This document shows, in pieces, positions 1-64,000 of a stretch of 64,000 bases of DNA. The notes under the pieces are model-generated. The model had not been told where the DNA came from. It saw nothing but the letters and a program-made list of their open reading frames with translations, and searched no databases. The position numbers were made by a program, and so were the translations under genes. How positions within the stretch are numbered: the stretch's first letter is position 1; every line of letters starts with the position of its first letter. Origin of the DNA: an uncultured Verrucomicrobiota bacterium (GTDB lineage Bacteria > Verrucomicrobiota > Kiritimatiellia > CAJWTS01); NCBI GenBank assembly GCA_913047795.1, contig CAJWTS010000006.1:19363-83362 (forward strand), given 5' to 3'.

Positions 1-87
1 AAGAAACGTCTGTAATAGCACAGAAAAGCGCTCGCTTCGGCATAACCGCGGGGCCGGCCCCCTCCGGCAGCGATAATTCCGATAAAA

Positions 88-105
88 GGAATCCCCGGGT
101 ATTCC
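88..105. promoter_or_regulatory. Near-perfect 18-bp palindrome GGAATCCCCGGGTATTCC followed by GCCGGC and a T5 tract, about 125 bp upstream of the nfrB-like start. Candidate operator, or a weak intrinsic terminator of an upstream gene.
   Basis: Read directly: arms GGAAT/ATTCC around a CCCGGG core, then TTTTT at 112-116. Confidence 0.2.
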
Positions 106-230
106 GCCGGCTTTTTGGGTGGACAGATACTTCTAAAACGCTATGAATAACCCTTGCCCAGCGGGAGCACGCATCCGGGAAGACACGGTCAGGAGTGGTA
201 GACGCGGGGAGATAGCCAGGAGCCCGATCA

Positions 231-2249
231 ATGGAAGCCGCAGATCTTTTCTTTTACGCATGGGTCGTCTTTCGGTCTCTCTTCATTTTCCTCATAATTT
301 TCTTCATCGTCAGTGGTCTGGACGATCTGTTTCAGGACATCGTCTATTACTTGCGATGGATATTCAGGGCCATTTTTCGTCGCAAGCTCATCACGCCGGT
401 CACGCGCGAGCAGCTTGATGCCGTTCCGGAGAAGGCCGTCGCGATCATGGTCCCCGCCTGGGATGAGTCGGCGGTCATCGGACCGATGCTACTCAATACC
501 TGCAGCACACTGGACTACAAGAATTTCGTCGTTTTTGTCGGCACCTATCCTAACGATGAGGCAACGCGGGTTGAAGTCGAAAAAATTCGCGACATCTATC
601 CGAATATCGAAGTTGCCATTACGCCGTCCGACGGCCCGACCAATAAAGCCGACTGTCTGAACTGGGTCTACCAGGGGCTGCTTATTTACGAAATGGAACA
701 CGGGGTGCATTTCGATATTTTCTTGATGCACGATTCCGAGGACGTTATCCATCCGCTCTCGATCAAGTATTACAACTACCTGATCCCACGCCTCGACTTC
801 ATTCAGCTCCCGGTTTACCCGCTGGAGGCCAAGTGGACGGACCTGGTGATAGGCGTCTACATGGACGAGTTCGCGGAGAGCCACAGCAAGGATCTGCGCA
901 TTCGGGAGGCCCTGGCTCGTTCCATTCCGTCGGCGGGCGTGGGCACAGCCATGAGTCGCGCCACGATCGAGTTTCTCGCGTCCAGCCACGACAACCAGAT
1001 TTTCGACATCACATCGGTCACGGAAGACTACTTGATGGGACTCAAGCTGGAAGATTTCGAGGGGCGCAAGATATTCCTTCAGCAGGAAATCGAACGACCA
1101 GGCGAAGGGCGCAAGGAGCCGATTGCGACCCGCGCCCTGTTCCCGACGACGTTCGCGTCTGCCGTGCGCCAGAAGTCGCGCTGGATTCTCGGCATCGCGC
1201 TGCAGGGCTGGAGCGTGGGCTGGGGCCGCTCGCTCGGATCGGGCTATTACCTGTTTCGCGATCGCAAGGGAGTGCTCACGAACATCCTGGTTGTCGTGGG
1301 CTACATTGTCTTCTTCTGGTGGGCGATCAGCGGGTTCCTTAACAATCAATTCGCCGGAGTCGACATACCGCCGCTCGTGGAGACCGATGAGATCTGGTGG
1401 AACTTCAGCGGACTCGTACTGGCGCTCTTCGTCTGGCGCATCATCAATCGCGTGGGCTTCACCTGGCACGTCTACGGACCCAAGTTTGCGGTTCTGGCGT
1501 TCCCGCGCATGATTTACGCCAACGTGTTGAACTTCTGCGCGACCTTGGCCGCGATCAACGAATTCGCGAGTGCCAAGCGGGAGGGACGCGTGCCGGAGTG
1601 GAAGAAGACAGAGCATAGCTTCCCGTCCGAAGAACAACTGCGCCGCTACCGCCGGCGCCTGGGTGACATCTTGCTGGACAGGCGCTGGGTAACATCGGCC
1701 CAGTTACAGGAAGCCCTGGTGCGTCAGGAATCGGAGAAGCGCCCCCTGGGCGAACTTCTGGTCGAGATGGGCGTGCTCTGGGAAGAGGACGTAAAACTGG
1801 CGCTTTCTGTACAGGAAAATCGTCAGCGCGTGGAGATCGACCCCTACGCCACGCCCGGGGAACTCCTGAAGCGGGTGCCCCAGCACCTGGCGGAGAAGCA
1901 CAAGGTGTTTCCGCTGGCCTACAGCGGCGATCGAATCGTGTTGGCCACGGCGTCCGAGGACCGTTCCAACCTGGACGAGCTGAAGCGATCCCTCGACGCG
2001 ACGGTCGAGCTGCGCCACTCATCCGAAGCCGAGATCACGTTTGCTATTTCACGCGCCTACACCGACCTGCACCGGCCGGAATCGATGGAGGCCACCCTTG
2101 GCCAGCGCCTTATCGAAAAGGACCTGATCGACGAAAAGACGCTTCGCAAGGCCCTGCGCGAGCAGAAGGCCACGGACAAGCCCTTGGGCGAGGTATTGAT
2201 CAAGATGAAGGCCATCTCGAAGGTGGATCTCAAGGAGGGGTTGCAATAG
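231..2249 (+). CDS. nfrB: Family-2 glycosyltransferase (NfrB-like exopolysaccharide synthase): N-terminal TM segments, cytoplasmic GT-A domain, C-terminal tandem MshEN (T2SSE_N-like) c-di-GMP-binding domains
   Basis: 672-aa ORF. Hydrophobic N-terminus (FFYAWVVFRSLFIFLIIFFIV). GT2-like core (VPAWDESAVIG, MHDSEDVIHP). Four copies of the 24-residue MshEN motif at the C-terminus (RLGDILLDRRWVTSAQLQEALVRQ; PLGELLVEMGVLWEEDVKLALSVQ; TLGQRLIEKDLIDEKTLRKALREQ; PLGEVLIKMKAISKVDLKEGLQ). Confidence 0.8.
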   Translation: MEAADLFFYAWVVFRSLFIFLIIFFIVSGLDDLFQDIVYYLRWIFRAIFRRKLITPVTREQLDAVPEKAVAIMVPAWDESAVIGPMLLNTCSTLDYKNFVVFVGTYPNDEATRVEVEKIRDIYPNIEVAITPSDGPTNKADCLNWVYQGLLIYEMEHGVHFDIFLMHDSEDVIHPLSIKYYNYLIPRLDFIQLPVYPLEAKWTDLVIGVYMDEFAESHSKDLRIREALARSIPSAGVGTAMSRATIEFLASSHDNQIFDITSVTEDYLMGLKLEDFEGRKIFLQQEIERPGEGRKEPIATRALFPTTFASAVRQKSRWILGIALQGWSVGWGRSLGSGYYLFRDRKGVLTNILVVVGYIVFFWWAISGFLNNQFAGVDIPPLVETDEIWWNFSGLVLALFVWRIINRVGFTWHVYGPKFAVLAFPRMIYANVLNFCATLAAINEFASAKREGRVPEWKKTEHSFPSEEQLRRYRRRLGDILLDRRWVTSAQLQEALVRQESEKRPLGELLVEMGVLWEEDVKLALSVQENRQRVEIDPYATPGELLKRVPQHLAEKHKVFPLAYSGDRIVLATASEDRSNLDELKRSLDATVELRHSSEAEITFAISRAYTDLHRPESMEATLGQRLIEKDLIDEKTLRKALREQKATDKPLGEVLIKMKAISKVDLKEGLQ

Positions 2250-2251
2250 GC

Positions 2252-5200
2252 ATGAATCATCGATCCCGCATAAAGATTTCCTGCATTGCCGCCACGGGTC
2301 TCCTCTTGATTGGTGCCGGCCCGCTCGTGGCGGAAGAACTGTCGCAGGCCATGCCCATCCCGAAGCCGAAGGCGGGGTATGGCTGGTTCAAGAATCAGCG
2401 CGTCAACTACAGCAACCGTCCGTTGTGGAAGAAGGCCAACGCGTTGGTGGCGGAAGGCAAGCACACGCGCGCAGCGCGCGTCTACGATTCGATCCTCGCC
2501 ACGGACCCACACAACAACAAGGCCAAGGTTCACCTGATCCACCTCTACTTTCAGCTCGAAGAGTGGACCAGAGGCATCGACCTTGCCGAGAGCCTGATTG
2601 CGAATTATCCGGATTACCTCGATGCCTATTTCTTCAAGGCCAATTATGCGCTCAGGGCCGGGCGGACCCAATTGGCCGTCCGGACCTTCGAAGACATTCT
2701 CAATCGCGACCCCAGCCGGGCGGTCGCGAATTCCGAGGCGTACAAGGGCCTGGCGCGCGCACGATTTCCGGCGCGGGCGTATCAGAAGCGTCTACCCGAG
2801 GTGCACCGTAGCCTGGCGCGACTGTACTCCCTGAGCGGCGACGCCATGCGCGCGGAGGAACACGCCGCGCGTTGGCGTGACCTGACCGACGAGGGCGAAG
2901 CACATCTTTTTGTCGCCGAGAGCGCACTGAGCCGCAAAGACTGGGACAAGGCGATGGAGGCCCTGACCCTTGCCGGCGAACGCGTCGATACGGAAGAGCT
3001 GAAAGGACGCCTGAGTCTCAAGCGCGGAATGGTCCTCTATAATCTGAAGGATTACGACCGCGCGATGAACGAGCTCATGAACGCCGAAAGCAGAACCGAG
3101 AACGCCGCGGACAAGGCCCTGGCCCAGCGTTACCTCGGCCAAATTGCACTCAAGAAGGGCGCGAACACACGTGCGGCCGATTACCTGTTGTCCGCTACCG
3201 CGATCGCTTTTGACGAAGACGCTGGCGCCGCAGCCCTGCAGGCATTAATGGCGTCCGAGCAATGGGAACGCGGGGTAACCGCGGCCGAGAAGATGCTCAA
3301 GCGGGAAAATCTCTCCGATAACTTCCAGCGCGTGGCGAATGAGAACCTGATGTATTTCTACAAGAATAGCGGCAACGACCGCGGGTATGCCATGGTTGCC
3401 GATAAGCTGCGGCGCGAGAGCCCGGATGATCCGCGCTACCTGCTCGAGAGCGCCGTCGGTGCCGACCGGCTGGGGCGCGATGAGCGCGCGCGCGAATTCT
3501 ACACCACATATCTGGAGGGAAAATTCGACCCGGCCGTTGCCTTCAACCTGTTCTACCTGTTGAAGGAAACCGAGGACCTGGCCGCCGGCGAGGTTGTGCT
3601 CGACCGGGTCGTGGCGACGGAAGGACTAACAGACGACATGCGGCTCGCCGCGAACTACGAACTTGCGCAGGTCTACCGCGCGACCAACCGCACCAATGAC
3701 TACATGCGCATCATGGACCAGGTGGTCCTCGAGAAGGCCGAGGCGGAGCTGCTGTTTGAATATGGCGTGCAGCTCTACGGCAGCGGCTACGATGACCTGG
3801 CCGTCGAGCTATTCAAAAAGGCGTTCGAGCGCCAGACGGAGGCTGCCGACAACTTCAAGACCGCGATTATCATCGCCAAGATCAACATCGGGCACGGCGA
3901 GAACGAGGTCGGCCGCGAATGGTTAGAAAAGGCGCGTGCGTTCGGCGAGGTCGATGACGAATGGCATATCACGATGGCGCGCACGTATTTCAACAACGCC
4001 GAATATGATGCGGTGATCGAGCGCCTGCTGGGCGTGGTCAGCGAGCAGGACACGGGCGGCAACCTGCTGCTCGGGTTTACCTACCACCTGATGCGCATGC
4101 CCGGTCTGTCGCTGTACCACCTGAATCGCGTCGGCTCGCCGGAGAAGCTGGACCCCAGCGAGCGCAATACGCTTTTCTCAAACCGGGCCTACCTCTGGTT
4201 TGACCAGGGCAACTACGTTAACGCGCTGGCGGATGCCGAACGCGCTGTTGCGCCGCACACCGCAGACCAGATGATGCTGGTCCAAATGAAGGCGCTGTTG
4301 CCGCTAAATCGCTACGAAGAGGCGCGCGATATCGGTCTTGAGTTGCTCGACACGATGGACGAGGAGGAGGCGCCTTCCTTCGTCGCCGACCTGATGAAGA
4401 CGCTGGGAACCGTTCATTTCTATCTCAACGATAACGAGAACGCGGTCGAGTTCTTCACGGCGGCACTTAAAGTTGATGACGGGCAGTACGACGTCTACTA
4501 CCTGCGCGCCCTCGCCTATCACCGGCTCGAGGAGTACGAGAAGGCCGAGGAAGATTTCCTCCTGATAGAGACGGAGTCGTCTTTCATCCCGGCCGTGCTC
4601 TGGGGCGACATGGGAATCGTGGAGGGCTATCTTGAGAATTACGATACCGGCACCGTGGTTCTGGCGCGGTCGCTCGAGTACTACCGGTACGATATCGACG
4701 GCATCGAAGAGATGGCATACCAGCACATGAAGAACAACGACAATGCGAAGGCGCAAGATGCGTTCTTCCGGGGCGTGCGCGCGTACGACAATGTTATCCC
4801 GTACATCACCGGGCCGGATCGCGAAATTTATACAGACGACCGCAAGGCCCTGAAGCGCGAGTACGCCAAGCTCGATCGGACGTGGACATTCGAAACCTAT
4901 GTTAACCGGACAGAATTTGGGGACGACGCGGTTGCGGGCTTCGCCGGAACGCTCTCGGCAGTGGACGGCGGCCTGCCCTCCCAGGCAGGTGTCTACCTGG
5001 GGTATCGACCTCCGAAGCTGGGGTTTCGAGATGAGAAGACCCTGGATGGGTTCGCGCGCGTGCTGGCGAATTTCGAGCCCGACTCCTGGGCCCTCGACGA
5101 GGATACCTATCAACTCGGGATTGGATTGGACTGGAAACCCTTCAAGGCGTTCAACTATTCGATGAGCTTCGAGAAGCTCATCGCGATCGGGGATAACGCC

Positions 5201-5638
5201 GAAGATAACTGGCTCTGGCGCAACAAGGGATCGGTTGAGTTTGGCGAGAAGCCGAAGAAGCTCAAGGAAGCCTGGACGAGCGGCCGACTCTATGGCGATA
5301 TCGCGTGGTATCTCGATGATCCCAATCGCGTCGTCTACTACCTCGACGGTCGCCTGGCGCGTACGATCGCACTTTCGGATACCTTCTTGCTGACGATTCC
5401 GCAGGGCAAAGCGGTGTGGCGCTATCAGAACAACGATCCCGACGGTATTGGTTCGTATGTGATAGCTTCGATCGGGTTCGAAGCGCGATTTCTCGAGAAA
5501 GAGAGAGATGCGCTGACCGAACGCTGGTACATGGATCTCTTCGCCCACTATGCCTGGGGTTGGTTCACGGACGAACCGCGGATCAAGGGCGATCGTAACT
5601 TCGAGGGCATCTGGTTCGGTGCCACGTTCCGGAAGTGA
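2252..5638 (+). CDS. nfrA: Outer-membrane exopolysaccharide export protein: signal peptide, long TPR-repeat periplasmic region, C-terminal beta-barrel (NfrA/PgaA/BcsC-like)
   Basis: 1128-aa ORF starting 2 nt after the nfrB stop. N-terminal signal-like segment (SCIAATGLLLIGAGPLVAEE). Hundreds of residues with Ala/Leu/Tyr-rich TPR periodicity. Last ~300 aa have alternating hydrophobic/aromatic beta-strand pattern ending ...GIWFGATFRK. Confidence 0.7.
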   Translation: MNHRSRIKISCIAATGLLLIGAGPLVAEELSQAMPIPKPKAGYGWFKNQRVNYSNRPLWKKANALVAEGKHTRAARVYDSILATDPHNNKAKVHLIHLYFQLEEWTRGIDLAESLIANYPDYLDAYFFKANYALRAGRTQLAVRTFEDILNRDPSRAVANSEAYKGLARARFPARAYQKRLPEVHRSLARLYSLSGDAMRAEEHAARWRDLTDEGEAHLFVAESALSRKDWDKAMEALTLAGERVDTEELKGRLSLKRGMVLYNLKDYDRAMNELMNAESRTENAADKALAQRYLGQIALKKGANTRAADYLLSATAIAFDEDAGAAALQALMASEQWERGVTAAEKMLKRENLSDNFQRVANENLMYFYKNSGNDRGYAMVADKLRRESPDDPRYLLESAVGADRLGRDERAREFYTTYLEGKFDPAVAFNLFYLLKETEDLAAGEVVLDRVVATEGLTDDMRLAANYELAQVYRATNRTNDYMRIMDQVVLEKAEAELLFEYGVQLYGSGYDDLAVELFKKAFERQTEAADNFKTAIIIAKINIGHGENEVGREWLEKARAFGEVDDEWHITMARTYFNNAEYDAVIERLLGVVSEQDTGGNLLLGFTYHLMRMPGLSLYHLNRVGSPEKLDPSERNTLFSNRAYLWFDQGNYVNALADAERAVAPHTADQMMLVQMKALLPLNRYEEARDIGLELLDTMDEEEAPSFVADLMKTLGTVHFYLNDNENAVEFFTAALKVDDGQYDVYYLRALAYHRLEEYEKAEEDFLLIETESSFIPAVLWGDMGIVEGYLENYDTGTVVLARSLEYYRYDIDGIEEMAYQHMKNNDNAKAQDAFFRGVRAYDNVIPYITGPDREIYTDDRKALKREYAKLDRTWTFETYVNRTEFGDDAVAGFAGTLSAVDGGLPSQAGVYLGYRPPKLGFRDEKTLDGFARVLANFEPDSWALDEDTYQLGIGLDWKPFKAFNYSMSFEKLIAIGDNAEDNWLWRNKGSVEFGEKPKKLKEAWTSGRLYGDIAWYLDDPNRVVYYLDGRLARTIALSDTFLLTIPQGKAVWRYQNNDPDGIGSYVIASIGFEARFLEKERDALTERWYMDLFAHYAWGWFTDEPRIKGDRNFEGIWFGATFRK

Positions 5639-6837
5639 CCATGGCGCGAGCACGGAGAACAAAGGACATGCGAAAAGCTTACGGCCTGATATTGATGATG
5701 GCAGCCTGCCTGTGGTCGCTCGACGGCCTGGCCGGAGATGCGACGTTTGTTCAGCTGAGTCGCGCCGCGGCAAAACGGTCGGCGGATGATTGGCGGGCGG
5801 AGTTTGAAAAGATGACGGCCATAGGGGTCGATACGATCATTCTGCAGTGGACGGCGGAGACAGACATTGCGTATTTCGTTCTTGTCGAGGACGCGGAGGC
5901 GCCGGAAGACCCCGTTGCCGCAGGGGTGCGCGCGCGGGAAGAAGACCTGGCCCCGACGAATCCGAGCGAGACCATGAAGGAGCCGGTCGTTCTGCCTGAC
6001 ATTTCCGCCGAGGAAACCTACCCCGAACAGTACCCGGTCCTGGAGCGGATTTTCGAGGCCGCCGAAGCAAGTGGCGTCTCGGTCGTGCTGGGCCTGCACC
6101 ACGATCCGAATTACTGGACCGAGATCACCGCACGCATGCGTGTATTGAAAGACTACTTTTATGTGCGCACCGCCCATAACGAACGGCTGCAATTGGAGTT
6201 GCTGAAGAAGTTCAGCCATCGCACGAGCTGGATCGGCTACTACGTGCCGGATGAGATCGATGATTTAACATGGCGCACGGATGCCAAGCTCGATCTCGTG
6301 GCGGGTTACGTGGCTCTCCTCAGCGAGCGCTTGCGCGCCAACGACGCCGACCGCGGCATCACGATCAGTAGCTTTTTCCGGCTGCGCACCGCCCCCGATG
6401 TCTATGCCCGTAACATCAAGCGCATTCTTTCCGGCAGCGACGTGACCGAGCTGTTGGTACAGGACGGCATGGGCGACGGCAACCCGTGGAAATACGCGAA
6501 ACACTATGTGCCGATTTACTATGAAACGCTTGCGGAGGTCCTGAAGGAAGAAGCCTACGATCGTAAAGTCGTGATTGAACTTTTTGAACGCGTCACGGAT
6601 GTGGGCGAACCCTTTCGTGCCGTTTCGGCGCCGGTCGATCGCGTCAGCCGGCAGATCGAAATGGCCGCCCCGCATTTCGCGGGGAAAGTCTACTTCACGT
6701 ACTCGAACTACATGCATCCGGCTCGGGGCGAACATGCCGCTGAGCTTTACGATGCAATGAAGTCCGGATCACGAAAAAGAGCCGCCGCAGTCGCCGCACC
6801 CGCCGCACCCGCCGCACCCGCACCGGAAGACAAGTAA
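5635..6837 (+). CDS. Secreted/periplasmic glycoside-hydrolase-like (TIM-barrel-like, YbcH/DUF4434-type?) protein with C-terminal Pro-Ala repeat tail
   Basis: GTG start overlaps the nfrA stop (GTGA). Signal peptide (MRKAYGLILMMAACLWSLDGLAG). ORF ends in AAAVAAPAAPAAPAPEDK. Third position in the nfr-like operon. Product assignment is tentative. Confidence 0.5.
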   Translation: MTMARARRTKDMRKAYGLILMMAACLWSLDGLAGDATFVQLSRAAAKRSADDWRAEFEKMTAIGVDTIILQWTAETDIAYFVLVEDAEAPEDPVAAGVRAREEDLAPTNPSETMKEPVVLPDISAEETYPEQYPVLERIFEAAEASGVSVVLGLHHDPNYWTEITARMRVLKDYFYVRTAHNERLQLELLKKFSHRTSWIGYYVPDEIDDLTWRTDAKLDLVAGYVALLSERLRANDADRGITISSFFRLRTAPDVYARNIKRILSGSDVTELLVQDGMGDGNPWKYAKHYVPIYYETLAEVLKEEAYDRKVVIELFERVTDVGEPFRAVSAPVDRVSRQIEMAAPHFAGKVYFTYSNYMHPARGEHAAELYDAMKSGSRKRAAAVAAPAAPAAPAPEDK

Positions 6838-6866
6838 CCGGCGCGTTCCGTGCCGCGCGGCTTTCC

Positions 6867-9500
6867 TTGAGTTCACATATGCCCGGGCGTATAATCCCGC
6901 CTCTCGTGAAAGAGACCGAAATAGATGTTTTCCCCATGGAGCCGGCCGATCCCGTGCCCGCCGACAGGATTCGCGTGCTCGTTATCGATGACGAGGAGCC
7001 GATTCGGAGGCTTGCGCGTCGCATACTGATCCAGGCAGGGTGTACCGTGGAGGCCGCCGTCGATGGCCGTGACGGGTTGCAATTGCTGCTCGGGAGCGAC
7101 TTCGATGTTGCTGTTGTTGACCTCAAGATGAGCCGCATGGACGGTATCGCGTTTCTGGTCGAGGCGCTTCGGATCTGTCCCTGGATCGGCGTCGTCATCG
7201 TAACCGGATTGAGCCAGCAGGTCGACGTGGACCGCGCTCGAGAACTCGGCGTAAAACACATTCTCAAGAAACCGTTCAGGGTCGACGAATTCCGCGGCAT
7301 GGTTTTCGAGCAGGCCGAGGAAAAGCGTCGCAAGTTAACGACCTCGTCGGACATCTCCCTTGGACGTATTCAGAACGCGCTCGGGCTGTTTCGCCAACTG
7401 ACCTGCGCGGCGACGGAATCGGACACGCTGCTTGATGCCCTGCAGAGCCTGAGCACGGGCCTGCAGATACTGCCGTCGGCCGTCGTCGCGATCCTGAGCC
7501 TGGAAGAGGACCCGATCCTGGTGATCAGCGTGCTAAAGCCCGTGTCGCGGGAATTTCTACAGACCTTCGAGGATGAGATCCGGACGCGTTATCAACGATT
7601 CAGCGGCCAGACCCTCTCGAGCGAACTGCGGATCGAGGTGCAGGGCGTGGCCGAGAGCGAGGACGGCGCCGCCGCGGTTGGAAACTCGTTCAGCATTCCA
7701 ATTATCACCGGTGGCGACATCAGTGGCCTGCTCGCGCATGCGTCGATCGATAAAGACGCGTATTCCGAGACGGACATGTTGTTCATGTACCACGCTGCCA
7801 ACCTGCTCTCCACGGTGCTGCTGACCTTCCGCCGGATGAAACAGCTCGCGGTGCGCGATGCGCTCACGGGCCTGTATAACCAGCGCGGCCTGCGGGAGCA
7901 GATGGAGAGCGTGTGGCAGATGGTGAAACGCTATCACTACCGGGTCAGCATCGCCGTGTTGGACATCGACCAATTCAAGGCGGTCAACGATACCTATGGA
8001 CACCCGGTCGGCGACGAAGTGTTGCTCGAGTTGGGCGACCTGTTGCGCGTCAGTGTCCGCGCGTCGGACATCATCGGCCGTTACGGCGGTGACGAATTCG
8101 TCATCTTGTTCCCCAATGCCTCGCCGGAAGACCTCGCCGCGTTTTCGGAACGATTCATGGAAACGCTGCGCGGTCATATCTTCTGCGACGGCACGCACGA
8201 CCTGAAGCTGACCGTATCAATGGGCATGTCCAGCAGCTTTGGCCAGGACTGGCTCTTGCTCTCGAGCAACGAGATCCTGACCCAAGCCGATCAGGCGCTC
8301 TATACCGCGAAAGATAACGGACGGGATCAGGTCTGCATGTGGTCGGCGGGCGGTTTCGCTGCGACCGAGACCATTGAGACGCTTGCGCCCGTGGCGCGCG
8401 AGACCGCCAAGCATGAAATCCAGGGTGCCGGGCGCCTGCTTGTCGTAGATGACGAGCAGGTCGTGCTCGACTACTTACGGACGGTTTTAAAAACCGAGGG
8501 CTACGAGGTCGTCGCCGTGCAATCCGCGGAAGAAGCCCGAGAGGCGTTGCGCTCTGCGCCCGGAGAAATCGGCATCGTCGTAACCGACATCACGCTTAAA
8601 GAGGAAAGCGGCTTGGATCTGCTCAAAGACCTTCGTTCCCTTGACGACATGCTTGTCGCGATTGTCATGACCGGGAACGTCACGCTCGATAACGCGGTCA
8701 GTAGTTTACGTCACGGTGCGTACGACTTCATCGAAAAGCCGATCGAAGTCGCCCCATTGCTTGCCGTTCTAAATCGCGCCCGCGAATACCGGCGCTTGCG
8801 CCTGCAGAACCGCCGCTACCAGCTGCGCCTCGAAGACATGGTGCGAGAAAAGAGCAAAGAGCTCTCGATTGCGCTCGAACAAGCTAAGCAGTCGTACAAC
8901 TTCACGCTCGAGGCACTGGTCAACATGATCGACGCGCGCGAGCAGAACACGGGTCGGCATAGCGTTAATGTCCGTGAGCTCTCCCTCATTCTCGGACGCG
9001 AACTGGACCTGGAGGAACGCGACATGCGGATCCTGAGCCAGGGCGCGCTCCTGCACGACATCGGAAAAATTGCGATTCCCGACAGCATCCTTCTCAAGGA
9101 AGGACCCCTCACGAGCGATGAGTGGGTTGTCATGCGCTCCCACGCCGAGAAGGGGTACGAGATCGTATCGCGATCGCCGTTTCTGAAGGAATCGGCCGAG
9201 ATCGTGCACTCCCACCAGGAAAAATATGATGGAACGGGCTATCCCCGCGGCCTCGCCGGCGATGATATATGTATGGGTGCCCGCATATTCGCGGTTGTCG
9301 ATGCCTACGATGCGATGCGCACCGACCGCCCCTACCGGAAGGCCATGCGCACAAGTGACGCCATAAACGAGCTGCGGACATATTCCGGAACGCAATTTGA
9401 TCCGACTGTCGTCGAAGCCGCGCTACGCTGCATCGACCAGATGGAGCGTGTCCGCGCCCTGACGACCGATATAGAAGCCAACGAAGTCGCCGCACGTTGA
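6867..9500 (+). CDS. Composite c-di-GMP enzyme: receiver (REC) - GAF-like - GGDEF diguanylate cyclase (intact GGDEF plus RxxD I-site) - second REC - HD-GYP phosphodiesterase
   Basis: 877 aa. REC1 (VLVIDDEEPIRR...VVDLKMSRMDG). GGDEF motif RYGGDEF at 8085-8099 preceded by RASD (I-site spacing). REC2 (LLVVDDEQVVLD...VTDITLKEESG). HD at 9054-9059 and GYP at 9237-9245 (HDIGK...HQEKYDGTGYPRGL). Confidence 0.85.
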   Translation: MSSHMPGRIIPPLVKETEIDVFPMEPADPVPADRIRVLVIDDEEPIRRLARRILIQAGCTVEAAVDGRDGLQLLLGSDFDVAVVDLKMSRMDGIAFLVEALRICPWIGVVIVTGLSQQVDVDRARELGVKHILKKPFRVDEFRGMVFEQAEEKRRKLTTSSDISLGRIQNALGLFRQLTCAATESDTLLDALQSLSTGLQILPSAVVAILSLEEDPILVISVLKPVSREFLQTFEDEIRTRYQRFSGQTLSSELRIEVQGVAESEDGAAAVGNSFSIPIITGGDISGLLAHASIDKDAYSETDMLFMYHAANLLSTVLLTFRRMKQLAVRDALTGLYNQRGLREQMESVWQMVKRYHYRVSIAVLDIDQFKAVNDTYGHPVGDEVLLELGDLLRVSVRASDIIGRYGGDEFVILFPNASPEDLAAFSERFMETLRGHIFCDGTHDLKLTVSMGMSSSFGQDWLLLSSNEILTQADQALYTAKDNGRDQVCMWSAGGFAATETIETLAPVARETAKHEIQGAGRLLVVDDEQVVLDYLRTVLKTEGYEVVAVQSAEEAREALRSAPGEIGIVVTDITLKEESGLDLLKDLRSLDDMLVAIVMTGNVTLDNAVSSLRHGAYDFIEKPIEVAPLLAVLNRAREYRRLRLQNRRYQLRLEDMVREKSKELSIALEQAKQSYNFTLEALVNMIDAREQNTGRHSVNVRELSLILGRELDLEERDMRILSQGALLHDIGKIAIPDSILLKEGPLTSDEWVVMRSHAEKGYEIVSRSPFLKESAEIVHSHQEKYDGTGYPRGLAGDDICMGARIFAVVDAYDAMRTDRPYRKAMRTSDAINELRTYSGTQFDPTVVEAALRCIDQMERVRALTTDIEANEVAAR

Positions 9501-9529
9501 CGCGTGGCCAAGAAGAAAGGGTTCCCCGT

Positions 9530-10636
9530 ATGTCGAGGTGCCGAATTTTATGTGTAGTCGGAACGCGACCGGAAGCCATCAAGATGGCGCCGGTCATCCG
9601 CGAGATTCAAAAGGACCCCGATACGTTCGATCTCACGATCAAGTCAACGGGTCAGCATCGTGAAATGCTGGTGCAGGCACTGAGTACCTTTTCGATCACC
9701 CCGAATGTCGACCTCGACATCATGGCCGGCGGCCAAACGCTGGCCTACGTGACCAGCGAAGTGCTGACCGCCATGCAGAGCTATCTGCAAAACAACGAGA
9801 CGGACGTGGTCATGGTACAGGGCGATACAACGACCACCATGGCCGCCGCAATGGCGAGTTTTTATAACGGCGTACGCGTGGCGCACGTCGAGGCCGGATT
9901 GCGTACCTGGAACGGCTGGGAACCCTTCCCCGAGGAGATGAACCGGCGCGTGACGAGCCTCGTGGGCCACTATCACTTTGCGCCGACGGACCTGTCCGCG
10001 CAGAACCTGCTCCGCGAGGGAGTCGATCCGGCACGCGTGCATGTGACTGGGAATCCGGTCGTCGATGCTCTGATGTATGTGCTGGAGCACACCGAAGCAC
10101 CGCCCACGCCGATCGCGGAGGGGCGGCCGTATATCCTGATGACCTGCCACCGGCGCGAAAGCTTTGGTGAGCCGATCCGGGAGATCTTTGGCGCGATTCG
10201 AGCGTTTGCGCAGACACATCCCGAGCTTTCGATATGGTATCCGGTGCATCCCAACCCGAAGGCCAAGGAACCGGCACACGAGATCCTTGGCGACTTGGAG
10301 AACGTCGTTTTGAGCGAGCCACTAGATTACGTGGGTTTCGTGCATGCCATGAAGGGCGCTTACCTTGTTGTATCGGATTCCGGCGGGGTCCAGGAAGAGG
10401 CACCGTCGCTTGGAAAACCGGTCCTGGTCTTGCGCGATGTCACGGAACGGCCCGAAGCCGTGGAAGCCGGGACCTGTCGGCTTGTCGGGCCGCACCGAGA
10501 CCGCATACTCGAGTCCCTGGAACGGCTCCTGTCGGACAAGGCAGAATATCAGCGAATGGCGGGAATCAGCAATCCCTTCGGGGATGGCGCCGCCGCGGAG
10601 CGTATCGTATCCCTCATCCGCGACGACTACGCCTGA
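9530..10636 (+). CDS. wecB: UDP-N-acetylglucosamine 2-epimerase (non-hydrolysing), makes UDP-ManNAc
   Basis: MSRCRILCVVGTRPEAIKMAPV..., DIMAGGQTL, HVEAGLRT, classic Epimerase_2 signatures. ATG at 9530 with AAGGG upstream. 29 nt after the previous gene. Confidence 0.9.
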   Translation: MSRCRILCVVGTRPEAIKMAPVIREIQKDPDTFDLTIKSTGQHREMLVQALSTFSITPNVDLDIMAGGQTLAYVTSEVLTAMQSYLQNNETDVVMVQGDTTTTMAAAMASFYNGVRVAHVEAGLRTWNGWEPFPEEMNRRVTSLVGHYHFAPTDLSAQNLLREGVDPARVHVTGNPVVDALMYVLEHTEAPPTPIAEGRPYILMTCHRRESFGEPIREIFGAIRAFAQTHPELSIWYPVHPNPKAKEPAHEILGDLENVVLSEPLDYVGFVHAMKGAYLVVSDSGGVQEEAPSLGKPVLVLRDVTERPEAVEAGTCRLVGPHRDRILESLERLLSDKAEYQRMAGISNPFGDGAAAERIVSLIRDDYA

Positions 10637-10779
10637 GAATCTGCTTGATGTTCAAACCGTCGATCTGCTAGACCGCATGTTCCGGTTCGGTCCGCATCGC
10701 ACAGCAGATCACGCGCGATCCGGGTTAGCAGGGCGGTGGGATTTTAAGGCTGGCGACAGCTGTCGCGAAAGAAACGAAT

Positions 10780-11604
10780 ATGAACGAGGATAACGACAAG
10801 AAAGAAACAGCACCGGAAGCGGTACCGGAAGCGGTACCGGAAACGGCGTTGGACACCGCGGTCACCGAGACACAAGAGCAGGCGGTACCCCAGGCGACGT
10901 TCGCGAGATACGGCAAGTGGGCCGTGTTTGCCGTCTGCGCCGTGGGAATTCCCGTTGTCGGAATGTTCATGTACACCGCCTCGCAGCGCGCGAAGGTGCG
11001 GCGTGCGGCCGAATTGGTGGGCGCGGCCCGGAACGTGGTGCAGCTACAGAAGGTCCTGGACCAATACCCCGACGCACCCGCGGCGGCACATGCCAAGCTC
11101 GCGATGGCCAAGGCGTATTTCGACCAGAGCAATTATGCCGGTGCGCTCAAGATCTACCAGTCCTTCGAGCAGGAATATCCGGAGCATTACTTTGTTCTTG
11201 CGGCGCGCCTGGGTATTCACACCTGTGGCGAGGCGCTCGGCACCACGCTCTACCGACAGGGCCAGAGCATGGCGGCGCGCGAGAAGCTTGAGGCGGCACG
11301 GAACGGATACCGCAGTTTCGTTGACGCGAATCCGGATCATTTTCTGGTCGCGCAGGCGATCTTCGGCGAAGCAAGCTGTCACCAGCAACTGGGCCGACTG
11401 CAGGACGCGCGGATTCTATATGAGGATTTCATCACGACCTCGACGAACAGCCCCTGGGTACAGCTTGCGGAACGACAACTCGCGGCCGTCGAACGCGATA
11501 TCGAGCGGACCGAGCGGGGAGAACCGGCGCGCGAGACGGTGATTACGCCTCTCGGCATCCCCGCGGAGTCGGCATGGCAACTCCCCGAAACATTCGGGCC
11601 GTAG
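10780..11604 (+). CDS. Membrane-anchored TPR-like protein (YfgM/YbgF-like architecture), function unknown
   Basis: Acidic N-terminus with repeated PEAV, one TM (WAVFAVCAVGIPVVGMFMY), then helical repeat region rich in A/L/Y. Confidence 0.45.
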   Translation: MNEDNDKKETAPEAVPEAVPETALDTAVTETQEQAVPQATFARYGKWAVFAVCAVGIPVVGMFMYTASQRAKVRRAAELVGAARNVVQLQKVLDQYPDAPAAAHAKLAMAKAYFDQSNYAGALKIYQSFEQEYPEHYFVLAARLGIHTCGEALGTTLYRQGQSMAAREKLEAARNGYRSFVDANPDHFLVAQAIFGEASCHQQLGRLQDARILYEDFITTSTNSPWVQLAERQLAAVERDIERTERGEPARETVITPLGIPAESAWQLPETFGP

Positions 11605-11625
11605 GAAACGTGGTGCGGATGCAGG

Positions 11626-11817
11626 CTAGGACTTGTCCGCGTCGGGCGGATCAGCCGCGTCGTCATCCTTGCCCTTCTTGAATTCCGTCAGGCTGCGACC
11701 CAACGACCGCGCCAGTTCCGGCAGGCGCTTGGCGCCGAATAGCAACAGGACGACAAAAAGCACAATCAGGATCTCCCCGATGCCGGGGGGTCCAGAAAAT
11801 AGAGCCAGAGGACTCAT
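11626..11817 (-). CDS. tatA: Twin-arginine translocase subunit TatA/E
   Basis: [49 protein letters not shown], typical TatA TM plus amphipathic helix. Start chosen at the internal Met of the 82-aa ORF. Confidence 0.75.
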
Positions 11818-11979
11818 GGCAGCGTCAAAAATTGATTGTGTGTTCATCTCGCCCGGATCCAGTACTCTGTGCAAGCGGGTATTGGCGCTCCGCCTGCGCG
11901 CGCGGCATCTCCGTGCTACAGGAGTATCCTTGGCACAACAGCCCTAATCAAGGGCAAACTTGAAGGAGCCGGGAAAATC

Positions 11980-12447
11980 GTGGCGGCAACGGGAACCAAG
12001 AAAATTGTGACGAATCGCAAGGCGTTCAGGGACTATGAAATCCTTGAGCGCGTTGAGGCGGGCATTGAGTTACGCGGCACCGAAGTCAAATCGGCTCGGA
12101 ATGGCCACGTACGCCTCGATGGTAGTTTCGCACGTATAGATGGCCGGCAGGTTTGGCTGACGGATGCTCGTATCGAGCCCTACGACCATGGCAACCAGTT
12201 TAATCACGACCCCGTCCGTGCGCGGCGCCTGCTGCTGCACCGTAACGAAATTCGTCGCCTGACCGAGCACGCGGAGCGGCAGGGACACACGCTGGTTCCG
12301 CTCAGCATGTATTTCAAGCGCGGGATTCTAAAGGTGGAACTCGGGATCTGCCGCGGCAAGGCCAGTCGCGACAAGCGCGACGACATGAAGGCAAAGACCG
12401 CGGATCGCGAAGCCGAACGTGCCATGGCCGATCATCAACGCCAGTAA
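11980..12447 (+). CDS. smpB: SsrA-binding protein SmpB
   Basis: IVTNRKAFRDYEILERVEAGIELRGTEVKS...LLLHRNEIRRL. GTG start at 11980 preceded by GAAGGAG. The N-terminal extension of the 203-aa ORF was rejected. Confidence 0.85.
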   Translation: MAATGTKKIVTNRKAFRDYEILERVEAGIELRGTEVKSARNGHVRLDGSFARIDGRQVWLTDARIEPYDHGNQFNHDPVRARRLLLHRNEIRRLTEHAERQGHTLVPLSMYFKRGILKVELGICRGKASRDKRDDMKAKTADREAERAMADHQRQ

Positions 12448-12553
12448 CACCGACGTGGCGTAACGCGAGGGTACCCGCCGAACCCGGGACCTTGCTCGTC
12501 CTTCGATACGCGCCGGACGCGACAATGCGGCCTCACGCGGCAGGACGAATCCC

Positions 12554-13936
12554 CTACTCCACGTAACCCAGCGCGCGCAGCTTCGCGCGCTCCTCTTCGC
12601 CCAGGATCCGCTGCCCCGGGGGCGCGGTGACGTACCGGCGCCATGCATCGAGGACGGGGGTCAGCCGCGTCACGACAGCGGGCCGGGCGTCGTAGAGGTT
12701 TTCCAGTTCGCCGGGGTCGCGGCCGAGGTCATAGAGCTCCCGACGCCGCTCGTCTTCCGCGATGATCAGCTTCCAGTCCTCTACGCGAACGGCGAATTGC
12801 TCCCCGCCCAGAACGACCTTGCGCAACTTACGGCCCGGCGAGTAGAACTGCCGATAGAGAAAAATCGGGCGCGAGGCGAGGTCCCTGTCCTCGTTGCTCC
12901 GCCAACCGACGCCCAGGTCCAGGCCGTCGATCTCCTCCGGCGCCCCAATGCCGAGGGCTCCCAGAATCGTGGGCAGCACATCAACCTGTTCCACGGGCAG
13001 GCTGCGCCGCCCGGGCCGCAGCCTGCCCGGCCAGCGCATCATCAGCGGGACGCGTACCGATTCTTCGTAAATATTCACGGCATGGTATGGATCGTTGTGC
13101 TGCGTGAGGCCCTGGCCGTGGTCTCCCGTGATCACGACCAGTGTCGTTTTGGCCAGACCCAGTTTGTCGAGCGCGGCTAGCACTCGCCCGATTTCATCGT
13201 CGACGTAGGCGATCTCCCCATCATATCCGGCGCCCAGATTGTTGCGTCCCGCGGCCAGGCGTCGCGCGTATTCGATCGGAGGGCGGTAGGGTTCGTGCGG
13301 ATCGAAATAATGAAGGGTCAGCAGGAACGGCCGGTGTGGCTTGCGTGTCCGCGTCAGCCACTCGACGGCGCGACGCGAAACCACCGTCGCGCGACGATCA
13401 AAGCCGTCCCGAATCGCGATACCTTCCCATTCCTGGATATCGAACTTGCCCTCATCGCGCCCGAAATCCTGCTGATAGACGTCGTAGCCCTGGGCGAACC
13501 CGAAGCGCGCGTCCAGCACAAAGGAGCCGAGAACGGCCGCGGTCTGGTAGCCCTCGTCGCGCAACACCTCGGCCAGCGTGTGGTGGCGTTCCGCGAGCAC
13601 GACCGCGTTGGCGTTGACCCCGTGGCGCGGCGCGTAGATGCCCGTAAAGAGCGTGGCGTGGCTGGGTCCCGTCGTGGACGAGGCGGCGTATGCATTATCG
13701 AACACAACGGCGTCCGCGGCGAATGCCTCGAGGTTTGGCGTTGACGGTCGTGCGTAACCATACACCGACATGTGATCGGCGCGTATCGTATCGATTGAAA
13801 TCAACAGGACGCCGGGCGGCGGATGACGGCTGCCGCAGCCCAGATGGAGCAGAAGAAGGGACGTGCCGGCGAGCGCCAGGAGAGCGCTGGAGCGCAGGCA
13901 CCTGGACGGACGGAAATGGAGGCCAAGCTTCATCAC
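12554..13936 (-). CDS. Sulfatase-like (alkaline-phosphatase superfamily, PF00884-type) secreted lipoprotein; the nucleophile position carries Thr rather than Cys/Ser
   Basis: Lipoprotein signal (LLLLHLGCGS). LLISIDTIRADH metal-binding motif. SSTTGPSHATLFTG in the position of the sulfatase C/S-x-P-x-R motif. Confidence 0.7.
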   Translation of the reverse strand: MMKLGLHFRPSRCLRSSALLALAGTSLLLLHLGCGSRHPPPGVLLISIDTIRADHMSVYGYARPSTPNLEAFAADAVVFDNAYAASSTTGPSHATLFTGIYAPRHGVNANAVVLAERHHTLAEVLRDEGYQTAAVLGSFVLDARFGFAQGYDVYQQDFGRDEGKFDIQEWEGIAIRDGFDRRATVVSRRAVEWLTRTRKPHRPFLLTLHYFDPHEPYRPPIEYARRLAAGRNNLGAGYDGEIAYVDDEIGRVLAALDKLGLAKTTLVVITGDHGQGLTQHNDPYHAVNIYEESVRVPLMMRWPGRLRPGRRSLPVEQVDVLPTILGALGIGAPEEIDGLDLGVGWRSNEDRDLASRPIFLYRQFYSPGRKLRKVVLGGEQFAVRVEDWKLIIAEDERRRELYDLGRDPGELENLYDARPAVVTRLTPVLDAWRRYVTAPPGQRILGEEERAKLRALGYVE

Positions 13937-14013
13937 CGTGAGAATATCAGATCTCGGCCGCGCGACAAATGTCGGCCGCGCGAGAAAGGAAGATTGCGAA
14001 GGGTGGCGACCCG

Positions 14014-14235
14014 CTACTCTGCGTCGGTAGTGGGCGAAAAAGAGAGCTCGGCGATGATCAGGCCGTCCGCGATTTCCCGCAAGGCGATGTCCAGCGGCTC
14101 TTCGTTGGGGCCGGTGGGCTGCAGGTAGGGGCGCGCGCCGTTGTTAAGCTGACGCACGCGCTTGGAAACCATGTTTATCAGCACGGGTATATTGGTCACG
14201 CGCTTCTTGGCGGCATTGAGGAGTTCAACGTTCAA
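14014..14235 (-). CDS. rpoZ: DNA-directed RNA polymerase subunit omega
   Basis: 73 aa. KRVTNIPVLINMVSKRVRQL...ALREIADGLI resembles omega (ARVT...RRARQ...ALREIEEGLI). Confidence 0.55.
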   Translation of the reverse strand: MNVELLNAAKKRVTNIPVLINMVSKRVRQLNNGARPYLQPTGPNEEPLDIALREIADGLIIAELSFSPTTDAE

Positions 14236-14297
14236 CAGTCACCTCCGAGGGTCGGTTGGCAAGAATTGGGCTCGGGGGGGCATCCCGCCTGGCCCAA

Positions 14298-14327
14298 GAA
14301 AAATGGGGTGCACAGAGTGTGCGCCCC
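14298..14327 (-). terminator. Rho-independent terminator after groEL (stem GGGGCGCACA/UGUGCACCCC with one mismatch, then AUUUUU on the minus strand)
   Basis: Read directly 25-55 nt downstream of the groEL stop. Confidence 0.5.
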
Positions 14328-14353
14328 ATTCTCCTGAGTCAAACATTATTATC

Positions 14354-15994
<1,641 letters not shown>

Positions 15995-16024
15995 CTATAT
16001 CTCCTTTTTAGTAACCGAAAAGGG

Positions 16025-16312
16025 TTATTCGACGATGCCGAGGATGTCATCCTCGCGCATAATCTGGTATTCCTTGTCGTCAATTTTGACTTCCGTCCCA
16101 CCGTATTTCGGCATCAGGATGGCGTCGCCTTTTTTCACGTTGAACGGGATAACCTTGCCGTCATCATCACGCTTGCCCGTTCCAAGTGCGATGACCTTTC
16201 CCTGTTGGGGCTTTTCCTTGGCTGTGTCAGGAATGATTATTCCGCCCTTCTCAACCTCACCATTTTCCTGAGGCTGAACAAGAATTCGATCACCCAGTGG
16301 CTTGATCTTCAT
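16025..16312 (-). CDS. groES: Co-chaperonin GroES (Hsp10)
   Basis: 95 aa. [14 protein letters not shown]...GKVIALGTG. Confidence 0.95.
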
Positions 16313-16366
16313 CTTTTCTCCCTCCTTCGTTTTGTTTTAGCGGCCGCAGCCGCCACGTTGTTACTG

Positions 16367-18292
16367 TTACTTCTTGTCGTCGACCATTTCGAAGTCGGCA
16401 TCGATGACATCCTCGTCCTTACCCTGCTCCTCCCCCGCTTCTTGGTCGGGTCCGGGCGCGTCGCCGTCCGCGGGGCTGTCTTCGGCGGCCTCGGGATCGT
16501 CGGTCTGGGTATAGAGATCGGCCGTTACGGCCTGCATCTCCGTGTTGAGAGTTTCGATGGCCGCCTTCATCTGGTCCGTGTCGCCGGACTCGATGGCCTT
16601 CTTTAAGCCGTCAATTGCGCCTTCGACCGTGCTCTTTTTCTCGGCATCGATCTTCTCGCCGTTGTCGTTCATGAGCTTCTCGGTCTGGTACACCAGATTC
16701 TCCGCGAGGTTGCGCGTCTCGACCTTATCGCGCTCCTCCTTGTCCTGCTCGGCGTTCTTCTCGGCATCGGAGACCATGGAATTGATCTCATCTTCGGACA
16801 GGCCGCTTGCGGCGGTGATCGTGATCTTCTGCTCCTTGCCGGTGCCGAGATCCTTGGCGGAGACGTTCAGAATGCCGTTGGCGTCGATATCAAAGCTGAC
16901 CTCAACCTGGGGCGTGCCACGCACCGCTGGCGGGATGCCATCGAGATGAAAGCGTCCGATCGACTTGCCGTCCTTGGCCATCTTGCGCTCGCCCTGCAGC
17001 ACGTGAATCTCAACCGTGGGCTGGTTGTCGGCCGCGGTGCTGAATATCTCGCTCTTCTTCGTGGGAATCGTCGTGTTGCGTTCGATCAGCGGCGTGAAGA
17101 CTCCACCCAGGGTCTCGATGCCCAGCGTCAACGGCGTCACGTCGAGCAGGAGCACGTCTTTTACATCGCCCTGTAGGATGCCGCCCTGAATCGACGCGCC
17201 CGTGGCAACAACCTCGTCCGGGTTCATGCCCTTGTGCGGCTCCTTGCCAAAAAGCTCCTGGCACATCGCCTGCACCTTCGGCATGCGGGTCATGCCGCCC
17301 ACCAGGATCGACTCGTCAATACCGTCCAGATCCGCATCCTTCAGACAGGACCGTACCGGGTCCGCCGTCCGCTCAATGAGGCTATCGACCAGCTGCTCGA
17401 GGGTCGCACGCGAAAGCGTCACGTTCAAATGTTGCGGCCCGGATTCGTCGGCGGTGATGAAGGGCAGGTTGATGTCGGTCTCTTGCGTGCTCGAAAGCTC
17501 GCATTTTGCCTTCTCCGCCGACTCCTTCAGGCGTTGCAGGGCCATCGTATCCTGCGAGAGGTCGATGCCCTTGTCCTTCTTGAACTCCGCGACGAGCCAG
17601 TTGATGACGGCCTCGTCGAAATCGTCTCCTCCAAGGTGCGTATCGCCGTTGGTCGCCTTGACTTCGAAAACGCCGTCGCCGATGTCCAGCACGGACACGT
17701 CAAAGGTTCCGCCGCCGAGATCGTAAACGGCGATCTTCTCGTCCTTCTTCTTATCCAGGCCGTATGCCAGCGCGGCCGCGGTCGGTTCGTTGATGATGCG
17801 CAGCAGATTGAGCCCTGCGATGCGCCCGGCATCCTTGGTCGCCTGGCGCTGGCTGTCGTTGAAATACGCTGGGACCGTCACCACGGCATCCGTAATAGGC
17901 TCTCCCAGGTAGGCCTCGGCGTCCACCTTCAGCTTCTGCAGAATCATCGAAGAGATTTCTTGTGGCGTGTAGGTCTTGTCGGCGACCTGGATGTTGACGT
18001 CGCCGTTGTCGGCCTTGACAACATCGTAAGGCACCAGCGAGATCTCGTGGGCCACCTCGTCGTACTTGCGGCCCATGAATCGCTTGATCGAAAAAATCGT
18101 GTTCTCGGGGTTGGTGACAGCCTGCCGCTTGGCAGCCTGCCCCACAAGGCGCTCGCCGCTCTTGGTGAAGGCGACGACCGAAGGTGTCGTACGCCCGCCT
18201 TCGGCATTGGGGATGACCGTCGGCTCACCACCTTCGAGTACAGCCATACAGGAGTTTGTCGTGCCAAGGTCTATTCCAATTACTTTTCCCAT
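16367..18292 (-). CDS. dnaK: Molecular chaperone DnaK (Hsp70)
   Basis: 641 aa. [23 protein letters not shown], acidic C-terminus. Sits directly upstream of groES on the same strand. Confidence 0.95.
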
Positions 18293-18814
18293 CGGTCCGC
18301 CCTTTCGTTACTCGGGTAATCGCCAAACATAGTTCGACCGCGTTGACGCATCGCTTAAAGCAGCATGTATGCCACCGCAACCCCACAACACCGCCGGATC
18401 GCCGGACAGTCGCAATTCGGGCTGTTTCTAACACGAAAACGTGCAAACATTCTGCAAGGCGTCGCGCAACGCAATTGCCGAATGCGTGTCCATTTGTCCC
18501 ACATCCGGACATGTTGCCGGGTTTCGTGACGATCTGTCTCGCCACGGTGTGACACGTCTTGATCTGCATCGTCCACGCGTCGCAACCCCGCGTTACGACA
18601 TGTAGTAGGTTGTCCCCCTGAGACACACCACAGTGATCGAATCCGATAGGCGGTAACAGCGGTGTCCGCATCGCGTGCTCGTCATCACGGTTCGGGACGC
18701 TGGAGGCCCTGTCCTCCGTGGCTACGCCCCGCCGCAGACAGAAAGGGCGAAGGAGGATCGAAAACCCGCAATTCCGCTTGCCATGCGATACACTTTTGTA
18801 ACAATGCTGGCTCC

Positions 18815-20395
18815 ATGGCATCAGCTCCCACCACAACCGCGCGTGCGGCGCAGGACGAACTCGAAGCGCTGTATCACATCTCGCAGACGACCACGGCGCA
18901 TCACGACGATGTGAGCGCCCTTCTGATGGAGGTGCTCAAAATTCTAGAAACCGAGCGCGGCATGGGGCACGGCACGCTGACCCTGCGCCGGCCCGACACC
19001 GACGTGTTCGTCATCGAGGCGTCGCGCGGTCTCTCCAGTGCTGAACGCGAACGCGGTCAGTACCGGCTCGGCGAGGGCGTCACCGGTCGCGTTGCAAAGA
19101 GCCGCATCCCGGCACTCGTGCCCGATGTCAGCAAGGACGACGAATTCCTGAACTTGACCGGCTCGCGCAAGAAAATGAAGACCGCATTCCTCTGTGTGCC
19201 CATCACCTACCGTCGCCGCGTGATTGGAACCCTGAGTGCTGATCGACCGACGGCGACAAACGACGTCCTCGATCGCGAACTGAACTTCCTGAAACTGGTT
19301 GCCGGCCTGCTGGCCGAAGCCGTGGCTGCCTCGCGCGAGCAGCTGCAGGAGCGCGAAAGCCTGCTGGCCGAGAACACTCTGCTGCGTCAGCAACTCGGCC
19401 AGAGCTACCATCCCAATAACATGGTGGGCACGAGCCGCGTGATCCGATCCGTCTACGGCCAGGTGCGCCAGGTTGCAGACAGCACGGCGACGGTCCTGGT
19501 GCGCGGTGAGTCCGGCACCGGCAAGGAGCTCGTGGCCAAGGCGATTCACTATTCAAGCGCGCGCAAGACCAAGCCCTTCATCGGCGTCAATTGCGCGGCC
19601 CTGCCGGAAAACCTGATCGAAAGTGAACTCTTTGGGCACGAGAAGGGCGCGTTCACGGGTGCCGAGAAGCAGCGGCACGGGCGCTTTGAACTCGCTGACG
19701 GCGGAACCCTATTCCTGGATGAAATCGGTGATATCTCGCCGGCCGTTCAGGTCCGGCTGCTGCGCGTCCTGCAGGAACGCTGCTTCGAGCGCGTTGGGGG
19801 TTCACGGACCATCAAGATCGACGTGCGCATCATCGCCGCGACGAGCCGGGACCTGGAGCAGGCCATAGAGGATGACCGGTTTCGCGGCGACCTCTACTAC
19901 CGGCTCAATGTGTTCCCGGTGCATCTGCCGCCCTTGCGCGAGCGCCGCTCGGATATCCTGCTCCTGGCCGAACACTTTCTGAAGCAATACAGCGAATCCT
20001 ATGCGAAGGACATCCGCCGCATCTCCACCCCGGCGATCAACATGATGATGGAGTATCATTGGCCCGGCAACGTGCGCGAACTCGAGAATTGCATCGAACG
20101 TGCGGTCTTGAGCAGTGCTGACAACGTGATCCACGCGTATTCGCTGCCACCCTCGTTGCAGACGAGCGAAGAAACAGACACCGCGCTGTTGCCGTCCGAC
20201 GGCGCCAGCCTCAAGACGCTGGTCGATTCCTATGAACGCGAGGTTATCGTGGATGGGCTGAAGCACTGCGGGGGAAACGCCGCCGCCACCGCTCGTCACC
20301 TCAAGACCACCAAGCGTATCTTGAACTACAAAATCAAGCACATGAACATCAAGGCGGAGCGCTACCGTGGCCCGGCGGACGAAAATGGATCGTAA
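18815..20395 (+). CDS. Sigma-54-dependent transcriptional activator (enhancer-binding protein), GAF - AAA+ - HTH (NifA/FhlA-like)
   Basis: [15 protein letters not shown] (Walker A), EKGAFTGA (GAFTGA sigma-54 contact motif), C-terminal HTH. Start moved to the internal ATG at 18815. Confidence 0.85.
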
Positions 20396-21839
20396 CGGCG
20401 CATGTCGGAGACTGGCCGCGCTGGCGATCGTCGCCGCATCGCTGGCCGCACCTTGCCGCGCGCACGACGATCTGACCCCGGAAGAGGTGCTGGACCTCAC
20501 GGGCAGGGCGCTCGCTTCCATCGCGCGCCGCGCTATTCCCTGCGTGGTGCACGTCTGGGCCGACAATCGCCCCCCGTCACCGGACGCGGAGAAGGAAGAA
20601 GGCCTGACGCCCGAGATGCAGGAACGGATGCGACAGCTATGGATGCACCCGGACTTACGACGCTTGCATGGTCCCTTTCCGTTTCGCCGTCGCCGTGAAG
20701 GCACCGGGCTGATCGTCAGCGAGGACGGATACATTGTCTCCAATCACCACGTCGTGGGCGACGCCGATTCGATCAAGGTGCGCCTGCATGATGGACGTGA
20801 GTTCGATGCGACGGTCGTGGGCACGGACGCAAAATCGGAAATAGCGGTGATTAAGATCACGGCTGAAAAGCTCCCCGTCTTGCCCGACGGCGATTCCACA
20901 GAACTCGACGTGGGGGAATGGGTCATGGCCATCGGGAATCCATTTGGGCTGAGCGAGACCGTGACCGTCGGGGTGGTCAGCGCCAAGGGCCGCAGCGGTT
21001 TGGCCATCGCCGAATACGAGGATTTCATTCAGACGGACGCGGCGATCAATCCCGGCAATTCGGGCGGGCCGCTGATCGACAAGCAGGGCAAGGTCATCGG
21101 CATCTGTACGGCGATCGTGAGCGGCACGGGTAGCTACATGGGCGTGGGCCTCGCCGTTCCAATGAGTATGGCGCGAGGCGTGATTGATCAGTTGATTCAA
21201 AGTGGGCACGTCACGCGCGGATTTCTCGGCGTCTACATTCAGAACGTGAATCATGAAATGGCGGAATTTTTCGGCCTCAAGGCGGCCGGTGGCATCATCA
21301 TCGCCGAGGTGCTCAAGGGTTCCGCGGCCGACCGCGCGGGCCTGAACGCAGACGATATTGTCCTGGAGCTCGACGGCCTGGCCGTGCGTAATACCAGCGC
21401 CTTCCGTAACGCTGTCGCGGCCCGTCAGCCCGGCACGCCGATCAACCTTCTGGTCTTTCGCGAGGGGCAGAAACGCAAGGTCGCCGTCACGGCCGGTGAA
21501 CACCCGGATCAGGTTGCGGCGGAAGCCCCGGCCTCGGGGCCGGATATCGATGGCCTGGGGCTTAGCGTGGAAGCCCTTCCGAAGGAACTTTCCGCCGAGA
21601 TGGACATGGACGCGGGCGTCATTGTGACCGGTGTCGCGGAAGGCAGCTTGTCCTCCGCGCAGGGGATCGAAGTCGGCAACGTTATCGCCAGCGTGAATCG
21701 TAAGCGCGTGAAGGACCCGCAGGAATTCGCGCGATTGGTTGAAGAAGCCTCCGGCCGCGGCAAGGTACTGTTGCTGGTCAAAACCGGCAATAGCACGCGT
21801 TACGTGCTCATCACGCGTTCCCCAGTAACTGCGCCTTAA
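20385..21839 (+). CDS. htrA: Periplasmic serine endoprotease DegP/HtrA family with two PDZ domains
   Basis: Signal peptide ([17 protein letters not shown]). Catalytic triad context ([13 protein letters not shown]). Two PDZ-like segments. Start overlaps the EBP stop by 11 nt. Confidence 0.85.
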
Positions 21840-23709
21840 GGGCGGCGTACTGCCGCGTATAGCGCGGGCCCAGTTGCGACTCACGGTGATCGAATCCGAA
21901 TGTCCGCCGCTTGACGGCCAGGATCGGCGGCGCCTGGATCCGCTTGGCGAGCGCCATGCCCTGGTACAGGTTCCACCAGCGCTCCAGGTCCGCCACAAAA
22001 GCCGCGTCGTCATCGAACAGGTCCCGCACGGATCCGTCGTAATCCAATCGCTCCTCAAGCGAGCCGTCGATGTACCAGGCCAGAAGGTCTTCGGGCGTCG
22101 CCCGGTTCCACCACTCGACCCAACTCGTAAAGATACGATCGTGGTACGGGTAGACCAGCGGGTCGCCGCGACCCTCGTCCACATTCTGTGCTGCGCTCAG
22201 TTCGGCCGAGGGCACGACGTCGATGCTGCCCTGCGGAATACGCTCCGCGCCGAAGATCGCGTCGTTCATATAATGCGCCAGATCGATGACTTCTGTTTTC
22301 CACAGGTCGGCGATGTTGGCCAGGTATCCGGCCAGGTCGCCGTACAGGGTCGTGTAGCCGACGGTCGCCTCGGACTTGTTGGCGTTGCAGGTGAAGACGC
22401 CGCCGAAGGCGGCGGCCAGCGCCGCCAGCACGCGCGAGGAACGATCACGCGCCTGTACATTCTCCAGAACAAAATCCGACAGTTCCAGCCTGTGCTGCTG
22501 CTTGCCGTCGCCGCTCTCGATCTGTAGGCCGTCGAGTTGCGATGTCGTGACCTTGACGCTGTCTTCGATCGGCACTTCCACAAAGAAACAGCCGATGTTG
22601 CCGGCCAGGGTCTTGGCCAGGCTACGCGTCGTAGCCGAGTTGTACCGGCTTGGCATGTTGACCAGCAACAGGTTCTCCGGCGCGAGGAAACCGCTGTACA
22701 GCGAGGCCACGACGGCCGAATCGATGCCGCCCGAGATGCCGATCGCGATCCGCTTAACGCCGCAGCGATCCATAAAGAGTTGCGTCCCGTAACAAAGGGC
22801 GCGGTAGAGCGACGCGGCGCCGTCATCCACGAGTTGTATGGGTTCTCCGAATGAGGTCGACTTGTCCAGCGGAACGGCATGCGTCAGCGTCGTTGCCACG
22901 AAGGGGTCGCCCGCCGTGACCTGGTTGCCGTGCCCATCGTAGATGCAACTGCTGCCGTCAAAGGTGTACACCGTCTTGCCGTTGTCCTGCAGACCGACGT
23001 TGTTGACGTAGATCAACGGCGTGCGGCATTCCTCGGCATGTGCCGAGAAGACGCGGTTGCGCTTGTGGTTCTTGTTCGCAGTGAAAGGCGAACAGCTGAT
23101 ATTGATCAGCAGGTCGACGTCCTGCGCCGCCAGCACCGCCCAGGGCGAGAAGCTGTAGTCCGCATCCCAGGCGTCTTCACAAAGGATACACCCCAGCGAA
23201 AGGTCGCGCGTTCGAATGGGCGTCAGCAGGTCTTCGGGGCGTTGCCCTTCCTCGAGCGCCAGCTTGCGCAGGTCGTAGAAGTGGCGGCTGTCATCGAACT
23301 CGCGATAGTTGGGCAGCAGCGCCTTGATCGCGAAGTCGTACCGGCCGCCGACGCCGCGCAAAAAGGCCCTGTCCTCGGCGACGAAGCAGGCGTTGTACTT
23401 GCGTACGCGCCCGTCCTCGTTGCGACGTGTACGGTCGATGCCGATATTACCGAAGACCACGACCAGTCCGTCCGAGGCCGCGCGAATCTCATCACCGCAG
23501 GCTTCGCACTCGCGCAGAAACGCTTCGCGTTCCCACTCGTCGGCAACCAGATACCCGGGTATCGCCATTTCGGGGAAGACAAGCAACTCCACGCCGTCGC
23601 CCTTCGCCGTAGCGATCGCTTCCAGCATCGACGCCACATTGTCGGCGGGGCGCCCGGGGTGCACCGTCATCTGCACGGCGCGTATGAGAACTGTCTTCGT
23701 GGCCGACAT
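21811..23709 (-). CDS. nadE: Glutamine-dependent NAD+ synthetase (N-terminal CN-hydrolase domain plus C-terminal NAD synthase domain)
   Basis: 632 aa. LLVFPEMAIPGY (nitrilase-type), GISGGIDSAVVASL (PP-loop). Confidence 0.9.
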   Translation of the reverse strand: MSATKTVLIRAVQMTVHPGRPADNVASMLEAIATAKGDGVELLVFPEMAIPGYLVADEWEREAFLRECEACGDEIRAASDGLVVVFGNIGIDRTRRNEDGRVRKYNACFVAEDRAFLRGVGGRYDFAIKALLPNYREFDDSRHFYDLRKLALEEGQRPEDLLTPIRTRDLSLGCILCEDAWDADYSFSPWAVLAAQDVDLLINISCSPFTANKNHKRNRVFSAHAEECRTPLIYVNNVGLQDNGKTVYTFDGSSCIYDGHGNQVTAGDPFVATTLTHAVPLDKSTSFGEPIQLVDDGAASLYRALCYGTQLFMDRCGVKRIAIGISGGIDSAVVASLYSGFLAPENLLLVNMPSRYNSATTRSLAKTLAGNIGCFFVEVPIEDSVKVTTSQLDGLQIESGDGKQQHRLELSDFVLENVQARDRSSRVLAALAAAFGGVFTCNANKSEATVGYTTLYGDLAGYLANIADLWKTEVIDLAHYMNDAIFGAERIPQGSIDVVPSAELSAAQNVDEGRGDPLVYPYHDRIFTSWVEWWNRATPEDLLAWYIDGSLEERLDYDGSVRDLFDDDAAFVADLERWWNLYQGMALAKRIQAPPILAVKRRTFGFDHRESQLGPRYTRQYAALKAQLLGNA

Positions 23710-23899
23710 GATTGCGCCAGACTAACGCAGGGGCTCCGACTGGAATAGAAAAATCGCCACCGGGCCGGCGCTGCGCGACAGAAGCATACAGCTGAAAAAA
23801 CAGCCCTGGCCCAGCTCGGGGTTTGCCGTGCGGCCACGCCTCCTTGGCCGTCGTCCTGATTTCTTGTCGCGGCCCCCGCCGTGCACTACGCTGACCGCC

Positions 23900-24835
23900 A
23901 TGCGTATTGTTTTCATGGGGTCCCCCGCGCTGGCCTGTCCATCGCTCGAGGGCTTAAGTGCCGTCCACGACGTGGTCGCGGTCGTGACGCAACCGGACCG
24001 TCCGCAGGGCCGCCGGCTGCGGCCGGCGGCCTCCGCGGTCAAGACCTGTGCCGTCGAACGCGGTTATGCCGTGTTGACGCCCGAGCACGTCAACGATCCC
24101 GAGAGCGTTGGGCAGATCGCCGCGGTGGAGCCGGATCTCATTGTTGTGGTTGCCTTTGGGCAGATCCTGAAGCCGGCGCTGCTTGCGATGCCTCCGCACG
24201 GTTGCATTAATTTGCACACGTCGCTGCTGCCGGCCTATCGGGGGGCCGCACCGATCCAGTGGGCGATCGCGCGCGGCGAGACGGAAACCGGGGTCACCAC
24301 CATGTTCATGTCCGCGGGGCTGGACGAAGGGGATATTATTGCACAGACGACCGTGGCGATAGGGGCCGAGGAAACCGCGGGGAATCTGCACGACCGCCTG
24401 GCCGTCGTGGGTGCCGGGTTGCTGGCCCGCACGGTTGCGGCCGTTCAAGACGGATCCGCGGCGGCCCGCGCGCAGGATCACACGGCGGCAACCTACGCGC
24501 CGCGATTGAACAAGGCCGACGGGAAAATGGACTGGAACCTGCCGGCGGTGGAGCTACACAACCGCCTGCGGGGATTTACACCCTGGCCGGGCAGCTTCTG
24601 CACGTCCCCCCCCGGGCGCCGGCTGGCCGTGCTTGAGGCGCGCCCCGAAATGAACGATAGTGCGTCATTACCGGAGCCCGGCACGGTGCTCGCTGTCGAT
24701 GGTGACGGGCCGCTGGTTCAGACCGGCACGGATGCCCTGCGCCTGGTGACGGTACAGCCGGAAGGCAAGCGTGCGCTACCCGGTGCGGAGTACCTGCGCG
24801 GGTATCCAACCCAAGCGGGCGACCGGATGGGCTAG
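23900..24835 (+). CDS. fmt: Methionyl-tRNA formyltransferase
   Basis: MRIVFMGSP...VVTQPDRPQGRR...INLHTSLLPAYRGAAPIQWAI. Start set at the internal ATG 23900. Confidence 0.9.
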   Translation: MRIVFMGSPALACPSLEGLSAVHDVVAVVTQPDRPQGRRLRPAASAVKTCAVERGYAVLTPEHVNDPESVGQIAAVEPDLIVVVAFGQILKPALLAMPPHGCINLHTSLLPAYRGAAPIQWAIARGETETGVTTMFMSAGLDEGDIIAQTTVAIGAEETAGNLHDRLAVVGAGLLARTVAAVQDGSAAARAQDHTAATYAPRLNKADGKMDWNLPAVELHNRLRGFTPWPGSFCTSPPGRRLAVLEARPEMNDSASLPEPGTVLAVDGDGPLVQTGTDALRLVTVQPEGKRALPGAEYLRGYPTQAGDRMG

Positions 24836-24840
24836 AGATC

Positions 24841-25932
24841 ATGTCAGAAACCGTACAGGTAGACTTGGGCACGACCCGCTACGACATTCGTATCGGAAGC
24901 GGCGTGCTGCCCGCGACCGATTGGGAAGATGCACAGTCTGTGCTCCTTGTCTCGGACGCGAACGTCGCGCCGCTCCACGGCGAACGTATTCGCGCGCATT
25001 TCGCGGGGGCCGGCCTGCGCGTCGAGCATGTGGTTGTACCCGCGGGCGAGACCTCGAAGAGCACGGACGCGGCGCACCAGATCTATGACGGCGCCTTAGC
25101 GGCGGGACTCGATCGCCGTGGCATCATTGTCGCCCTGGGCGGCGGCGTGGTTGGCGATCTAGCGGGGTACGCCGCGGCCACCTTCCTGCGCGGGATCCGT
25201 TACGTGCAGGTGCCCACGACCCTGTTGGCCATGGTGGACAGCTCTGTCGGTGGCAAAACCGGCATCAACCTCGCGCAGGGCAAAAACCTGGTGGGCGTGT
25301 TTCATCAGCCGATCGAAGTCGTGGCCGATCTCGACATGCTCGTAACGCTACCCGCCCGTGAGTACGTGGCGGGCCTTGCGGAGGTGATCAAGTACGGCGT
25401 GATTTGGGACAAGGCCTTACTCGACCTGCTCGAGAAGAACGTGGACCAGCTGCTGGCCCGCGACGGCGCGCTACTTGCGGGTATCGTTGCGCGCTGCTGC
25501 GCCATCAAGGCGGAGGTCGTCGCGCGCGATGAACGCGAGCACGACTTGCGCGCGATACTCAATTTCGGCCATACGCTCGGGCACGCGATTGAAAACGCGG
25601 GCCGTTACGCCGGACCGCTACACGGCGAGGCGATCGCCGTGGGAATGGTCTATGCTGCGCAACTTTCAGTGCGCCATGCAGACTTGCCGCTCCCGGATTT
25701 TGATCGACTGCGCGCACTGATCACGGCCGTGGGCCTGCCCGTTGCGCTTTCCGCACTGCCGTCCAGCGGCGGCGCGCAGCAATGGTCCGTGCTGCGTGCG
25801 GCGATGACTGTCGACAAGAAGTCTGTCGCCGGCCGCCCGCGCTTTGTACTCGCCACGGAACTCGGCGCGGCCCGCCCCGGCTACGAGTTGCCGGACGATG
25901 CGCTCGAAGAGACCTTTAACGCCCTCGACTGA
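24841..25932 (+). CDS. aroB: 3-dehydroquinate synthase
   Basis: GGGVVGDLAGYAAATFLRGIRYVQVPTTLLAMVDSSVGGKTGINL. Confidence 0.9.
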   Translation: MSETVQVDLGTTRYDIRIGSGVLPATDWEDAQSVLLVSDANVAPLHGERIRAHFAGAGLRVEHVVVPAGETSKSTDAAHQIYDGALAAGLDRRGIIVALGGGVVGDLAGYAAATFLRGIRYVQVPTTLLAMVDSSVGGKTGINLAQGKNLVGVFHQPIEVVADLDMLVTLPAREYVAGLAEVIKYGVIWDKALLDLLEKNVDQLLARDGALLAGIVARCCAIKAEVVARDEREHDLRAILNFGHTLGHAIENAGRYAGPLHGEAIAVGMVYAAQLSVRHADLPLPDFDRLRALITAVGLPVALSALPSSGGAQQWSVLRAAMTVDKKSVAGRPRFVLATELGAARPGYELPDDALEETFNALD

Positions 25933-26130
25933 CACCTGGTTCGACGGGGGGGACCCGGTCGTGCCCGAGTCGAAGACCTGTCCTCGGTCTTGTCCTGCGA
26001 AGCCGGAACGGCATCGCAGGAAGCCACGATCCGCCGCAGGTGCAGAGGAGGATCGAAAGCCCATCAATATGAGTGTTGATCCCCATGCCCAGAATCGTAG
26101 AATGGCTTTTTAGGGGAGCATTGAAACCGT

Positions 26131-26730
26131 ATGTCCGCTGTCAATGAATGGGTCGTCAGGGAGTATTTCGAAACGCTTGGATTCCTTGTCAGCCAGCCGC
26201 GCAAATACATTGCCTCGGGCCGCCAGCGCCGCGCCGAGGAGGAGATCGATCTCCTCGTCCACAATCCGTCGGTAACCGAACACCGCGTCCCGTCGGACAT
26301 GATATGGGATTCGTCCTCGCTGAAGGACGTCGAACGCGCCGTGATCGGCGTACGCGGCTGGCATACCGAGCGATTCTATTCGACAACGCTCGAGAACAAT
26401 CCTGAAATTCTTCGTTTCGCGGAGTCGGCCCCCCTGCGTGCCGCCGAAAAGAGACTGGGATCCGCCAAGATCGCCAAGATCCTTTGTCTGCCGCGCTTGC
26501 CGGCGTCCGGGGCGCTCAAGGACAAGACGATCCTTCTTTTGCGCAGCAAGGAAATCGACGGCGTCATCTCCTTCCAGACGATGCTCACCGAAATTGTCGA
26601 CGGCGTAAGCAGTAACCTGAATTATGAGAAATCCGATCTGCTGCAGATCATCCGTCTGCTGAAAAGCTACGATCTTCTGAAGGACGGCCAACTGGAACTC
26701 TTCGAGCGCAGGCCGCGTCGACGGAAATAG
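26131..26730 (+). CDS. Hypothetical protein (199 aa), no recognisable family
   Basis: Clean ORF with GGGGAG 8 nt upstream of the ATG. No motif I can assign. Confidence 0.45.
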   Translation: MSAVNEWVVREYFETLGFLVSQPRKYIASGRQRRAEEEIDLLVHNPSVTEHRVPSDMIWDSSSLKDVERAVIGVRGWHTERFYSTTLENNPEILRFAESAPLRAAEKRLGSAKIAKILCLPRLPASGALKDKTILLLRSKEIDGVISFQTMLTEIVDGVSSNLNYEKSDLLQIIRLLKSYDLLKDGQLELFERRPRRRK

Positions 26731-27044
26731 GGACCCCGGGGGAGGTCCGGATTGCGTGCGCCGGCATAGCCGACGTATTCATTTTTGAGTCCTCTGCGCC
26801 ACGAACGAAACGCCGACAACGCGCCACTATTGCATGGAAGCCGCCTTTTCGTAGCCATTCACCGCCCGCGACCCGTCGGCCGCATTGCAATACAACCGTC
26901 GCCCGTGGTATAGTCCCCCCCCTTGTTCATACCCGCCGATTCGGGAAATTCCTGCATGGCACTTAGTCACCGCATCAGAAAGTTGTTCGCCTCCGGGCTC
27001 GTGTCGCTTTCCCTCGGAGTGGCCGCATCGAGATTTCACAGGAT

Positions 27045-28067
27045 ATGATGCCTTACGATGTCGACCAGCCGGGAAGCTACGTCGTGACCGAGAACCTGAC
27101 CGGCTCAGCCGCATGGAATGGCATCACAATCGCCGCCGATGACGTCACGATTGATCTCAACGGCTTTGCGCTTACGGGTGTGCCCAACTCGAAGGACGGT
27201 ATCTCGGCCGGATCCAATTATGAAAACATCGAGATCCTGAACGGCAGCATCCAGAATTGGGGCGATGATGGGATCGACATGTTCGGCGTCACCAATGCAA
27301 TCGTTCGTGACCTGCGGGTATCCCACAACGCGGACGACGGAATGCGGGTTGGATACGCCAGCCGCGTCTCGGACTGCACCCTGCTTGAGAATACGCACGA
27401 CGGGCTCGTGGCACAGAACGGATCCATTGTCGCCCGCTGTGTTGCGCGCGACAATTCCGACAGCGGCCTGGTCGTCGGAAACGGCTGTACCGTCCGCGAC
27501 AGCGTATCGCGCCAGAACAGCGACGACGGTATTTATGCCGGCGAGGGGTCGACGGTCGTGGCCTGTACCACGCGATCCAACGGGGACAACGGGATCCAGG
27601 TCGGTCGCGGCAGCCTCGTGACGACCTCGGTCGGTTACGCCAATGACGACAATGGCATTTGGGTCAATGGTGCGGGCGGAAGCGTGATCAACTGTTCCGT
27701 GTTTGGGAACTCGCTTTACGGCATACGCGTTGGCGATGGCTGTTCGATCATTTCCTGCACCGCCAGCGGAAACGAAAAGGATTCCTTCTACGTATCCAAC
27801 AGTTGTTATGTTTTCGGCAACAATTCGTTCGAAGCGGCGAACAGCGGCTTCAAGGTCGCTGGAGACAAGAACCGGATCGATCGCAATCACGCCACGCGCG
27901 GCGCAAAGGGCTATAGTGTTACCGGTGCCGACAACCTCATCATCCGCAACTCCGCGTCGGGTAATAGCGATTCCAGCTACGGCATTGGAGGCGGTAACGA
28001 TGCCGGCGGCATCGAGACGGACCCGTCCGCGGCATCCGCCGGGCCGTGGGATAATTTTTCGGATTGA
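27045..28067 (+). CDS. Right-handed parallel beta-helix (PbH1 repeat) protein, paralog 1. Its N-terminal signal peptide lies in another frame (26956-27045), so this is a possible frameshift or pseudogene.
   Basis: Repeats of the form N-x-x-DG-I...V. In-frame translation upstream of the first ATG still reads SGRIEISQDMMPY, matching paralog 2, but has no start codon. A signal-peptide ORF MALSHRIRKLFASGLVSLSLGVAAS sits in the +1 frame. Confidence 0.6.
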   Translation: MMPYDVDQPGSYVVTENLTGSAAWNGITIAADDVTIDLNGFALTGVPNSKDGISAGSNYENIEILNGSIQNWGDDGIDMFGVTNAIVRDLRVSHNADDGMRVGYASRVSDCTLLENTHDGLVAQNGSIVARCVARDNSDSGLVVGNGCTVRDSVSRQNSDDGIYAGEGSTVVACTTRSNGDNGIQVGRGSLVTTSVGYANDDNGIWVNGAGGSVINCSVFGNSLYGIRVGDGCSIISCTASGNEKDSFYVSNSCYVFGNNSFEAANSGFKVAGDKNRIDRNHATRGAKGYSVTGADNLIIRNSASGNSDSSYGIGGGNDAGGIETDPSAASAGPWDNFSD

Positions 28068-28068
28068 T

Positions 28069-29253
28069 ATGAATCCTGGTCGCAGAGCATGCGTCGCGAT
28101 CCTGTCCCTCGTCACCATCCAGGGCCATGGCGACAACGGGCGTATCGAAATCTCGCAAGACATGATGCCCCTCACGATCAGCGAACCGGGAAGCTATGTC
28201 GCCGTCGAGAATCTCGTTCATGCCAATTCGGGAGATGGGATCACGATCACGGCCAACAACGTCACGCTGGACCTGAACGGGTATCGCCTGTTTGGAGGAG
28301 CGGGGACGGTCTCGGACGATGGCATCTCCATTCCTTATGGGCACAACATCGAAATCCGAAATGGCACGATCAAGGGATTCGGAGATCACGGCATCGATGC
28401 GCTGTTTTCGACCAACAGCGTTTTTCGGCACCTGCGTGTAATGGACAACTATGACGCCGGCATCCTCGCGGGCACGGCATGCTCGATACTCGAAACGGTC
28501 TCCTCCCGTAACGGCGTGCGCCAAGGGCGTTCGGGGACCGGGGTCGGGATAGAGGTGGATATCGGCTCGATGATTGTCGACTGCACCGTATCTGCCAATT
28601 ACGACCATGGCATGGTTGTGTCCTCGGGCTCGACGGTCATGAATTGCATCCTATCCGGCAACGGTCACGACGGCGCCCATGGCGGCTTCGGAACCCTGTT
28701 CCGCAGGATCATCGCCTTCGAGAACATCGGAGAAGCCTTTGAAGCAAACGGGGGAAGTGTGGTCGCGGAATGCGTTGCCCAGCGCAATATCGACGACGGG
28801 ATCAAGGCGGCAGACGAAGGGCGACTGCTCTTGGTGCGTTGTATTGCAACGGACACGGCCAACCTTGTCGACGGGAAGGGCGACGGGATTAAGGGGCAGA
28901 GCGGCAGTCTCGTGCTCGAGTGCACGGTGCGCGACAACTATGACGATGGCATTACCGTGGCCAGCGGAGCTTTCGTATACGACTGCCTTGGTTCCGGCAA
29001 CGGATATGGCGAGGACGAGTCGCCCGGTGGTGGTGTACGCATGACGGGTCCGCAGGAGGGGGTGGACTCGCGCTGTGACGACAATCACCTGCTGAACAAC
29101 GCACGCGGCGCCGAAGCCGGGGTAAATTGCCTGGTCGTGAAGAATAGTGCCGAGGGGAATACCATCGATTACGCGGTCTCCAGCCGTGCGCACGAAGACA
29201 TCACGAGCGTGAACCCCAACAACGCCGGCCCCTGGGCCAGCTTCGACTACTAG
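28069..29253 (+). CDS. Right-handed parallel beta-helix (PbH1 repeat) secreted protein, paralog 2
   Basis: MNPGRRACVAILSLVTIQGHG signal, then GRIEISQDMMPLTISEPGSYVAVENL. C-terminus NNAGPWASFDY parallels paralog 1 (SAGPWDNFSD). Start is 1 nt after the paralog 1 stop. Confidence 0.7.
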   Translation: MNPGRRACVAILSLVTIQGHGDNGRIEISQDMMPLTISEPGSYVAVENLVHANSGDGITITANNVTLDLNGYRLFGGAGTVSDDGISIPYGHNIEIRNGTIKGFGDHGIDALFSTNSVFRHLRVMDNYDAGILAGTACSILETVSSRNGVRQGRSGTGVGIEVDIGSMIVDCTVSANYDHGMVVSSGSTVMNCILSGNGHDGAHGGFGTLFRRIIAFENIGEAFEANGGSVVAECVAQRNIDDGIKAADEGRLLLVRCIATDTANLVDGKGDGIKGQSGSLVLECTVRDNYDDGITVASGAFVYDCLGSGNGYGEDESPGGGVRMTGPQEGVDSRCDDNHLLNNARGAEAGVNCLVVKNSAEGNTIDYAVSSRAHEDITSVNPNNAGPWASFDY

Positions 29254-29358
29254 CCTGCCCTCACGCGGCCCTTGTCGCTGTATCGGGTTCTTGCTGTTGG
29301 CAAGAAACAGCGCCGGGCGATCCTGCCGGTCCACGAATCGTTTCCGTCAAGGTGCGCG

Positions 29359-31170
29359 TCAAGTAGCCGCCGCGCGTTTGCGATCGGTCGCGTTGAGGAT
29401 GTTCTTGCGCAGGCGCAGATGGTTGGGTGTCACCTCGACATATTCGTCCACACCGATGAACTCGATTGCCCGCTCGAGCGATAGTTGCATCGGCGGCTCG
29501 AGCTCGATCGCCTTGTCCTTGCCGGCCGTGCGCACCTTGCCCAGGTGCTTCGTGCGCGTCGGGTTAACCGGCAGGTCTTCCTTGCGTGGGTTTTCGCCGA
29601 CCATCATGCCCTCGTACACCTCGGTCTGCGGACCGATGAAGAGCTTGCCGCGCGCCTGAATCTGGTCGAGCGCGTAGGCTGTGGCGATGCCCTGTACCAT
29701 CGACACCAGCGCGCCCGAGGTGCGTGTCTCGATCGGGCCGCAGCCGGCCGCGTATTCCCTGAACATGTGGCTCATCAACGCGCGGCCGCTGGTCAGGTTG
29801 ACCAGGAAGTTGTCGAGCCCGAACAGGCCGCGCGTGGGAATGATGCCCTCCAGGTGCACATTGTTCCCGTGATGTGTCATGTTCTCCGTGCGTGCCTTGC
29901 GTGCCGCGAGTGCCTGTATCACGTCGCCCAGGCATTCGTTCGGGATTTCCAGCCAGAGATCTTCGTAGGGCTCCAGGCGCTTGCCGTTCTCTTCGCGATA
30001 AATCACTTCCGGACGGGAGACGAGCAGCTCGAACCCTTCGCGGCGCATGGTCTCGACCAGTACGGAAATCTGCAATTCGCCGCGCGCCTTGATCGTGAAG
30101 CCGGAGCCGTTGGATGCTTCTGACAGCTCCAGCGAAATGTTCGTTTTCATCTCGCGTTCAAGGCGTTCGCGAATCTGGCGGGATGTCACGTACTTCCCGT
30201 CACGCCCGGACAGGGGGCCATCGTTGGCGCGGATCTGCATCTGTATCGTCGGCGGGTCGATGGCCACGAAGGGCAGTGGCGGCTGGCTATCCGTCGCGCA
30301 CAGCGATTCCCCAATGAATATGTCCGTGAAGCCGGCGATGCCGACGATATCGCCGGACTCGCCGACCGGCGCTTCCGCCGTTCCCATGCCGCTGAACGTG
30401 AGCAGCTTGGTAATGGTTTCGCGCGTTCGCGAACCGTCGCCACGAACGCAGTACACGTTGTCGCCCGTCGCTACGCGCCCCTGTGTGATCTTGCCGATGG
30501 CGATGCGGCCGACGTAGTCATCCCAGTCCACGTTACTGATCAACATCTCGAACGGCGCGTCGGGATCGGCCGCAGGCGCGGGAATGTGTGCGATAACGGT
30601 TTCGAAAAGGGGCGTCATGTCTCCGGCATTGTCGCCGATTTCGCGTACGGCGTAACCGTCCTTCGCGCTCCCGTAAAGAAACGGGGCATGGAACTGCTCT
30701 TCGCTGGCGTTGAGCTCGAGCAGCAGCTCAAGCAGGTCATCGTGCGCCTGTGCGGGATTCGCCAGGTCGCGGTCGATCTTGTTGATCACGGCGACCAGCG
30801 GCAACTGTTGCTCGATTGCTTTCTTGAGCACGAACCGCGTCTGGGCCTGCGGACCCTCGGCCGCGTCGACCAGGACCAGCACGCCGTCCACCATTTGCAG
30901 GATGCGCTCAACTTCACCGCCGAAATCGGCGTGGCCGGGCGTGTCGACGATGTTGACCTGGTAGCCGTTCCAGCGCACCGAGGCATTCTTGGACTTGATC
31001 GTAATGCCTTTTTCGCGCTCGAGGTCCATCGAGTCCATGACGCGGTCGACCGCCTCGCGGTGCGCGCGGAACGCGCCGCCCTGCCGCAGCAAGCAGTCCA
31101 CGAGCGTCGTCTTGCCGTGATCGACGTGGGCGATAATACCGATGTTGCGGATTTTCGTATTGGTACTCAT
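29359..31170 (-). CDS. typA: Translational GTPase TypA/BipA
   Basis: MSTNTKIRNIGIIAHVDHGKTTLVD...DTPGHADFGGEVER...NKIDR. The N-terminal extension of the ORF was rejected. Confidence 0.9.
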   Translation of the reverse strand: MSTNTKIRNIGIIAHVDHGKTTLVDCLLRQGGAFRAHREAVDRVMDSMDLEREKGITIKSKNASVRWNGYQVNIVDTPGHADFGGEVERILQMVDGVLVLVDAAEGPQAQTRFVLKKAIEQQLPLVAVINKIDRDLANPAQAHDDLLELLLELNASEEQFHAPFLYGSAKDGYAVREIGDNAGDMTPLFETVIAHIPAPAADPDAPFEMLISNVDWDDYVGRIAIGKITQGRVATGDNVYCVRGDGSRTRETITKLLTFSGMGTAEAPVGESGDIVGIAGFTDIFIGESLCATDSQPPLPFVAIDPPTIQMQIRANDGPLSGRDGKYVTSRQIRERLEREMKTNISLELSEASNGSGFTIKARGELQISVLVETMRREGFELLVSRPEVIYREENGKRLEPYEDLWLEIPNECLGDVIQALAARKARTENMTHHGNNVHLEGIIPTRGLFGLDNFLVNLTSGRALMSHMFREYAAGCGPIETRTSGALVSMVQGIATAYALDQIQARGKLFIGPQTEVYEGMMVGENPRKEDLPVNPTRTKHLGKVRTAGKDKAIELEPPMQLSLERAIEFIGVDEYVEVTPNHLRLRKNILNATDRKRAAAT

Positions 31171-31490
31171 GACGGGTACAGGGGGTTCATGCGGTGCGGA
31201 AAGGAACCGCCGTGCTCCGGAGAGCGGCATGGCCGACCGGGGCAAAGGCGGCGGAGCATCCGACAAAACCCGCCCGAACGCAAGATAAACTCGACCGGGT
31301 GACCGGGCCGGGTGCGAACCCGTTGTGCTCTGCGGGCACCAGGAACGGTGCGCTACACACGCCCTGGCATCAACGGCGCGACTGTCCGGGGTTCCTCCTC
31401 AACCGATCTCGCGCTTGCCATGCCCAGCCGGCCGGGAGTAGGATTTACATGCCTTGTCGCCGCCAACGCCGAACCATGAACGGGAGATCG

Positions 31491-32852
31491 ATGAGAACAC
31501 AATGCCTCACTGCAACACTCGCGATAATACTGCTCGTCAGCCACGCACAGGGCGCCGTGAACGTCGGCTTCCGCGACGACGGCACCGGACACTACCCGAA
31601 AGCCGAACCGGTCACGACCTGGCAGGACGCGCAGGACGACAAACCCGCCGTCAACATCACCTGGAAGACCAAGTTGCCGTCGTGGGGCAATGCATCGCCC
31701 GTGCCGGTCGGCGACGCGATCTTCGTTTGCGCCGAACCCTTTACGCTGATCTGTCTTGATGCCGCAACGGGCGCCATTCGATGGCAGGCGACCAACGACT
31801 ACGCCACGGCGAAAAGTTTCGCGGCGCGCCTGGCCGACGCGGGCAAGGAGCCGGACAGCGGAAACCTGAACGAGGATCTCGCCAATATCATGGGGGATGA
31901 CGACACGTCGATGAACGTGGGGGAGTCGGGCGATGATTTACAGGCGATGTCCGCGGAGCTGAAGCCCAAGGAGCCGCCGCCCACGGAAACGTTGCCAGCC
32001 AAGCATGGCTCGACCGGCTATTCGTCATCCACACCGGTCTCCGACGGTAAGCACGTCTGGGCCGTCTTCGGCAATGGCGTTGCCGCCGCGTATAAACTCA
32101 CGGGAGAACGGCTCTGGATCAGGGAGATCGAACGTCCGACGCACGGACACGGGCACAGCGCTTCACCGCGCCTCGTGGGCGGACTGCTTATCGTGTCGGT
32201 GGTCAACGTGCATGGGCTGGATCCGTTGACTGGCGAAGAACGCTGGAAGGCTAAATCCGGCGCGCGTTTTGGTAGCCCGGTGGTGACAAAAATCGCGGAC
32301 ACGATCTGTCTCGTCACGCCCAACGGGGAGATCATCGAGGCCAAAACGGGCCGCGTGGCAACGACCGGCATGAAGGGCCTGACCTACAATGGCCCCGTGG
32401 TTGCGGACGGAATTGCCGTCTTCTTCAACCAGGGCGAAGCATCGGCGTACCGCCTGCCGACATCGCTTCAGGGTACGCCCAAGGCCGAACAGATCTGGAA
32501 GGTACCGGTGCCCAACGAGCGCATGTACGCTTCCCCACTGGTTACCGGCGGCCGGGTCTATTGCCTGGGTCAGAACGGGACCCTGACGGCGCTCGATCTC
32601 AAGACCGGTGAGATTACTTACAAGGAAAAGGCCGGCACGAGCGGGACGTGCTACTCATCCATCGCCGCCGCCGGCGATCAATTAATCATGGCCTCAGAGG
32701 GCGGCAGCGTCATTTTCGTCAACCCGGGCGACACGCTTGATGTCACGGCGCGCAACAAGATCGAGAAGCTGCGTTCCACGCCCGTGCTCGACGGCAAGCG
32801 CCTCTACCTGCGCACCATGAATCATCTCTACTGCATCGCGGCGGATAAGTAG
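31491..32852 (+). CDS. Secreted PQQ-like beta-propeller repeat protein (BamB-like fold)
   Basis: Signal peptide (MRTQCLTATLAIILLVSHAQGA). Repeated segments of the ...G.I.W...G.V.. type. GGGAGA RBS 4 nt upstream of ATG 31491. Confidence 0.65.
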   Translation: MRTQCLTATLAIILLVSHAQGAVNVGFRDDGTGHYPKAEPVTTWQDAQDDKPAVNITWKTKLPSWGNASPVPVGDAIFVCAEPFTLICLDAATGAIRWQATNDYATAKSFAARLADAGKEPDSGNLNEDLANIMGDDDTSMNVGESGDDLQAMSAELKPKEPPPTETLPAKHGSTGYSSSTPVSDGKHVWAVFGNGVAAAYKLTGERLWIREIERPTHGHGHSASPRLVGGLLIVSVVNVHGLDPLTGEERWKAKSGARFGSPVVTKIADTICLVTPNGEIIEAKTGRVATTGMKGLTYNGPVVADGIAVFFNQGEASAYRLPTSLQGTPKAEQIWKVPVPNERMYASPLVTGGRVYCLGQNGTLTALDLKTGEITYKEKAGTSGTCYSSIAAAGDQLIMASEGGSVIFVNPGDTLDVTARNKIEKLRSTPVLDGKRLYLRTMNHLYCIAADK

Positions 32853-32874
32853 AGTGTTCCGACCCTGATGCCGC

Positions 32875-33291
32875 TCAGGGCTTTGTCGTAATCGCGAAGC
32901 GCTCGATCCCCAGTTCGCGCAGCACGTCCAACACGTCGACCGTGATCTGCGTGGGACTGTCCGCATCCGCCTTGATCGCAACCGCTTGCACGCGACGCGT
33001 TGCGGTCAGCGCCCGCAGTCGTTGATAAAGCGCGGTCGAAGAGGGCACAAAGGTCTTCTCCATGGCCAGCTCGCCGTTCGCGCTGATCTCGATCACGACC
33101 GTGGACGATAGATCCAGGATCTCGGCCGGGTCGGCGTTGCGCGCCGTGGGCAGCTCGATGGGGAAGAACGTGTCCTCGGCAAAGGTCGTCGTGACGATGA
33201 AGAAGAGCAGCAACATGAAGATGACGTCGATCAGCGGGGTGATCTCGAGCTGATCCTCATCGTCCGCGATCGCGTCAGAGAGCCGCTTCAT
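32875..33291 (-). CDS. exbD: Biopolymer transport protein ExbD/TolR
   Basis: MKRLSDAIADDEDQLEITPLIDVIFMLLLFFIV, canonical ExbD N-terminus plus periplasmic domain. Confidence 0.8.
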   Translation of the reverse strand: MKRLSDAIADDEDQLEITPLIDVIFMLLLFFIVTTTFAEDTFFPIELPTARNADPAEILDLSSTVVIEISANGELAMEKTFVPSSTALYQRLRALTATRRVQAVAIKADADSPTQITVDVLDVLRELGIERFAITTKP

Positions 33292-34012
33292 TTTTCGTCC
33301 CTCCGCTCCTGGCGTGCAGGTACCCGTAACGGACCCGGTCGATGTCGGACTCGATGCTCTCGCTGAACCGTTGTACGCGGGACAAAAACGCGCGGCGCGC
33401 GATGATGCCTGGGATGGCGATGACGATCCCAAAGACGGTCGTGAACAGCGCGATCATGATGCCCTCGGCCATCTTCTGTTTATCGGGATTCAAGGAAACG
33501 CGAATTTCGTCGAATACCAGCACCATACCGACGACCGTGCCGAGCAACCCCAGCAGGGGCGCGATCGTCGCGATCGTGCCGATCGCCTGGATGTTGCGCT
33601 TCAAGGGCTTCAGGGCCAGGAGCGATGCCTGTGTCAGCGTTTCCTCCAGGGCGACCCCACCCAGGTTGAATTCGCGCAGCCCCTGCGCCCAGGCGCGCCC
33701 GACCGTGGTGTTCGATTGCTCACAATGCTTTTGTGCGCTTTCGAAATCCAGTTTGCCGGCCTGGTCGATCACCGTCTGCGTCAGCGATCCATCCAGTACG
33801 TTTGCTTCACGCAACGCCAGCGAGCGCTCGAAGATCAGCATCGCGAGGACCAGCGAGCAGGCCCAAAGCGGCATCATCGGCACCGCGTACAACTCCTCGA
33901 CGTGACTGCTCAAAACACTAGCGTTATCCGCGGCCTCGTCGGCAGCAACGCAGTCGCCGGGGGTCGCGTACAGGACGGCAAACAAGGCCAGCATTAACAA
34001 TTTATTTTTCAT
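33275..34012 (-). CDS. exbB: MotA/TolQ/ExbB proton-channel protein
   Basis: GTIATIAPLLGLLGTVVGMVLVF...IMIALFTTVFGIVIAIPGIIA. ATG overlaps the stop of the upstream 881-aa gene (ATGA). Confidence 0.8.
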   Translation of the reverse strand: MKNKLLMLALFAVLYATPGDCVAADEAADNASVLSSHVEELYAVPMMPLWACSLVLAMLIFERSLALREANVLDGSLTQTVIDQAGKLDFESAQKHCEQSNTTVGRAWAQGLREFNLGGVALEETLTQASLLALKPLKRNIQAIGTIATIAPLLGLLGTVVGMVLVFDEIRVSLNPDKQKMAEGIMIALFTTVFGIVIAIPGIIARRAFLSRVQRFSESIESDIDRVRYGYLHARSGGTKNEAAL

Positions 34013-36654
34013 CGTATCGGGGCGGCCGCCGTGGCCATGCGCTGCAGGGTCAGCACGGGTGCCGCCATTCTCATTTTGCACTCAACCGTGCGGTTTTTTT
34101 CGCCATATGGCGTGAAACGATCTTTGTACACGACCTCCAGTGTCCTTCCGCCATGAACCCCCAGCGTATTCGCGCGCGGCGGCTTGAAGGCGGCCTGGGT
34201 CGCGACCGACCCGCGGAAGACGCCCGTGTCCTCACCGGTCTCTTCCAATATGGCGTATATGTAAGAACGTGCGGACCTCTCTTTCACGGCGACCATGACG
34301 CGATCCCGGTGCGTAGGCAAGAGATTCATATCCTGGTCGGTGACTTCGATGCCGACCGATTGTCCGGCCTGGATCGGTTGCGCCGCCTTGGCCGGTCGAC
34401 GGAAATGGGTGAAACGGACAGTGGCATCGGTGCCCAGCAGAAGCACGTCGCCCCAGGTGTCCGGCTTGTCGAATGTCTGCATGTTTTTCGGCAGGGACCA
34501 TTGCTGCGAGATCTCGCGCGCGTAACCCATGTTAATGGAGATATTCATGGCCACGTACAGGCCTGCCCGAAGATGGGGGCGGGCCAATGCGGCCCGGCTG
34601 ACGAACCCTTCGACCGTGTACCCCGCGGCGTCCAGGCGTCCGGTTGCGAGTCCTCGCGCCCGGGCCGGGTCCGTCACCGTCTCGAGACGGTTCTCGTAGC
34701 GGCCCAAGCCGCGAAACCCGCGACCGACCTCGATGAACGTCTGTTGCGCTGCTCCGCGATACCCGAACGGCATCAGGCAAAATTGCTGTGCGTAGGGGCT
34801 GTGATGCATCGTGCGTTTTCGCAGGTTCTGCATGTCGATCCATACCTCGAAGCAATCGCCCTCCCAGGCGCTCGTCTGATTGGGCTGCACCTGTGTCCGG
34901 CCGGGGACGTGGTAGCAATAGTAGAACCCCGCGCGAGACCATCGCACCCACACCTGGATCCCGTCCTCGAGCGGAACGCCATTAAAGGTCCAGCGCATGC
35001 GGAAGGGATGACGCAAGGCACCCCAGTCGCCGAGGTCGCCGTCGATTGTAAGGGACGCGCGCTGAAACGCCGCCGCGCCAAAGGCCAGTGTTTCAAAGCG
35101 GGGCCGGCTAAGCTTACGTGTCCTGCCGTCGGTCGACGCGCGCGGCCGCTGTTCGCCGTCTTCGACGAAAACACGCTCGGCCAGTAATTTCGATGTCGCC
35201 GCGGCTCGCGACACCGCGACATCAGCCAGGTTCTCGACAAGGGCCGCGCCCGGCGGGACGTTGGTTTGCCGCCGCGAGACAAACGCGCGGTAGATGTCAT
35301 AGGTGTCATGGTTGACGCGCGCATAGCGGTTGTATCGGTCCTCGAATGCCGCATGGCCCGTGCTCTCGGATTCCCCGCCGGACGACGCGCCCGACTGGAG
35401 CTCGCTCAAGGACGTGCCTAGCGGTCCAGCCGGCATGGGCATGCCGTGGCCCGAATCCGGACCCTCGCCCTCATGCTCCACATGGGGCCCCTCTCCTTCC
35501 CCGAGTTCGCGTGTCGCCTCGTCGTAGGTCACCGTGGAGTGGCCCAGGCGAAAGGTCTGCGGCGCGTCGTCAAAGCGTGCCAGTTTACCGGCCAGCGTGT
35601 CGAGGCGCCGCAACTGCTCCGCGACACCGGGGGTCAGCGCGAGGTCGGCCACGATATGGCGGTAAGCCGCACGGATACTGGCGCGCGTGCTGGCGGCGCC
35701 CTTTGGCGCGACCCCTTCATAGACCGCGACGGCAACCCCCGGAAGATCGCCGCCGCGCGCGTCATCCAGGCGATGCGCGGCGGCGAAGGTGATAAACGCA
35801 TTGGAGACCGCCGGAGCATGTAGTGCGCCCTGCAGGATGTTTTCAGCCAGCACGTCGCGGATCGGCGTGGAGAGGCGACCGACAATCGTCATGTCCGACC
35901 ACTCGATCTTGAGGAGTTCTTCCCGGACCTTTGCCAGCAGCTGGCGATCGATATCTTCGATCCCCTTCTCGCGGAGCTCGAGATCCATGGCGCCCGAAAC
36001 CTGTCGCGCCAGGGGCGGCAGTGTGGCGGTGAATATCGCCGCGTGGGAGGGCATCGCCTTCCTTGTTCGCGCCTCCTGCGCGATCGCGTTGTTCAGGGAT
36101 GTCGCGATCAGGGGCGCGGTCTGGCTTCGCAGGGCGGCGCAGGCGCGCGCATCAAAGGCAGGCGCGAGCGTTCGGCGAATGTAGGCCGCGACTTCGCCCG
36201 CGATCATCCGCTCGGACAAGCGTGCCAGGTATTGCTGCAGGTTCGTTATCGAGTGTTCGAAAAACGGTTGCGCCAACGGCGAGATGGATTCCAGGGTTCC
36301 GGCCTCGCGGCGTGCCTGCGCAAGGAAGCGTTCGCTCTCGTTCCGGACCTGCACGCGCACATCTTCCGCCAGGGCGTCCTGCAGCAGCGTTTCCAGCTCC
36401 TCGAGAACGGTGTCGCTCAGCTCTTCCGCCTGCAACTCGTGCTCTTCCTGCCGAATGCGCTCCTCTTCTGCCGCTTGCGCCTCGCGCAGCTCCGCTGCGG
36501 CTTCGTGGCGACGCTCTTCGATCGTCTCTGTTTTCCGTTCCCCGACAAGCATCAGGCCGAAAACGATGGCGGTATGCCATACGAGTGACAAAACGATTGG
36601 CCAGTGATATCGCGGCTGAGACATGCGTGCCAATGATCGAGCCTTGCCGCTCAT
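34009..36654 (-). CDS. Large membrane-anchored protein: N-terminal TM, long acidic/coiled-coil region, C-terminal beta-sandwich (CBM9/DOMON-like?) domains. Translationally coupled to exbB-exbD; possible TonB-like energy-coupled partner.
   Basis: 881 aa. TM (WPIVLSLVWHTAIVFGLMLVG). EERIRQEEHELQAEE-type charged helix. C-terminal IDGDLGDWGALRHPFRMRWTFNG...CFEVWIDMQN block. Confidence 0.55.
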   Translation of the reverse strand: MSGKARSLARMSQPRYHWPIVLSLVWHTAIVFGLMLVGERKTETIEERRHEAAAELREAQAAEEERIRQEEHELQAEELSDTVLEELETLLQDALAEDVRVQVRNESERFLAQARREAGTLESISPLAQPFFEHSITNLQQYLARLSERMIAGEVAAYIRRTLAPAFDARACAALRSQTAPLIATSLNNAIAQEARTRKAMPSHAAIFTATLPPLARQVSGAMDLELREKGIEDIDRQLLAKVREELLKIEWSDMTIVGRLSTPIRDVLAENILQGALHAPAVSNAFITFAAAHRLDDARGGDLPGVAVAVYEGVAPKGAASTRASIRAAYRHIVADLALTPGVAEQLRRLDTLAGKLARFDDAPQTFRLGHSTVTYDEATRELGEGEGPHVEHEGEGPDSGHGMPMPAGPLGTSLSELQSGASSGGESESTGHAAFEDRYNRYARVNHDTYDIYRAFVSRRQTNVPPGAALVENLADVAVSRAAATSKLLAERVFVEDGEQRPRASTDGRTRKLSRPRFETLAFGAAAFQRASLTIDGDLGDWGALRHPFRMRWTFNGVPLEDGIQVWVRWSRAGFYYCYHVPGRTQVQPNQTSAWEGDCFEVWIDMQNLRKRTMHHSPYAQQFCLMPFGYRGAAQQTFIEVGRGFRGLGRYENRLETVTDPARARGLATGRLDAAGYTVEGFVSRAALARPHLRAGLYVAMNISINMGYAREISQQWSLPKNMQTFDKPDTWGDVLLLGTDATVRFTHFRRPAKAAQPIQAGQSVGIEVTDQDMNLLPTHRDRVMVAVKERSARSYIYAILEETGEDTGVFRGSVATQAAFKPPRANTLGVHGGRTLEVVYKDRFTPYGEKNRTVECKMRMAAPVLTLQRMATAAAPIR

Positions 36655-36751
36655 CCGTCCAGCCGATTCCTCGCGCGGCAGGGGGAACCCCTAGCCCGCT
36701 CCTCCTTCGTCTTGCCTTGACAATTCTGCTCGCTCACGAAAACTCTGCTGC

Positions 36752-37564
36752 ATGTCCGGCTCCCTCCCGAAAGCGAATGCGAATGCGGATGGCGACGCGA
36801 TCGTGCCGCTTTCCGAGGAGCAGCGCTATCTGTTCGACACCAGGGGCTGGCTGTGTTTTCCGGGCCTGATCGGCGAAGAAGAGCTTGGGCCGATGCGCGC
36901 GTTCTATCGCCAGCTCAAAGACGACCCGGAGTCCCTGGTCGAGCACGAGCGCACGACCATCGCGGGGCCCCTGCTGCGATCGATCGACCATCCCGTGCTG
37001 GTGGGGTTTCTTCAGGCGTTCCTCTCGTACCAGGCGTTGGCCGGCGAGTCCTGCTACGATTTTCGGCTCGAATCGAGCGCCATGTATTTCCGCCCCGCCG
37101 GCTTCGACGCCTTTCGGCCGCACGGTGGGCAGGGCATGTTCGGGCGGCCCATCAACTCGCATGTCTATCACGTGCTGCCGGGCCAGGCCTACGCGGGCCT
37201 CGTTCGCGTGGTCTGGGAGCTCAACCCGGTCCGCATGGGCATGGGTGGCACCAAGTTTCTTTCGGGCAGCCACAAGGCCGCATTCCCCATCCCTAAATCT
37301 GCGTCTGAGGATCGCCTCTCGCCGTTATGGGAGACGTACGAATGCCCGGCCGGCTCCCTGCTCGTCTTCACGGAAGCCATTTGCCACACGGGAGATCTTT
37401 GGGCCGACGAAGAGCACGATCGCATGGCCGTCTTCCGCTGCTACAACACGGTCGGCAGCAAATGGCACGAGTGGGAACCACCGGAGAAGCTCGTCGAAAC
37501 CATGCACCCGCTGCGCCAGAGCCTTTTCCGGGCGGTGCATTGCGAGAACAACCCACTATCGTAA
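36752..37564 (+). CDS. Phytanoyl-CoA dioxygenase (PhyH) family Fe(II)/2-oxoglutarate oxygenase, paralog A
   Basis: LSEEQRYLFDTRGWLCFPGL PhyH N-terminal signature. His/Asp-rich core. Confidence 0.7.
   Translation: MSGSLPKANANADGDAIVPLSEEQRYLFDTRGWLCFPGLIGEEELGPMRAFYRQLKDDPESLVEHERTTIAGPLLRSIDHPVLVGFLQAFLSYQALAGESCYDFRLESSAMYFRPAGFDAFRPHGGQGMFGRPINSHVYHVLPGQAYAGLVRVVWELNPVRMGMGGTKFLSGSHKAAFPIPKSASEDRLSPLWETYECPAGSLLVFTEAICHTGDLWADEEHDRMAVFRCYNTVGSKWHEWEPPEKLVETMHPLRQSLFRAVHCENNPLS
37504..37553. repeat. 50-bp perfect direct repeat, copy 1 (last 16 codons of PhyH paralog A)
   Basis: GCACCCGCTGCGCCAGAGCCTTTTCCGGGCGGTGCATTGCGAGAACAACC, identical to 41766-41815. Confidence 0.9.
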
Positions 37565-37811
37565 GCACAGACCCACGCGGTCCGCTAGTGCCCGCCCGCT
37601 GAATTTTCGTAGCTGGCGCCCTGTCCTTCGTCGCTACGGGTTGTCCGGCACGGCAAGCGAAGCACGAGGCAGGAATCTCCCGAATGCCGTCCCTTTTTTC
37701 CCTGCCTGCCCCCTAACCATGCTTGCCCACGTCTCGATTCCTGATTAGGTTGAACAGGCTTGTAATCATGAACCGTTACCACTCCATAGGGAGCAGGGGT
37801 CACCACCGGAC

Positions 37812-39635
37812 ATGGCGAAAAAGAAAGCCGCGCACAACTATGATGAGAGCAAGATCAAGACGCTTTCTTCGCTCGAACATATTCGCAAGCGCACGGGTAT
37901 GTACATCGGGCGCATCGGGGACGGCACCCACTACGACGACGGCATCTATATCCTGCTCAAGGAGGCCATCGATAATGCCGTCGATGAGTTCATCATGGGC
38001 CATGGCACCTGCATCGATGTGGATATCGACGGCACCGAGGTAACCGTCCGCGATTACGGCCGTGGCATCCCGCTCGGCAAGGTGGTCGACTGCGTCTCGC
38101 GCATCAATACCGGCGCCAAGTATAACGACGATGTGTTCCAGTTCAGCGTGGGCCTCAACGGCGTCGGGACCAAGGCCGTTAACGCGCTTTCCAGTGACTT
38201 CCGAGTGTGCAGTGTGCGGACCGAACGCTACGCCGAGGTAACCTTTAAACAAGGCCGGCTGGTCAAGCAGCAGAAGGGACGCGAAAAGGACGAAAAAGAC
38301 GGCACGCTGGTGCAATTTACGCCTGACCCGGAGATCTTCGGAGAGGCGGCTTTCGATGCCAATCACCTCGAAAAACGCATGCGCCTCTACACCTATCTCA
38401 ATGCCGGGCTGACCGTACGATTAAATGGGCGGCGACTGCTCTCGGAGGGCGGGTTGCTGGATCTCGTGACCGAAGAGAGCCAGGACGAGGCCGTCTATGT
38501 GCCCCTGCATTTCCGCTCAAAAACCCTCGAGATCGCGTTTACGCATACGCAACGCTTCAACGAAACCTACCTTTCGTTCGTGAACGGGCAATATACGAGT
38601 GATGGCGGCACGCATCTCAGTGCCTGTCGCGAAGGCGTACTCAAGGCGGTCAACGAATTTACGAAGAAGCGCTACGAGGGCGATGACGTGCGCGAGGGCA
38701 TCGTGGCGGCCGTCGCCATTCGCCTGCAGGATCCGATCTTCGAGTCGCAGACAAAGAACAAGCTCGGCAATACAGAGATTCGCGGCGAGCTCATGTCGCA
38801 GGTAAAGGACGCGGTCCTCGACCTCTTGCACCGCAACCCCGAGGCCGCCGAACAGGCCGCCATCAAGATCGAGGAGACGCAGAAGCTGCGCAAGGAACTG
38901 TTGTCCGTCAAAAAGATCGCGCGCGACCGCGCGCGGGCAACATCCATCCGCGTGCCGCAACTCAAGGACTCCAAGGAGCACTATGATCCCGCGAAGGGCA
39001 AGGGCGAGGAAACCATGATCTTCATCACCGAAGGCCAGTCGGCCGCCGGTACCATCGTGAGTTGCCGCGACGCCGCGACGCAGGCGGTATTCACGTTGCG
39101 CGGGAAACCGCTGAACGTCTGTGAGCTCAAGCGCGACGCGATCTATAAGAATGATGAACTATACAACTTGATGCGCAGCCTCCAGGTCGAAGAATCCCTC
39201 GCCACACTGCGCTACAACAAGGTCGTGCTTGCGACCGACGCGGATGTGGACGGCATGCATATCCGCAACCTGTTATTGACGTTTTTTCTGCGCTTTTTCG
39301 AGGATCTGGTTATCAAGGGCCACGTGCATATCCTTGAAACGCCGCTTTTCCGCGTGCGCAACAAGACGACGACCCACTACTGCTACTCCGACGAGGAGCG
39401 CGGGCAGGCGATCAAGGCCATCGGACGCGGGGCAGAGATCACGCGCTTCAAGGGATTGGGCGAGATCTCGCCCCATGAGTTCAAGGCCTTCATCGGCAGC
39501 GATATGCGCCTGTGCGAAGTGCGCGTGGATCAGCAGAACGACATCCCGGAGATCCTTTCGTTCTATATGGGACGCAATACCCCCGAACGGCGTGCCTACA
39601 TCATGAACCATCTCGTCGTCGAAGCGAGCACGTGA
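37812..39635 (+). CDS. parE: Type IIA topoisomerase ATPase/Toprim subunit (ParE/GyrB family, compact 607-aa form)
   Basis: RKRTGMYIG, VDNAVDE, DYGRGIP, GLNGVG, Toprim block EGQSAAG...DADVDGMHI. Confidence 0.85.
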   Translation: MAKKKAAHNYDESKIKTLSSLEHIRKRTGMYIGRIGDGTHYDDGIYILLKEAIDNAVDEFIMGHGTCIDVDIDGTEVTVRDYGRGIPLGKVVDCVSRINTGAKYNDDVFQFSVGLNGVGTKAVNALSSDFRVCSVRTERYAEVTFKQGRLVKQQKGREKDEKDGTLVQFTPDPEIFGEAAFDANHLEKRMRLYTYLNAGLTVRLNGRRLLSEGGLLDLVTEESQDEAVYVPLHFRSKTLEIAFTHTQRFNETYLSFVNGQYTSDGGTHLSACREGVLKAVNEFTKKRYEGDDVREGIVAAVAIRLQDPIFESQTKNKLGNTEIRGELMSQVKDAVLDLLHRNPEAAEQAAIKIEETQKLRKELLSVKKIARDRARATSIRVPQLKDSKEHYDPAKGKGEETMIFITEGQSAAGTIVSCRDAATQAVFTLRGKPLNVCELKRDAIYKNDELYNLMRSLQVEESLATLRYNKVVLATDADVDGMHIRNLLLTFFLRFFEDLVIKGHVHILETPLFRVRNKTTTHYCYSDEERGQAIKAIGRGAEITRFKGLGEISPHEFKAFIGSDMRLCEVRVDQQNDIPEILSFYMGRNTPERRAYIMNHLVVEAST

Positions 39636-41725
39636 ACGAAGATCAGCTATTCTTTGAACCCGCGGTGTCGTTGTCTACAACGGATGTCGACGATGCGGAA
39701 GGCCTGGCAGACACGCTGATCCCCGATGGCGATGGGGGTACCGGCGACAACGGCGCATCCGTCCCCGGCGATGCGACTCCGCCGGATGGGCCGCTGCGGC
39801 GGATGATCGATGATCACTTCATCCAGTACGCGTCCTATGTCATCCGCGACCGCGCCATCCCCGACCTTGCGGACGGACTTAAGCCTGTCCAGCGGCGCAT
39901 CCTGTGGTCGCTGCATGAGCAGGACGACGGAAAGTTTACCAAGGTAGCCAACGTCGTCGGCCATTGCATGCAGTACCATCCGCATGGCGATGGCTCGATT
40001 GCGGCTGCGCTGGTCGGGCTGACCAACAAGCTGACCCTGATCGAGGGGCAGGGCAATTTCGGTAACCTGCATACTGGCGACCCGGCCGCTGCCTCGCGTT
40101 ACATCGAATGCCGCCTGACCGGTATGGCGCGCGACGAGTTATTCAATGATCACCTGACGCGTCTCGTGCCGAATTACGACGGGCGCCGCAAGGAGCCCGT
40201 AACACTGCCCTGCAAGCTGCCGCTGCTCCTGTTGCTCGGCGCCGAGGGTATCGCCGTGGGGCTCTCCACCCGGATTCTGCCGCATAACCTGGGCGAGTTG
40301 CTCGAGGCCCAGATCGCGATCCTCACGAAGGAGCGTTTCCGCATTTATCCCGACTTCCGGCAGGGCGGCACGATGGATATTCGCGAGTACAACAAGGGCA
40401 ATGGCCGCGTGCGCGTTCGCGCGCGAATCGAACCGCGCGGCAAAGACACGATCGTCATCACGGAAATCCCCTTCAGCACCACGACCGAGTCGATCATGGC
40501 GTCGATCGAGGCCGCCGCGCGCAAGAAGAAGATCAAGATTCGCGCCATCCAGGATTATACCGCCGAGGCGGTCGAGATAGAGATTACCCTCGACGAAGAC
40601 CAGGAGCCGCAGCGCGCCATCCAGGCTCTCTACGCCTTTACGCAATGCGAGGTTCCGATTTCGGCGCGATTGATCGTTATCGACGATGGTAAGCCCGTCG
40701 AGATGGACGTGAATGCCGTCCTGCGTGATGCCACCGAACGACTGGTCAAGATCTTGAAACGCGAGCTGCAGTGGCGTAAGCGCGAACTCGAGGCGGACGT
40801 TCATAAGCGCACGTTGATCCAGATCTTTGTCGAGAATCGCATCTACAAAAGAATTGAAGAGTGTGAGGCCTATCCCGAGGTGCAGGCGGCAGTACGAACC
40901 GGGTTCGATCCGTTCGCCGCGCAGCTCACGCAGTCGGTCACCGAGAAGGATATCGAAATGCTGCTGTCGATTCCGGTCAAGCGCATCTCGCGTTTTGATA
41001 TCAAGCGCAGTCGCAAGGAAATCGGCGACCGCGTGCGCGAGATCGGCGAGATCGAGAAGAAGCTGGGTGCCATGACGCCGTACGCCGTTCAATATCTGCG
41101 CGGCATGATCAGGGCCTATGCTGGTGACGCCGTACGGCGCACGAAGGTTGAAACGTTCAAGGATGTCGAGATCCGCGATCTCACGGCCGAGGAGCTGACC
41201 GTTCGCTACGACGCCGCGACCGGGTACCTCGGCACGGGAATCAAGGGCGAGGACGCTGTCCTGACCTGCTCGTCGTACGACAAGGTGCTCTGTGTCTGGC
41301 CCGACGGACGCTACAAAGTGATCCCGCCGCCGGAGCGGCTGTTCGTCGAAGAATTGATTTATCTCGGCCCTGCCGAGCGCGATCGCGTGTTGACCATCGT
41401 TTTCACGCATGGCGACTTCACATTCCTCAAGCGCTTTAAGCTGGGGGGTACGATCATGAACCGGGACTACATGGCCGGTGGTGTCACCTCGCGGGTCCTG
41501 TACTTCTCCGACGCGTCACCGGAGACGCTCTACGTCAAGTATCACAAGGCCAGTCGCCTGCGCATCACCGAGCAGGAATTCGACCTGACCGCCGTCGTGG
41601 CGCGCGGCGCGCGCGCGCGCGGCAACCAGATGACCAGCAAGAAAATCCGCGTCATCACCGACGTGCGCCCGCGTGGCTGGAAAGACGATCCCGACCGGCC
41701 CCGCGGACGGTTCAAAAATTTCTGA
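39632..41725 (+). CDS. parC: Type IIA topoisomerase DNA breakage-reunion subunit (ParC/GyrA family, ~697 aa)
   Basis: MQYHPHGDGSIAAALV, AASRYIECRLT. GTG start overlaps the parE stop (GTGA). Confidence 0.85.
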   Translation: MNEDQLFFEPAVSLSTTDVDDAEGLADTLIPDGDGGTGDNGASVPGDATPPDGPLRRMIDDHFIQYASYVIRDRAIPDLADGLKPVQRRILWSLHEQDDGKFTKVANVVGHCMQYHPHGDGSIAAALVGLTNKLTLIEGQGNFGNLHTGDPAAASRYIECRLTGMARDELFNDHLTRLVPNYDGRRKEPVTLPCKLPLLLLLGAEGIAVGLSTRILPHNLGELLEAQIAILTKERFRIYPDFRQGGTMDIREYNKGNGRVRVRARIEPRGKDTIVITEIPFSTTTESIMASIEAAARKKKIKIRAIQDYTAEAVEIEITLDEDQEPQRAIQALYAFTQCEVPISARLIVIDDGKPVEMDVNAVLRDATERLVKILKRELQWRKRELEADVHKRTLIQIFVENRIYKRIEECEAYPEVQAAVRTGFDPFAAQLTQSVTEKDIEMLLSIPVKRISRFDIKRSRKEIGDRVREIGEIEKKLGAMTPYAVQYLRGMIRAYAGDAVRRTKVETFKDVEIRDLTAEELTVRYDAATGYLGTGIKGEDAVLTCSSYDKVLCVWPDGRYKVIPPPERLFVEELIYLGPAERDRVLTIVFTHGDFTFLKRFKLGGTIMNRDYMAGGVTSRVLYFSDASPETLYVKYHKASRLRITEQEFDLTAVVARGARARGNQMTSKKIRVITDVRPRGWKDDPDRPRGRFKNF

Positions 41726-41765
41726 GCCTGCCCACCGGCCGGCACGCTGCACATGCGCCGGAGGC

Positions 41766-41815
41766 GCACCCGCTGCGCCAGAGCCTTTTCCGGGCGGTGC
41801 ATTGCGAGAACAACC
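41766..41815. repeat. 50-bp perfect direct repeat, copy 2
   Basis: Identical to 37504-37553. Weaker similarity continues for ~90 nt downstream in both copies. Confidence 0.9.
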
Positions 41816-41985
41816 TGCTCGACGCTATCTGCCCCGCCAGCGCCCGCCGCCGGAATTTTCATAGCCGCTGCCCCGGCCATTGGCCTGCGAAGGGGAGCGC
41901 GATGGTCTGCTTCCGACATGGCAATCGAATTCCCTGCTCCAGGGAACAATCGGATCCGGGAACGGCTTCAGGGAACAGGCCATGA
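41766..41985 (+). pseudogene. 3'-terminal remnant of a PhyH-family gene (HPLRQSLFRAVHCENN...), no upstream body
   Basis: In-frame translation matches the C-terminus of paralog A, then diverges. The upstream sequence is the parC 3' end. Confidence 0.5.
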
Positions 41986-42158
41986 AATTTGACTGCCGGG
42001 CCCCTTTGGGCTGATACTTCCGCTTCGCTGTCAGGTTCAACCTGGAGGCACCGCAAGACCATGAAGAAGACTGCGCTACTCTTACCCGTCGCCCTGTTGC
42101 TGACCTGTGCCGCGCAGGGGACGCCGAACTCGCCCCGCCGTCCACGCCGAGGGCCACG

Positions 42159-43298
42159 ATGAACGCGGGCTTCGAGGCGATGATGGAGCCGGCGATCGCC
42201 AGGTGCACGACGCTCTCGCCGGTGGAGGCGCGGCACTTCGTCGACCACGGCTGGGTCCTGGTGAAGGGCGCGTTCTCGAAGCAGATCGCGGCGGATGTCG
42301 TGGCCTGCGCCTGGCGCGAGCTCGAGGAGCAGGGCATCATGCAGGACGACCCGGAGACATGGAAGCTGGGGTCGTACACGCGGACCGGCGGCCCGCCCGA
42401 GGTGTTCATCATGGCCTCGCGTGGCGACGAGGCGGCGGCGGCGAAGATGCTCGAGATCCGGACGCGCTACGGCCTGCCGCCGAAAAGTCCGCTGCTGCAC
42501 GATGTTGCCCCGCGCGCGCTCGGCGCGCAGCTCGACTGCGTGGGCGGCCTGGATCGGGTGAAGGACCCGGAGCTGATCAGGCTGGTGGACTCCGTCGCGG
42601 TGAACCTGTGCGGCGAGGACGGCGACCTGGGCGAGGACGGGTGGAGGTCGACGCGCACGCCGGGGTGGCACAAGGACGGCTGGCACTTCCGCCACTTCCT
42701 CGACACGCCGCAACAGGGGCTCCTGCTGTGCTTCTTCTACGACGACATCCTCCCCGATTCCGGCGGCACCCAGATCTGCGTCGACTCCATCGGCGTCGTG
42801 GCGCGGCTGCTCGCCCAGCACCCGGAGGGCATCCACCCGGACACGGTCCAGGACTACATCAAGCCCTACATGATCAAGGAGTGCGGCAAGTTCGAGGAGC
42901 TCACGGGGGAGGCGGGCGACATGGCCATGATGCACCCGTATATGGTCCACCGCGTCGCGGCCAACCCCAGCGGCAGGGCGCGCTTCGCGCAATTCCCCTC
43001 CATCGGGCTCTCCGAGCCGATGCAGTTCGGGCGCGATGACCCGGGCGAGTACAGTCTCGCGGAGCTGATCGTGCTGAAGGAGCTTGGGGGGCTGAAGCGC
43101 TTCGACTTTGCGACGCAGGCGGATTACGCGACGTATCCACGCGAGGACATCACGCCGCCGCCATCGCGGACGAAGGAAGAGTGGCGGGCGATCAGCGTGG
43201 AGCTGTATGAGGAGCAGCAGAGGATGGCGCGGACGGAGCCGGAGTGGGCGCAGGAGATGTGGACCAGGCGCGAGCGCCCCGACATGTCCGGGCGCTGA
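42159..43298 (+). CDS. Phytanoyl-CoA dioxygenase (PhyH) family oxygenase, paralog B. A lipoprotein-type signal peptide ORF (42061-42162) lies upstream in a different frame.
   Basis: LSPVEARHFVDHGWVLVKGAF PhyH signature. The upstream ORF MKKTALLLPVALLLTCAAQG has a GGAGG RBS and ends in TGA overlapping the ATG. Confidence 0.7.
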   Translation: MNAGFEAMMEPAIARCTTLSPVEARHFVDHGWVLVKGAFSKQIAADVVACAWRELEEQGIMQDDPETWKLGSYTRTGGPPEVFIMASRGDEAAAAKMLEIRTRYGLPPKSPLLHDVAPRALGAQLDCVGGLDRVKDPELIRLVDSVAVNLCGEDGDLGEDGWRSTRTPGWHKDGWHFRHFLDTPQQGLLLCFFYDDILPDSGGTQICVDSIGVVARLLAQHPEGIHPDTVQDYIKPYMIKECGKFEELTGEAGDMAMMHPYMVHRVAANPSGRARFAQFPSIGLSEPMQFGRDDPGEYSLAELIVLKELGGLKRFDFATQADYATYPREDITPPPSRTKEEWRAISVELYEEQQRMARTEPEWAQEMWTRRERPDMSGR

Positions 43299-43552
43299 TG
43301 CAGATAGCGGCCGCAACCGATCCGCGCAGATGCACATTATCTCTGCGTCAAACAGCGCCGCTCACAGCCACCTGACCGTGGGCTAGCCTCTGTCCGCCGC
43401 CAACGGCCGCAGTGGTCTCGCGCACAGTTCGTCCATCTCGTCGAGACCCGCCCAGCCCAGCACCCGCCTGAGATAGATGCAGAAGCCCGGCTCCGCGCCG
43501 TCGCCCGGTCTCGCGCGACGTGCGGTACGTCACGCGGGAAACGCGAACGTTC

Positions 43553-44017
43553 TCAATGCACGTGCCCGTGCTCGACTTCGGTCTCGGTTGCCTCGCGCAC
43601 CGATTTCACGGTTACATCGAAGTGTAGAACCTCGCCGGCGAGCGGATGATTGGCGTCGACGGTGACCTCGTCATCCGCCACGGACGCGACGGTCACCACC
43701 TGGATCTGGTCATCTTCGGTCTGGCCCTGGAACTGCATGCCCGGCATCAACTCCTTGGCGTCGCCGAATGCGCTGCGCGGAACCTTCTGTACCAGCTCGT
43801 CGTGCCGTTCGCCGTAACCGAGTTCGGGCGGCACGGTTACCTTCACGTTGTCGCCGACGGCCTTGCCCTGCAACTCCTGCTCCAGCCCGGGCACGATGTT
43901 GCCGGCGCCATGCAGGTAGTTCATCGGCTCGCCGTCTGTGGAGGAATCGATCACGTCGCCGGAATCACCGGTCAGCGTGTAGTGGATGGATACGACACAT
44001 TTATCGTCAATTGTCAT
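43553..44017 (-). CDS. slyD: FKBP-type peptidyl-prolyl cis-trans isomerase SlyD (with IF insert and His-rich tail)
   Basis: MTIDDKCVVSIHYTLT...LHFDVTVKSVREATETEVEHGHVH. Confidence 0.85.
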   Translation of the reverse strand: MTIDDKCVVSIHYTLTGDSGDVIDSSTDGEPMNYLHGAGNIVPGLEQELQGKAVGDNVKVTVPPELGYGERHDELVQKVPRSAFGDAKELMPGMQFQGQTEDDQIQVVTVASVADDEVTVDANHPLAGEVLHFDVTVKSVREATETEVEHGHVH

Positions 44018-44219
44018 TTGGGTCTCACGTTTAATGGGTTTCTTCTGGAAGATTGCCGGGGCAAGGTACCACGCTTTCGCCCGATGGCAAGGATCGTCGA
44101 TGAATCCGCGGCTACGCCGATTCCGCCCCATCTTTTTTCTGGTCCGCCGCTACGTAGGCCTTACAATTCCGGCCATACCGCACGCACGAGCCATCATTGA
44201 CCCAAAGGATCACCAGATA

Positions 44220-44789
44220 TTGAAGACGCTGACATCTCTTGCAACAGCCGCGTTTCTCCTCGTCTCCGCCATCATTGCCGAAGAGGCACCGGACACGCCG
44301 GCGGCTCTCGACTTCACGCTGAAGACGCTGGCCGGCGAGGCTGTCGCGCTCGCGTCGTACCAGGGCAGGGTCCTCCTGGTTGTGAATACGGCCAGCAAAT
44401 GTGGACTGACTCCCCAATACAGGGCGCTACAGGCGCTCCACGAGAAATACGCGAAAGACGGACTGGCCGTGTTGGGCTTTCCCTGCAATCAATTCGGCAA
44501 GCAGGAGCCGGGCACGGCGGCCGCGATCAAGGCCTTCTGTACGCAGAACCATGGTGTCACCTTCGACATGTTCTCGAAGATAGAGGTGAATGGTGAGGGC
44601 GCCTGTGATTTCTATAAACACCTGACGGCGCTTGAAACAAAACCCAAGGGACCCGGCAGGGTGAGCTGGAATTTCGAGAAGTTTCTGATCGGCCGGCGCG
44701 GGAATGTCGTGGCCCGCTTCGCCCCGCGCACCAAGCCTGAAGCGAAAGACGTTACCGACTTGATCGAGGCTGAACTGGCGAAGAAATAG
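44220..44789 (+). CDS. gpx: Glutathione peroxidase, secreted
   Basis: VVNTASKCGLTPQY...LGFPCNQFGKQEPG. Putative TTG start with AAGGA upstream and an N-terminal hydrophobic segment. Confidence 0.8.
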   Translation: MKTLTSLATAAFLLVSAIIAEEAPDTPAALDFTLKTLAGEAVALASYQGRVLLVVNTASKCGLTPQYRALQALHEKYAKDGLAVLGFPCNQFGKQEPGTAAAIKAFCTQNHGVTFDMFSKIEVNGEGACDFYKHLTALETKPKGPGRVSWNFEKFLIGRRGNVVARFAPRTKPEAKDVTDLIEAELAKK

Positions 44790-44956
44790 ATTCCACTGAA
44801 TCATGCGCCAGGAAAAGAGCGTCAAACGCGCGACCCTCTTCGGTGTGCTCGGGGCACTGGCCTTTCTGATTACGGCCGCCCTGTCGCTGTGTCTGCGGCC
44901 ACCGAGGGTGGCGCTGTCCGGACCGGCGAATTCGTGGTGCTGTGGCAGGCGGAACC

Positions 44957-45685
44957 CTATGAGCGCTTTTTGCCCTTAACCCGTGGCTCCCCGCCACCCG
45001 GCGGCAGGATGGACTTGCTCTTCGCCGCGACCCAGACGAATCGCGAAAGCGATTTGCTGCCCTTGTACGCCGGCACGCGGTGCCGGCGCACGGCCAGGCC
45101 CGCGCGCATCAGCGTGCGCTCGTAGGCCTTGCTGGGGTCGGCCGACCAGATGGCCAGGCACCCCTTGTTGGTTAGCGCGTCGCGGCAGAGCGCGACGCCC
45201 GCGTTGCCGTAGAGGCGGTGGTTGCCGAGATCCGTCATCGGCGTGGGGCCGTTGTCGACGTCCAGTATGATCGCGTCAAACGTGCCGGGGCCGTTCGCCA
45301 GCAACTCAACAACGTCGCCCCGTTTAACCGTCACCCGCTTGTCGCGCATGGGATGATTGTTCAACGCACCCAAATGGTCGCGGTTCCAGGCAATGACATC
45401 CCCGATCAACTCGCATACCTTGATCGAGGCCGTGGGGCTGACAAGGTCCAGGCACTGGCGCAGGGTATAGCCCAGCCCAAGACCGCCCATCAGGATGCGG
45501 GGATCTCTTCGTTCGGCGAGGTGCGCGCATCCGAGTCGCGCAAGTTCCAGCTCCGACTCGTGCTGCCGGCTCTGCATCAGCACCTCGCCCTCAACCCGTA
45601 TGAAGAAATCTTCGTCGTGCCGGAATAGCACCATCTCGTTTCCGTCCGGGGTCCTTGAAGAGGCAATCTTGATCGTCGGCTTCAT
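44957..45685 (-). CDS. Spermidine/spermine synthase-family (PABS-like) aminopropyltransferase-like protein
   Basis: ILMGGLGLGYTLRQ...DAIILDVDNGP. Start at internal Met (MKPTIKIASS). Confidence 0.55.
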   Translation of the reverse strand: MKPTIKIASSRTPDGNEMVLFRHDEDFFIRVEGEVLMQSRQHESELELARLGCAHLAERRDPRILMGGLGLGYTLRQCLDLVSPTASIKVCELIGDVIAWNRDHLGALNNHPMRDKRVTVKRGDVVELLANGPGTFDAIILDVDNGPTPMTDLGNHRLYGNAGVALCRDALTNKGCLAIWSADPSKAYERTLMRAGLAVRRHRVPAYKGSKSLSRFVWVAAKSKSILPPGGGEPRVKGKKRS

Positions 45686-45768
45686 TCTGCTGTCTCTCTT
45701 TTCCGCCTGCCCGGAGCGAGTGCACCTAACGAACGCGTCGAGGGGCATCCCCGACCCCCGCCAAAACG

Positions 45769-46746
45769 TCAGCCCAGAACCCTGCCAATCGCCCCAACAA
45801 CATCGTCTCTCCCCGGGAGCACCGCGCGCTCAAGAACCTTCGCCACCGGCATCGGCACATCCCCCGCCGTGACGCGCTCGATCGGCGCATCGAGGAAATC
45901 CAATGCCTGCTCGCTCACGATCGCCGCGATCTCGGCCGCGTAACCGCAGGTGCGACTGCCCTCATTCACAATCACCAATCGCCCGGTCTTCTTGACCGAT
46001 TCAATAATCGTCGCCGTATCCAGCGGCTTGAGCGTCTGTGGGTCGATGACTTCAACTTCCGTGCCGTCACGCCCGACCTCCTCGGCCGCCGACGTCGCAA
46101 CGCTGACCATGCGGCCCGTGGCAACAACCGTCACGTCCCCGCCCTCACGCACCATCACTGATCCGGGAATGTCCAGCAGGTACTCCCCTTCCGGCACCTC
46201 GCCCTTGATGGCGTAAAGCAGGCGGGACTCCAGAAAGACCACCGGGTTCGGATTGCGAATCGCGGCCTTGAGCAGCCCCTTGGCGGCGTAGGGCGTCGAC
46301 GGCATGATCACGATGAGCCCGGGCACATGCGCGAACCAGGCCTCGAGGCTCTGCGAATGCTGCGCGCCCATCCCGATCCCGCTGCAGATCGCGGCACGCA
46401 TCACCAGCGGCACCGCCGCCTGGCCACCGGTCATGTAGCGCAACTTGGCCGCATGATTCACGATCTGGTCCATCGCAATCGTCATGAAATCGTTGAACTG
46501 AAACTCGATCACCGGCCGCGTGCCCGCCAACGCCGCGCCGACGCCTGCCCCGGCGATTGCGGCCTCGGAGATCGGCGTATCGATCACGCGTTCGGGCCCG
46601 TATTTGTCCAACAGGTCCTTGGTGACCTGGAACAGGCCGCCCAAAACCGCGATATCCTCGCCCAGTACAAAGACGTTCGCATCGCGCTGCATCTCTTCAT
46701 GCAGTGCTTCGTTCAACGCCTCGGAATATGTGATCGTGCGTGCCAT
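45769..46746 (-). CDS. 2-oxo-acid (pyruvate/acetoin) dehydrogenase E1 component, beta subunit
   Basis: MARTITYSEALNEALHEEMQRD..VFVLGEDI, transketolase-like pyrimidine-binding domain plus C-terminal domain. Confidence 0.9.
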   Translation of the reverse strand: MARTITYSEALNEALHEEMQRDANVFVLGEDIAVLGGLFQVTKDLLDKYGPERVIDTPISEAAIAGAGVGAALAGTRPVIEFQFNDFMTIAMDQIVNHAAKLRYMTGGQAAVPLVMRAAICSGIGMGAQHSQSLEAWFAHVPGLIVIMPSTPYAAKGLLKAAIRNPNPVVFLESRLLYAIKGEVPEGEYLLDIPGSVMVREGGDVTVVATGRMVSVATSAAEEVGRDGTEVEVIDPQTLKPLDTATIIESVKKTGRLVIVNEGSRTCGYAAEIAAIVSEQALDFLDAPIERVTAGDVPMPVAKVLERAVLPGRDDVVGAIGRVLG

Positions 46747-46749
46747 GGG

Positions 46750-47724
46750 CTATGCGTAAATATCCGCCATCGCCTCGGCCGGCTCGGGCTCGGGACTGTT
46801 GGTTGCGAATTCAACCGCTTCCTCGATCAGCGCCGCCACCGCCTTTTGGATGGCAGCGTCCTGATCGGCGCTCAAGGCGTCCTGCTCCTCCAGTACTTTT
46901 CGAAAGCGCGCGATCGGATCCCGGGCCTTCCATTCCGCCACTTCATCGGGCGGACGCGGGTCCTTCGTATTGAAAACGGAATGCGGTTCCCAGCGGTAGG
47001 TCTTGTTCTCGATCAGTGATGGCCCGTCGCCGGCGCGCGCGCGTTGCACCGCCTCGACGGCCGTCGTATGCACGGCCAGGACATCGTTGCCGTCCACGAT
47101 GTGACCCGGTATCGAATACGCCGCCGCGCGATCGGCCACGTTCGCTACCGCGGTGGTGACCTCGAAGCCGGCGCTCAGGGCCCAATGATTGTTCTCACAG
47201 ACAAACACCACCGGCAGCTTGCGGATCGCGGCCAGGTTAATCGCCTCGTGAAAAGACCCCTGGTTTGTTGCGCCCTCGCCGAAGAAACACGCCACCACCT
47301 GGGACGACTGTCGTACGCGACAACCCAGCGCGGCGCCGGTTGCAATCGGAATCCCGCCACCCACGATACCGTCCGCGCCCAGCATGCCGCGGCTGACATC
47401 GGCGATGTGCATGCTGCCGCCCTTGCCCTTGCAGTAACCGGTGGCGCGCCCAAATATTTCGGCCAGCATGCGCTTCACGTCCAATCCGCGCGCGATGCAA
47501 TGCCCATGCCCGCGGTGGGTGCTGGTCAGGTAGTCGTCGTCGAGCAGCGCGGAGCAGATCCCCACCGCCGACGCCTCCATGCCGATGTACGTATGTGCCG
47601 GGCCCTGCACCAGCCGCTTCTCGTGCGAGGCCAGTACCGCCTGCTCAAACTCCCGAATCAGCAGCATCGAGCGGTACAGCTCAAGCTGTTGATCCGTGCT
47701 CAGGTTCGTATCAGGTGTTGCCAT
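46750..47724 (-). CDS. 2-oxo-acid (pyruvate/acetoin) dehydrogenase E1 component, alpha subunit (TPP-binding)
   Basis: YRSMLLIREFE, GHGHCIARG, GDGA.NQG TPP motif context. Confidence 0.9.
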   Translation of the reverse strand: MATPDTNLSTDQQLELYRSMLLIREFEQAVLASHEKRLVQGPAHTYIGMEASAVGICSALLDDDYLTSTHRGHGHCIARGLDVKRMLAEIFGRATGYCKGKGGSMHIADVSRGMLGADGIVGGGIPIATGAALGCRVRQSSQVVACFFGEGATNQGSFHEAINLAAIRKLPVVFVCENNHWALSAGFEVTTAVANVADRAAAYSIPGHIVDGNDVLAVHTTAVEAVQRARAGDGPSLIENKTYRWEPHSVFNTKDPRPPDEVAEWKARDPIARFRKVLEEQDALSADQDAAIQKAVAALIEEAVEFATNSPEPEPAEAMADIYA

Positions 47725-47837
47725 GATCGCGCGCGCTCCTCATCCATCCGTCGTCGCGCCGTTCGGGAGAACCGCTTGAGCGGATCTCTCCTGGCAAACG
47801 CGCGCGCCGGCTCTTTTTTCGGTGCCTCCGTGCTGAA

Positions 47838-48869
47838 TCATGACGGTGCCAGCAAAATTTTCGCGTCCGCGCCGGCTTCCGCCCGCGCAAATGCCTCCAG
47901 CCCCTCGTCCAGTGGCAGTACGGCCGAGATCAGCGGTGCAACATCGATTGTCCCATCATCCATCAACCGCAGCGCCGTATCGAACGAACTCCAGATATGC
48001 GCGAAGGATCCGATGACGTTCAGCTCGCGGACCGCAATCTGCGAGTAATCGACCTGGACCGCCCCTTCGAACAGTCCCAGCTGCACGATCGTGCCACCCT
48101 TGCGCGTACAGGCATAGGCGGCCGCGACGGAGGCCGCCGCACCCGCGGCCTCGACCGTGATATCCGCGCCCCCGGTTTCCGGCGCCAATGTCTTGATCTC
48201 CCCTGCCAGGTCGGTCGATTCGACTTCAATCGCCCGGGCGACCCCAATCGTATCGGCTAGCTTCAAGCGTTCGGCATCCCTGGCCGTGCCGGCAACTACC
48301 ACCACCGCGCCATGCGCCTTCGCCACCAGCGCGGCGAAAAGACCGATGGGGCCGGGCCCGAGGATGAGCACCAGTTGGCCCGGCGTCACCTGCGTCCGCT
48401 CGAGCAGGGCGTGCACACAGACGGCCAGCGGTTCGGTCGCGGCGCCGGCATGAAAATCGACACCGGGCGGCAGGCGATGCACGGCGTCCTTGCGCACGAC
48501 CACGTGCTCCGCAAACCCGCCGTTGACGTGAACGCCGTAGGCCGTGCGTGCGGCGCAGCGATTGGTGTCGCCGCTCAGGCAGAACGGGCAGGTGCCACAG
48601 AGCGTTGCAGTTGTCTCGGCCATGACGCGTTCGCCGGCCTTGAGTTCGTCCACGCCGCTGCCGACGGCGCTGATTTCGCCGCAGAACTCATGGCCGAGGA
48701 TCACCGGTGGCACGTACGGAAAGGTATCGTGAACGATATGGATGTCCGTGCCGCATATCCCTGCCGCGCGAATGGCGATCTGCACCTCGCCCTCGCCCGG
48801 CTCCGGTGTCGGCACATCCACCAGCGCGAGGTGTCCCGGCCCCTTCTTCTGTTTAACCAGCGCGCGCAT
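47838..48869 (-). CDS. Zinc-dependent medium-chain alcohol dehydrogenase (butanediol/sorbitol/threonine dehydrogenase-like)
   Basis: MRALVKQKKGPG...GICGTDIHIV...GHEFCGEI...CGTCPFCLSGDTNRC. Start at internal Met. Confidence 0.85.
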   Translation of the reverse strand: MRALVKQKKGPGHLALVDVPTPEPGEGEVQIAIRAAGICGTDIHIVHDTFPYVPPVILGHEFCGEISAVGSGVDELKAGERVMAETTATLCGTCPFCLSGDTNRCAARTAYGVHVNGGFAEHVVVRKDAVHRLPPGVDFHAGAATEPLAVCVHALLERTQVTPGQLVLILGPGPIGLFAALVAKAHGAVVVVAGTARDAERLKLADTIGVARAIEVESTDLAGEIKTLAPETGGADITVEAAGAAASVAAAYACTRKGGTIVQLGLFEGAVQVDYSQIAVRELNVIGSFAHIWSSFDTALRLMDDGTIDVAPLISAVLPLDEGLEAFARAEAGADAKILLAPS

Positions 48870-49028
48870 CGATCCGAGTCTGCCGCTGTGGGACGCGCAA
48901 TTCAAGCGCCAAGGGGTCTCGGTGTCCGGGCGGGCGCGGTGTAACGCGCTGGTTTGTATCCCCTTTTTCGCGCCGGCCATGTTGTGTGTGCTTGACGCGC
49001 CGCGCGAGAGCGGCATTCTACGCCGCTT

Positions 49029-50387
49029 ATGCCTGCAGGCCCGGATAACGCCCGATTCTCGCCGCGGAACTGGCCGTTCTTTTATGGCTGGATGATTATG
49101 CTGGCGGGCACGGTGGGGGTCCTGGCCAGTGCGCCCGGCCAGACGAACGGCGTTTCGCCATTTACCGAAAGCCTGATCAAGGCGCTGGGTTTGTCGCGCG
49201 TCGACCTGAGCCTGGCCTATATGTTAGGCACAATCGGCAGCTCGCTGCTGCTGACCCGCGCCGGAAAACTCTACGATCGCTACGGTGCGCGCCGGATTGC
49301 CCCTGCGGCGGCCGTCGTGCTTGCGCTCGCCCTGCTGGCATTGAGCGCTTGTGACCAGATTGCCGCCGCGGTCAACGCATGGGTGCCCCATCTGGGCGCC
49401 CGCCGGTCATCGCTCGTGGTCGTAACGCTCGGTTTCTTCGCGCTGCGTTTCAGCGGGCAAGGCGTGCTGACGATGGTCTCCTACAACATGATAATGAAGT
49501 GGTTCGACCGGCACCGCGGACTGGTGACCGCGATCACAGGCATGTTCATTGCCCCGGGGTTCTCTGCTGCGCCGTTGGTGCTGAGCAAGATTGTGACCGC
49601 CGTGGGTTGGCGCGAAACCTGGCAAATGATGGCCGTGTTGATCGGCGTCGGCTTCAGCCTGTTCGCCTGGCTCTTTTTCAGGGAAAGCGCGGAGGCCTGC
49701 GGGCTCGTGGCCGATGGCCCCTGGCGCGATCGTAGCCTGGGCGCGAGGAAGCCGCACGCCGAGACGCGACACCAGTTCACGCTCGCGGAGGCCCGACGCT
49801 GCCCGACCTTCTGGGTTTTTTCGCTTGGACTCAGCCTTTTCGGATTCGTGATGACCGGGTTTACGTTCCACGTGGCATCAATTTTCGAAAACGCAGGGCT
49901 GACCGCCGCAGCCGGATTCGCCATTTTTCTGCCGGGTGCGATCATCTCCGTGATCCTGCGGCCCCTGGTCGGCTGGCTGGCGGACCGGATCCCGCTCAAG
50001 TACCTGATGATGGCCATGTTGATCGCCCTGATAATGGTGGCGACAACGCTGTCCGTGCTCGGCCCGCGCTGGACACTCGTGTTGCTCGTCGTCGGCAACG
50101 GCGTCTGCTTCTCGATGATGGGTACGCTCTACGCTATCACCTGGCCCAATTTTTTCGGACGCACCCACCTGGGCGCCATCAGCGGTTTCAATAGCGCGCT
50201 GTGCGTCTTCTTCAGCGCCCTGGCCCCGTGGATGTTTGGGCAATGCCTGGCGGCGACCGGGTCGTACGCGGTGATCGAGGTGACCTGTGCGGGAGTCGCG
50301 GCCGTGTTGGTTGTGTTTTCCACACGGGCGGATGATCCGCAGGGGGAAGGTGGGTGGGCAAGGGAAGAAGGGAAAAGGAAAGCGTGA
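49029..50387 (+). CDS. MFS transporter
   Basis: 12 predicted hydrophobic segments; 452 aa. Confidence 0.8.
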   Translation: MPAGPDNARFSPRNWPFFYGWMIMLAGTVGVLASAPGQTNGVSPFTESLIKALGLSRVDLSLAYMLGTIGSSLLLTRAGKLYDRYGARRIAPAAAVVLALALLALSACDQIAAAVNAWVPHLGARRSSLVVVTLGFFALRFSGQGVLTMVSYNMIMKWFDRHRGLVTAITGMFIAPGFSAAPLVLSKIVTAVGWRETWQMMAVLIGVGFSLFAWLFFRESAEACGLVADGPWRDRSLGARKPHAETRHQFTLAEARRCPTFWVFSLGLSLFGFVMTGFTFHVASIFENAGLTAAAGFAIFLPGAIISVILRPLVGWLADRIPLKYLMMAMLIALIMVATTLSVLGPRWTLVLLVVGNGVCFSMMGTLYAITWPNFFGRTHLGAISGFNSALCVFFSALAPWMFGQCLAATGSYAVIEVTCAGVAAVLVVFSTRADDPQGEGGWAREEGKRKA

Positions 50388-50465
50388 GAGGAAGGGACGG
50401 AGATTCTTGGTGTTCCTTGCGCGCTATTGCGGTTAGGTTACGTCGCGAAACAGGAGAAAGCCGTT

Positions 50466-51287
50466 ATGTACAAATGTCTTAATCGTGGAGCCTTGCGGGT
50501 TCAGGCGGAATGGGAAGAATGTTTGCCGTTGGCGAAGGCGGCGGGGTTCGAGGGTGTTGATCCGGAGCTGGGGGCCGATAGCTCGGCCGCCCAGGTCAGT
50601 GACGCACTGGCCGCGAATGATCTGCGCATCGGCGGCGCGGGCCTGCCGGTGGAGTTCCGCGCGGATGAAGAGACGTTCAAGGCGGGCCTGGAGAGCCTGA
50701 AGAAGATTGCGCCGATCGCGGCGGCGGCCAACTGCACGCGGTTTGCGACCTATATCTTGTCGTTTTCGGACGATCTGCCGTTCGAGGAGAACTTTTCGCA
50801 ACATGCCCGTCGCCTGGGCGAGGCGGCCAGGATCCTGGCCGCCAGCGGCTGTCGGATCGGGCTGGAATTTCTCGGGCCGAAGACGCTGCGCGACGGACAT
50901 GACTACGAGTTCATCCATACCATGGGCCGGATGCTGGAACTCTGCGCGGCGGTGGGCTCGAACGCGGGGCTGCTGCTGGATGCCTGGCACTGGTATACGT
51001 CGCGCAGCACGGTCGCGGCACTGCAGGCCCTGACCCCCGACCAGATTGTGTATGTGCATATCAACGATGCGCCACTCGACGTCGCGATCGATGATCAGAT
51101 CGACGACCAGCGCGCCCTGCATGGCGATACGGGCGTGATCGACCTGGCGGGATTCTGCACGGCCTTGCGCGCGATCGGATACGATGGGCCGGTTGTTCCA
51201 GAGCCCTTTATCAACGAATTCGGGGACATGGATGCCGGTGATGTCGTTGACCGGGCGGGAAAAGCATACGCCGGCTTTTGGGGCTAG
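50466..51287 (+). CDS. Sugar phosphate isomerase/epimerase (xylose-isomerase-like TIM barrel)
   Basis: MYKCLNRGAL...LGLEFLGP...HINDA. AGGAGAAAG RBS before ATG 50466. Confidence 0.7.
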   Translation: MYKCLNRGALRVQAEWEECLPLAKAAGFEGVDPELGADSSAAQVSDALAANDLRIGGAGLPVEFRADEETFKAGLESLKKIAPIAAAANCTRFATYILSFSDDLPFEENFSQHARRLGEAARILAASGCRIGLEFLGPKTLRDGHDYEFIHTMGRMLELCAAVGSNAGLLLDAWHWYTSRSTVAALQALTPDQIVYVHINDAPLDVAIDDQIDDQRALHGDTGVIDLAGFCTALRAIGYDGPVVPEPFINEFGDMDAGDVVDRAGKAYAGFWG

Positions 51288-51337
51288 ATAGGCTAAGCGC
51301 CGCGGGGCCGCCAGGTCCTCTCTGGTCGCGCGTGCCG

Positions 51338-52195
51338 TTAGTGAGCACGGTCCGCATGCGGATTGTGATGCCGCGCGGGATCAATCTCGATGTCGGGCAG
51401 CGCGTCTAATTCGTCGTCAATTAGGCGCGGCAGAATGGGATCGGCGCCGAGGACGGTGAGATAGCGCTGCGCGTCAGCGCGCGCGCGCTGGGAATCGCCG
51501 AAACGGTGCTCGAGAATGACCGTCATGCGCATCGCCGCGCGCGAGTCGAGTTCGTCGTAGGTTGTCCAGCCGATGCGCGCCGCGTCCTCGTCTGACTCCG
51601 GCCGCTGCGCGCGAGCCAGCTCCGCCGCGGTGCGATAGGACTTGATTGCCAGGGCGCAATTCGCGCGTGCCCGCGGCGTGAGATCTTCCAGTGCCGTCCC
51701 GCGCTCGCGTTTCGCCGCATCGAGATATGACTTGGCGCGCATGAAGTGCAGCTGGAAGGCCTGCGGGCTGTGCGCCACGCCCTCGTCCAGAAAGTGAAGC
51801 GCGGTATCCGGCTGCATGCCCTGCAGGCGGAAAGCGCCCGCCGTGTAGCCCTTGATCGCGCGCGGATTGGCCCAGGTCATCAGGCGGAACCAGGGGATCA
51901 TCTGCAGGCCGTCGGCATGCTCGTGCGGTGCATCGGGATCGCGCCAGGTCTGGACCGTGCGATGCAAGTGACCCACAAAGCCGCGATAGTCGCGCGCGGC
52001 GTCGGGAATAACGCTGGCACAGCTCGCCATGCGATGCACGTCGGCGGGTGGCGTGTCCGCGTGAGGCCGGTAGACGATGCCGTGATCGAGATACTTCTCG
52101 CTTTGCAGAAACATCCAATCGCTGACGACCGCTTGCATGCCGCAGCCGGTGCACGCCAGGCACAAGGGCAAGAACAGGTACCACGCGCGGTTCAT
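51338..52195 (-). CDS. Hypothetical lipoprotein
   Basis: MNRAWYLFLPLCLACTGCG lipobox. ATG overlaps the stop of the upstream permease. Confidence 0.5.
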   Translation of the reverse strand: MNRAWYLFLPLCLACTGCGMQAVVSDWMFLQSEKYLDHGIVYRPHADTPPADVHRMASCASVIPDAARDYRGFVGHLHRTVQTWRDPDAPHEHADGLQMIPWFRLMTWANPRAIKGYTAGAFRLQGMQPDTALHFLDEGVAHSPQAFQLHFMRAKSYLDAAKRERGTALEDLTPRARANCALAIKSYRTAAELARAQRPESDEDAARIGWTTYDELDSRAAMRMTVILEHRFGDSQRARADAQRYLTVLGADPILPRLIDDELDALPDIEIDPARHHNPHADRAH

Positions 52196-52953
52196 ACCAT
52201 CGCCCTTCCCTGCTTGCGGCGCGCGACCCAGGCGGCGAGTCCCGTGTAAGCCGCGGAATAGACAAGGCCGTAGAGAGTGATCAGCAACAGCGGTATCGCG
52301 CCCACCATCGGCCAGTTTTCGGCGTGCACGGTGCGGTCGTGCAGATCAAAGACGATCAATTGTGGCAGCAGGTAATTCGCCACGAACAGCATGCCGCGTA
52401 CGGCGCCGCCGAGATAGGGATACATCACCAGCAGCACACCGACGGCGCCCAGTCCGACCGCGTAGTAGAGAGCGCCCACTACGATCGCGGCATCGAGATT
52501 CAGGATCGCCGAGAGAAGAAAAGAAACGGCGGTCAACGTAAGCATCATCAGCAATTGGAGATAAAGGAACTGTAAATACATCGGCCAGGGCACGAGCCCG
52601 TCGCGGCGTAAACCGGCCAATGTAAAGACAGCGGTTAGCACGACAAGAACACAGGCGGCGAAGAGCAGCACGCCCAGTGCTTTGCCGGCGAGCAAGGTGA
52701 CCCGCGCGGGGGTGCCGGACTTGAGCGTGGCGGGCAGCTGCCGGGCAGCGAGAACAACGACGCAAATCGCGGTGGCGAAGCTGATGATGCGCAGTCCGCC
52801 GTCGCGGTAAATGCGCACAACGCCGCCGAGCCCGAAGAAGTCGAGCGCAAGGGTGAAGACAATGAGAGCGGCGGCGGCGATGACGATGAGGAGGTTCTCT
52901 TTGCGACGAAGAGCGTCTTTCAGAACGGTAAGCGCGATGGAAGCGATCGTCAT
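52192..52953 (-). CDS. ABC-2-type permease-like polytopic membrane protein (no ATPase adjacent)
   Basis: Six hydrophobic segments. Start set at MTIASIALT. Confidence 0.5.
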   Translation of the reverse strand: MTIASIALTVLKDALRRKENLLIVIAAAALIVFTLALDFFGLGGVVRIYRDGGLRIISFATAICVVVLAARQLPATLKSGTPARVTLLAGKALGVLLFAACVLVVLTAVFTLAGLRRDGLVPWPMYLQFLYLQLLMMLTLTAVSFLLSAILNLDAAIVVGALYYAVGLGAVGVLLVMYPYLGGAVRGMLFVANYLLPQLIVFDLHDRTVHAENWPMVGAIPLLLITLYGLVYSAAYTGLAAWVARRKQGRAMV

Positions 52954-53054
52954 CGTTGGGGGGAGCCTAGAAGAGAAAGGGAAAAGGAAAAGCGGGAGAG
53001 AGTGTTTTGGTGTAGCGCCTAATGGGGATGGCGCGGGTGCGTGTCGCAATGCAT

Positions 53055-53672
53055 TTAGGGAGAGCCTTTGCGCCAGACGAGAATCCGATTATTGGCCGGC
53101 AGCGGGTGATCGGACTCAAAGACGAACCCGTTGGCCCTGGCGAGGCGGTTAAGATCGACGGTGTCGCGAATGCCCATCTCCGGATCGCGGGCGTGCAACT
53201 GTTGGTCGAAGGCGCGATTGCTGGCACTCGTATACTCGCCGTCGATATTGAACGGACCGTAAAGCGCCAGGGCTCCGCCTGCCGGGAGCTTGCGGCCCGC
53301 GCCAATGAACATGCATTCGACCGCGGGCCAGGACATGATGTGCGCCGTGTTGGCGCTGAAAATGGCATCAAGGTCCTGGACCGGCCATTTTTCCATGCAT
53401 ACGTCCAGTTCAAGCGGTGGTTCGACGTTGAGAATCGCGGCTTCCTCGAGCCATCGCCAGATGCCCGCGTGGTTCTCCGCGCGATCACTGGTCAGCCAGA
53501 CGATATGCGGCAGATGCCTGCCCATGTAGACCGCATGCTGGCCCGTGCCGCTACCGATTTCGAGGACCGTGAGCGGTTCGCGGTACAGCTCGCGCAAGAC
53601 GGTCAGGATCGGCTCCTGGTTTCGGTCGCAGGCGGGAGAATGCGGCTTATGGGAGGTACGGGGCACTGTCAT
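53055..53672 (-). CDS. Class I SAM-dependent methyltransferase (DUF938-like)
   Basis: LEIGSGTGQHAVYM glycine-rich SAM motif. Confidence 0.7.
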   Translation of the reverse strand: MTVPRTSHKPHSPACDRNQEPILTVLRELYREPLTVLEIGSGTGQHAVYMGRHLPHIVWLTSDRAENHAGIWRWLEEAAILNVEPPLELDVCMEKWPVQDLDAIFSANTAHIMSWPAVECMFIGAGRKLPAGGALALYGPFNIDGEYTSASNRAFDQQLHARDPEMGIRDTVDLNRLARANGFVFESDHPLPANNRILVWRKGSP

Positions 53673-53765
53673 CGGTCCGTATTCTGGTAGGGAGAAACAA
53701 AAAGGAAAAGGGAAAAGAGGAGCCGAACTTGATGGCAGGAGGATATCCGGCCAGAATAGGGCAGG

Positions 53766-54740
53766 ATGAAGGTCGGGACGAAAGGGCTTGTGATAGGGGG
53801 ATTGCTACTGGCGGCGCCGGCCTGGGCGTTCCTTGTGGAGGAGCATCTCGATTTCGGATCGGTGACGTACACCAATAGTGGCTACGGAAAGTGGGGTGCG
53901 AGCGAGCCGGATCCGTTGCCGGACACCGACATCGACGGCGTCGATTCCGACGGCGATGGCAACGCAAACTGGTGCCCGCGCGCTGACATCGCCTTTCCGC
54001 AGGACGCCGTCTCAAACGGCATCTTCACCGTTCCGGCCGGATTCATGCTGGATCATCGCTATGCCCCGACGCTGATCCCCTACAACTATCCGCTGCAAAT
54101 CGATATCAGCTCGCGCGGCAACCATTCCTTTTTCTTCTGGTTCGATCAACATGGGTCGATCGCCGGCGGCACCAACGACGCGGTGGGGACCGGCTGCATC
54201 ATCAGGTACCGGTTGACCGAGAGCAATGGCACCTACATCGTCGACTTCACGGGGTCCGAACAGCCCTCTACGCCATGGGGAAATTTTAATGCTCCCTTCC
54301 TCCAGTACACAAACGTTATGCCGGGTTCGAACGGCTTCATCGACGTCACGATCGCAATCGACCCGAGTCCCGATGGCCGGCTCCAGGCCAATCGCGCGAC
54401 AGGCACGCTGAGCGTCGAGGGTGTCTCGAGCAACGTGGCCATGACCGCCGCAGGGTACTGGAATAATAACGATACGGCGGATCATTTCCTGTCGATCCAT
54501 GACAGCGACGGCACGGCCGAGATCAAGTCCATCGATGTGATCATGGTCGAGCCGGGTGATGCGAACATGGACGGCGTGGTCGACCTCGCCGATACCGCGA
54601 TCGTGTGCTCGAACCTGCTACAGGGAGCGGGGTTCTCCTGGATCCATGGCGATTTTGATGGGGATGGCGTGGTGACAAGGGGAGACAAGAGGCTTGTGCC
54701 GAAAGGGCCGCCGAAGGGGCTGCTGCTGCAGGTCAGGTAG
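53766..54740 (+). CDS. Secreted protein with C-terminal dockerin-like Ca-binding repeat pair
   Basis: Signal peptide (LVIGGLLLAAPAWA). DANMDGVVDLADTAIV and DFDGDGVVTRGD near the C-terminus. Confidence 0.55.
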   Translation: MKVGTKGLVIGGLLLAAPAWAFLVEEHLDFGSVTYTNSGYGKWGASEPDPLPDTDIDGVDSDGDGNANWCPRADIAFPQDAVSNGIFTVPAGFMLDHRYAPTLIPYNYPLQIDISSRGNHSFFFWFDQHGSIAGGTNDAVGTGCIIRYRLTESNGTYIVDFTGSEQPSTPWGNFNAPFLQYTNVMPGSNGFIDVTIAIDPSPDGRLQANRATGTLSVEGVSSNVAMTAAGYWNNNDTADHFLSIHDSDGTAEIKSIDVIMVEPGDANMDGVVDLADTAIVCSNLLQGAGFSWIHGDFDGDGVVTRGDKRLVPKGPPKGLLLQVR

Positions 54741-54816
54741 GCGATCGGGCGATTTCGAATGTAGCTGCGCGTGCCAACGCGTGAAGAGGAAACGCACGCG
54801 GGCTTCGCGGAGCGAA

Positions 54817-55599
54817 TCAGGAGGAAGTCTCTTCTGTCTGTACCCGGGCGTCTTGTTCCTGCCTGAGGCGACCCTGTTCGGCGACGGCAACGGCGTGGGC
54901 GTTTTCGCCCGGCGCATCCCGGCGGCGGGTGTCGAACTCTTCGAGGGTGGTGCCCGGTCCGTAAAGGATGACGCGGTCGCCGGGTTCGATGCGGGTTGCG
55001 CCGTTCGGCGCACCCACGTAGGTGCTGTCGGCATGACGCAGGCCGATCATGATGACCCCTTCGTCGTTCAGCGAAAGCTCTTCCAGGCTACGACCGCACA
55101 TCCATGTGTGGGGTTTCACCGCGAACTCCAGGATGCGATGATCGTCTCCGAGATGAAGCAAGGTTGCGTAATCGCGCACATCAATGTCGGTCCAGCGCTC
55201 CAGCGCGCGGCTGATCCAATGCGACATCCAGCGGTCGATCAGCTTGCTGGAGGCAATGAACCACAGGCTGATCAGTCCGCCGGCGAGCAGGAACAGGGAA
55301 AAGAATGGTGATATACCGCCGGCGCCAAGACCCAGAAAGGTGACGACCAGAGACGCGATCACGGTTACGATCCCGGCGTTGCCGCAGAGCATCAGCCACA
55401 TCATGATTTGGCGCCGAACCGGATGCCCCACAATGCTTTCTGATTCGCTGGTCGTGAACCCCACGCCGCTGTACGCCGATCGCGCCTGGAACCGCGCCGA
55501 TTCGCGCGAGAGACCCGTGTGCACCAGCGCGACCGTGGCGATACGCGTCACGATCCCTGAGAGCATCACGATGATGAGGAGTGTGAGGATGGCTAACAT
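54817..55599 (-). CDS. Two-TM membrane protein with C-terminal TrkA-C (RCK_C) domain
   Basis: MLAILTLLIIVMLSGIV... then LHLGDDHRILEFAVKPHTWMCGRSLEELSL...GDRVILYGP. Long N-terminal ORF extension rejected. Confidence 0.5.
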   Translation of the reverse strand: MLAILTLLIIVMLSGIVTRIATVALVHTGLSRESARFQARSAYSGVGFTTSESESIVGHPVRRQIMMWLMLCGNAGIVTVIASLVVTFLGLGAGGISPFFSLFLLAGGLISLWFIASSKLIDRWMSHWISRALERWTDIDVRDYATLLHLGDDHRILEFAVKPHTWMCGRSLEELSLNDEGVIMIGLRHADSTYVGAPNGATRIEPGDRVILYGPGTTLEEFDTRRRDAPGENAHAVAVAEQGRLRQEQDARVQTEETSS

Positions 55600-55852
55600 T
55601 TCGATTCCGCCTCGGGCACACAGGAACGTCGCACAGTTAGCGCAGGAAGCGGAGCTTTGAATGGGACCCTGGGCGGGGAGCGCCGGAAAGGGAAACCGGA
55701 TTGCGGAACGAGACGAACAGGGATAGGGTAATGACATCGGGGAAACGAAGGGGTGCCGGCGCGCGGCGCCGGGGACCATGCGGGGACGGCGAACAGGCTG
55801 TTCAGGGAACCGAAAATAGGAATGTGCCGCGTAGAAGCAGGAATGCCTCATC

Positions 55853-56236
55853 ATGCAACGGCTACAACTTAAATCAAAAATACACCGCGCGATCATCACG
55901 CAGGCGGATGTGAACTACGAGGGCAGCATCGAGATCCCGACGGACTTGATGCGGGCCGCGGACCTGTGGGCGCGCGAGAAGGTCCTGGTCGCATCCGTCA
56001 CGACCGGCGCGCGACTGGAGACGTATGTGCAGGCCGGCGCCGAGGGGACCGGCAACATCGTCATGAACGGGGGCGCCGCACACCTGATCGGACAAGGCGA
56101 GCGTATTACGATCATGGCCTTCTCCTGGTCCGATCAGCCGGTGCCCGCGCGAATCGTGCTCTGCGACGACAGTAACGCCATCGTGCGCGAAGAACTTGCG
56201 GAGACGGGGCAGGACCCCGAAACCAGTCACGGATAA
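55853..56236 (+). CDS. panD: Aspartate 1-decarboxylase
   Basis: KSKIHRAIITQADVNYEGSIEI...NGGAAHL. Confidence 0.9.
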   Translation: MQRLQLKSKIHRAIITQADVNYEGSIEIPTDLMRAADLWAREKVLVASVTTGARLETYVQAGAEGTGNIVMNGGAAHLIGQGERITIMAFSWSDQPVPARIVLCDDSNAIVREELAETGQDPETSHG

Positions 56237-56301
56237 GGGCGCGGTAAAATTCCGCGAATTTCACGGGCCGGCGAAGCCGAGCCGCCACGAAAGATGGAGC
56301 C

Positions 56302-57417
56302 ATGGAAACCCCCAAGACCCAGCCACGATTCCGCAAAGACGGGAAAGTCAACTGGTACCGCTGTCGGATCGACAAGGACCTGCTTGCCGAGTTGAAGCGG
56401 ACAAGTGACTGGCACGGGTACAGCCAGGCGCTGGGGCATCTCGGCATGTGGTTCGCGACCGGCTGCCTGTCCTATCTGGCCTTCCGGAACGTCACGGCCG
56501 CGACGGCGTACTGGTCGGTGCCCTTGCTGCTGGCCGCGCTGTTCGCGCACGGAACGGTCGGCGCCTTCATGGGCGGATCGCCCTGCCACGAGTTGAGCCA
56601 CAAGACACCGTTCAAGAACAAGAAGGCAAACGAGTTTTTCTTCAAGGTGTTCGCGTTCTTCGGCTGGTTCGACCGTGTCGGATATCGACCCAGCCATATC
56701 CGGCATCACCAGCTCACGGTCTATCACGACTACGACGGCGAAGTCGTGCTTCCCCTGCACATGTCGTTCAAGGGCTGGAAGTTTTGGTTGGGCATGCTGG
56801 CCTGGAACCCGATGACGACCTGGTATACGTTCAAGACGTTCTACCGGAGGGCCACGGGCCGCGTCGAGGGCGAGTGGGTGGAGTTCCTGTTTCCCGAGAA
56901 CAACGAATTGGCGCGCCGCAAATTCCGCAACTGGCACGCGTTCGTCCTTGTCGGTCACGCGGCCCTGGCAGCGGTCTTCATCGCCACCGGACACTGGTTC
57001 CTGGTGATGCTCTTCAGCATCGGTAGCCACTGTTGTCATTGGCTCACCTTCCTGACCGGGGTGCCGCAGCATATCGGACTCAAGCCGGATGTTCCCGATC
57101 ACCGGCTCTGCTGTCGTACGTTCACCTGCGGCTGGCTGCCCGGATTTCTGTACTGGAACATGCAGTACCATGCGGATCACCACATGTTTCCCGCCGTTCC
57201 GTTTTTCAACCTTCCGAAGTTGCACGCGGCGATCAGGCACGACATGCCACCGGTGCCGCACGGGTTGCGCGCGACCTGGAAAGAGATCCGTGCCATTGTG
57301 AAGCGCCAGCAGGAGGACCCGGGCTATTACTACGTGCCGCCGCTGCCGGGCGAATCGGAAGGCACCCACGCCGGTGACGAAGTACTCGAACGTGAAGCGG
57401 CATTGACGGGCGCTTGA
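56302..57417 (+). CDS. Membrane fatty-acid desaturase family protein
   Basis: Three His boxes: HELSH, HIRHH, HADHH. Confidence 0.8.
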   Translation: METPKTQPRFRKDGKVNWYRCRIDKDLLAELKRTSDWHGYSQALGHLGMWFATGCLSYLAFRNVTAATAYWSVPLLLAALFAHGTVGAFMGGSPCHELSHKTPFKNKKANEFFFKVFAFFGWFDRVGYRPSHIRHHQLTVYHDYDGEVVLPLHMSFKGWKFWLGMLAWNPMTTWYTFKTFYRRATGRVEGEWVEFLFPENNELARRKFRNWHAFVLVGHAALAAVFIATGHWFLVMLFSIGSHCCHWLTFLTGVPQHIGLKPDVPDHRLCCRTFTCGWLPGFLYWNMQYHADHHMFPAVPFFNLPKLHAAIRHDMPPVPHGLRATWKEIRAIVKRQQEDPGYYYVPPLPGESEGTHAGDEVLEREAALTGA

Positions 57418-57420
57418 GCC

Positions 57421-57672
57421 ATGCGACAGAAGATATCGTGGACAGGACGGGAAGCGGATGGGGTCAAGCGCGAGGTGCGCGTGGAGATCACGGCCGGCAG
57501 CATGAAGTGGCAGTTCAAGCGTAAGGACCAGCCGGCCTGGGACTACGACTCGCCACCGTGCCGGGACGACTGGGACGAACTGGAGGAGATCCTCATCCGT
57601 CGCGCGGGCCACGGTCGGTCCTTGAGCCTGAAGGAAGCCGTGCGGAAGCACCGGCAGCGGGCCCGTGTCTGA
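57421..57672 (+). CDS. Small hypothetical protein (83 aa)
   Basis: ORF overlaps the downstream methyltransferase start by 8 nt. No family assigned. Confidence 0.35.
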   Translation: MRQKISWTGREADGVKREVRVEITAGSMKWQFKRKDQPAWDYDSPPCRDDWDELEEILIRRAGHGRSLSLKEAVRKHRQRARV

Positions 57673-58783
57673 GCCGCTTGAATTCCACGCGTCCTGCATC
57701 CCCGGCGCCGAACGGGTGCTGCGTGACGAACTGAGCGAGTTGGGCTTTCGCAGTGCGCGTCTCAACCGTGGCGGCATTCCCTTCCGTGGACCGCGCGAGG
57801 AGGGCTGGCGCGCCTGCCTGACCAGTCGCATCGCCCAGCGCATTCAGCTCGTCGTGAGTCGCTTCCCGGCCCCGACCGAAGACGCGCTCTACGGCGGCGT
57901 GAACGCGATTCCCTGGGAGCAGTACCTCGGGCCGTCGCAGACCCTCGCCGTGCGCGCGGTCAGCCAGGGCAGCGCGCTGCGGCATACGGGCTTTGTGGCG
58001 CTCAAGGCCAAGGACGCCATCGTCGATCGCGTGCGAGACAGGGCCGGGCGACGGCCCTCGGTATCGAAAGACGACCCGGACCTGAAGGTGTTTGTCTACC
58101 TCGCCGGGGACAAGGCGACCCTCTATCTCGATCTCGCGGGCGAGCCCCTGCACCGTCGCGGCTATCGCCTGGCGACCGGCGAAGCGCCGCTGCGCGAGAC
58201 GCTCGCCGCCGCGATCCTGCGCCTATCGGGATGGGACCGCAAGACGCCGCTGATCGACCCGATGTGCGGCTCGGGAACCATCGCGATCGAGGCGGCGCAA
58301 TGGGCGGCCGGCCTGGCGCCGGGTCTGTCGCGCGAGCGTTTCGGCTTCGAGCGTTGGGCGGACTTCGGCGATGGGGACGCGGAGCGCCTGCGCGCCTTGC
58401 GCGGGGAACTGCGCGGTGCGGCCGGCCAGGCGGGGCGCATCAGCGGCGCGGACATCGCCGCCGATGCGATCGAAGCCGCGCGCAGCAACGCGCGTAGTGC
58501 GGGCGTACGCCTTTCGCTCAAAGAGCGCTCCGTTCTGGAGTTGCAGAGCGATGGCAGCCGCAACTGGCTGGTGAGTAATCCCCCTTACGGCCAACGCCTC
58601 GATGCCAGCCCCGACTTCCTGCACGCCTTCACCGCCAAGGTTCAGAGCCTGCACGGCTGGCAGGTCTGCCTCCTGGCCGGAACACCCGAGTACGAGCGGC
58701 GCATTTCTATTCACCCCGCTGCGCGGTACTCGCTCAAGAATGGCGACATCGATTGCGACTTGCTGATCTATGATGTGCCCTGA
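57665..58783 (+). CDS. THUMP-domain class I SAM-dependent RNA (m2G/m6A-type) methyltransferase, RlmL/UPF0020-like
   Basis: IDPMCGSGTIAIEAA...NPPYGQRL. Confidence 0.85.
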   Translation: MSEPLEFHASCIPGAERVLRDELSELGFRSARLNRGGIPFRGPREEGWRACLTSRIAQRIQLVVSRFPAPTEDALYGGVNAIPWEQYLGPSQTLAVRAVSQGSALRHTGFVALKAKDAIVDRVRDRAGRRPSVSKDDPDLKVFVYLAGDKATLYLDLAGEPLHRRGYRLATGEAPLRETLAAAILRLSGWDRKTPLIDPMCGSGTIAIEAAQWAAGLAPGLSRERFGFERWADFGDGDAERLRALRGELRGAAGQAGRISGADIAADAIEAARSNARSAGVRLSLKERSVLELQSDGSRNWLVSNPPYGQRLDASPDFLHAFTAKVQSLHGWQVCLLAGTPEYERRISIHPAARYSLKNGDIDCDLLIYDVP

Positions 58784-59327
58784 TCTGCCCGCGTACCCGG
58801 CCGCGAGCCGCGCGATCAGCTCGCATCGCCGCCTTCGCTTTTCCTTCCGCTCGATCTCGCAAACCAATGACTCCCCAGGCGTCCGGAAGAAGGGGCAGTG
58901 TCGAATGGCGCTAAGATAAGCACGGGTTCGGACAACTAAATGGGACGCGCGCCACGTGTGTGAGTGCGTGGGTTTGGGAACCGGAGAATGCTTTGATACA
59001 AGGTCCTTTTCCGGTCTTTCCCACATGCCGAATGGCACGGCCGAGGGATTCATTCTGTCCCAAACGCCCTTAACTCAGTGCCATTCGGGTCATTGTCCAA
59101 AATCGTAAAGTACGGATGCGGGCCTTCGCGTTTCTTCGCGAGACGTTGAAAGATTTGGACACGGACCCCTTGTCTTGCGCACAAGACGGATCCAAACCGT
59201 GCGATGACCTAAGGAACTCAAAGAAGAGGCGAGATCTATGCGCTCTTTCGTGGTCAATCCTTCTACCGCTCACCCACAATAACTCCGCCCCTATTCACCG
59301 GATCCAAACTGTTCGGGAACTGAAGCC

Positions 59328-61403
59328 TCACCCCCCATATCGGAATTCCGCGCGGCTCACGCCGCTGACGCCTGCCGCCGGCGTGTGCCGCTGCGCCCGT
59401 AGCAGCCACTTGCAGACCCAGTGATTCGGCGTTCCGTAGGGCGAGTCGGGCCCCTCGGGCGGCACGTGGCCGCCCTGGCTGACCCGGATCAGGACCTGGT
59501 GCCGGCCCTTCGCAAGCCGAATCTTATCGGTCATCAATCGCCCCTCGCCGAAGGCGTGTTCCGCTCGTCCCGCGATCTGCCTACCGTCGATCCACACGAA
59601 CCCGGCGTCGTCCAGTGTCAGCAGCGATAGGTACTGTCCCGCCTGCTCGACCGCGACCTCGGTGTACAGGAAGATCTCCTTGTTGATCGAATTCCCGTAG
59701 GCTTTTTCAAAATCGAAGCGGCGGTAGCGATCAAATCCGCGCGCCGGATACGGCGACCAACCCTCTGCCAGATCGCCGGCCGTAAGGCGGGTTCTCGCCA
59801 TCAGCGTCTTGCAGCGTTCGTCGCTCATGGCCAGCGGACCGGTTGTCAGCCAATCGAACGGCACGCTGATCAAGGTCTGGCCGACCGCCTCTATCTTGTT
59901 CCCGGCTTTGAAGACTATCTTCAGCGCCGCCTCGATGCCGTGCACGGACTCGGGAACACGGATTCGGATCGGTGCATGACCCAGCGCAGCGTTCTCCTCG
60001 AAGGCGAGCGGAATCTCGTCAGGCCCCAGCAGCTCGAACGGCTGATCGATGCTGCCGCGCAGTCGTCCGTTGCGCAGGTCCGGCCGGTTACGGCGCACCC
60101 AGGCGACCGCCGATTGCGTCGAGCCGGGAAGCTGGGTCTGCATCTCGGTCGTGATGCTGATACTGCTCGGAACGGAGGCATCGAACAGTGCGTTGGGCGG
60201 GGGAAGGTTGGTCGGGTCGAAGATCTCGCCGGCCGGCAGAACGGCGTACTTATCCAGCGAGGCACCGTCCTCGATGGCGGTGACAGTCAGCAGGTGGCGT
60301 CCGGCCTTGAGCCGTTGTCGGGCATGCGCTTGTTTCCAGTGCCAGATCCGGTAGCGGTCCCTCGCGTCGTGTGCATGCTGGTTGGCGAAGCCGATCCGCT
60401 CGCCGTCGAGCTGGAGTCCCGTCGAATTGCCGCACTTGTTCTCGAACCAGCCTCGTACCCAGACCTGGTACTCGCCCGTCGTCTCGATCGCGAACGGCAA
60501 CGACCCGGCCCCGATGTCGACCGAACTCGAATCGCCGAGCCTCCATGCCGACCTCCCGCCGGCGCCTTCGCCCAGGTAGAGGCACCGTTCACCGTCGTGT
60601 GTCTCGACCTGGTAATTCGGCCGCAGCGAATAGGCCGTTTCGGCCTCGATCGTCATGCGGTCGATCGCTTTCGGCGGGAGGGGTGCCGGGGCCGGGGCGT
60701 CGATGATCCAGTCACTCGTCGCGTAGCCCCGCATCACTCCGTCGATGGCGGACAACGCGTTCACGACAAAGACACTCAGCGCGCTGATGTCTCCGTTCAA
60801 AGGCTCGATCAGCGCATCCCTGTGCGGTTGCAGGAGCTCCGCGTACTTGTGGATCGCCTGCATGGCCGCGAGTTCCCCTGGGTCCGCATCCGGAAGGATC
60901 GACAGGATCCATTCGACGAGTTTGGGATCTTTGCGTTCTGCCCGTCGATCTATCACGCGACTTAGAAGGAGCAGTTGATCGCGCCGAAACGCCTGATCCT
61001 CGATCGCCGTCACGGCAGCGACCAGCAGTGGATCGGTGACCGTTCCACCTGCAAGAAGATCGCTCAATGCACGTCCTTTCACGGACGGATCCTCATCCTC
61101 CGCCAGCCGTACCAGGTCGTCGCGGAACGCGGCTCCCAGCTCCGGCATGCGGCTCAGCGCCTCGATCGCGGCGTATCGCACCTGCGCAACCGGGTCGGCC
61201 AGCAATCGCCTCAGCATCCACCGCGCCCGCGGAATCGATTTCATGTATACCGACCGGCATGCCACCACCCGCTGCTCCACATTGCCCGTCATCACCGCCC
61301 ACTCCGGCGTCTGCCTGATCTTGTAGACACCCGCCACGACGGCGAGCATCACGACCCCCGTCAATATTGAACCTCTGTATTTTCCGCGCATCGCAGCCCG
61401 CAT
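59328..61403 (-). CDS. Membrane-anchored HEAT-repeat protein with C-terminal beta-sandwich domains, function unknown
   Basis: N-terminal TM (ILTGVVMLAVVAGV). VRYAAIEALSRMPEL-type HEAT helices. 691 aa. Confidence 0.55.
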   Translation of the reverse strand: MRAAMRGKYRGSILTGVVMLAVVAGVYKIRQTPEWAVMTGNVEQRVVACRSVYMKSIPRARWMLRRLLADPVAQVRYAAIEALSRMPELGAAFRDDLVRLAEDEDPSVKGRALSDLLAGGTVTDPLLVAAVTAIEDQAFRRDQLLLLSRVIDRRAERKDPKLVEWILSILPDADPGELAAMQAIHKYAELLQPHRDALIEPLNGDISALSVFVVNALSAIDGVMRGYATSDWIIDAPAPAPLPPKAIDRMTIEAETAYSLRPNYQVETHDGERCLYLGEGAGGRSAWRLGDSSSVDIGAGSLPFAIETTGEYQVWVRGWFENKCGNSTGLQLDGERIGFANQHAHDARDRYRIWHWKQAHARQRLKAGRHLLTVTAIEDGASLDKYAVLPAGEIFDPTNLPPPNALFDASVPSSISITTEMQTQLPGSTQSAVAWVRRNRPDLRNGRLRGSIDQPFELLGPDEIPLAFEENAALGHAPIRIRVPESVHGIEAALKIVFKAGNKIEAVGQTLISVPFDWLTTGPLAMSDERCKTLMARTRLTAGDLAEGWSPYPARGFDRYRRFDFEKAYGNSINKEIFLYTEVAVEQAGQYLSLLTLDDAGFVWIDGRQIAGRAEHAFGEGRLMTDKIRLAKGRHQVLIRVSQGGHVPPEGPDSPYGTPNHWVCKWLLRAQRHTPAAGVSGVSRAEFRYGG

Positions 61404-61876
61404 TGTAGTGTCGGCCCCGCTCCGGTTACCACCATTGTCTCTCTCTCAATGCGTAATGAATCACCAGGTTCCCAAACGTAGCTGCGCCTGCTAAGGCGTG
61501 GAGCCCTGTCATGCCCATGTCAGACCGGTCTCGAGCGAAGCCCCGTGTCCCTCTCCCCGCCTCTCAACGGCAACCGAGTGCGGAAATTTGAGTCTGAGCG
61601 GCAAGAGATAAGATCATGTCCAGAGCGGGTCCGCTCACGCGCGGGATCAAATTACGCAATGCTTCCCGGCCTGTCCTCCTCTTGCGCAGCGAGGGCGTAG
61701 TAGGAACCCGATCCGTCCCCATCCAGTAGATCGTGCCAAACGCGGCCAACGGCTTCGTATTTTAAGGGCTGCCCCGTCAGGCGGACGGGCTGCGCAAGAA
61801 CCGGCGACCTGCACATGGTAATCGACACGCAGGCGGATATGCCGCATCGTGCGCCGCCGCATGAAAAGGAATACCC

Positions 61877-63649
61877 ATGTCATTTGAGGAATTTGGACTC
61901 TCGCCCGAGATCCTGGAGGCGATCGGCGCGATGGGCTTCGAGACGCCGACGCCCGTGCAGGCCGAGGTCATCCCGCGGCTGCTCAAGAACCGCGGCGACA
62001 TGGTTGCGTTGGCGCAGACGGGTACCGGCAAGACGGCCGCGTTCGGCTTGCCCATTCTCAACATGCTCAACCACGAGCTGCGGGCGCCCCAGGCCCTGGT
62101 GCTCTGTCCGACGCGCGAGCTCTGCGTCCAGATCACCCGCGACCTGGAGGCTTTCGCGGCCCGCACGCAGGGTGTACGCGTTGTGGCGGTCTATGGCGGC
62201 GCGTCCATTCAGGACCAGCTGCGGGCGCTGAACCGTGGCGTGCAGATTGTCGTCGCCACGCCCGGTCGCATGCACGACATCCTGCGCCGGGGCAAGGCGG
62301 ACCTGGGCGGCGTCGAGCGCGTGATCCTCGACGAGGCCGACGAGATGCTCAATATGGGGTTCCAGGAAGACCTCGAGGCCATTCTCGCCCAGACCCCCGG
62401 CACGGCACACACCCTGCTCTTCTCCGCCACCATGCCGCATCACGTCGCCACCATCGCCCGTAAGCACATGCACAACCCCGAGGAGATCACGGTTGGTCAC
62501 CGCAACGCCGGCGCCGAGACGGTGAGCCACGAGTGCTACGTTGTTCGTGAGCGCGATCGCTATGCTGCGCTGAAGCGGCTCGCCGACTACTACCCGGACA
62601 TGTACGGCATTGTTTTCTGCCGCACGCGGCTGGAAACCCAGGCGGTCGCTGACTGGCTGATTCGTGACGGCTATAATGTCGACTCGCTGCACGGAGACCT
62701 TTCCCAGTCCCAACGCGACATGGTGATGAAGAAGTTCCGCGCGCGGTCCCTGCAGCTTCTCGTCGCGACCGACGTGGCCGCGCGCGGGCTGGATGTCAAC
62801 GACCTGACGCACGTCATCAACTACAACCTGCCCGACGAACTGGGCGGTTACACCCACCGCAGCGGCCGAACCGGCCGCGCCGGCAAGAAGGGCGTCTCGA
62901 TCATCATCGTCAACATGCGGGAGAAGGGCCGCGCCCACCAGATCGAGCGGCTGACCAAGACTAAATTTACCTACCCCGAGGTCCCGACCGGCCGCGCCAT
63001 CTGCGAGGCGCAGCTGCTCAGTCACATCACGCGTATGAAATCGGTTGAACTCGATCACAAGCAGATCGATCCCTTCCTGCCCGAGATCTACGAGGCGCTC
63101 GAGGGCATGGACTGGAAAGAGCTGATCAAGCGCTTTGTCTCGCTCGAGTTCGAGATTCTCCTCAAGTACTACCGCGGCACCGAGGATCTACGTCCGGGCG
63201 GGGACGATGGGCGCCCGCCTGTGCGGGACGGCCATTCGCGCCGCGAGCGCTCATCGGGCCCGGGCCGCCGTGACGCGCCCGCGGGTGCCCGGCTGGCTGT
63301 CAACATCGGCAGCGCGGACGGACTGAACCCCCGTAAACTCACTGGCTGGATCAGCCGCGCGGGCGGACACAACGTGCGCGTCGGCCGCATCGAGATTATG
63401 GAGCATCGCGCCCTCTTCGAGGTCCCGGTCAAGGATGCCCGCGCGCTGGCGCGGGCCCTGGACAAGAACCCCTTCGACGGCCGCGCCGTGCGCGTCGAAG
63501 ACGCCGGTGCCGACCGCGGACAAAAGCCGTCGGGCCGCCCGCCGCGCGGCAAGCCCGCGTTCAAGCGAAAATCTGCCGCCAGGGGCAAGTCCAAAGGCAA
63601 GCCCGCCGCCAAGGGTAAGTCCCAGCGTGCCGGGCCCGCGGGGGAGTAG
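61877..63649 (+). CDS. deaD: DEAD-box ATP-dependent RNA helicase (DeaD/CsdA-like) with C-terminal DbpA-type RNA-binding domain and Arg/Gly/Lys-rich tail
   Basis: AQTGTGKT, PTRELC, DEAD, SAT, HRSGRTGRAG. Confidence 0.9.
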   Translation: MSFEEFGLSPEILEAIGAMGFETPTPVQAEVIPRLLKNRGDMVALAQTGTGKTAAFGLPILNMLNHELRAPQALVLCPTRELCVQITRDLEAFAARTQGVRVVAVYGGASIQDQLRALNRGVQIVVATPGRMHDILRRGKADLGGVERVILDEADEMLNMGFQEDLEAILAQTPGTAHTLLFSATMPHHVATIARKHMHNPEEITVGHRNAGAETVSHECYVVRERDRYAALKRLADYYPDMYGIVFCRTRLETQAVADWLIRDGYNVDSLHGDLSQSQRDMVMKKFRARSLQLLVATDVAARGLDVNDLTHVINYNLPDELGGYTHRSGRTGRAGKKGVSIIIVNMREKGRAHQIERLTKTKFTYPEVPTGRAICEAQLLSHITRMKSVELDHKQIDPFLPEIYEALEGMDWKELIKRFVSLEFEILLKYYRGTEDLRPGGDDGRPPVRDGHSRRERSSGPGRRDAPAGARLAVNIGSADGLNPRKLTGWISRAGGHNVRVGRIEIMEHRALFEVPVKDARALARALDKNPFDGRAVRVEDAGADRGQKPSGRPPRGKPAFKRKSAARGKSKGKPAAKGKSQRAGPAGE

Positions 63650-63742
63650 GACAGTCGCGCATCCGATGTCCCGAACCCCCGCATGAATTCGTTACCTTTT
63701 TTGGCCCAGATGCCTTAATCGATATCGCGACCTGAAGCAGCC

Positions 63743-64000
63743 ATGCCGTCTCCACCCGAAGAGCTACGCGTCGAAGGCCTTCAGCCGACCGTTTTCTTGC
63801 GCTCCGCCGGGAACGACCGGCTTGAGCAGCAGGCAGCACTACAGCTGACCGCGCCCGCAGCCGTCAACGGACTGATCGTCCGGGCCTCGGCGGAAGGCAA
63901 CACCGTCACAACCGTTCTCGAGCCCGTCCCGGAGGGAACGTCGACACAACCGATCTATCTTCCGGAGCTGAGCCGCGACGGCACAATCGAGCTGGAACTG
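63743..64000 (+). CDS. 5' part of an ORF running off the window end (hypothetical)
   Basis: ATG at 63743, open through 64000 (MPSPPEELRVEGLQPTVFLRSAG...). Confidence 0.3.
   Translation, partial: MPSPPEELRVEGLQPTVFLRSAGNDRLEQQAALQLTAPAAVNGLIVRASAEGNTVTTVLEPVPEGTSTQPIYLPELSRDGTIELEL

Follow-up and report, generated by a model that had tools for sequence, protein, structure and literature searches.

The window, a 64,000-nucleotide stretch of DNA from an uncultured Verrucomicrobiota bacterium, contains a three-gene cassette that reads large gene, exbB, exbD on the minus strand (Table 1) and lies among housekeeping genes (topoisomerase IV, BipA). At the first junction, ...CCG ATA CGA TGA AAA AAT... 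on the minus strand, the TGA stop codon of the large gene overlaps the ATG start codon of exbB in an ATGA (34012..34009), an arrangement that we read from the sequence as translational coupling of the two genes. The exbD start lies 17 nt upstream of the exbB stop, giving a 17-nt overlap, and is preceded by a Shine-Dalgarno-like stretch (AGGAG..GGAGG). This gene order and both overlaps had been claimed in a sequence-only reading of the locus and are borne out by the ORF coordinates and the junction sequences. The three genes form one operon.

Table 1. Features of the cassette, in window coordinates.
Feature	Coordinates	Strand	Basis
Large gene: TonB/TolA-like transducer with CBM9 + Ig-like head, 881 aa (predicted)	34009..36654	-	ORF
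N-terminal TM helix (residues 17-39) with Ser23-x3-His27-x6-Leu34	36538..36606	-	hydropathy, family conservation
Periplasmic all-helical domain, residues 40-363	35566..36537	-	DSSP, pLDDT 85-96
Disordered Gly/Glu/Pro/Ser-rich flexible linker, residues 367-475	35230..35556	-	pLDDT, composition
CBM9-type beta-sandwich, residues ~520-745	34420..35097	-	Foldseek, family profile, Pfam CBM9_1
C-terminal Ig-like domain, residues ~746-870	34045..34419	-	pLDDT >90
Large gene/exbB ATGA stop/start overlap	34009..34012	-	direct sequence reading
exbB/tolQ-type proton-channel subunit, 245 aa	33275..34012	-	PF01618 3e-24
exbD/tolR-type subunit, 138 aa	32875..33291	-	PF02472 1e-25

ExbB and ExbD scored above the cut-offs of PF01618 (85.6 bits) and PF02472 (90.7 bits), respectively. 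Against the PDB, ExbB matched TolQ (8odt, 2e-8) and ExbB (5sv0, 4e-6), ExbD matched ExbD/TolR, and the scores of the motor subunits against TolQ/TolR equalled or exceeded those against ExbB/ExbD. ExbB has a predicted signal peptide, Ser53 in TM1, the Thr residues of GLLGTVVGM and ALFTTVFG, and the Pro of AIPG. The TM1 Ser, both pore Thr residues, and the TM3 Pro are conserved across 24 cassette ExbBs, as is the TM Asp of ExbD (TPLIDV) across 22 cassette ExbDs. In ExbB, Ala stands where E. coli has Trp38; the E. coli sequences in this alignment are what we take to be the reference sequences, and their numbering agrees with PMC12215075. ExbD is short (138 aa) and lacks a peptidoglycan-binding domain. 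We rejected assignment of the cassette to Zorya (ZorAB) or another anti-phage system: PADLOC models did not match the large protein or ExbD, and ExbB had only generic ZorA matches (E 0.003-0.005) covering the common MotA/ExbB core.

Hydropathy analysis of the 881-aa protein revealed a single hydrophobic segment (residues 18-39), with a predicted cytoplasmic part of only ~16 residues. Inside this sole TM helix lies Ser23-x3-His27, the ExbB/TolQ-contacting part of the SHLS motif of TonB and TolA. In alignments of 55 and 47 sequences His27 is invariant and Ser23 is present in at least 90% (47/47 and 45/47, respectively, in the smaller alignment), and 91 of 106 unselected long homologues have S-x3-H within the TM helix. 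The terminal Ser of SHLS is absent from the 881-aa protein. The Leu and Ser of this motif are poorly conserved in TonB, and Ser-His is its structurally conserved part, touching ExbB Ser34/Trp38 (PMC12215075). In solved complexes, the Ser-x3-His helix marks the force-receiving partner, TonB or TolA, and not a stator anchor (PMC12215075). The N-terminus also matched, weakly, the TonB equivalog model (E 0.11) and, when the family profile was compared with PDB sequences, TolA chains (E 0.11). No cytoplasmic output domain was found in the 881-aa protein; one subfamily has a conserved cytoplasmic motif, NREWKSFxxRW, before the TM helix.

An AlphaFold (AF2) model of the 881-aa protein (mean pLDDT 82.8) gave the domain order TM helix, long helical domain, disordered linker, CBM9 fold, and Ig-like domain. 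The helical domain runs on directly from the TM helix; its first part is acidic and coiled-coil-like, and it includes a conserved motif, EVxxYIRxxVAPxxKxRIE (residues 154-172); Foldseek found no structural relative of this domain in the PDB. The linker spans ~110 residues, with pLDDT <50 at 367-448 and 459-475. Neither this disordered linker nor the Ser-x3-His motif had figured in the sequence-only reading. Pro content is 2-6 per 100 residues all along the protein, and across the family the spacer is helical, with a median length of 627 aa and 3.6% Pro. In TonB and TolA, the TM helix is directly followed by a stretch reported to be disordered and to contain a beta-strand 'motor box'; here AlphaFold runs the TM helix directly into a long helix, unbroken from residue 17 to 94, in a monomer model that cannot reveal a strand formed upon ExbD binding. 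Given this predicted continuous helix and the lack of a 'motor box' in the model, the protein may engage the periplasmic domain of ExbD differently. Residues 40-46 are weakly conserved; position 45 is V/I in 25/47 sequences.

The C-terminal part was confidently predicted to comprise CBM9 and Ig-like folds. The top Foldseek match of the head was 1i82, TmCBM9-2 of Thermotoga Xyn10A (E 4.8e-9, TMt 0.78), with CkCBM9.3 (7nwo) at TMt 0.72, and the family profile detected 1i82 among PDB sequences with E 1.1e-12. Pfam CBM9_1 matches 42 of 47 family members (best 2.6e-14), the 881-aa protein on its own being sub-threshold (20.0 bits versus a cut-off of 23.4, E 6.8e-4). The likeness to CBM9 lies in both fold and detectable sequence homology, and includes an IDGxLDExW start, a DxxExxxD motif, and an aromatic clamp at equivalent positions; D538, G539, W544, D600, E603, and D607 are invariant in this domain. 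Mapped by HMM alignment and not by superposition, W597 and F728 occupy the positions of Trp71 and Trp175, the TmCBM9-2 clamp that holds the sugar chain end (PMC8280721). The first position is W/Y/H/F in 46/47 family members; the second is aromatic in 32/47 and Ser in about a quarter to a third of the family. Gln96 of TmCBM9-2 corresponds to Q624 (41/47) and Glu77 to E603, whereas Arg98 is not conserved in the family. Known CBM9 modules bind beta-glucan and xylan chain ends (PMC8280721); from sequence and model, we infer that the head binds carbohydrate. In contrast to those modules, it has no attached glycoside hydrolase and is tethered to the inner membrane, with a predicted periplasmic location.

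The Ig-like domain, with the motif VxDxDMNL...LxETGxxTGVFxGS...YxD, is repeated 6-23 times within giant proteins, and no Pfam model was found for it. Its profile matches a Nitrosopumilus S-layer protein (8c8k, E 4.4e-12), and it shares DxDxN...ETGxxTGxFxG...YxD with this N. maritimus protein and the anammox Kustd1514 S-layer family. There the domain is repeated in arrays within secreted lattice proteins, whereas here one copy ends a membrane-anchored periplasmic protein.

TonB_C (PF03544) was absent from the 881-aa protein in Pfam (E<=1), NCBIfam, PDB sequence, and Foldseek searches. No TonB/TolA C-terminal domain occurred in any of 47 homologues (0/47; Pfam, E<=0.01), and the family profile, run against all PDB sequences, matched no TonB or TolA chain in the C-terminal part. 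The protein had previously been described as having one N-terminal TM, a long acidic helical segment, beta-sandwich modules of CBM9/DOMON type, and neither a Pro-rich spacer nor a recognizable TonB C-terminal domain. Hydropathy, the AlphaFold model (helices 17-363), the Pro counts, the CBM9 matches, and the negative searches above all agree with that description, whose quoted peptides lie at residues 63-77 (EERIRQEEHELQAEE), 537-551 (IDGDLGDWGALRHPF), and 601-610 (CFEVWIDMQN).

An exhaustive search yielded 462 family matches at E<1e-3; tightening the threshold to E<1e-10 left 261 cluster representatives. Family proteins are ~800-1550 aa long, and the family is widespread and unstudied in Planctomycetes, Verrucomicrobia, and Lentisphaerae, its members being annotated publicly only as 'hypothetical' or 'sugar-binding protein'. 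Genes for exbB-exbD adjoin the large gene in 23 of 26 informative genome loci (21 with exbB and exbD immediately downstream and 2 with exbB cut at a contig end); the other three are paralogues without adjacent exbBD. Distant members on sampled metagenome contigs adjoin exbB-exbD in 7/7 cases, at intergenic distances from -23 to +65 nt, three in the order big-exbB-exbD and four in the order exbB-exbD-big. Linkage to exbBD persists through gene-order permutation and across three or more phyla. In the genome loci and the seven contigs there is no other conserved neighbour and no pairing with unrelated genes. Either such a pairing in relatives or a TonB_C match would have counted against the sequence-only reading, and neither was seen. 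No tolB, pal, or cpoB-like gene was linked in any examined locus, and the neighbour analysis found no linked outer-membrane partner or regulator gene. Several genomes carry 3-5 paralogues, and orphan copies that retain the Ser-x3-His motif (L017, L027, L028) resemble further outputs driven by a single shared motor. Orphan paralogues without adjacent exbBD are common for TonB.

We propose, with a probability of roughly 0.6, that the cassette encodes an ExbBD proton motor together with a dedicated, non-canonical periplasmic force transducer bearing a glycan-binding head. The motor would be of the proton-driven ExbB5-ExbD2 type. The 881-aa protein would sit in the inner membrane, its TM helix docking outside the ExbB pentamer via Ser23/His27, as TonB does via Ser16/His20 and TolA via Ser18/His22, with TM1 Ser53 as the likely ExbB contact. 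The helical domain and flexible tether would carry the head across the periplasm, where it may grip a glycan, probably at a chain end, in the W597/F728 clamp, so that proton flow through ExbBD pulls or moves the ligand. The ligand could be a polysaccharide being imported, a glycan of the envelope such as peptidoglycan, or a glycosylated outer-membrane component. Several observations count against this reading: the weak N-terminal match to TonB/TolA models, Ala in place of Trp38 in ExbB, the unbroken helix after the TM segment, Ser at the second clamp position in part of the family, the lack of a nearby gene for an outer-membrane partner, and the paralogues at three loci without adjacent exbBD, although TonB paralogues often share this last trait. 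The sequence-only reading had offered a TonB analogue or an envelope sensor; the first is strengthened by the invariant Ser-x3-His in the TM helix and the conserved ExbB TM1 Ser, which in E. coli contacts this motif, together with the exbBD linkage, while the ~16 cytoplasmic residues make the second less likely.

The likeness to TonB comprises a single N-terminal TM helix with Ser-x3-His, a predicted N-in/C-out topology, the translationally coupled tonB-exbB-exbD operon order of many bacteria, and several copies in a single genome, with orphans among them. The family differs from TonB in lacking TonB_C, the domain by which TonB engages the TonB box of its outer-membrane transporters, in having predicted helices and a disordered tether (3.6% Pro) instead of a Pro-rich (Pro-Glu/Pro-Lys) rigid spacer, in being 3-6 times longer, and in its CBM9 + Ig-like head. 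No gene for a TonB-dependent transporter is linked.

The cassette could instead be a PVC-type counterpart of TolQ-TolR-TolA, with the large protein as TolA analogue, in which PMF-driven tethering or remodelling of the envelope (outer membrane or peptidoglycan) would serve growth and division and the head would bind peptidoglycan or a structural glycan instead of a nutrient. An SHLS-type TM helix followed by a long, low-Pro, alpha-helical periplasmic spacer recalls domain II of gamma-proteobacterial TolA, a resemblance of type with no Foldseek match. The exbB-exbD-big order of the four distant members is that of tolQ-tolR-tolA, the motor is equally close to TolQ/TolR, and the housekeeping surroundings would suit such a role. 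However, TolA domain III is missing, none of tolB, pal, cpoB, or ybgC is a neighbour, the multiple copies in some genomes are typical of TonB and not of TolA, the head is of carbohydrate-binding type, and the CBM9 chain-end ligands cited above are not peptidoglycan. We consider this reading rather unlikely.

Alternatively, the large protein could anchor or regulate the motor, positioning ExbBD on an envelope glycan or gating its channel, with an unlinked TonB-like protein as the output. MotB provides a model, its peptidoglycan-binding domain fixing flagellar stators. The short ExbD without such a domain, a head that is a binding module and not an enzyme, and the lack of a linked outer-membrane partner are consistent with an anchor, but a Ser-x3-His helix typifies the partner that receives force and the motif-keeping orphans resemble additional outputs, making this explanation improbable. 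Still less probable is a motor-coupled sensor that would transmit glycan binding via the TM helix, with ExbB or cytoplasmic partners as receivers, while doing no mechanical work on the ligand: the conserved cytoplasmic motif of one subfamily and the TonB Ser/His signal relay to ExbB proposed by Celia et al. (PMC12215075) would fit, but the very short cytoplasmic part, the missing output domain, and the absence of a linked regulator do not. Chance proximity of an ordinary membrane-anchored sugar-binding protein, as the public annotations might suggest, to a Ton/Tol motor is highly improbable and is contradicted by the start/stop overlaps, the linkage in two orders and three or more phyla, and the invariant TM His.

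The closest described concept to a motor-driven transducer with a glycan-binding head is a group of vWA-headed transducers: in PVC bacteria, proteins that combine an SHLS helix with a vWA head in place of a TonB one are encoded beside tolQR-like motors (Williams-Jones 2025, PMC12204202). Both groups occur in Planctomycetes and Verrucomicrobia and combine an SHLS-His TM helix, a linker, a non-TonB globular head, and tolQ/tolR-like neighbours. The head here is CBM9 + Ig-like, with no vWA fold in Pfam or Foldseek; the linker is far longer and helical; and the cassette has three genes, whereas a TPR gene and two genes of tolR type are part of the PVC loci of the vWA proteins. CBM or sugar-binding heads are not mentioned in that study (PMC12204202).

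Members of this family probably use membrane energy to pull on a sugar polymer of the envelope. More tentatively, and with doubt outweighing confidence, the cassette could encode a proton-driven 'glycan winch', which would make it the first machine powered by ExbBD to hold carbohydrate directly with its moving part. In such a winch, a polysaccharide end would be caught by the CBM9 clamp at or below the outer membrane, and the motor would draw the chain inward, into the enlarged periplasm of PVC bacteria. That periplasm is wide and variable, and a very long helical spacer with a flexible tether would be well matched to it. 'Selfish' polysaccharide uptake has been seen in Planctomycetes, with its mechanism stated to be unknown (PMC6474216); if the winch is real, it would provide a TonB- and SusCD-independent route for such uptake.

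The minus-strand gene for a large membrane-anchored protein (the large protein; its homologues form the family) is followed by exbB and exbD, and these three genes make up the cassette described here (see the table). Read directly on the minus strand, the large gene/exbB junction is ...CCG ATA CGA TGA AAA AAT AAA..., so that the stop codon TGA of the large gene has three bases in common with the start ATG of exbB (ATGA). An AGGAG/GGAGG stretch precedes the exbD ATG, which is located 17 nt upstream of the stop of exbB. The ORF list and the junction read thus uphold the three-gene layout with overlapping junctions put forward from the sequence alone. A promoter and terminator scan of 32600-37000 gave no signal above chance, and none internal between the three genes.

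Cassette genes, predicted segments of the large protein and candidate sugar-site residues, with TmCBM9-2 (Thermotoga CBM9, PDB 1i82) as reference
Feature	Window position	Strand	Residues or length	Evidence or conservation
Large gene	34009..36654	minus	881 aa	ORF list and junction read
exbB	33275..34012	minus	245 aa	Pfam MotA_ExbB 3e-24
exbD	32875..33291	minus	138 aa	Pfam ExbD 1e-25
TM segment and periplasmic start as one helix			17-94	AlphaFold2
Further helices			up to 363	pLDDT 85-96
Disordered Gly/Glu/Pro/Ser linker			367-475	pLDDT below 50
Beta-rich module			~480-870	pLDDT above 90
C-terminal Ig-like domain	34045-34419		~746-870	motif VxDxDMNL...ETGxxTGxFxGS...YxD
Equivalent of TmCBM9-2 Trp71			W597	W/Y/H/F in 46/47
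Equivalent of TmCBM9-2 Trp175			F728	W/F/Y 32/47, Ser 11/47
Equivalent of TmCBM9-2 Gln96			Q624	41/47
Equivalent of TmCBM9-2 Glu77			E603	invariant
Equivalent of TmCBM9-2 Arg98			C626	unconserved

The large protein has a single hydrophobic segment (residues 18-39). Its TM helix, RYHWPIVLSLVWHTAIVFGLMLVG, contains Ser23-x3-His27-x6-Leu34, a TonB/TolA-type motif that the sequence-only reading overlooked. TonB and TolA share the motif known as SHLS, with the pattern Ser-x3-His-x6-Leu-x3-Ser; in the 2025 cryo-EM structures from E. coli, Ser and His form its structurally conserved part and contact ExbB Ser34/Trp38 (TolQ Ser28/Trp32) and, via the Trp, a TM3 Pro (PMC12215075). In TonB, according to the same paper, conservation is lower at the Leu and final Ser. 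Direct model matches were weak, both for the TonB equivalog model against the large protein (residues 14-54, E 0.11) and for the family profile against the TolA N-terminus (E 0.11). Alignments of full-length members (55 and 47 sequences) show His27 without exception and Ser23 in 45/47. Among homologues with a length of 700 aa or more, taken without selection, 91 of 106 have an S/A/G-x3-H motif within a hydrophobic N-terminal helix, most of the others being 5'-truncated. We regard this family conservation as decisive, and the TM helix is of the TonB/TolA type. One subfamily (N-termini of P0095, P0097, P0098, P0108-P0110, P0113, P0119, P0125, P0134, P0136, P0138 and P0151) carries a conserved cytoplasmic motif, NREWKSFxxRW, directly before the Ser-x3-His helix; its sampled members, P0098 and P0110, have the gene order exbB-exbD-large.

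The ExbB/ExbD pair is about equally close to TolQ/TolR and to ExbB/ExbD (NCBIfam, PDB sequence search). The TM1 Ser (S53 in the window ExbB), at least 90% conserved among 24 cassette ExbBs, aligns with S34 of ExbB and S28 of TolQ from E. coli, in a numbering that agrees with PMC12215075. In cassette motors, both pore Thr residues, the Pro of TM3 and the Asp of ExbD are also conserved, and the 24 ExbBs have Ala at the position of the E. coli Trp. At its N-terminus (residues 1-45), the window ExbB (33275-34012) appears to have a cleavable signal peptide, together with a short periplasmic extension; entries 7ajq and 6ye4 also contain an ExbB longer than that of E. coli (281-287 versus 244 aa). 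An anti-phage (Zorya-like) reading of the cassette was rejected, the large protein being without any PADLOC match.

Word-index searches with the full protein and with a 47-sequence profile returned only P0001, a 97%-identical homologue, probably because low-complexity coiled-coil words swamped the candidate list. Homologues were instead obtained with a C-terminal query and with HMMER, run exhaustively against 1.84 billion cluster representatives. The HMMER matches number 462 at E<1e-3, with 261 remaining at E<1e-10 and 82 at E<1e-30. Almost all have a length of 800-1550 aa, with the conserved part (query ~500-870) at their C-terminal end. Fifty-five homologues served as input for a full-length AlphaFold2 model of the large protein (mean pLDDT 82.8). 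The single TM, acidic helical stretch, IDGDLGDW and CFEVWIDMQN strings and low Pro content throughout, all noted earlier, are indeed present. Across the family, the spacer between TM helix and head (the C-terminal CBM9 plus Ig-like module) spans 220-1177 aa (median 627), is rich in Ala/Glu/Lys/Arg and contains 3.6% Pro; in type it resembles TolA domain II and not the TonB proline spacer. When the helical domain was modelled alone (pLDDT 78), a structure search against the PDB gave no match better than E 0.12, and it is therefore not tied to TolA domain II or to any known fold. Nor is this "spacer" featureless, since EVxxYIRxxVAPxxKxRIExEL is conserved inside it (residues 154-175, window 36190-36135 region; Pro165 in 33/47) and could serve ExbD or some other partner as a contact site.

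The head combines a CBM9 domain with an Ig-like domain. Foldseek against the PDB placed Thermotoga CBM9 (1i82) first (E 4.8e-9, TM 0.78 on target), followed by a Nitrosopumilus S-layer protein with Ig-like domains, the Caldicellulosiruptor module CBM9.3 (7nwo) and a putative carbohydrate-binding protein from Bacteroides. The family profile matched the PDB sequences 1i82 (E 1.1e-12) and 8c8k (E 4.4e-12), and Pfam CBM9_1 was found in 42/47 members. The CBM9 half of an earlier CBM9/DOMON suggestion is thus well founded. A heme-binding DOMON fold was rejected, since Met, His and Lys are never conserved in the head and CBM9 gives by far the better sequence match; the Foldseek scores of ethylbenzene dehydrogenase gamma and NxrC were far lower too. 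Pfam detected no TonB or TolA C-terminal family in any of the 47 members and no TonB_C match in the large protein, in agreement with the reported lack of this domain.

In TmCBM9-2, the ligand is gripped by an aromatic clamp, Trp71/Trp175 (Tyr89/Trp191 in CBM9.3), hydrogen bonds to the sugar come from Gln96 and Asn172, and the module prefers chain ends (PMC8280721). Site mapping by HMM alignment to 1i82 with column counts in 47 members, rather than by superposition, makes a glycan-end-binding site plausible in the large protein and most relatives.

Pfam has no model for the C-terminal Ig-like domain. It matches Ig-like domains in the S-layer protein of Nitrosopumilus (8c8k) and, at a weak level, the model for the S-layer family of anammox Kustd1514. 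It also occurs in homologues P0061, P0062, P0072, P0075, P0101 (six copies plus a CBM9 domain) and P0128, and in the HMMER match list, giant proteins as long as 6140 aa contain it in 6-23 copies.

A pattern scan built on a 15-sequence alignment covered each GTDB species with one genome and yielded 34 loci. At six of these there are only short CBM9-like proteins that stand alone. Family members are present at the remaining 28, which represent Planctomycetota (Planctomycetia, Phycisphaerae, Brocadiia), Verrucomicrobiota (among them the cultured Cerasicoccus maritimus; L023, WP_269540133.1), Lentisphaerales and single MAGs labelled Spirochaetota and Anaerolineales. At 21/28 loci, exbB and exbD lie immediately downstream on the same strand; two more have exbB cut by a contig end, two end before the exbBD position can be judged, and three (L017, L026, L028) are without exbBD. 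Orphan paralogues in L017, L027 and L028 retain the x3-His motif (Ser or Gly first); none was detected in that of L026. All-against-all clustering of neighbouring ORFs revealed no other conserved neighbour, so the unit is the three-gene cassette. On metagenome contigs, 7/7 distant members looked up adjoin MotA_ExbB and ExbD genes with gaps of -23 to +65 nt, in the order large-exbB-exbD (3/7) or exbB-exbD-large (4/7). Linkage that is kept despite permuted gene order is strong evidence for a functional unit, and pairing with exbBD, which had been noted in the window, extends to relatives.

Variation around this arrangement was also observed. One Planctomycetaceae MAG (CAZNSB01; L028 1-10156, L026, L027) has at least five copies of the large gene, three in tandem, with no exbBD alongside, and MAG CBDUFM01 has three separate complete cassettes (L009, L024, L025). 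In L043 (57-3769), the family member has a second exbB-exbD pair upstream, and this pair is followed by 165- and 681-aa proteins without a Pfam match, which may be another kind of motor-coupled partner. GH4, GH94 and a sulfatase with Laminin_G_3 flank the cassette on 3/7 metagenome contigs (L036 1816-3765; L038 7839-10648; L042 116-2044) and are not conserved neighbours; carbohydrate-active genes are common in these phyla in any case.

In the window, the cassette is flanked to one side by a BamB/PQQ-like propeller gene and bipA, and to the other by a PhyH-like gene and topoisomerase IV genes, an arrangement shared by a near-identical contig (L001). The convergent propeller gene (31194-32852) was dismissed as a TolB-like partner: it is kept at L001 and at no other locus. 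A Pfam scan of the ~45 other window ORFs found no canonical TonB, TonB_C protein or TonB-dependent transporter. Elsewhere, 231-10636 encodes a glycosyltransferase of family 2 that has an MshEN domain, a TPR/NfrA_C protein of 1128 aa, DUF4434, a GGDEF and HD-GYP domain response regulator and UDP-GlcNAc 2-epimerase, and looks like a c-di-GMP-controlled exopolysaccharide synthesis/export locus. A tandem pair of right-handed beta-helix proteins (27045-29253) is present in L001 too.

We favor, with a probability of roughly 60%, an ExbB5D2-type proton motor with the large protein as its dedicated output. The TM helix would dock at the TonB/TolA site through Ser23/His27, the helical domain and tether would bridge a wide periplasm, the CBM9 + Ig head would bind glycan, and PMF-driven motor movement would pull on the head's ligand. 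The docking motif, the missing TonB_C and the synteny lend support to the earlier proposal of a TonB analogue energised by ExbBD. AlphaFold shows no disordered "motor box" segment behind the TM helix of the large protein, of the kind reported for TonB/TolA and the vWA class. This, the lack in ExbB of the Trp by which E. coli ExbB touches TonB, the missing second clamp aromatic in a minority of members, and the absence of a linked outer-membrane partner gene at family loci count against the proposal or leave it open.

A Tol-like envelope-tethering role would fit the helical spacer and the tolQRA-like gene order of some members, but tolB/pal are absent and there are multiple paralogues, and we consider it unlikely. 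That the large protein serves as an anchor or regulator of the motor seems very improbable. A sensor role is disfavoured given a cytoplasmic tail of only 16 residues, and chance adjacency of the large gene and exbBD is effectively excluded.

On our preferred reading, the large protein is a force transducer of the periplasm that resembles TonB/TolA and bears a new type of head. It shares the docking helix and genetic coupling to a motor with both TonB and TolA; unlike TonB, it has neither TonB_C nor a Pro-rich spacer, and unlike TolA, it lacks domain III and a tol-pal context. Ton and Tol were long considered the sole outputs of ExbBD/TolQR-type motors. It was in 2025 that a class of SHLS-helix proteins with a vWA head, encoded beside tolQ/tolR-like genes in Planctomycetes, Verrucomicrobia and others, was proposed; the same paper expects more motor-energised systems to be discovered and nowhere mentions CBM or sugar-binding heads (PMC12204202). 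Literature on ExbB with CBM9 and TonB, and on motor diversity, yielded no description of the family, whose members are publicly named "hypothetical protein" or "sugar-binding protein" (PGAP), names that overlook their connection to the motor. The three-gene system is real, conserved and widespread, and apparently undescribed. It adds a third head type to motor outputs, one predicted to bind sugar rather than protein.

That the device grips polysaccharide directly under PMF is speculative, and we hold it to be doubtful; if true, it could account for TonB/SusCD-independent polymer uptake in Planctomycetes, the mechanism of which is stated to be unknown (PMC6474216). The cassette is compact and conserved, and His27, the Asp of ExbD and the aromatic residues of the clamp are clear targets for point mutation. 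The family is large, with hundreds of 50%-identity clusters in Planctomycetota, Verrucomicrobiota and Lentisphaerota. These phyla are major polysaccharide degraders, and the family offers a handle on their polymer import and envelope organisation.

Follow-up and report, generated by a model that had tools for sequence, protein, structure and literature searches.

Many integrative elements carry a copy of the 3' end of their target gene. The locus described here resembles the attL/attR sites of such elements in that a segment lies between identical cores, the target gene is complete with a slightly different C-terminus, and a 3' stub is present. Unlike these systems, it has no integrase or other mobile-element gene, its cargo is native with host-like codon composition, and there is no evidence of mobility elsewhere. 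Transposon target-site duplications are also similar, being direct repeats of target sequence on either side of an insertion. However, they are 2-14 nt long, whereas the repeats described here span 50-160 nt and are accompanied by neither a transposase nor terminal inverted repeats (a repeat search found no inverted repeats at the segment ends); we know of no standard dedicated bacterial mechanism for a target duplication of 160 nt. A further parallel is non-allelic gene conversion (concerted evolution), as the locus contains an island of perfect identity in an older, diverged duplication with heterology on both sides, but its tract measures only 50 nt, close to the shortest that allows homologous exchange, and comes from a single genome. 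Finally, like the remnants of duplication join points and template-switch insertions, it features a direct gene fragment with a sharp novel junction, which is a subset of the parent gene and has decayed by indels. In contrast to join-point remnants, only one operon copy is present, and the bracketed DNA appears to be a relocated operon of an essential type, not duplicated local sequence.

We analyzed this locus in a 64-kb stretch of DNA (the window) from an uncultured marine Kiritimatiellia-like bacterium. Its features are listed in Table 1. The 3' end of geneA recurs beyond the parE-parC operon as a stub, and the repeat is probably the scar of a rearrangement by which the native operon was relocated beside geneA, with the core later homogenized with its parent. 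Such a scar is ordinary and does not amount to a new system.

Table 1. Features of the geneA-parE-parC locus (window positions)
Feature	Positions	Strand	Description
geneA	36752-37564	+	270-aa predicted PhyH-family Fe(II)/2-oxoglutarate oxygenase; parent of the duplicated segment
Core copy 1	37504-37553	+	Encodes HPLRQSLFRAVHCENN, geneA codons 252-267
Copy 1 diverged tail	37554-37661	+	Derived stop (PLS*), remnants of the ancestral C-terminal tail, DNA downstream of geneA
parE	37812-39635	+	Predicted topoisomerase IV subunit B; Pfam HATPase_c, DNA_gyraseB, Toprim, DNA_gyraseB_C
parC	39632-41725	+	Predicted topoisomerase IV subunit A; NF007209, 756 bits (cut-off 644)
Spacer	41726-41765	+	40 nt from the parC stop to the novel junction with the geneA fragment
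Core copy 2	41766-41815	+	Non-coding stub, identical to copy 1
Stub diverged tail	41816-41929	+	Starts CTGCTCGACG (LLD), then frameshifted with many indels
Foreign cassette	41977-43468	+	Small signal-peptide ORF (42061-42162) and geneC (42159-43298); right-hand limit of the stub region

A repeat search confirmed a claim made previously from the letters of this DNA (the sequence-only reading), namely that of perfect 50-bp direct repeats: the two cores are in direct orientation, 4262 nt apart and identical at 50/50 positions. In the whole 64 kb, no other high-identity direct repeat of at least 30 nt was detected. When each 25-nt half of the core was searched with up to 3 mismatches, the window matched at the two core sites only (expected number 0, 100 shuffles), which argues against a dispersed repeat family, and no further core copies were found in 80 related loci of the PVC group (Planctomycetes-Verrucomicrobia-Chlamydiae). 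Within a ~160-nt duplication of the geneA 3' end, it is the core that has been preserved best. Weaker similarity 3' of the cores, which had also been noticed, is real and forms two collinear blocks, one between 37582-37621 and 41834-41873 (31/40 identical; score equalled in 0/300 shuffles) and the other between 37644-37661 and 41912-41929 (15/18; 16/1000 shuffles as good). Identity is therefore uneven, with 50/50 in the core versus 46/58 in the neighboring blocks, and these alignable parts of the tails differ by ~21% and by indels. Upstream of the cores, the copies share no similarity, so the left edge is sharp. Upstream of the core, the spacer does not resemble geneA, and its homology to the region downstream of parC in sister species was not significant; the same was true of a continuation of geneA-downstream homology past the geneC cassette.

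Mis-joining or collapse of an assembly at the repeat had to be considered, as exact short repeats may mislead de Bruijn assemblers with k of 50 or less. Such an artefact is practically out of the question. An ENA contig (k119_85927, L081), 99.99% identical to the window, contains both core copies at the same spacing and was assembled with k=119, well above the repeat length. Two JGI contigs (L082 and L139) contain copy 1 and copy 2, each in its own flanking sequence, so that both junctions agree in three independent assemblies, and the JGI assembly is broken inside parC, not at the repeat. In addition, the geneA-core-parE arrangement is present in a second strain (L093).

The geneA protein itself scored below threshold with Pfam PhyH (E=0.079, 13.7 bits; cut-off 22). 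However, 309 homologs were found, many with PF05721, including close homologs (50-60% identical), and the family profile matched an oxidase/hydroxylase of known structure (PDB 4XCB/4XC9) at 1e-12. Clear homology to members thus places geneA, as a sequence-based prediction, in the PhyH (PF05721) family of Fe(II)/2OG oxygenases. Core copy 1 includes L258 and R260, which are invariant across the family. The core had been described as the last 16 codons of geneA, but it ends at codon 267 of 270, and PLS and the stop lie outside. Orthologs in sister species (69-74% amino acid identity) have, after the ..HCE[ND]N motif, the continuation LVDG[DE]R[ST]YPP. The LLD of the stub (CTGCTCGACG) parallels the LVD of the orthologs (CTGGTCGACG in L089) and is followed by CTATCTGCCCCGCC; the copy 1 tail of strain L093 reads GACGAG...CGCTATCCGCCCCGCC. 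A few codons thus suggest that the stub may have retained ancestral sequence; similarity of either tail to the ortholog tails at the DNA level was not statistically significant. Beyond this point, the proposed in-frame PhyH C-terminal remnant does not hold up: resemblance to the geneA C-terminus ends about 3 codons after core 2. Only 16 conserved codons are left in the stub, and its tail is frameshifted relative to the ortholog C-termini with several indels. Homology to the parent, a sharp non-homologous junction and neutral-type decay together mark the stub as a remnant of a segmental duplication.

The DNA between the repeats was found to hold only the compact parE-parC pair, as originally noted, and the GTG start of parC overlaps the parE stop (GTGA; strain L093 has an ATG start). 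ParE scored below equivalog cut-offs, and it is 58-72% identical to ParE proteins encoded beside ParC in PVC-group genomes. Together with the type IIA B and A domain sets, the equivalog match of ParC and the adjacency of the genes, this identifies the pair as a predicted topoisomerase IV. GC3 is 0.778 in parE and 0.782 in parC, compared with 0.75-0.80 in most neighboring genes; a dip in GC content was considered as a sign of horizontal transfer of parE-parC but rejected, as GC3 is normal and the dip comes from GC2 (amino acid composition). Identity to sister species is 80-81% for ParE and 73-74% for ParC, in parallel with that of geneA. As both codon composition and divergence are like those of its surroundings and of geneA, respectively, parE-parC is the organism's own topoisomerase IV operon.

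These properties bear on the possibility that the repeats are attL and attR of an integrated mobile module, in which the core would be the crossover site of a site-specific recombinase and the element would have brought with it a second 3' end of the target gene. The identical direct repeats at both ends overlap the 3' end of a target gene, a diverged 3' tail lies to the right of each core, the target gene is intact, and its displaced 3' end persists as a stub, all as expected for such a module. However, no integrase, recombinase or transposase appeared in Pfam lists covering the DNA between the repeats and about 10 kb on each side. Nor is the cargo foreign: it consists only of the housekeeping operon for topoisomerase IV, whose GC3 is native and whose divergence looks vertical. 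Searches of plasmid and phage collections returned nothing beyond the weak conservation of parE, which gave no indication of a mobile-element origin, and the core is neither palindromic nor structured. We therefore regard an integrated module as very improbable.

Comparison with related genomes pointed to relocation of the operon. Sister species keep geneA and parE-parC at separate loci, a check that the sequence-only reading had proposed, and the geneA-parE-parC arrangement is absent from them, suggesting that the operon was moved to the 3' flank of geneA in this lineage. Among 70 informative PVC-group loci, parE adjoins parC in 40, and neither geneA nor geneC is nearby in any. In sister species, parE-parC is flanked by deiodinase/GNAT and rotamase genes, and geneA orthologs are followed by GFO/MetRS, PQQ or response regulator genes. 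None of the sister neighbors checked for synteny (rotamase, deiodinase, GNAT, GFO, MetRS, ORF6N, Fe-ADH and two PhyH genes) was present in the window. The left neighbors of geneA (an 881-aa gene, ExbB and ExbD) are shared with two relatives (L083 and L090); geneA thus appears to be at home and the operon to be the newcomer. Relatives that have geneA without an adjoining parE do not show the same right flank, being too diverged (69-74% at the amino acid level) and too rearranged.

The right-hand repeat was followed in additional genomes. Outside the window, core copy 2 occurs in L081 and L139, and the genomes with this copy are all at least 99.97% identical to the window. Hits of a ParC homolog search drop from the protein itself to 74%, thus revealing no copy 2 in other strains; the ParC cluster consists of the window's own sequence and a fragment, and a search with the ParC C-terminus gave nothing above 46% identity. 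No relatives at 80-97% identity with parC and its downstream DNA were found, nor did we see an empty site or a stub whose core had diverged. Two strains at ~98.6% identity differ by about 0.8% in parE, all synonymous.

With regard to direction and mechanism, which we infer from this comparison, parE-parC (about 4.1 kb with its leader) would have been placed into the 3' flank of geneA in this lineage, leaving ~160 nt of the geneA 3' end (its last conserved codons with the variable C-terminal tail, plus DNA downstream of the gene) on both sides of the operon. The left copy would still terminate geneA, and the right copy would be a dead stub, probably without function, that starts at the sharp novel junction 40 nt past parC. 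Sister species share the parE leader from about 37711-37778 on, and homology to the stub stops at 37661, about where this native leader begins. Because of this coincidence, we favor a one-step duplicative insertion, which may have involved a template switch, a staggered break or a single crossover that returned ~160 nt upstream of its exit. A rather unlikely, if close, alternative is a tandem duplication followed by deletion, in which parE-parC already lay beside geneA, an illegitimate exchange between 41765 and geneA codon 251 doubled a 4262-bp unit, and the second operon copy was then lost, leaving the core and tail. Direct repeats, a sharp novel left junction and a stub that is a strict subset of its parent would all be explained, and tandem duplications whose junctions have short or no homology, together with their later remodeling, are common in bacteria (e.g. 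PMC7661048, PMC9997567). However, this course requires three events, and the deletion would have ended by chance within about 50 nt of the changeover from geneA DNA to the parE leader.

After the duplicative insertion, both tails would have decayed by indels and about 21% substitution, and the 50-nt core would have stayed, or been remade, identical by short-patch gene conversion. The limits of the conversion tract would be the end of homology on the left and the indel patch on the right, and protein-level purifying selection on the coding copy may have aided core identity. A strain-variable patch (37554-37580) lies within the copy 1 tail. A length of 50 nt is near the minimum for RecA-dependent exchange, so conversion would be inefficient, and it is suggested by one genome, as neither an empty site nor a diverged-core stub was seen.

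A different explanation of the perfect identity is selection on the core, either as a cis element (a regulatory site or an RNA element) required after both geneA and parC or as a recombination substrate for reversible amplification of the operon. Perfect identity beside ~21% divergence would fit, since by our estimate the probability that neutral decay of the stub left the core intact is roughly 0.5%, and 50-nt direct repeats can support RecA-mediated unequal exchange. However, when the core and both extended copies were folded on each strand, z-scores lay between -0.86 and +1.28, which does not indicate an RNA element, Rfam scans (gathering thresholds and E≤1) gave no match, and no terminator or promoter consensus was found at either copy. 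Furthermore, 12-16 of the same 48 coding nucleotides differ in ortholog cores, with third codon positions matching at only 7-9/16, which argues against a conserved nucleotide-level role of the geneA 3' end, and the feature is limited to a single lineage. Selection on the core is thus improbable, and its identity appears to reflect local homogenization by gene conversion together with protein-level selection, not a conserved DNA or RNA element. The sequence-only reading had suggested either a recent event or constraint. Deep nucleotide-level constraint is not supported, because ortholog cores differ at about half of third codon positions, and the duplication as a whole is not recent, because the alignable tail blocks differ by ~21%; what is likely recent is the homogenization of the core.

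The right end of the stub region is set by a compositionally foreign cassette. Its homology to L094 (93.7% at the nucleotide level) is confined between breakpoints at 41976/41977 and ~43468, its GC3 is 0.939, and geneC occurs in differing contexts across L094-L100. The gene at 42159 had been considered a third PhyH paralog, which could not be demonstrated: comparison with geneA gave a BLASTP E-value of 0.27 and an hhalign profile-profile probability of 14%, the Pfam PhyH score was 15.4 bits (cut-off 22), and the only match of the geneC profile was a weak one to a leucine hydroxylase (5NCH, 1.7e-3). A relationship of geneC and geneA at the superfamily level is possible, but by these comparisons the two are not close paralogs. 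As geneC is not a paralog of geneA and sits in a foreign cassette, there is no PhyH tandem array. The idea that a topoisomerase module was inserted into such an array therefore stands only in that the operon apparently arrived beside geneA. The other option raised at the time, that a duplication or gene conversion left a 3' stub behind, is in essence borne out by the evidence.

The finding has little importance beyond this genome, and its practical value lies in annotation: the C-terminus of geneA is truncated relative to its orthologs, the stub ORFs (41753-41992 and 41797-41985) should not be called genes, and it would be wrong to treat the gene at 42159 as a tandem paralog of geneA. A highly improbable but more consequential reading is that the repeats were selected as ends of an amplifiable or excisable 4.26-kb unit. 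RecA-mediated unequal exchange is possible between 50-nt direct repeats, and it would reversibly raise parE-parC dosage, e.g. when the cell is attacked by topoisomerase poisons; the core would then be kept identical by conversion and selection, with decay going on in the remainder of the stub. If true, the locus would give the cell a simple natural means of tuning topoisomerase dosage. As a probable relocation scar, it is a clean and clearly delimited case of how a housekeeping operon may have moved in an uncultured marine Kiritimatiellia-like bacterium, leaving behind a decaying gene stub whose core was probably homogenized with its parent.

An exact 50-nt direct repeat (GCACCCGCTGCGCCAGAGCCTTTTCCGGGCGGTGCATTGCGAGAACAACC), seen by eye and recovered by a repeat search, occurs at the 3' end of geneA, a PhyH-family Fe(II)/2-oxoglutarate oxygenase gene, and again past parC, with a start-to-start spacing of 4262 nt (see table). 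The 64 kb window has no other long direct repeat of high identity, and each half of this core, with up to 3 mismatches allowed, occurred at these two sites only (chance expectation, 0). To the right, past an indel-rich gap, 37582-37621 and 41834-41873 matched at 31/40 positions, a level reached in 0/300 shuffles, and a second collinear block (37644-37661 versus 41912-41929) at 15/18 (16/1000 shuffles). No similarity between copies was found to the left of the cores. The duplicated segment therefore spans ~160 nt, its left edge sharp and its right part frayed. The exact repeat and the weaker downstream similarity described in the sequence-only reading were both confirmed, and the feature is genuine and larger than first described.

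The assembly is also sound. An ENA contig from a k=119 assembly (L081) contained both core copies at the same spacing, with 2 mismatches in 20.8 kb, and JGI Tara contigs covered geneA-core-parE (L082) and parC-core-geneC (L139, 99.97% identical). A second strain (L093, ~98.6% identical) had geneA-core-parE-parC, and the assembly error considered earlier was not seen.

Features of the region around the topoisomerase IV operon
Feature	Position	Length	Description
geneA	36752-37564	270 aa	PhyH-family, by homologues and family profile
Core, copy 1	37504-37553	50 nt	3' end of geneA
parE	37812-39635		full GyrB/ParE domain set
parC	39632-41725		topoisomerase IV subunit A (NCBIfam NF007209)
Core, copy 2	41766-41815	50 nt	non-coding stub, 40 nt past parC
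Small ORF	42061-42162	33 aa	stop overlaps geneC ATG (ATGA)
geneC	42159-43298		within cassette 41977-43468
3' segment	43299-43468	~170 nt	3' of geneC

GeneA scored below threshold against Pfam PhyH (E=0.079). It is one of a large family with PF05721-bearing members, and the family profile matches the oxidase/hydroxylase structures 4XCB/4XC9 (1e-12); the core translation, HPLRQSLFRAVHCENN, includes family-invariant residues. ParC scored 756 bits against its NCBIfam model (cut-off 644). The overlap of its GTG start with the parE stop, noted at first reading, spans 4 nt (GTGA, 39632-39635); this, together with an ATG at this place in L093 (ATGA), favours 39632 as the true start over an upstream GTG at 39512 in the ORF list. 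An alternating GC run, gcgcgcggcgcgcgcgcgcgcgg, lies at 41600-41625 within the parC 3' end, where the ParC C-terminal tail is poorly conserved.

The topoisomerase module had been proposed to lie within a PhyH tandem array, with geneC as a third full paralogue. GeneC does not qualify as a paralogue of geneA in any practical sense (BLASTP E=0.27; profile-profile probability, 14%); it gave E=0.022 against Pfam PhyH, and its profile showed just a weak match to leucine hydroxylase 5NCH. The cassette of geneC and its leader is foreign by composition, the GC3 of geneC being 0.939 versus 0.75-0.80 in most neighbouring genes. Homology to a 93.7% identical relative (L094) was confined to 41977-~43468, beyond which, at either end, lay unrelated DNA of lower GC, and geneC relatives (L094-L100) occurred in unrelated gene contexts. 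Therefore, there is no PhyH tandem array, and of the proposal only the arrival of the operon beside geneA stands.

Within the cassette, the small ORF upstream of geneC encodes MKKTALLLPVALLLTCAAQGTPNSPRRPRRGPR, with a lipoprotein-like signal peptide, and indels of +9 and +12 nt leave its frame open in L094. Different ORFs upstream of other geneC relatives likewise end in ATGA at the geneC start, which suggests translational coupling. The 3' segment is as conserved as geneC in L094, and locally more so: ~120 nt are nearly invariant, and L095 and L101 share the first ~107 nt. It holds a CGCAGA...TCTGCG hairpin, matched no Rfam family, and could be a cassette-borne non-coding element.

The DNA comes from an uncultured marine bacterium of the PVC group (Planctomycetes-Verrucomicrobia-Chlamydiae), whose best ParC matches among species-representative genomes were Kiritimatiellia MAGs (59%). 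We examined 80 related loci: parE was directly 5' of parC in 40 of the 70 informative ones, and none had geneA or geneC close by. In the closest sister populations (ParE 80-81% and ParC 73-74% identical; geneA orthologues in the same range, 69-74%), parE-parC has deiodinase/GNAT genes and a parvulin rotamase gene as neighbours, and geneA orthologues are followed by GFO/MetRS, PQQ protein or response regulator genes. A single sample, JGI 3300010883, contained both kinds of contig. GC3 of parE (0.778) and parC (0.782) is that of most neighbouring genes, and the dip in total GC over the operon arises from second codon positions. Native GC3, matching divergence and separate sister loci show that parE-parC is a native, vertically inherited operon, which in this lineage ended up in the geneA 3' flank. 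Site-specific integration, with the repeats as attL/attR, yields the same geometry but fails, as no recombinase was found between the repeats or within about 10 kb, plasmid and phage searches gave no sign of mobility, and the cargo composition is native.

The left neighbours of geneA (an 881-aa protein, ExbB and ExbD; 33275-36654) are common to the sister contigs L083 (1-4551) and L090 (1-1347), where they have the opposite orientation and lie farther from geneA. This arrangement suggests that, in this lineage, DNA to the left of geneA was locally inverted and genes were lost there. In the intergenic region from which the 881-aa gene and geneA diverge, ~15 differences from L093, a 5-nt indel among them, cluster at 36671-36709.

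Conservation of the parE leader with the sister species begins no later than 37778, and probably at ~37711. Since stub homology ends at 37661, geneA DNA in copy 1 ends about where operon-native DNA begins, as duplicative insertion with a ~160-nt target duplication would predict. Possible routes include a replication template switch returning upstream of its exit, staggered-break fill-in, or integration of a circle by one crossover. Tandem duplication of a 4262-bp unit followed by loss of the second operon is plausible but ranks second: it needs more steps and a deletion end that coincides with the geneA/operon boundary.

Orthologues of geneA continue past ..HCE[ND]N with LVDG[DE]R[ST]YPP.. (9-18 residues), and geneA here ends after three (PLS*). 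Past its core, the stub reads CTG CTC GAC G (LLD), 9/10 nt as in the related locus L089 (CTGGTCGACG), and, beyond a ~10-nt gap, CTATCTGCCCCGCC, resembling TAT CCG CC of the orthologues. In L093, a 12-nt insertion gives the copy-1 tail its stop (PIS*), and GACGAG...CGCTATCCGCCCCGCC is kept beyond that insertion; 45 nt are missing here from the window strain, which has lost them. These tail similarities to the orthologues are short and did not reach significance in DNA alignments. The ancestral-looking codons in both tails are suggestive of descent from a longer geneA 3' end, with independent decay. At strain level, the stretch directly following core copy 1 (37554-37580 versus L093 985-1056) is a hotspot of 57 differing alignment columns, including the 45-nt indel, in surroundings ~98.6% identical; the geneA ending of the window is NNPLS* (CCACTATCGTAA) and that of L093 NNPIS* (CCGATCTCCTGA), near-identical peptides with other codons.

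The alignable tail blocks differ at 12/58 positions (21%) plus several indels, versus 15/1824 positions, all synonymous, between parE of the two strains, so the duplication is far older than the strain split. At half the tail decay rate, the stub core should have gained ~5 changes; 0 were seen (probability ~0.5% by our estimate). In geneA orthologues, the core lacks nucleotide-level conservation (32-36/48 positions identical, third codon positions only 7-9/16), and it showed no unusual RNA fold, terminator, promoter or Rfam match. Of the two causes first suggested for its identity, a recent event does not fit the duplication as a whole, and a deep nucleotide constraint is not supported. The simplest reading, drawn from one lineage (a search for a second with the stub found none), is that short-patch gene conversion between copies keeps the core identical. 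Such conversion would be confined to the left where homology stops and to the right by the indel patch, which also varies most between strains, and purifying selection on the coding copy would add to the identity. The one less ordinary reading left, that topoisomerase IV is amplified by means of these repeats, is very improbable; taken as a whole, the feature is an ordinary scar of rearrangement whose core has probably been homogenised.
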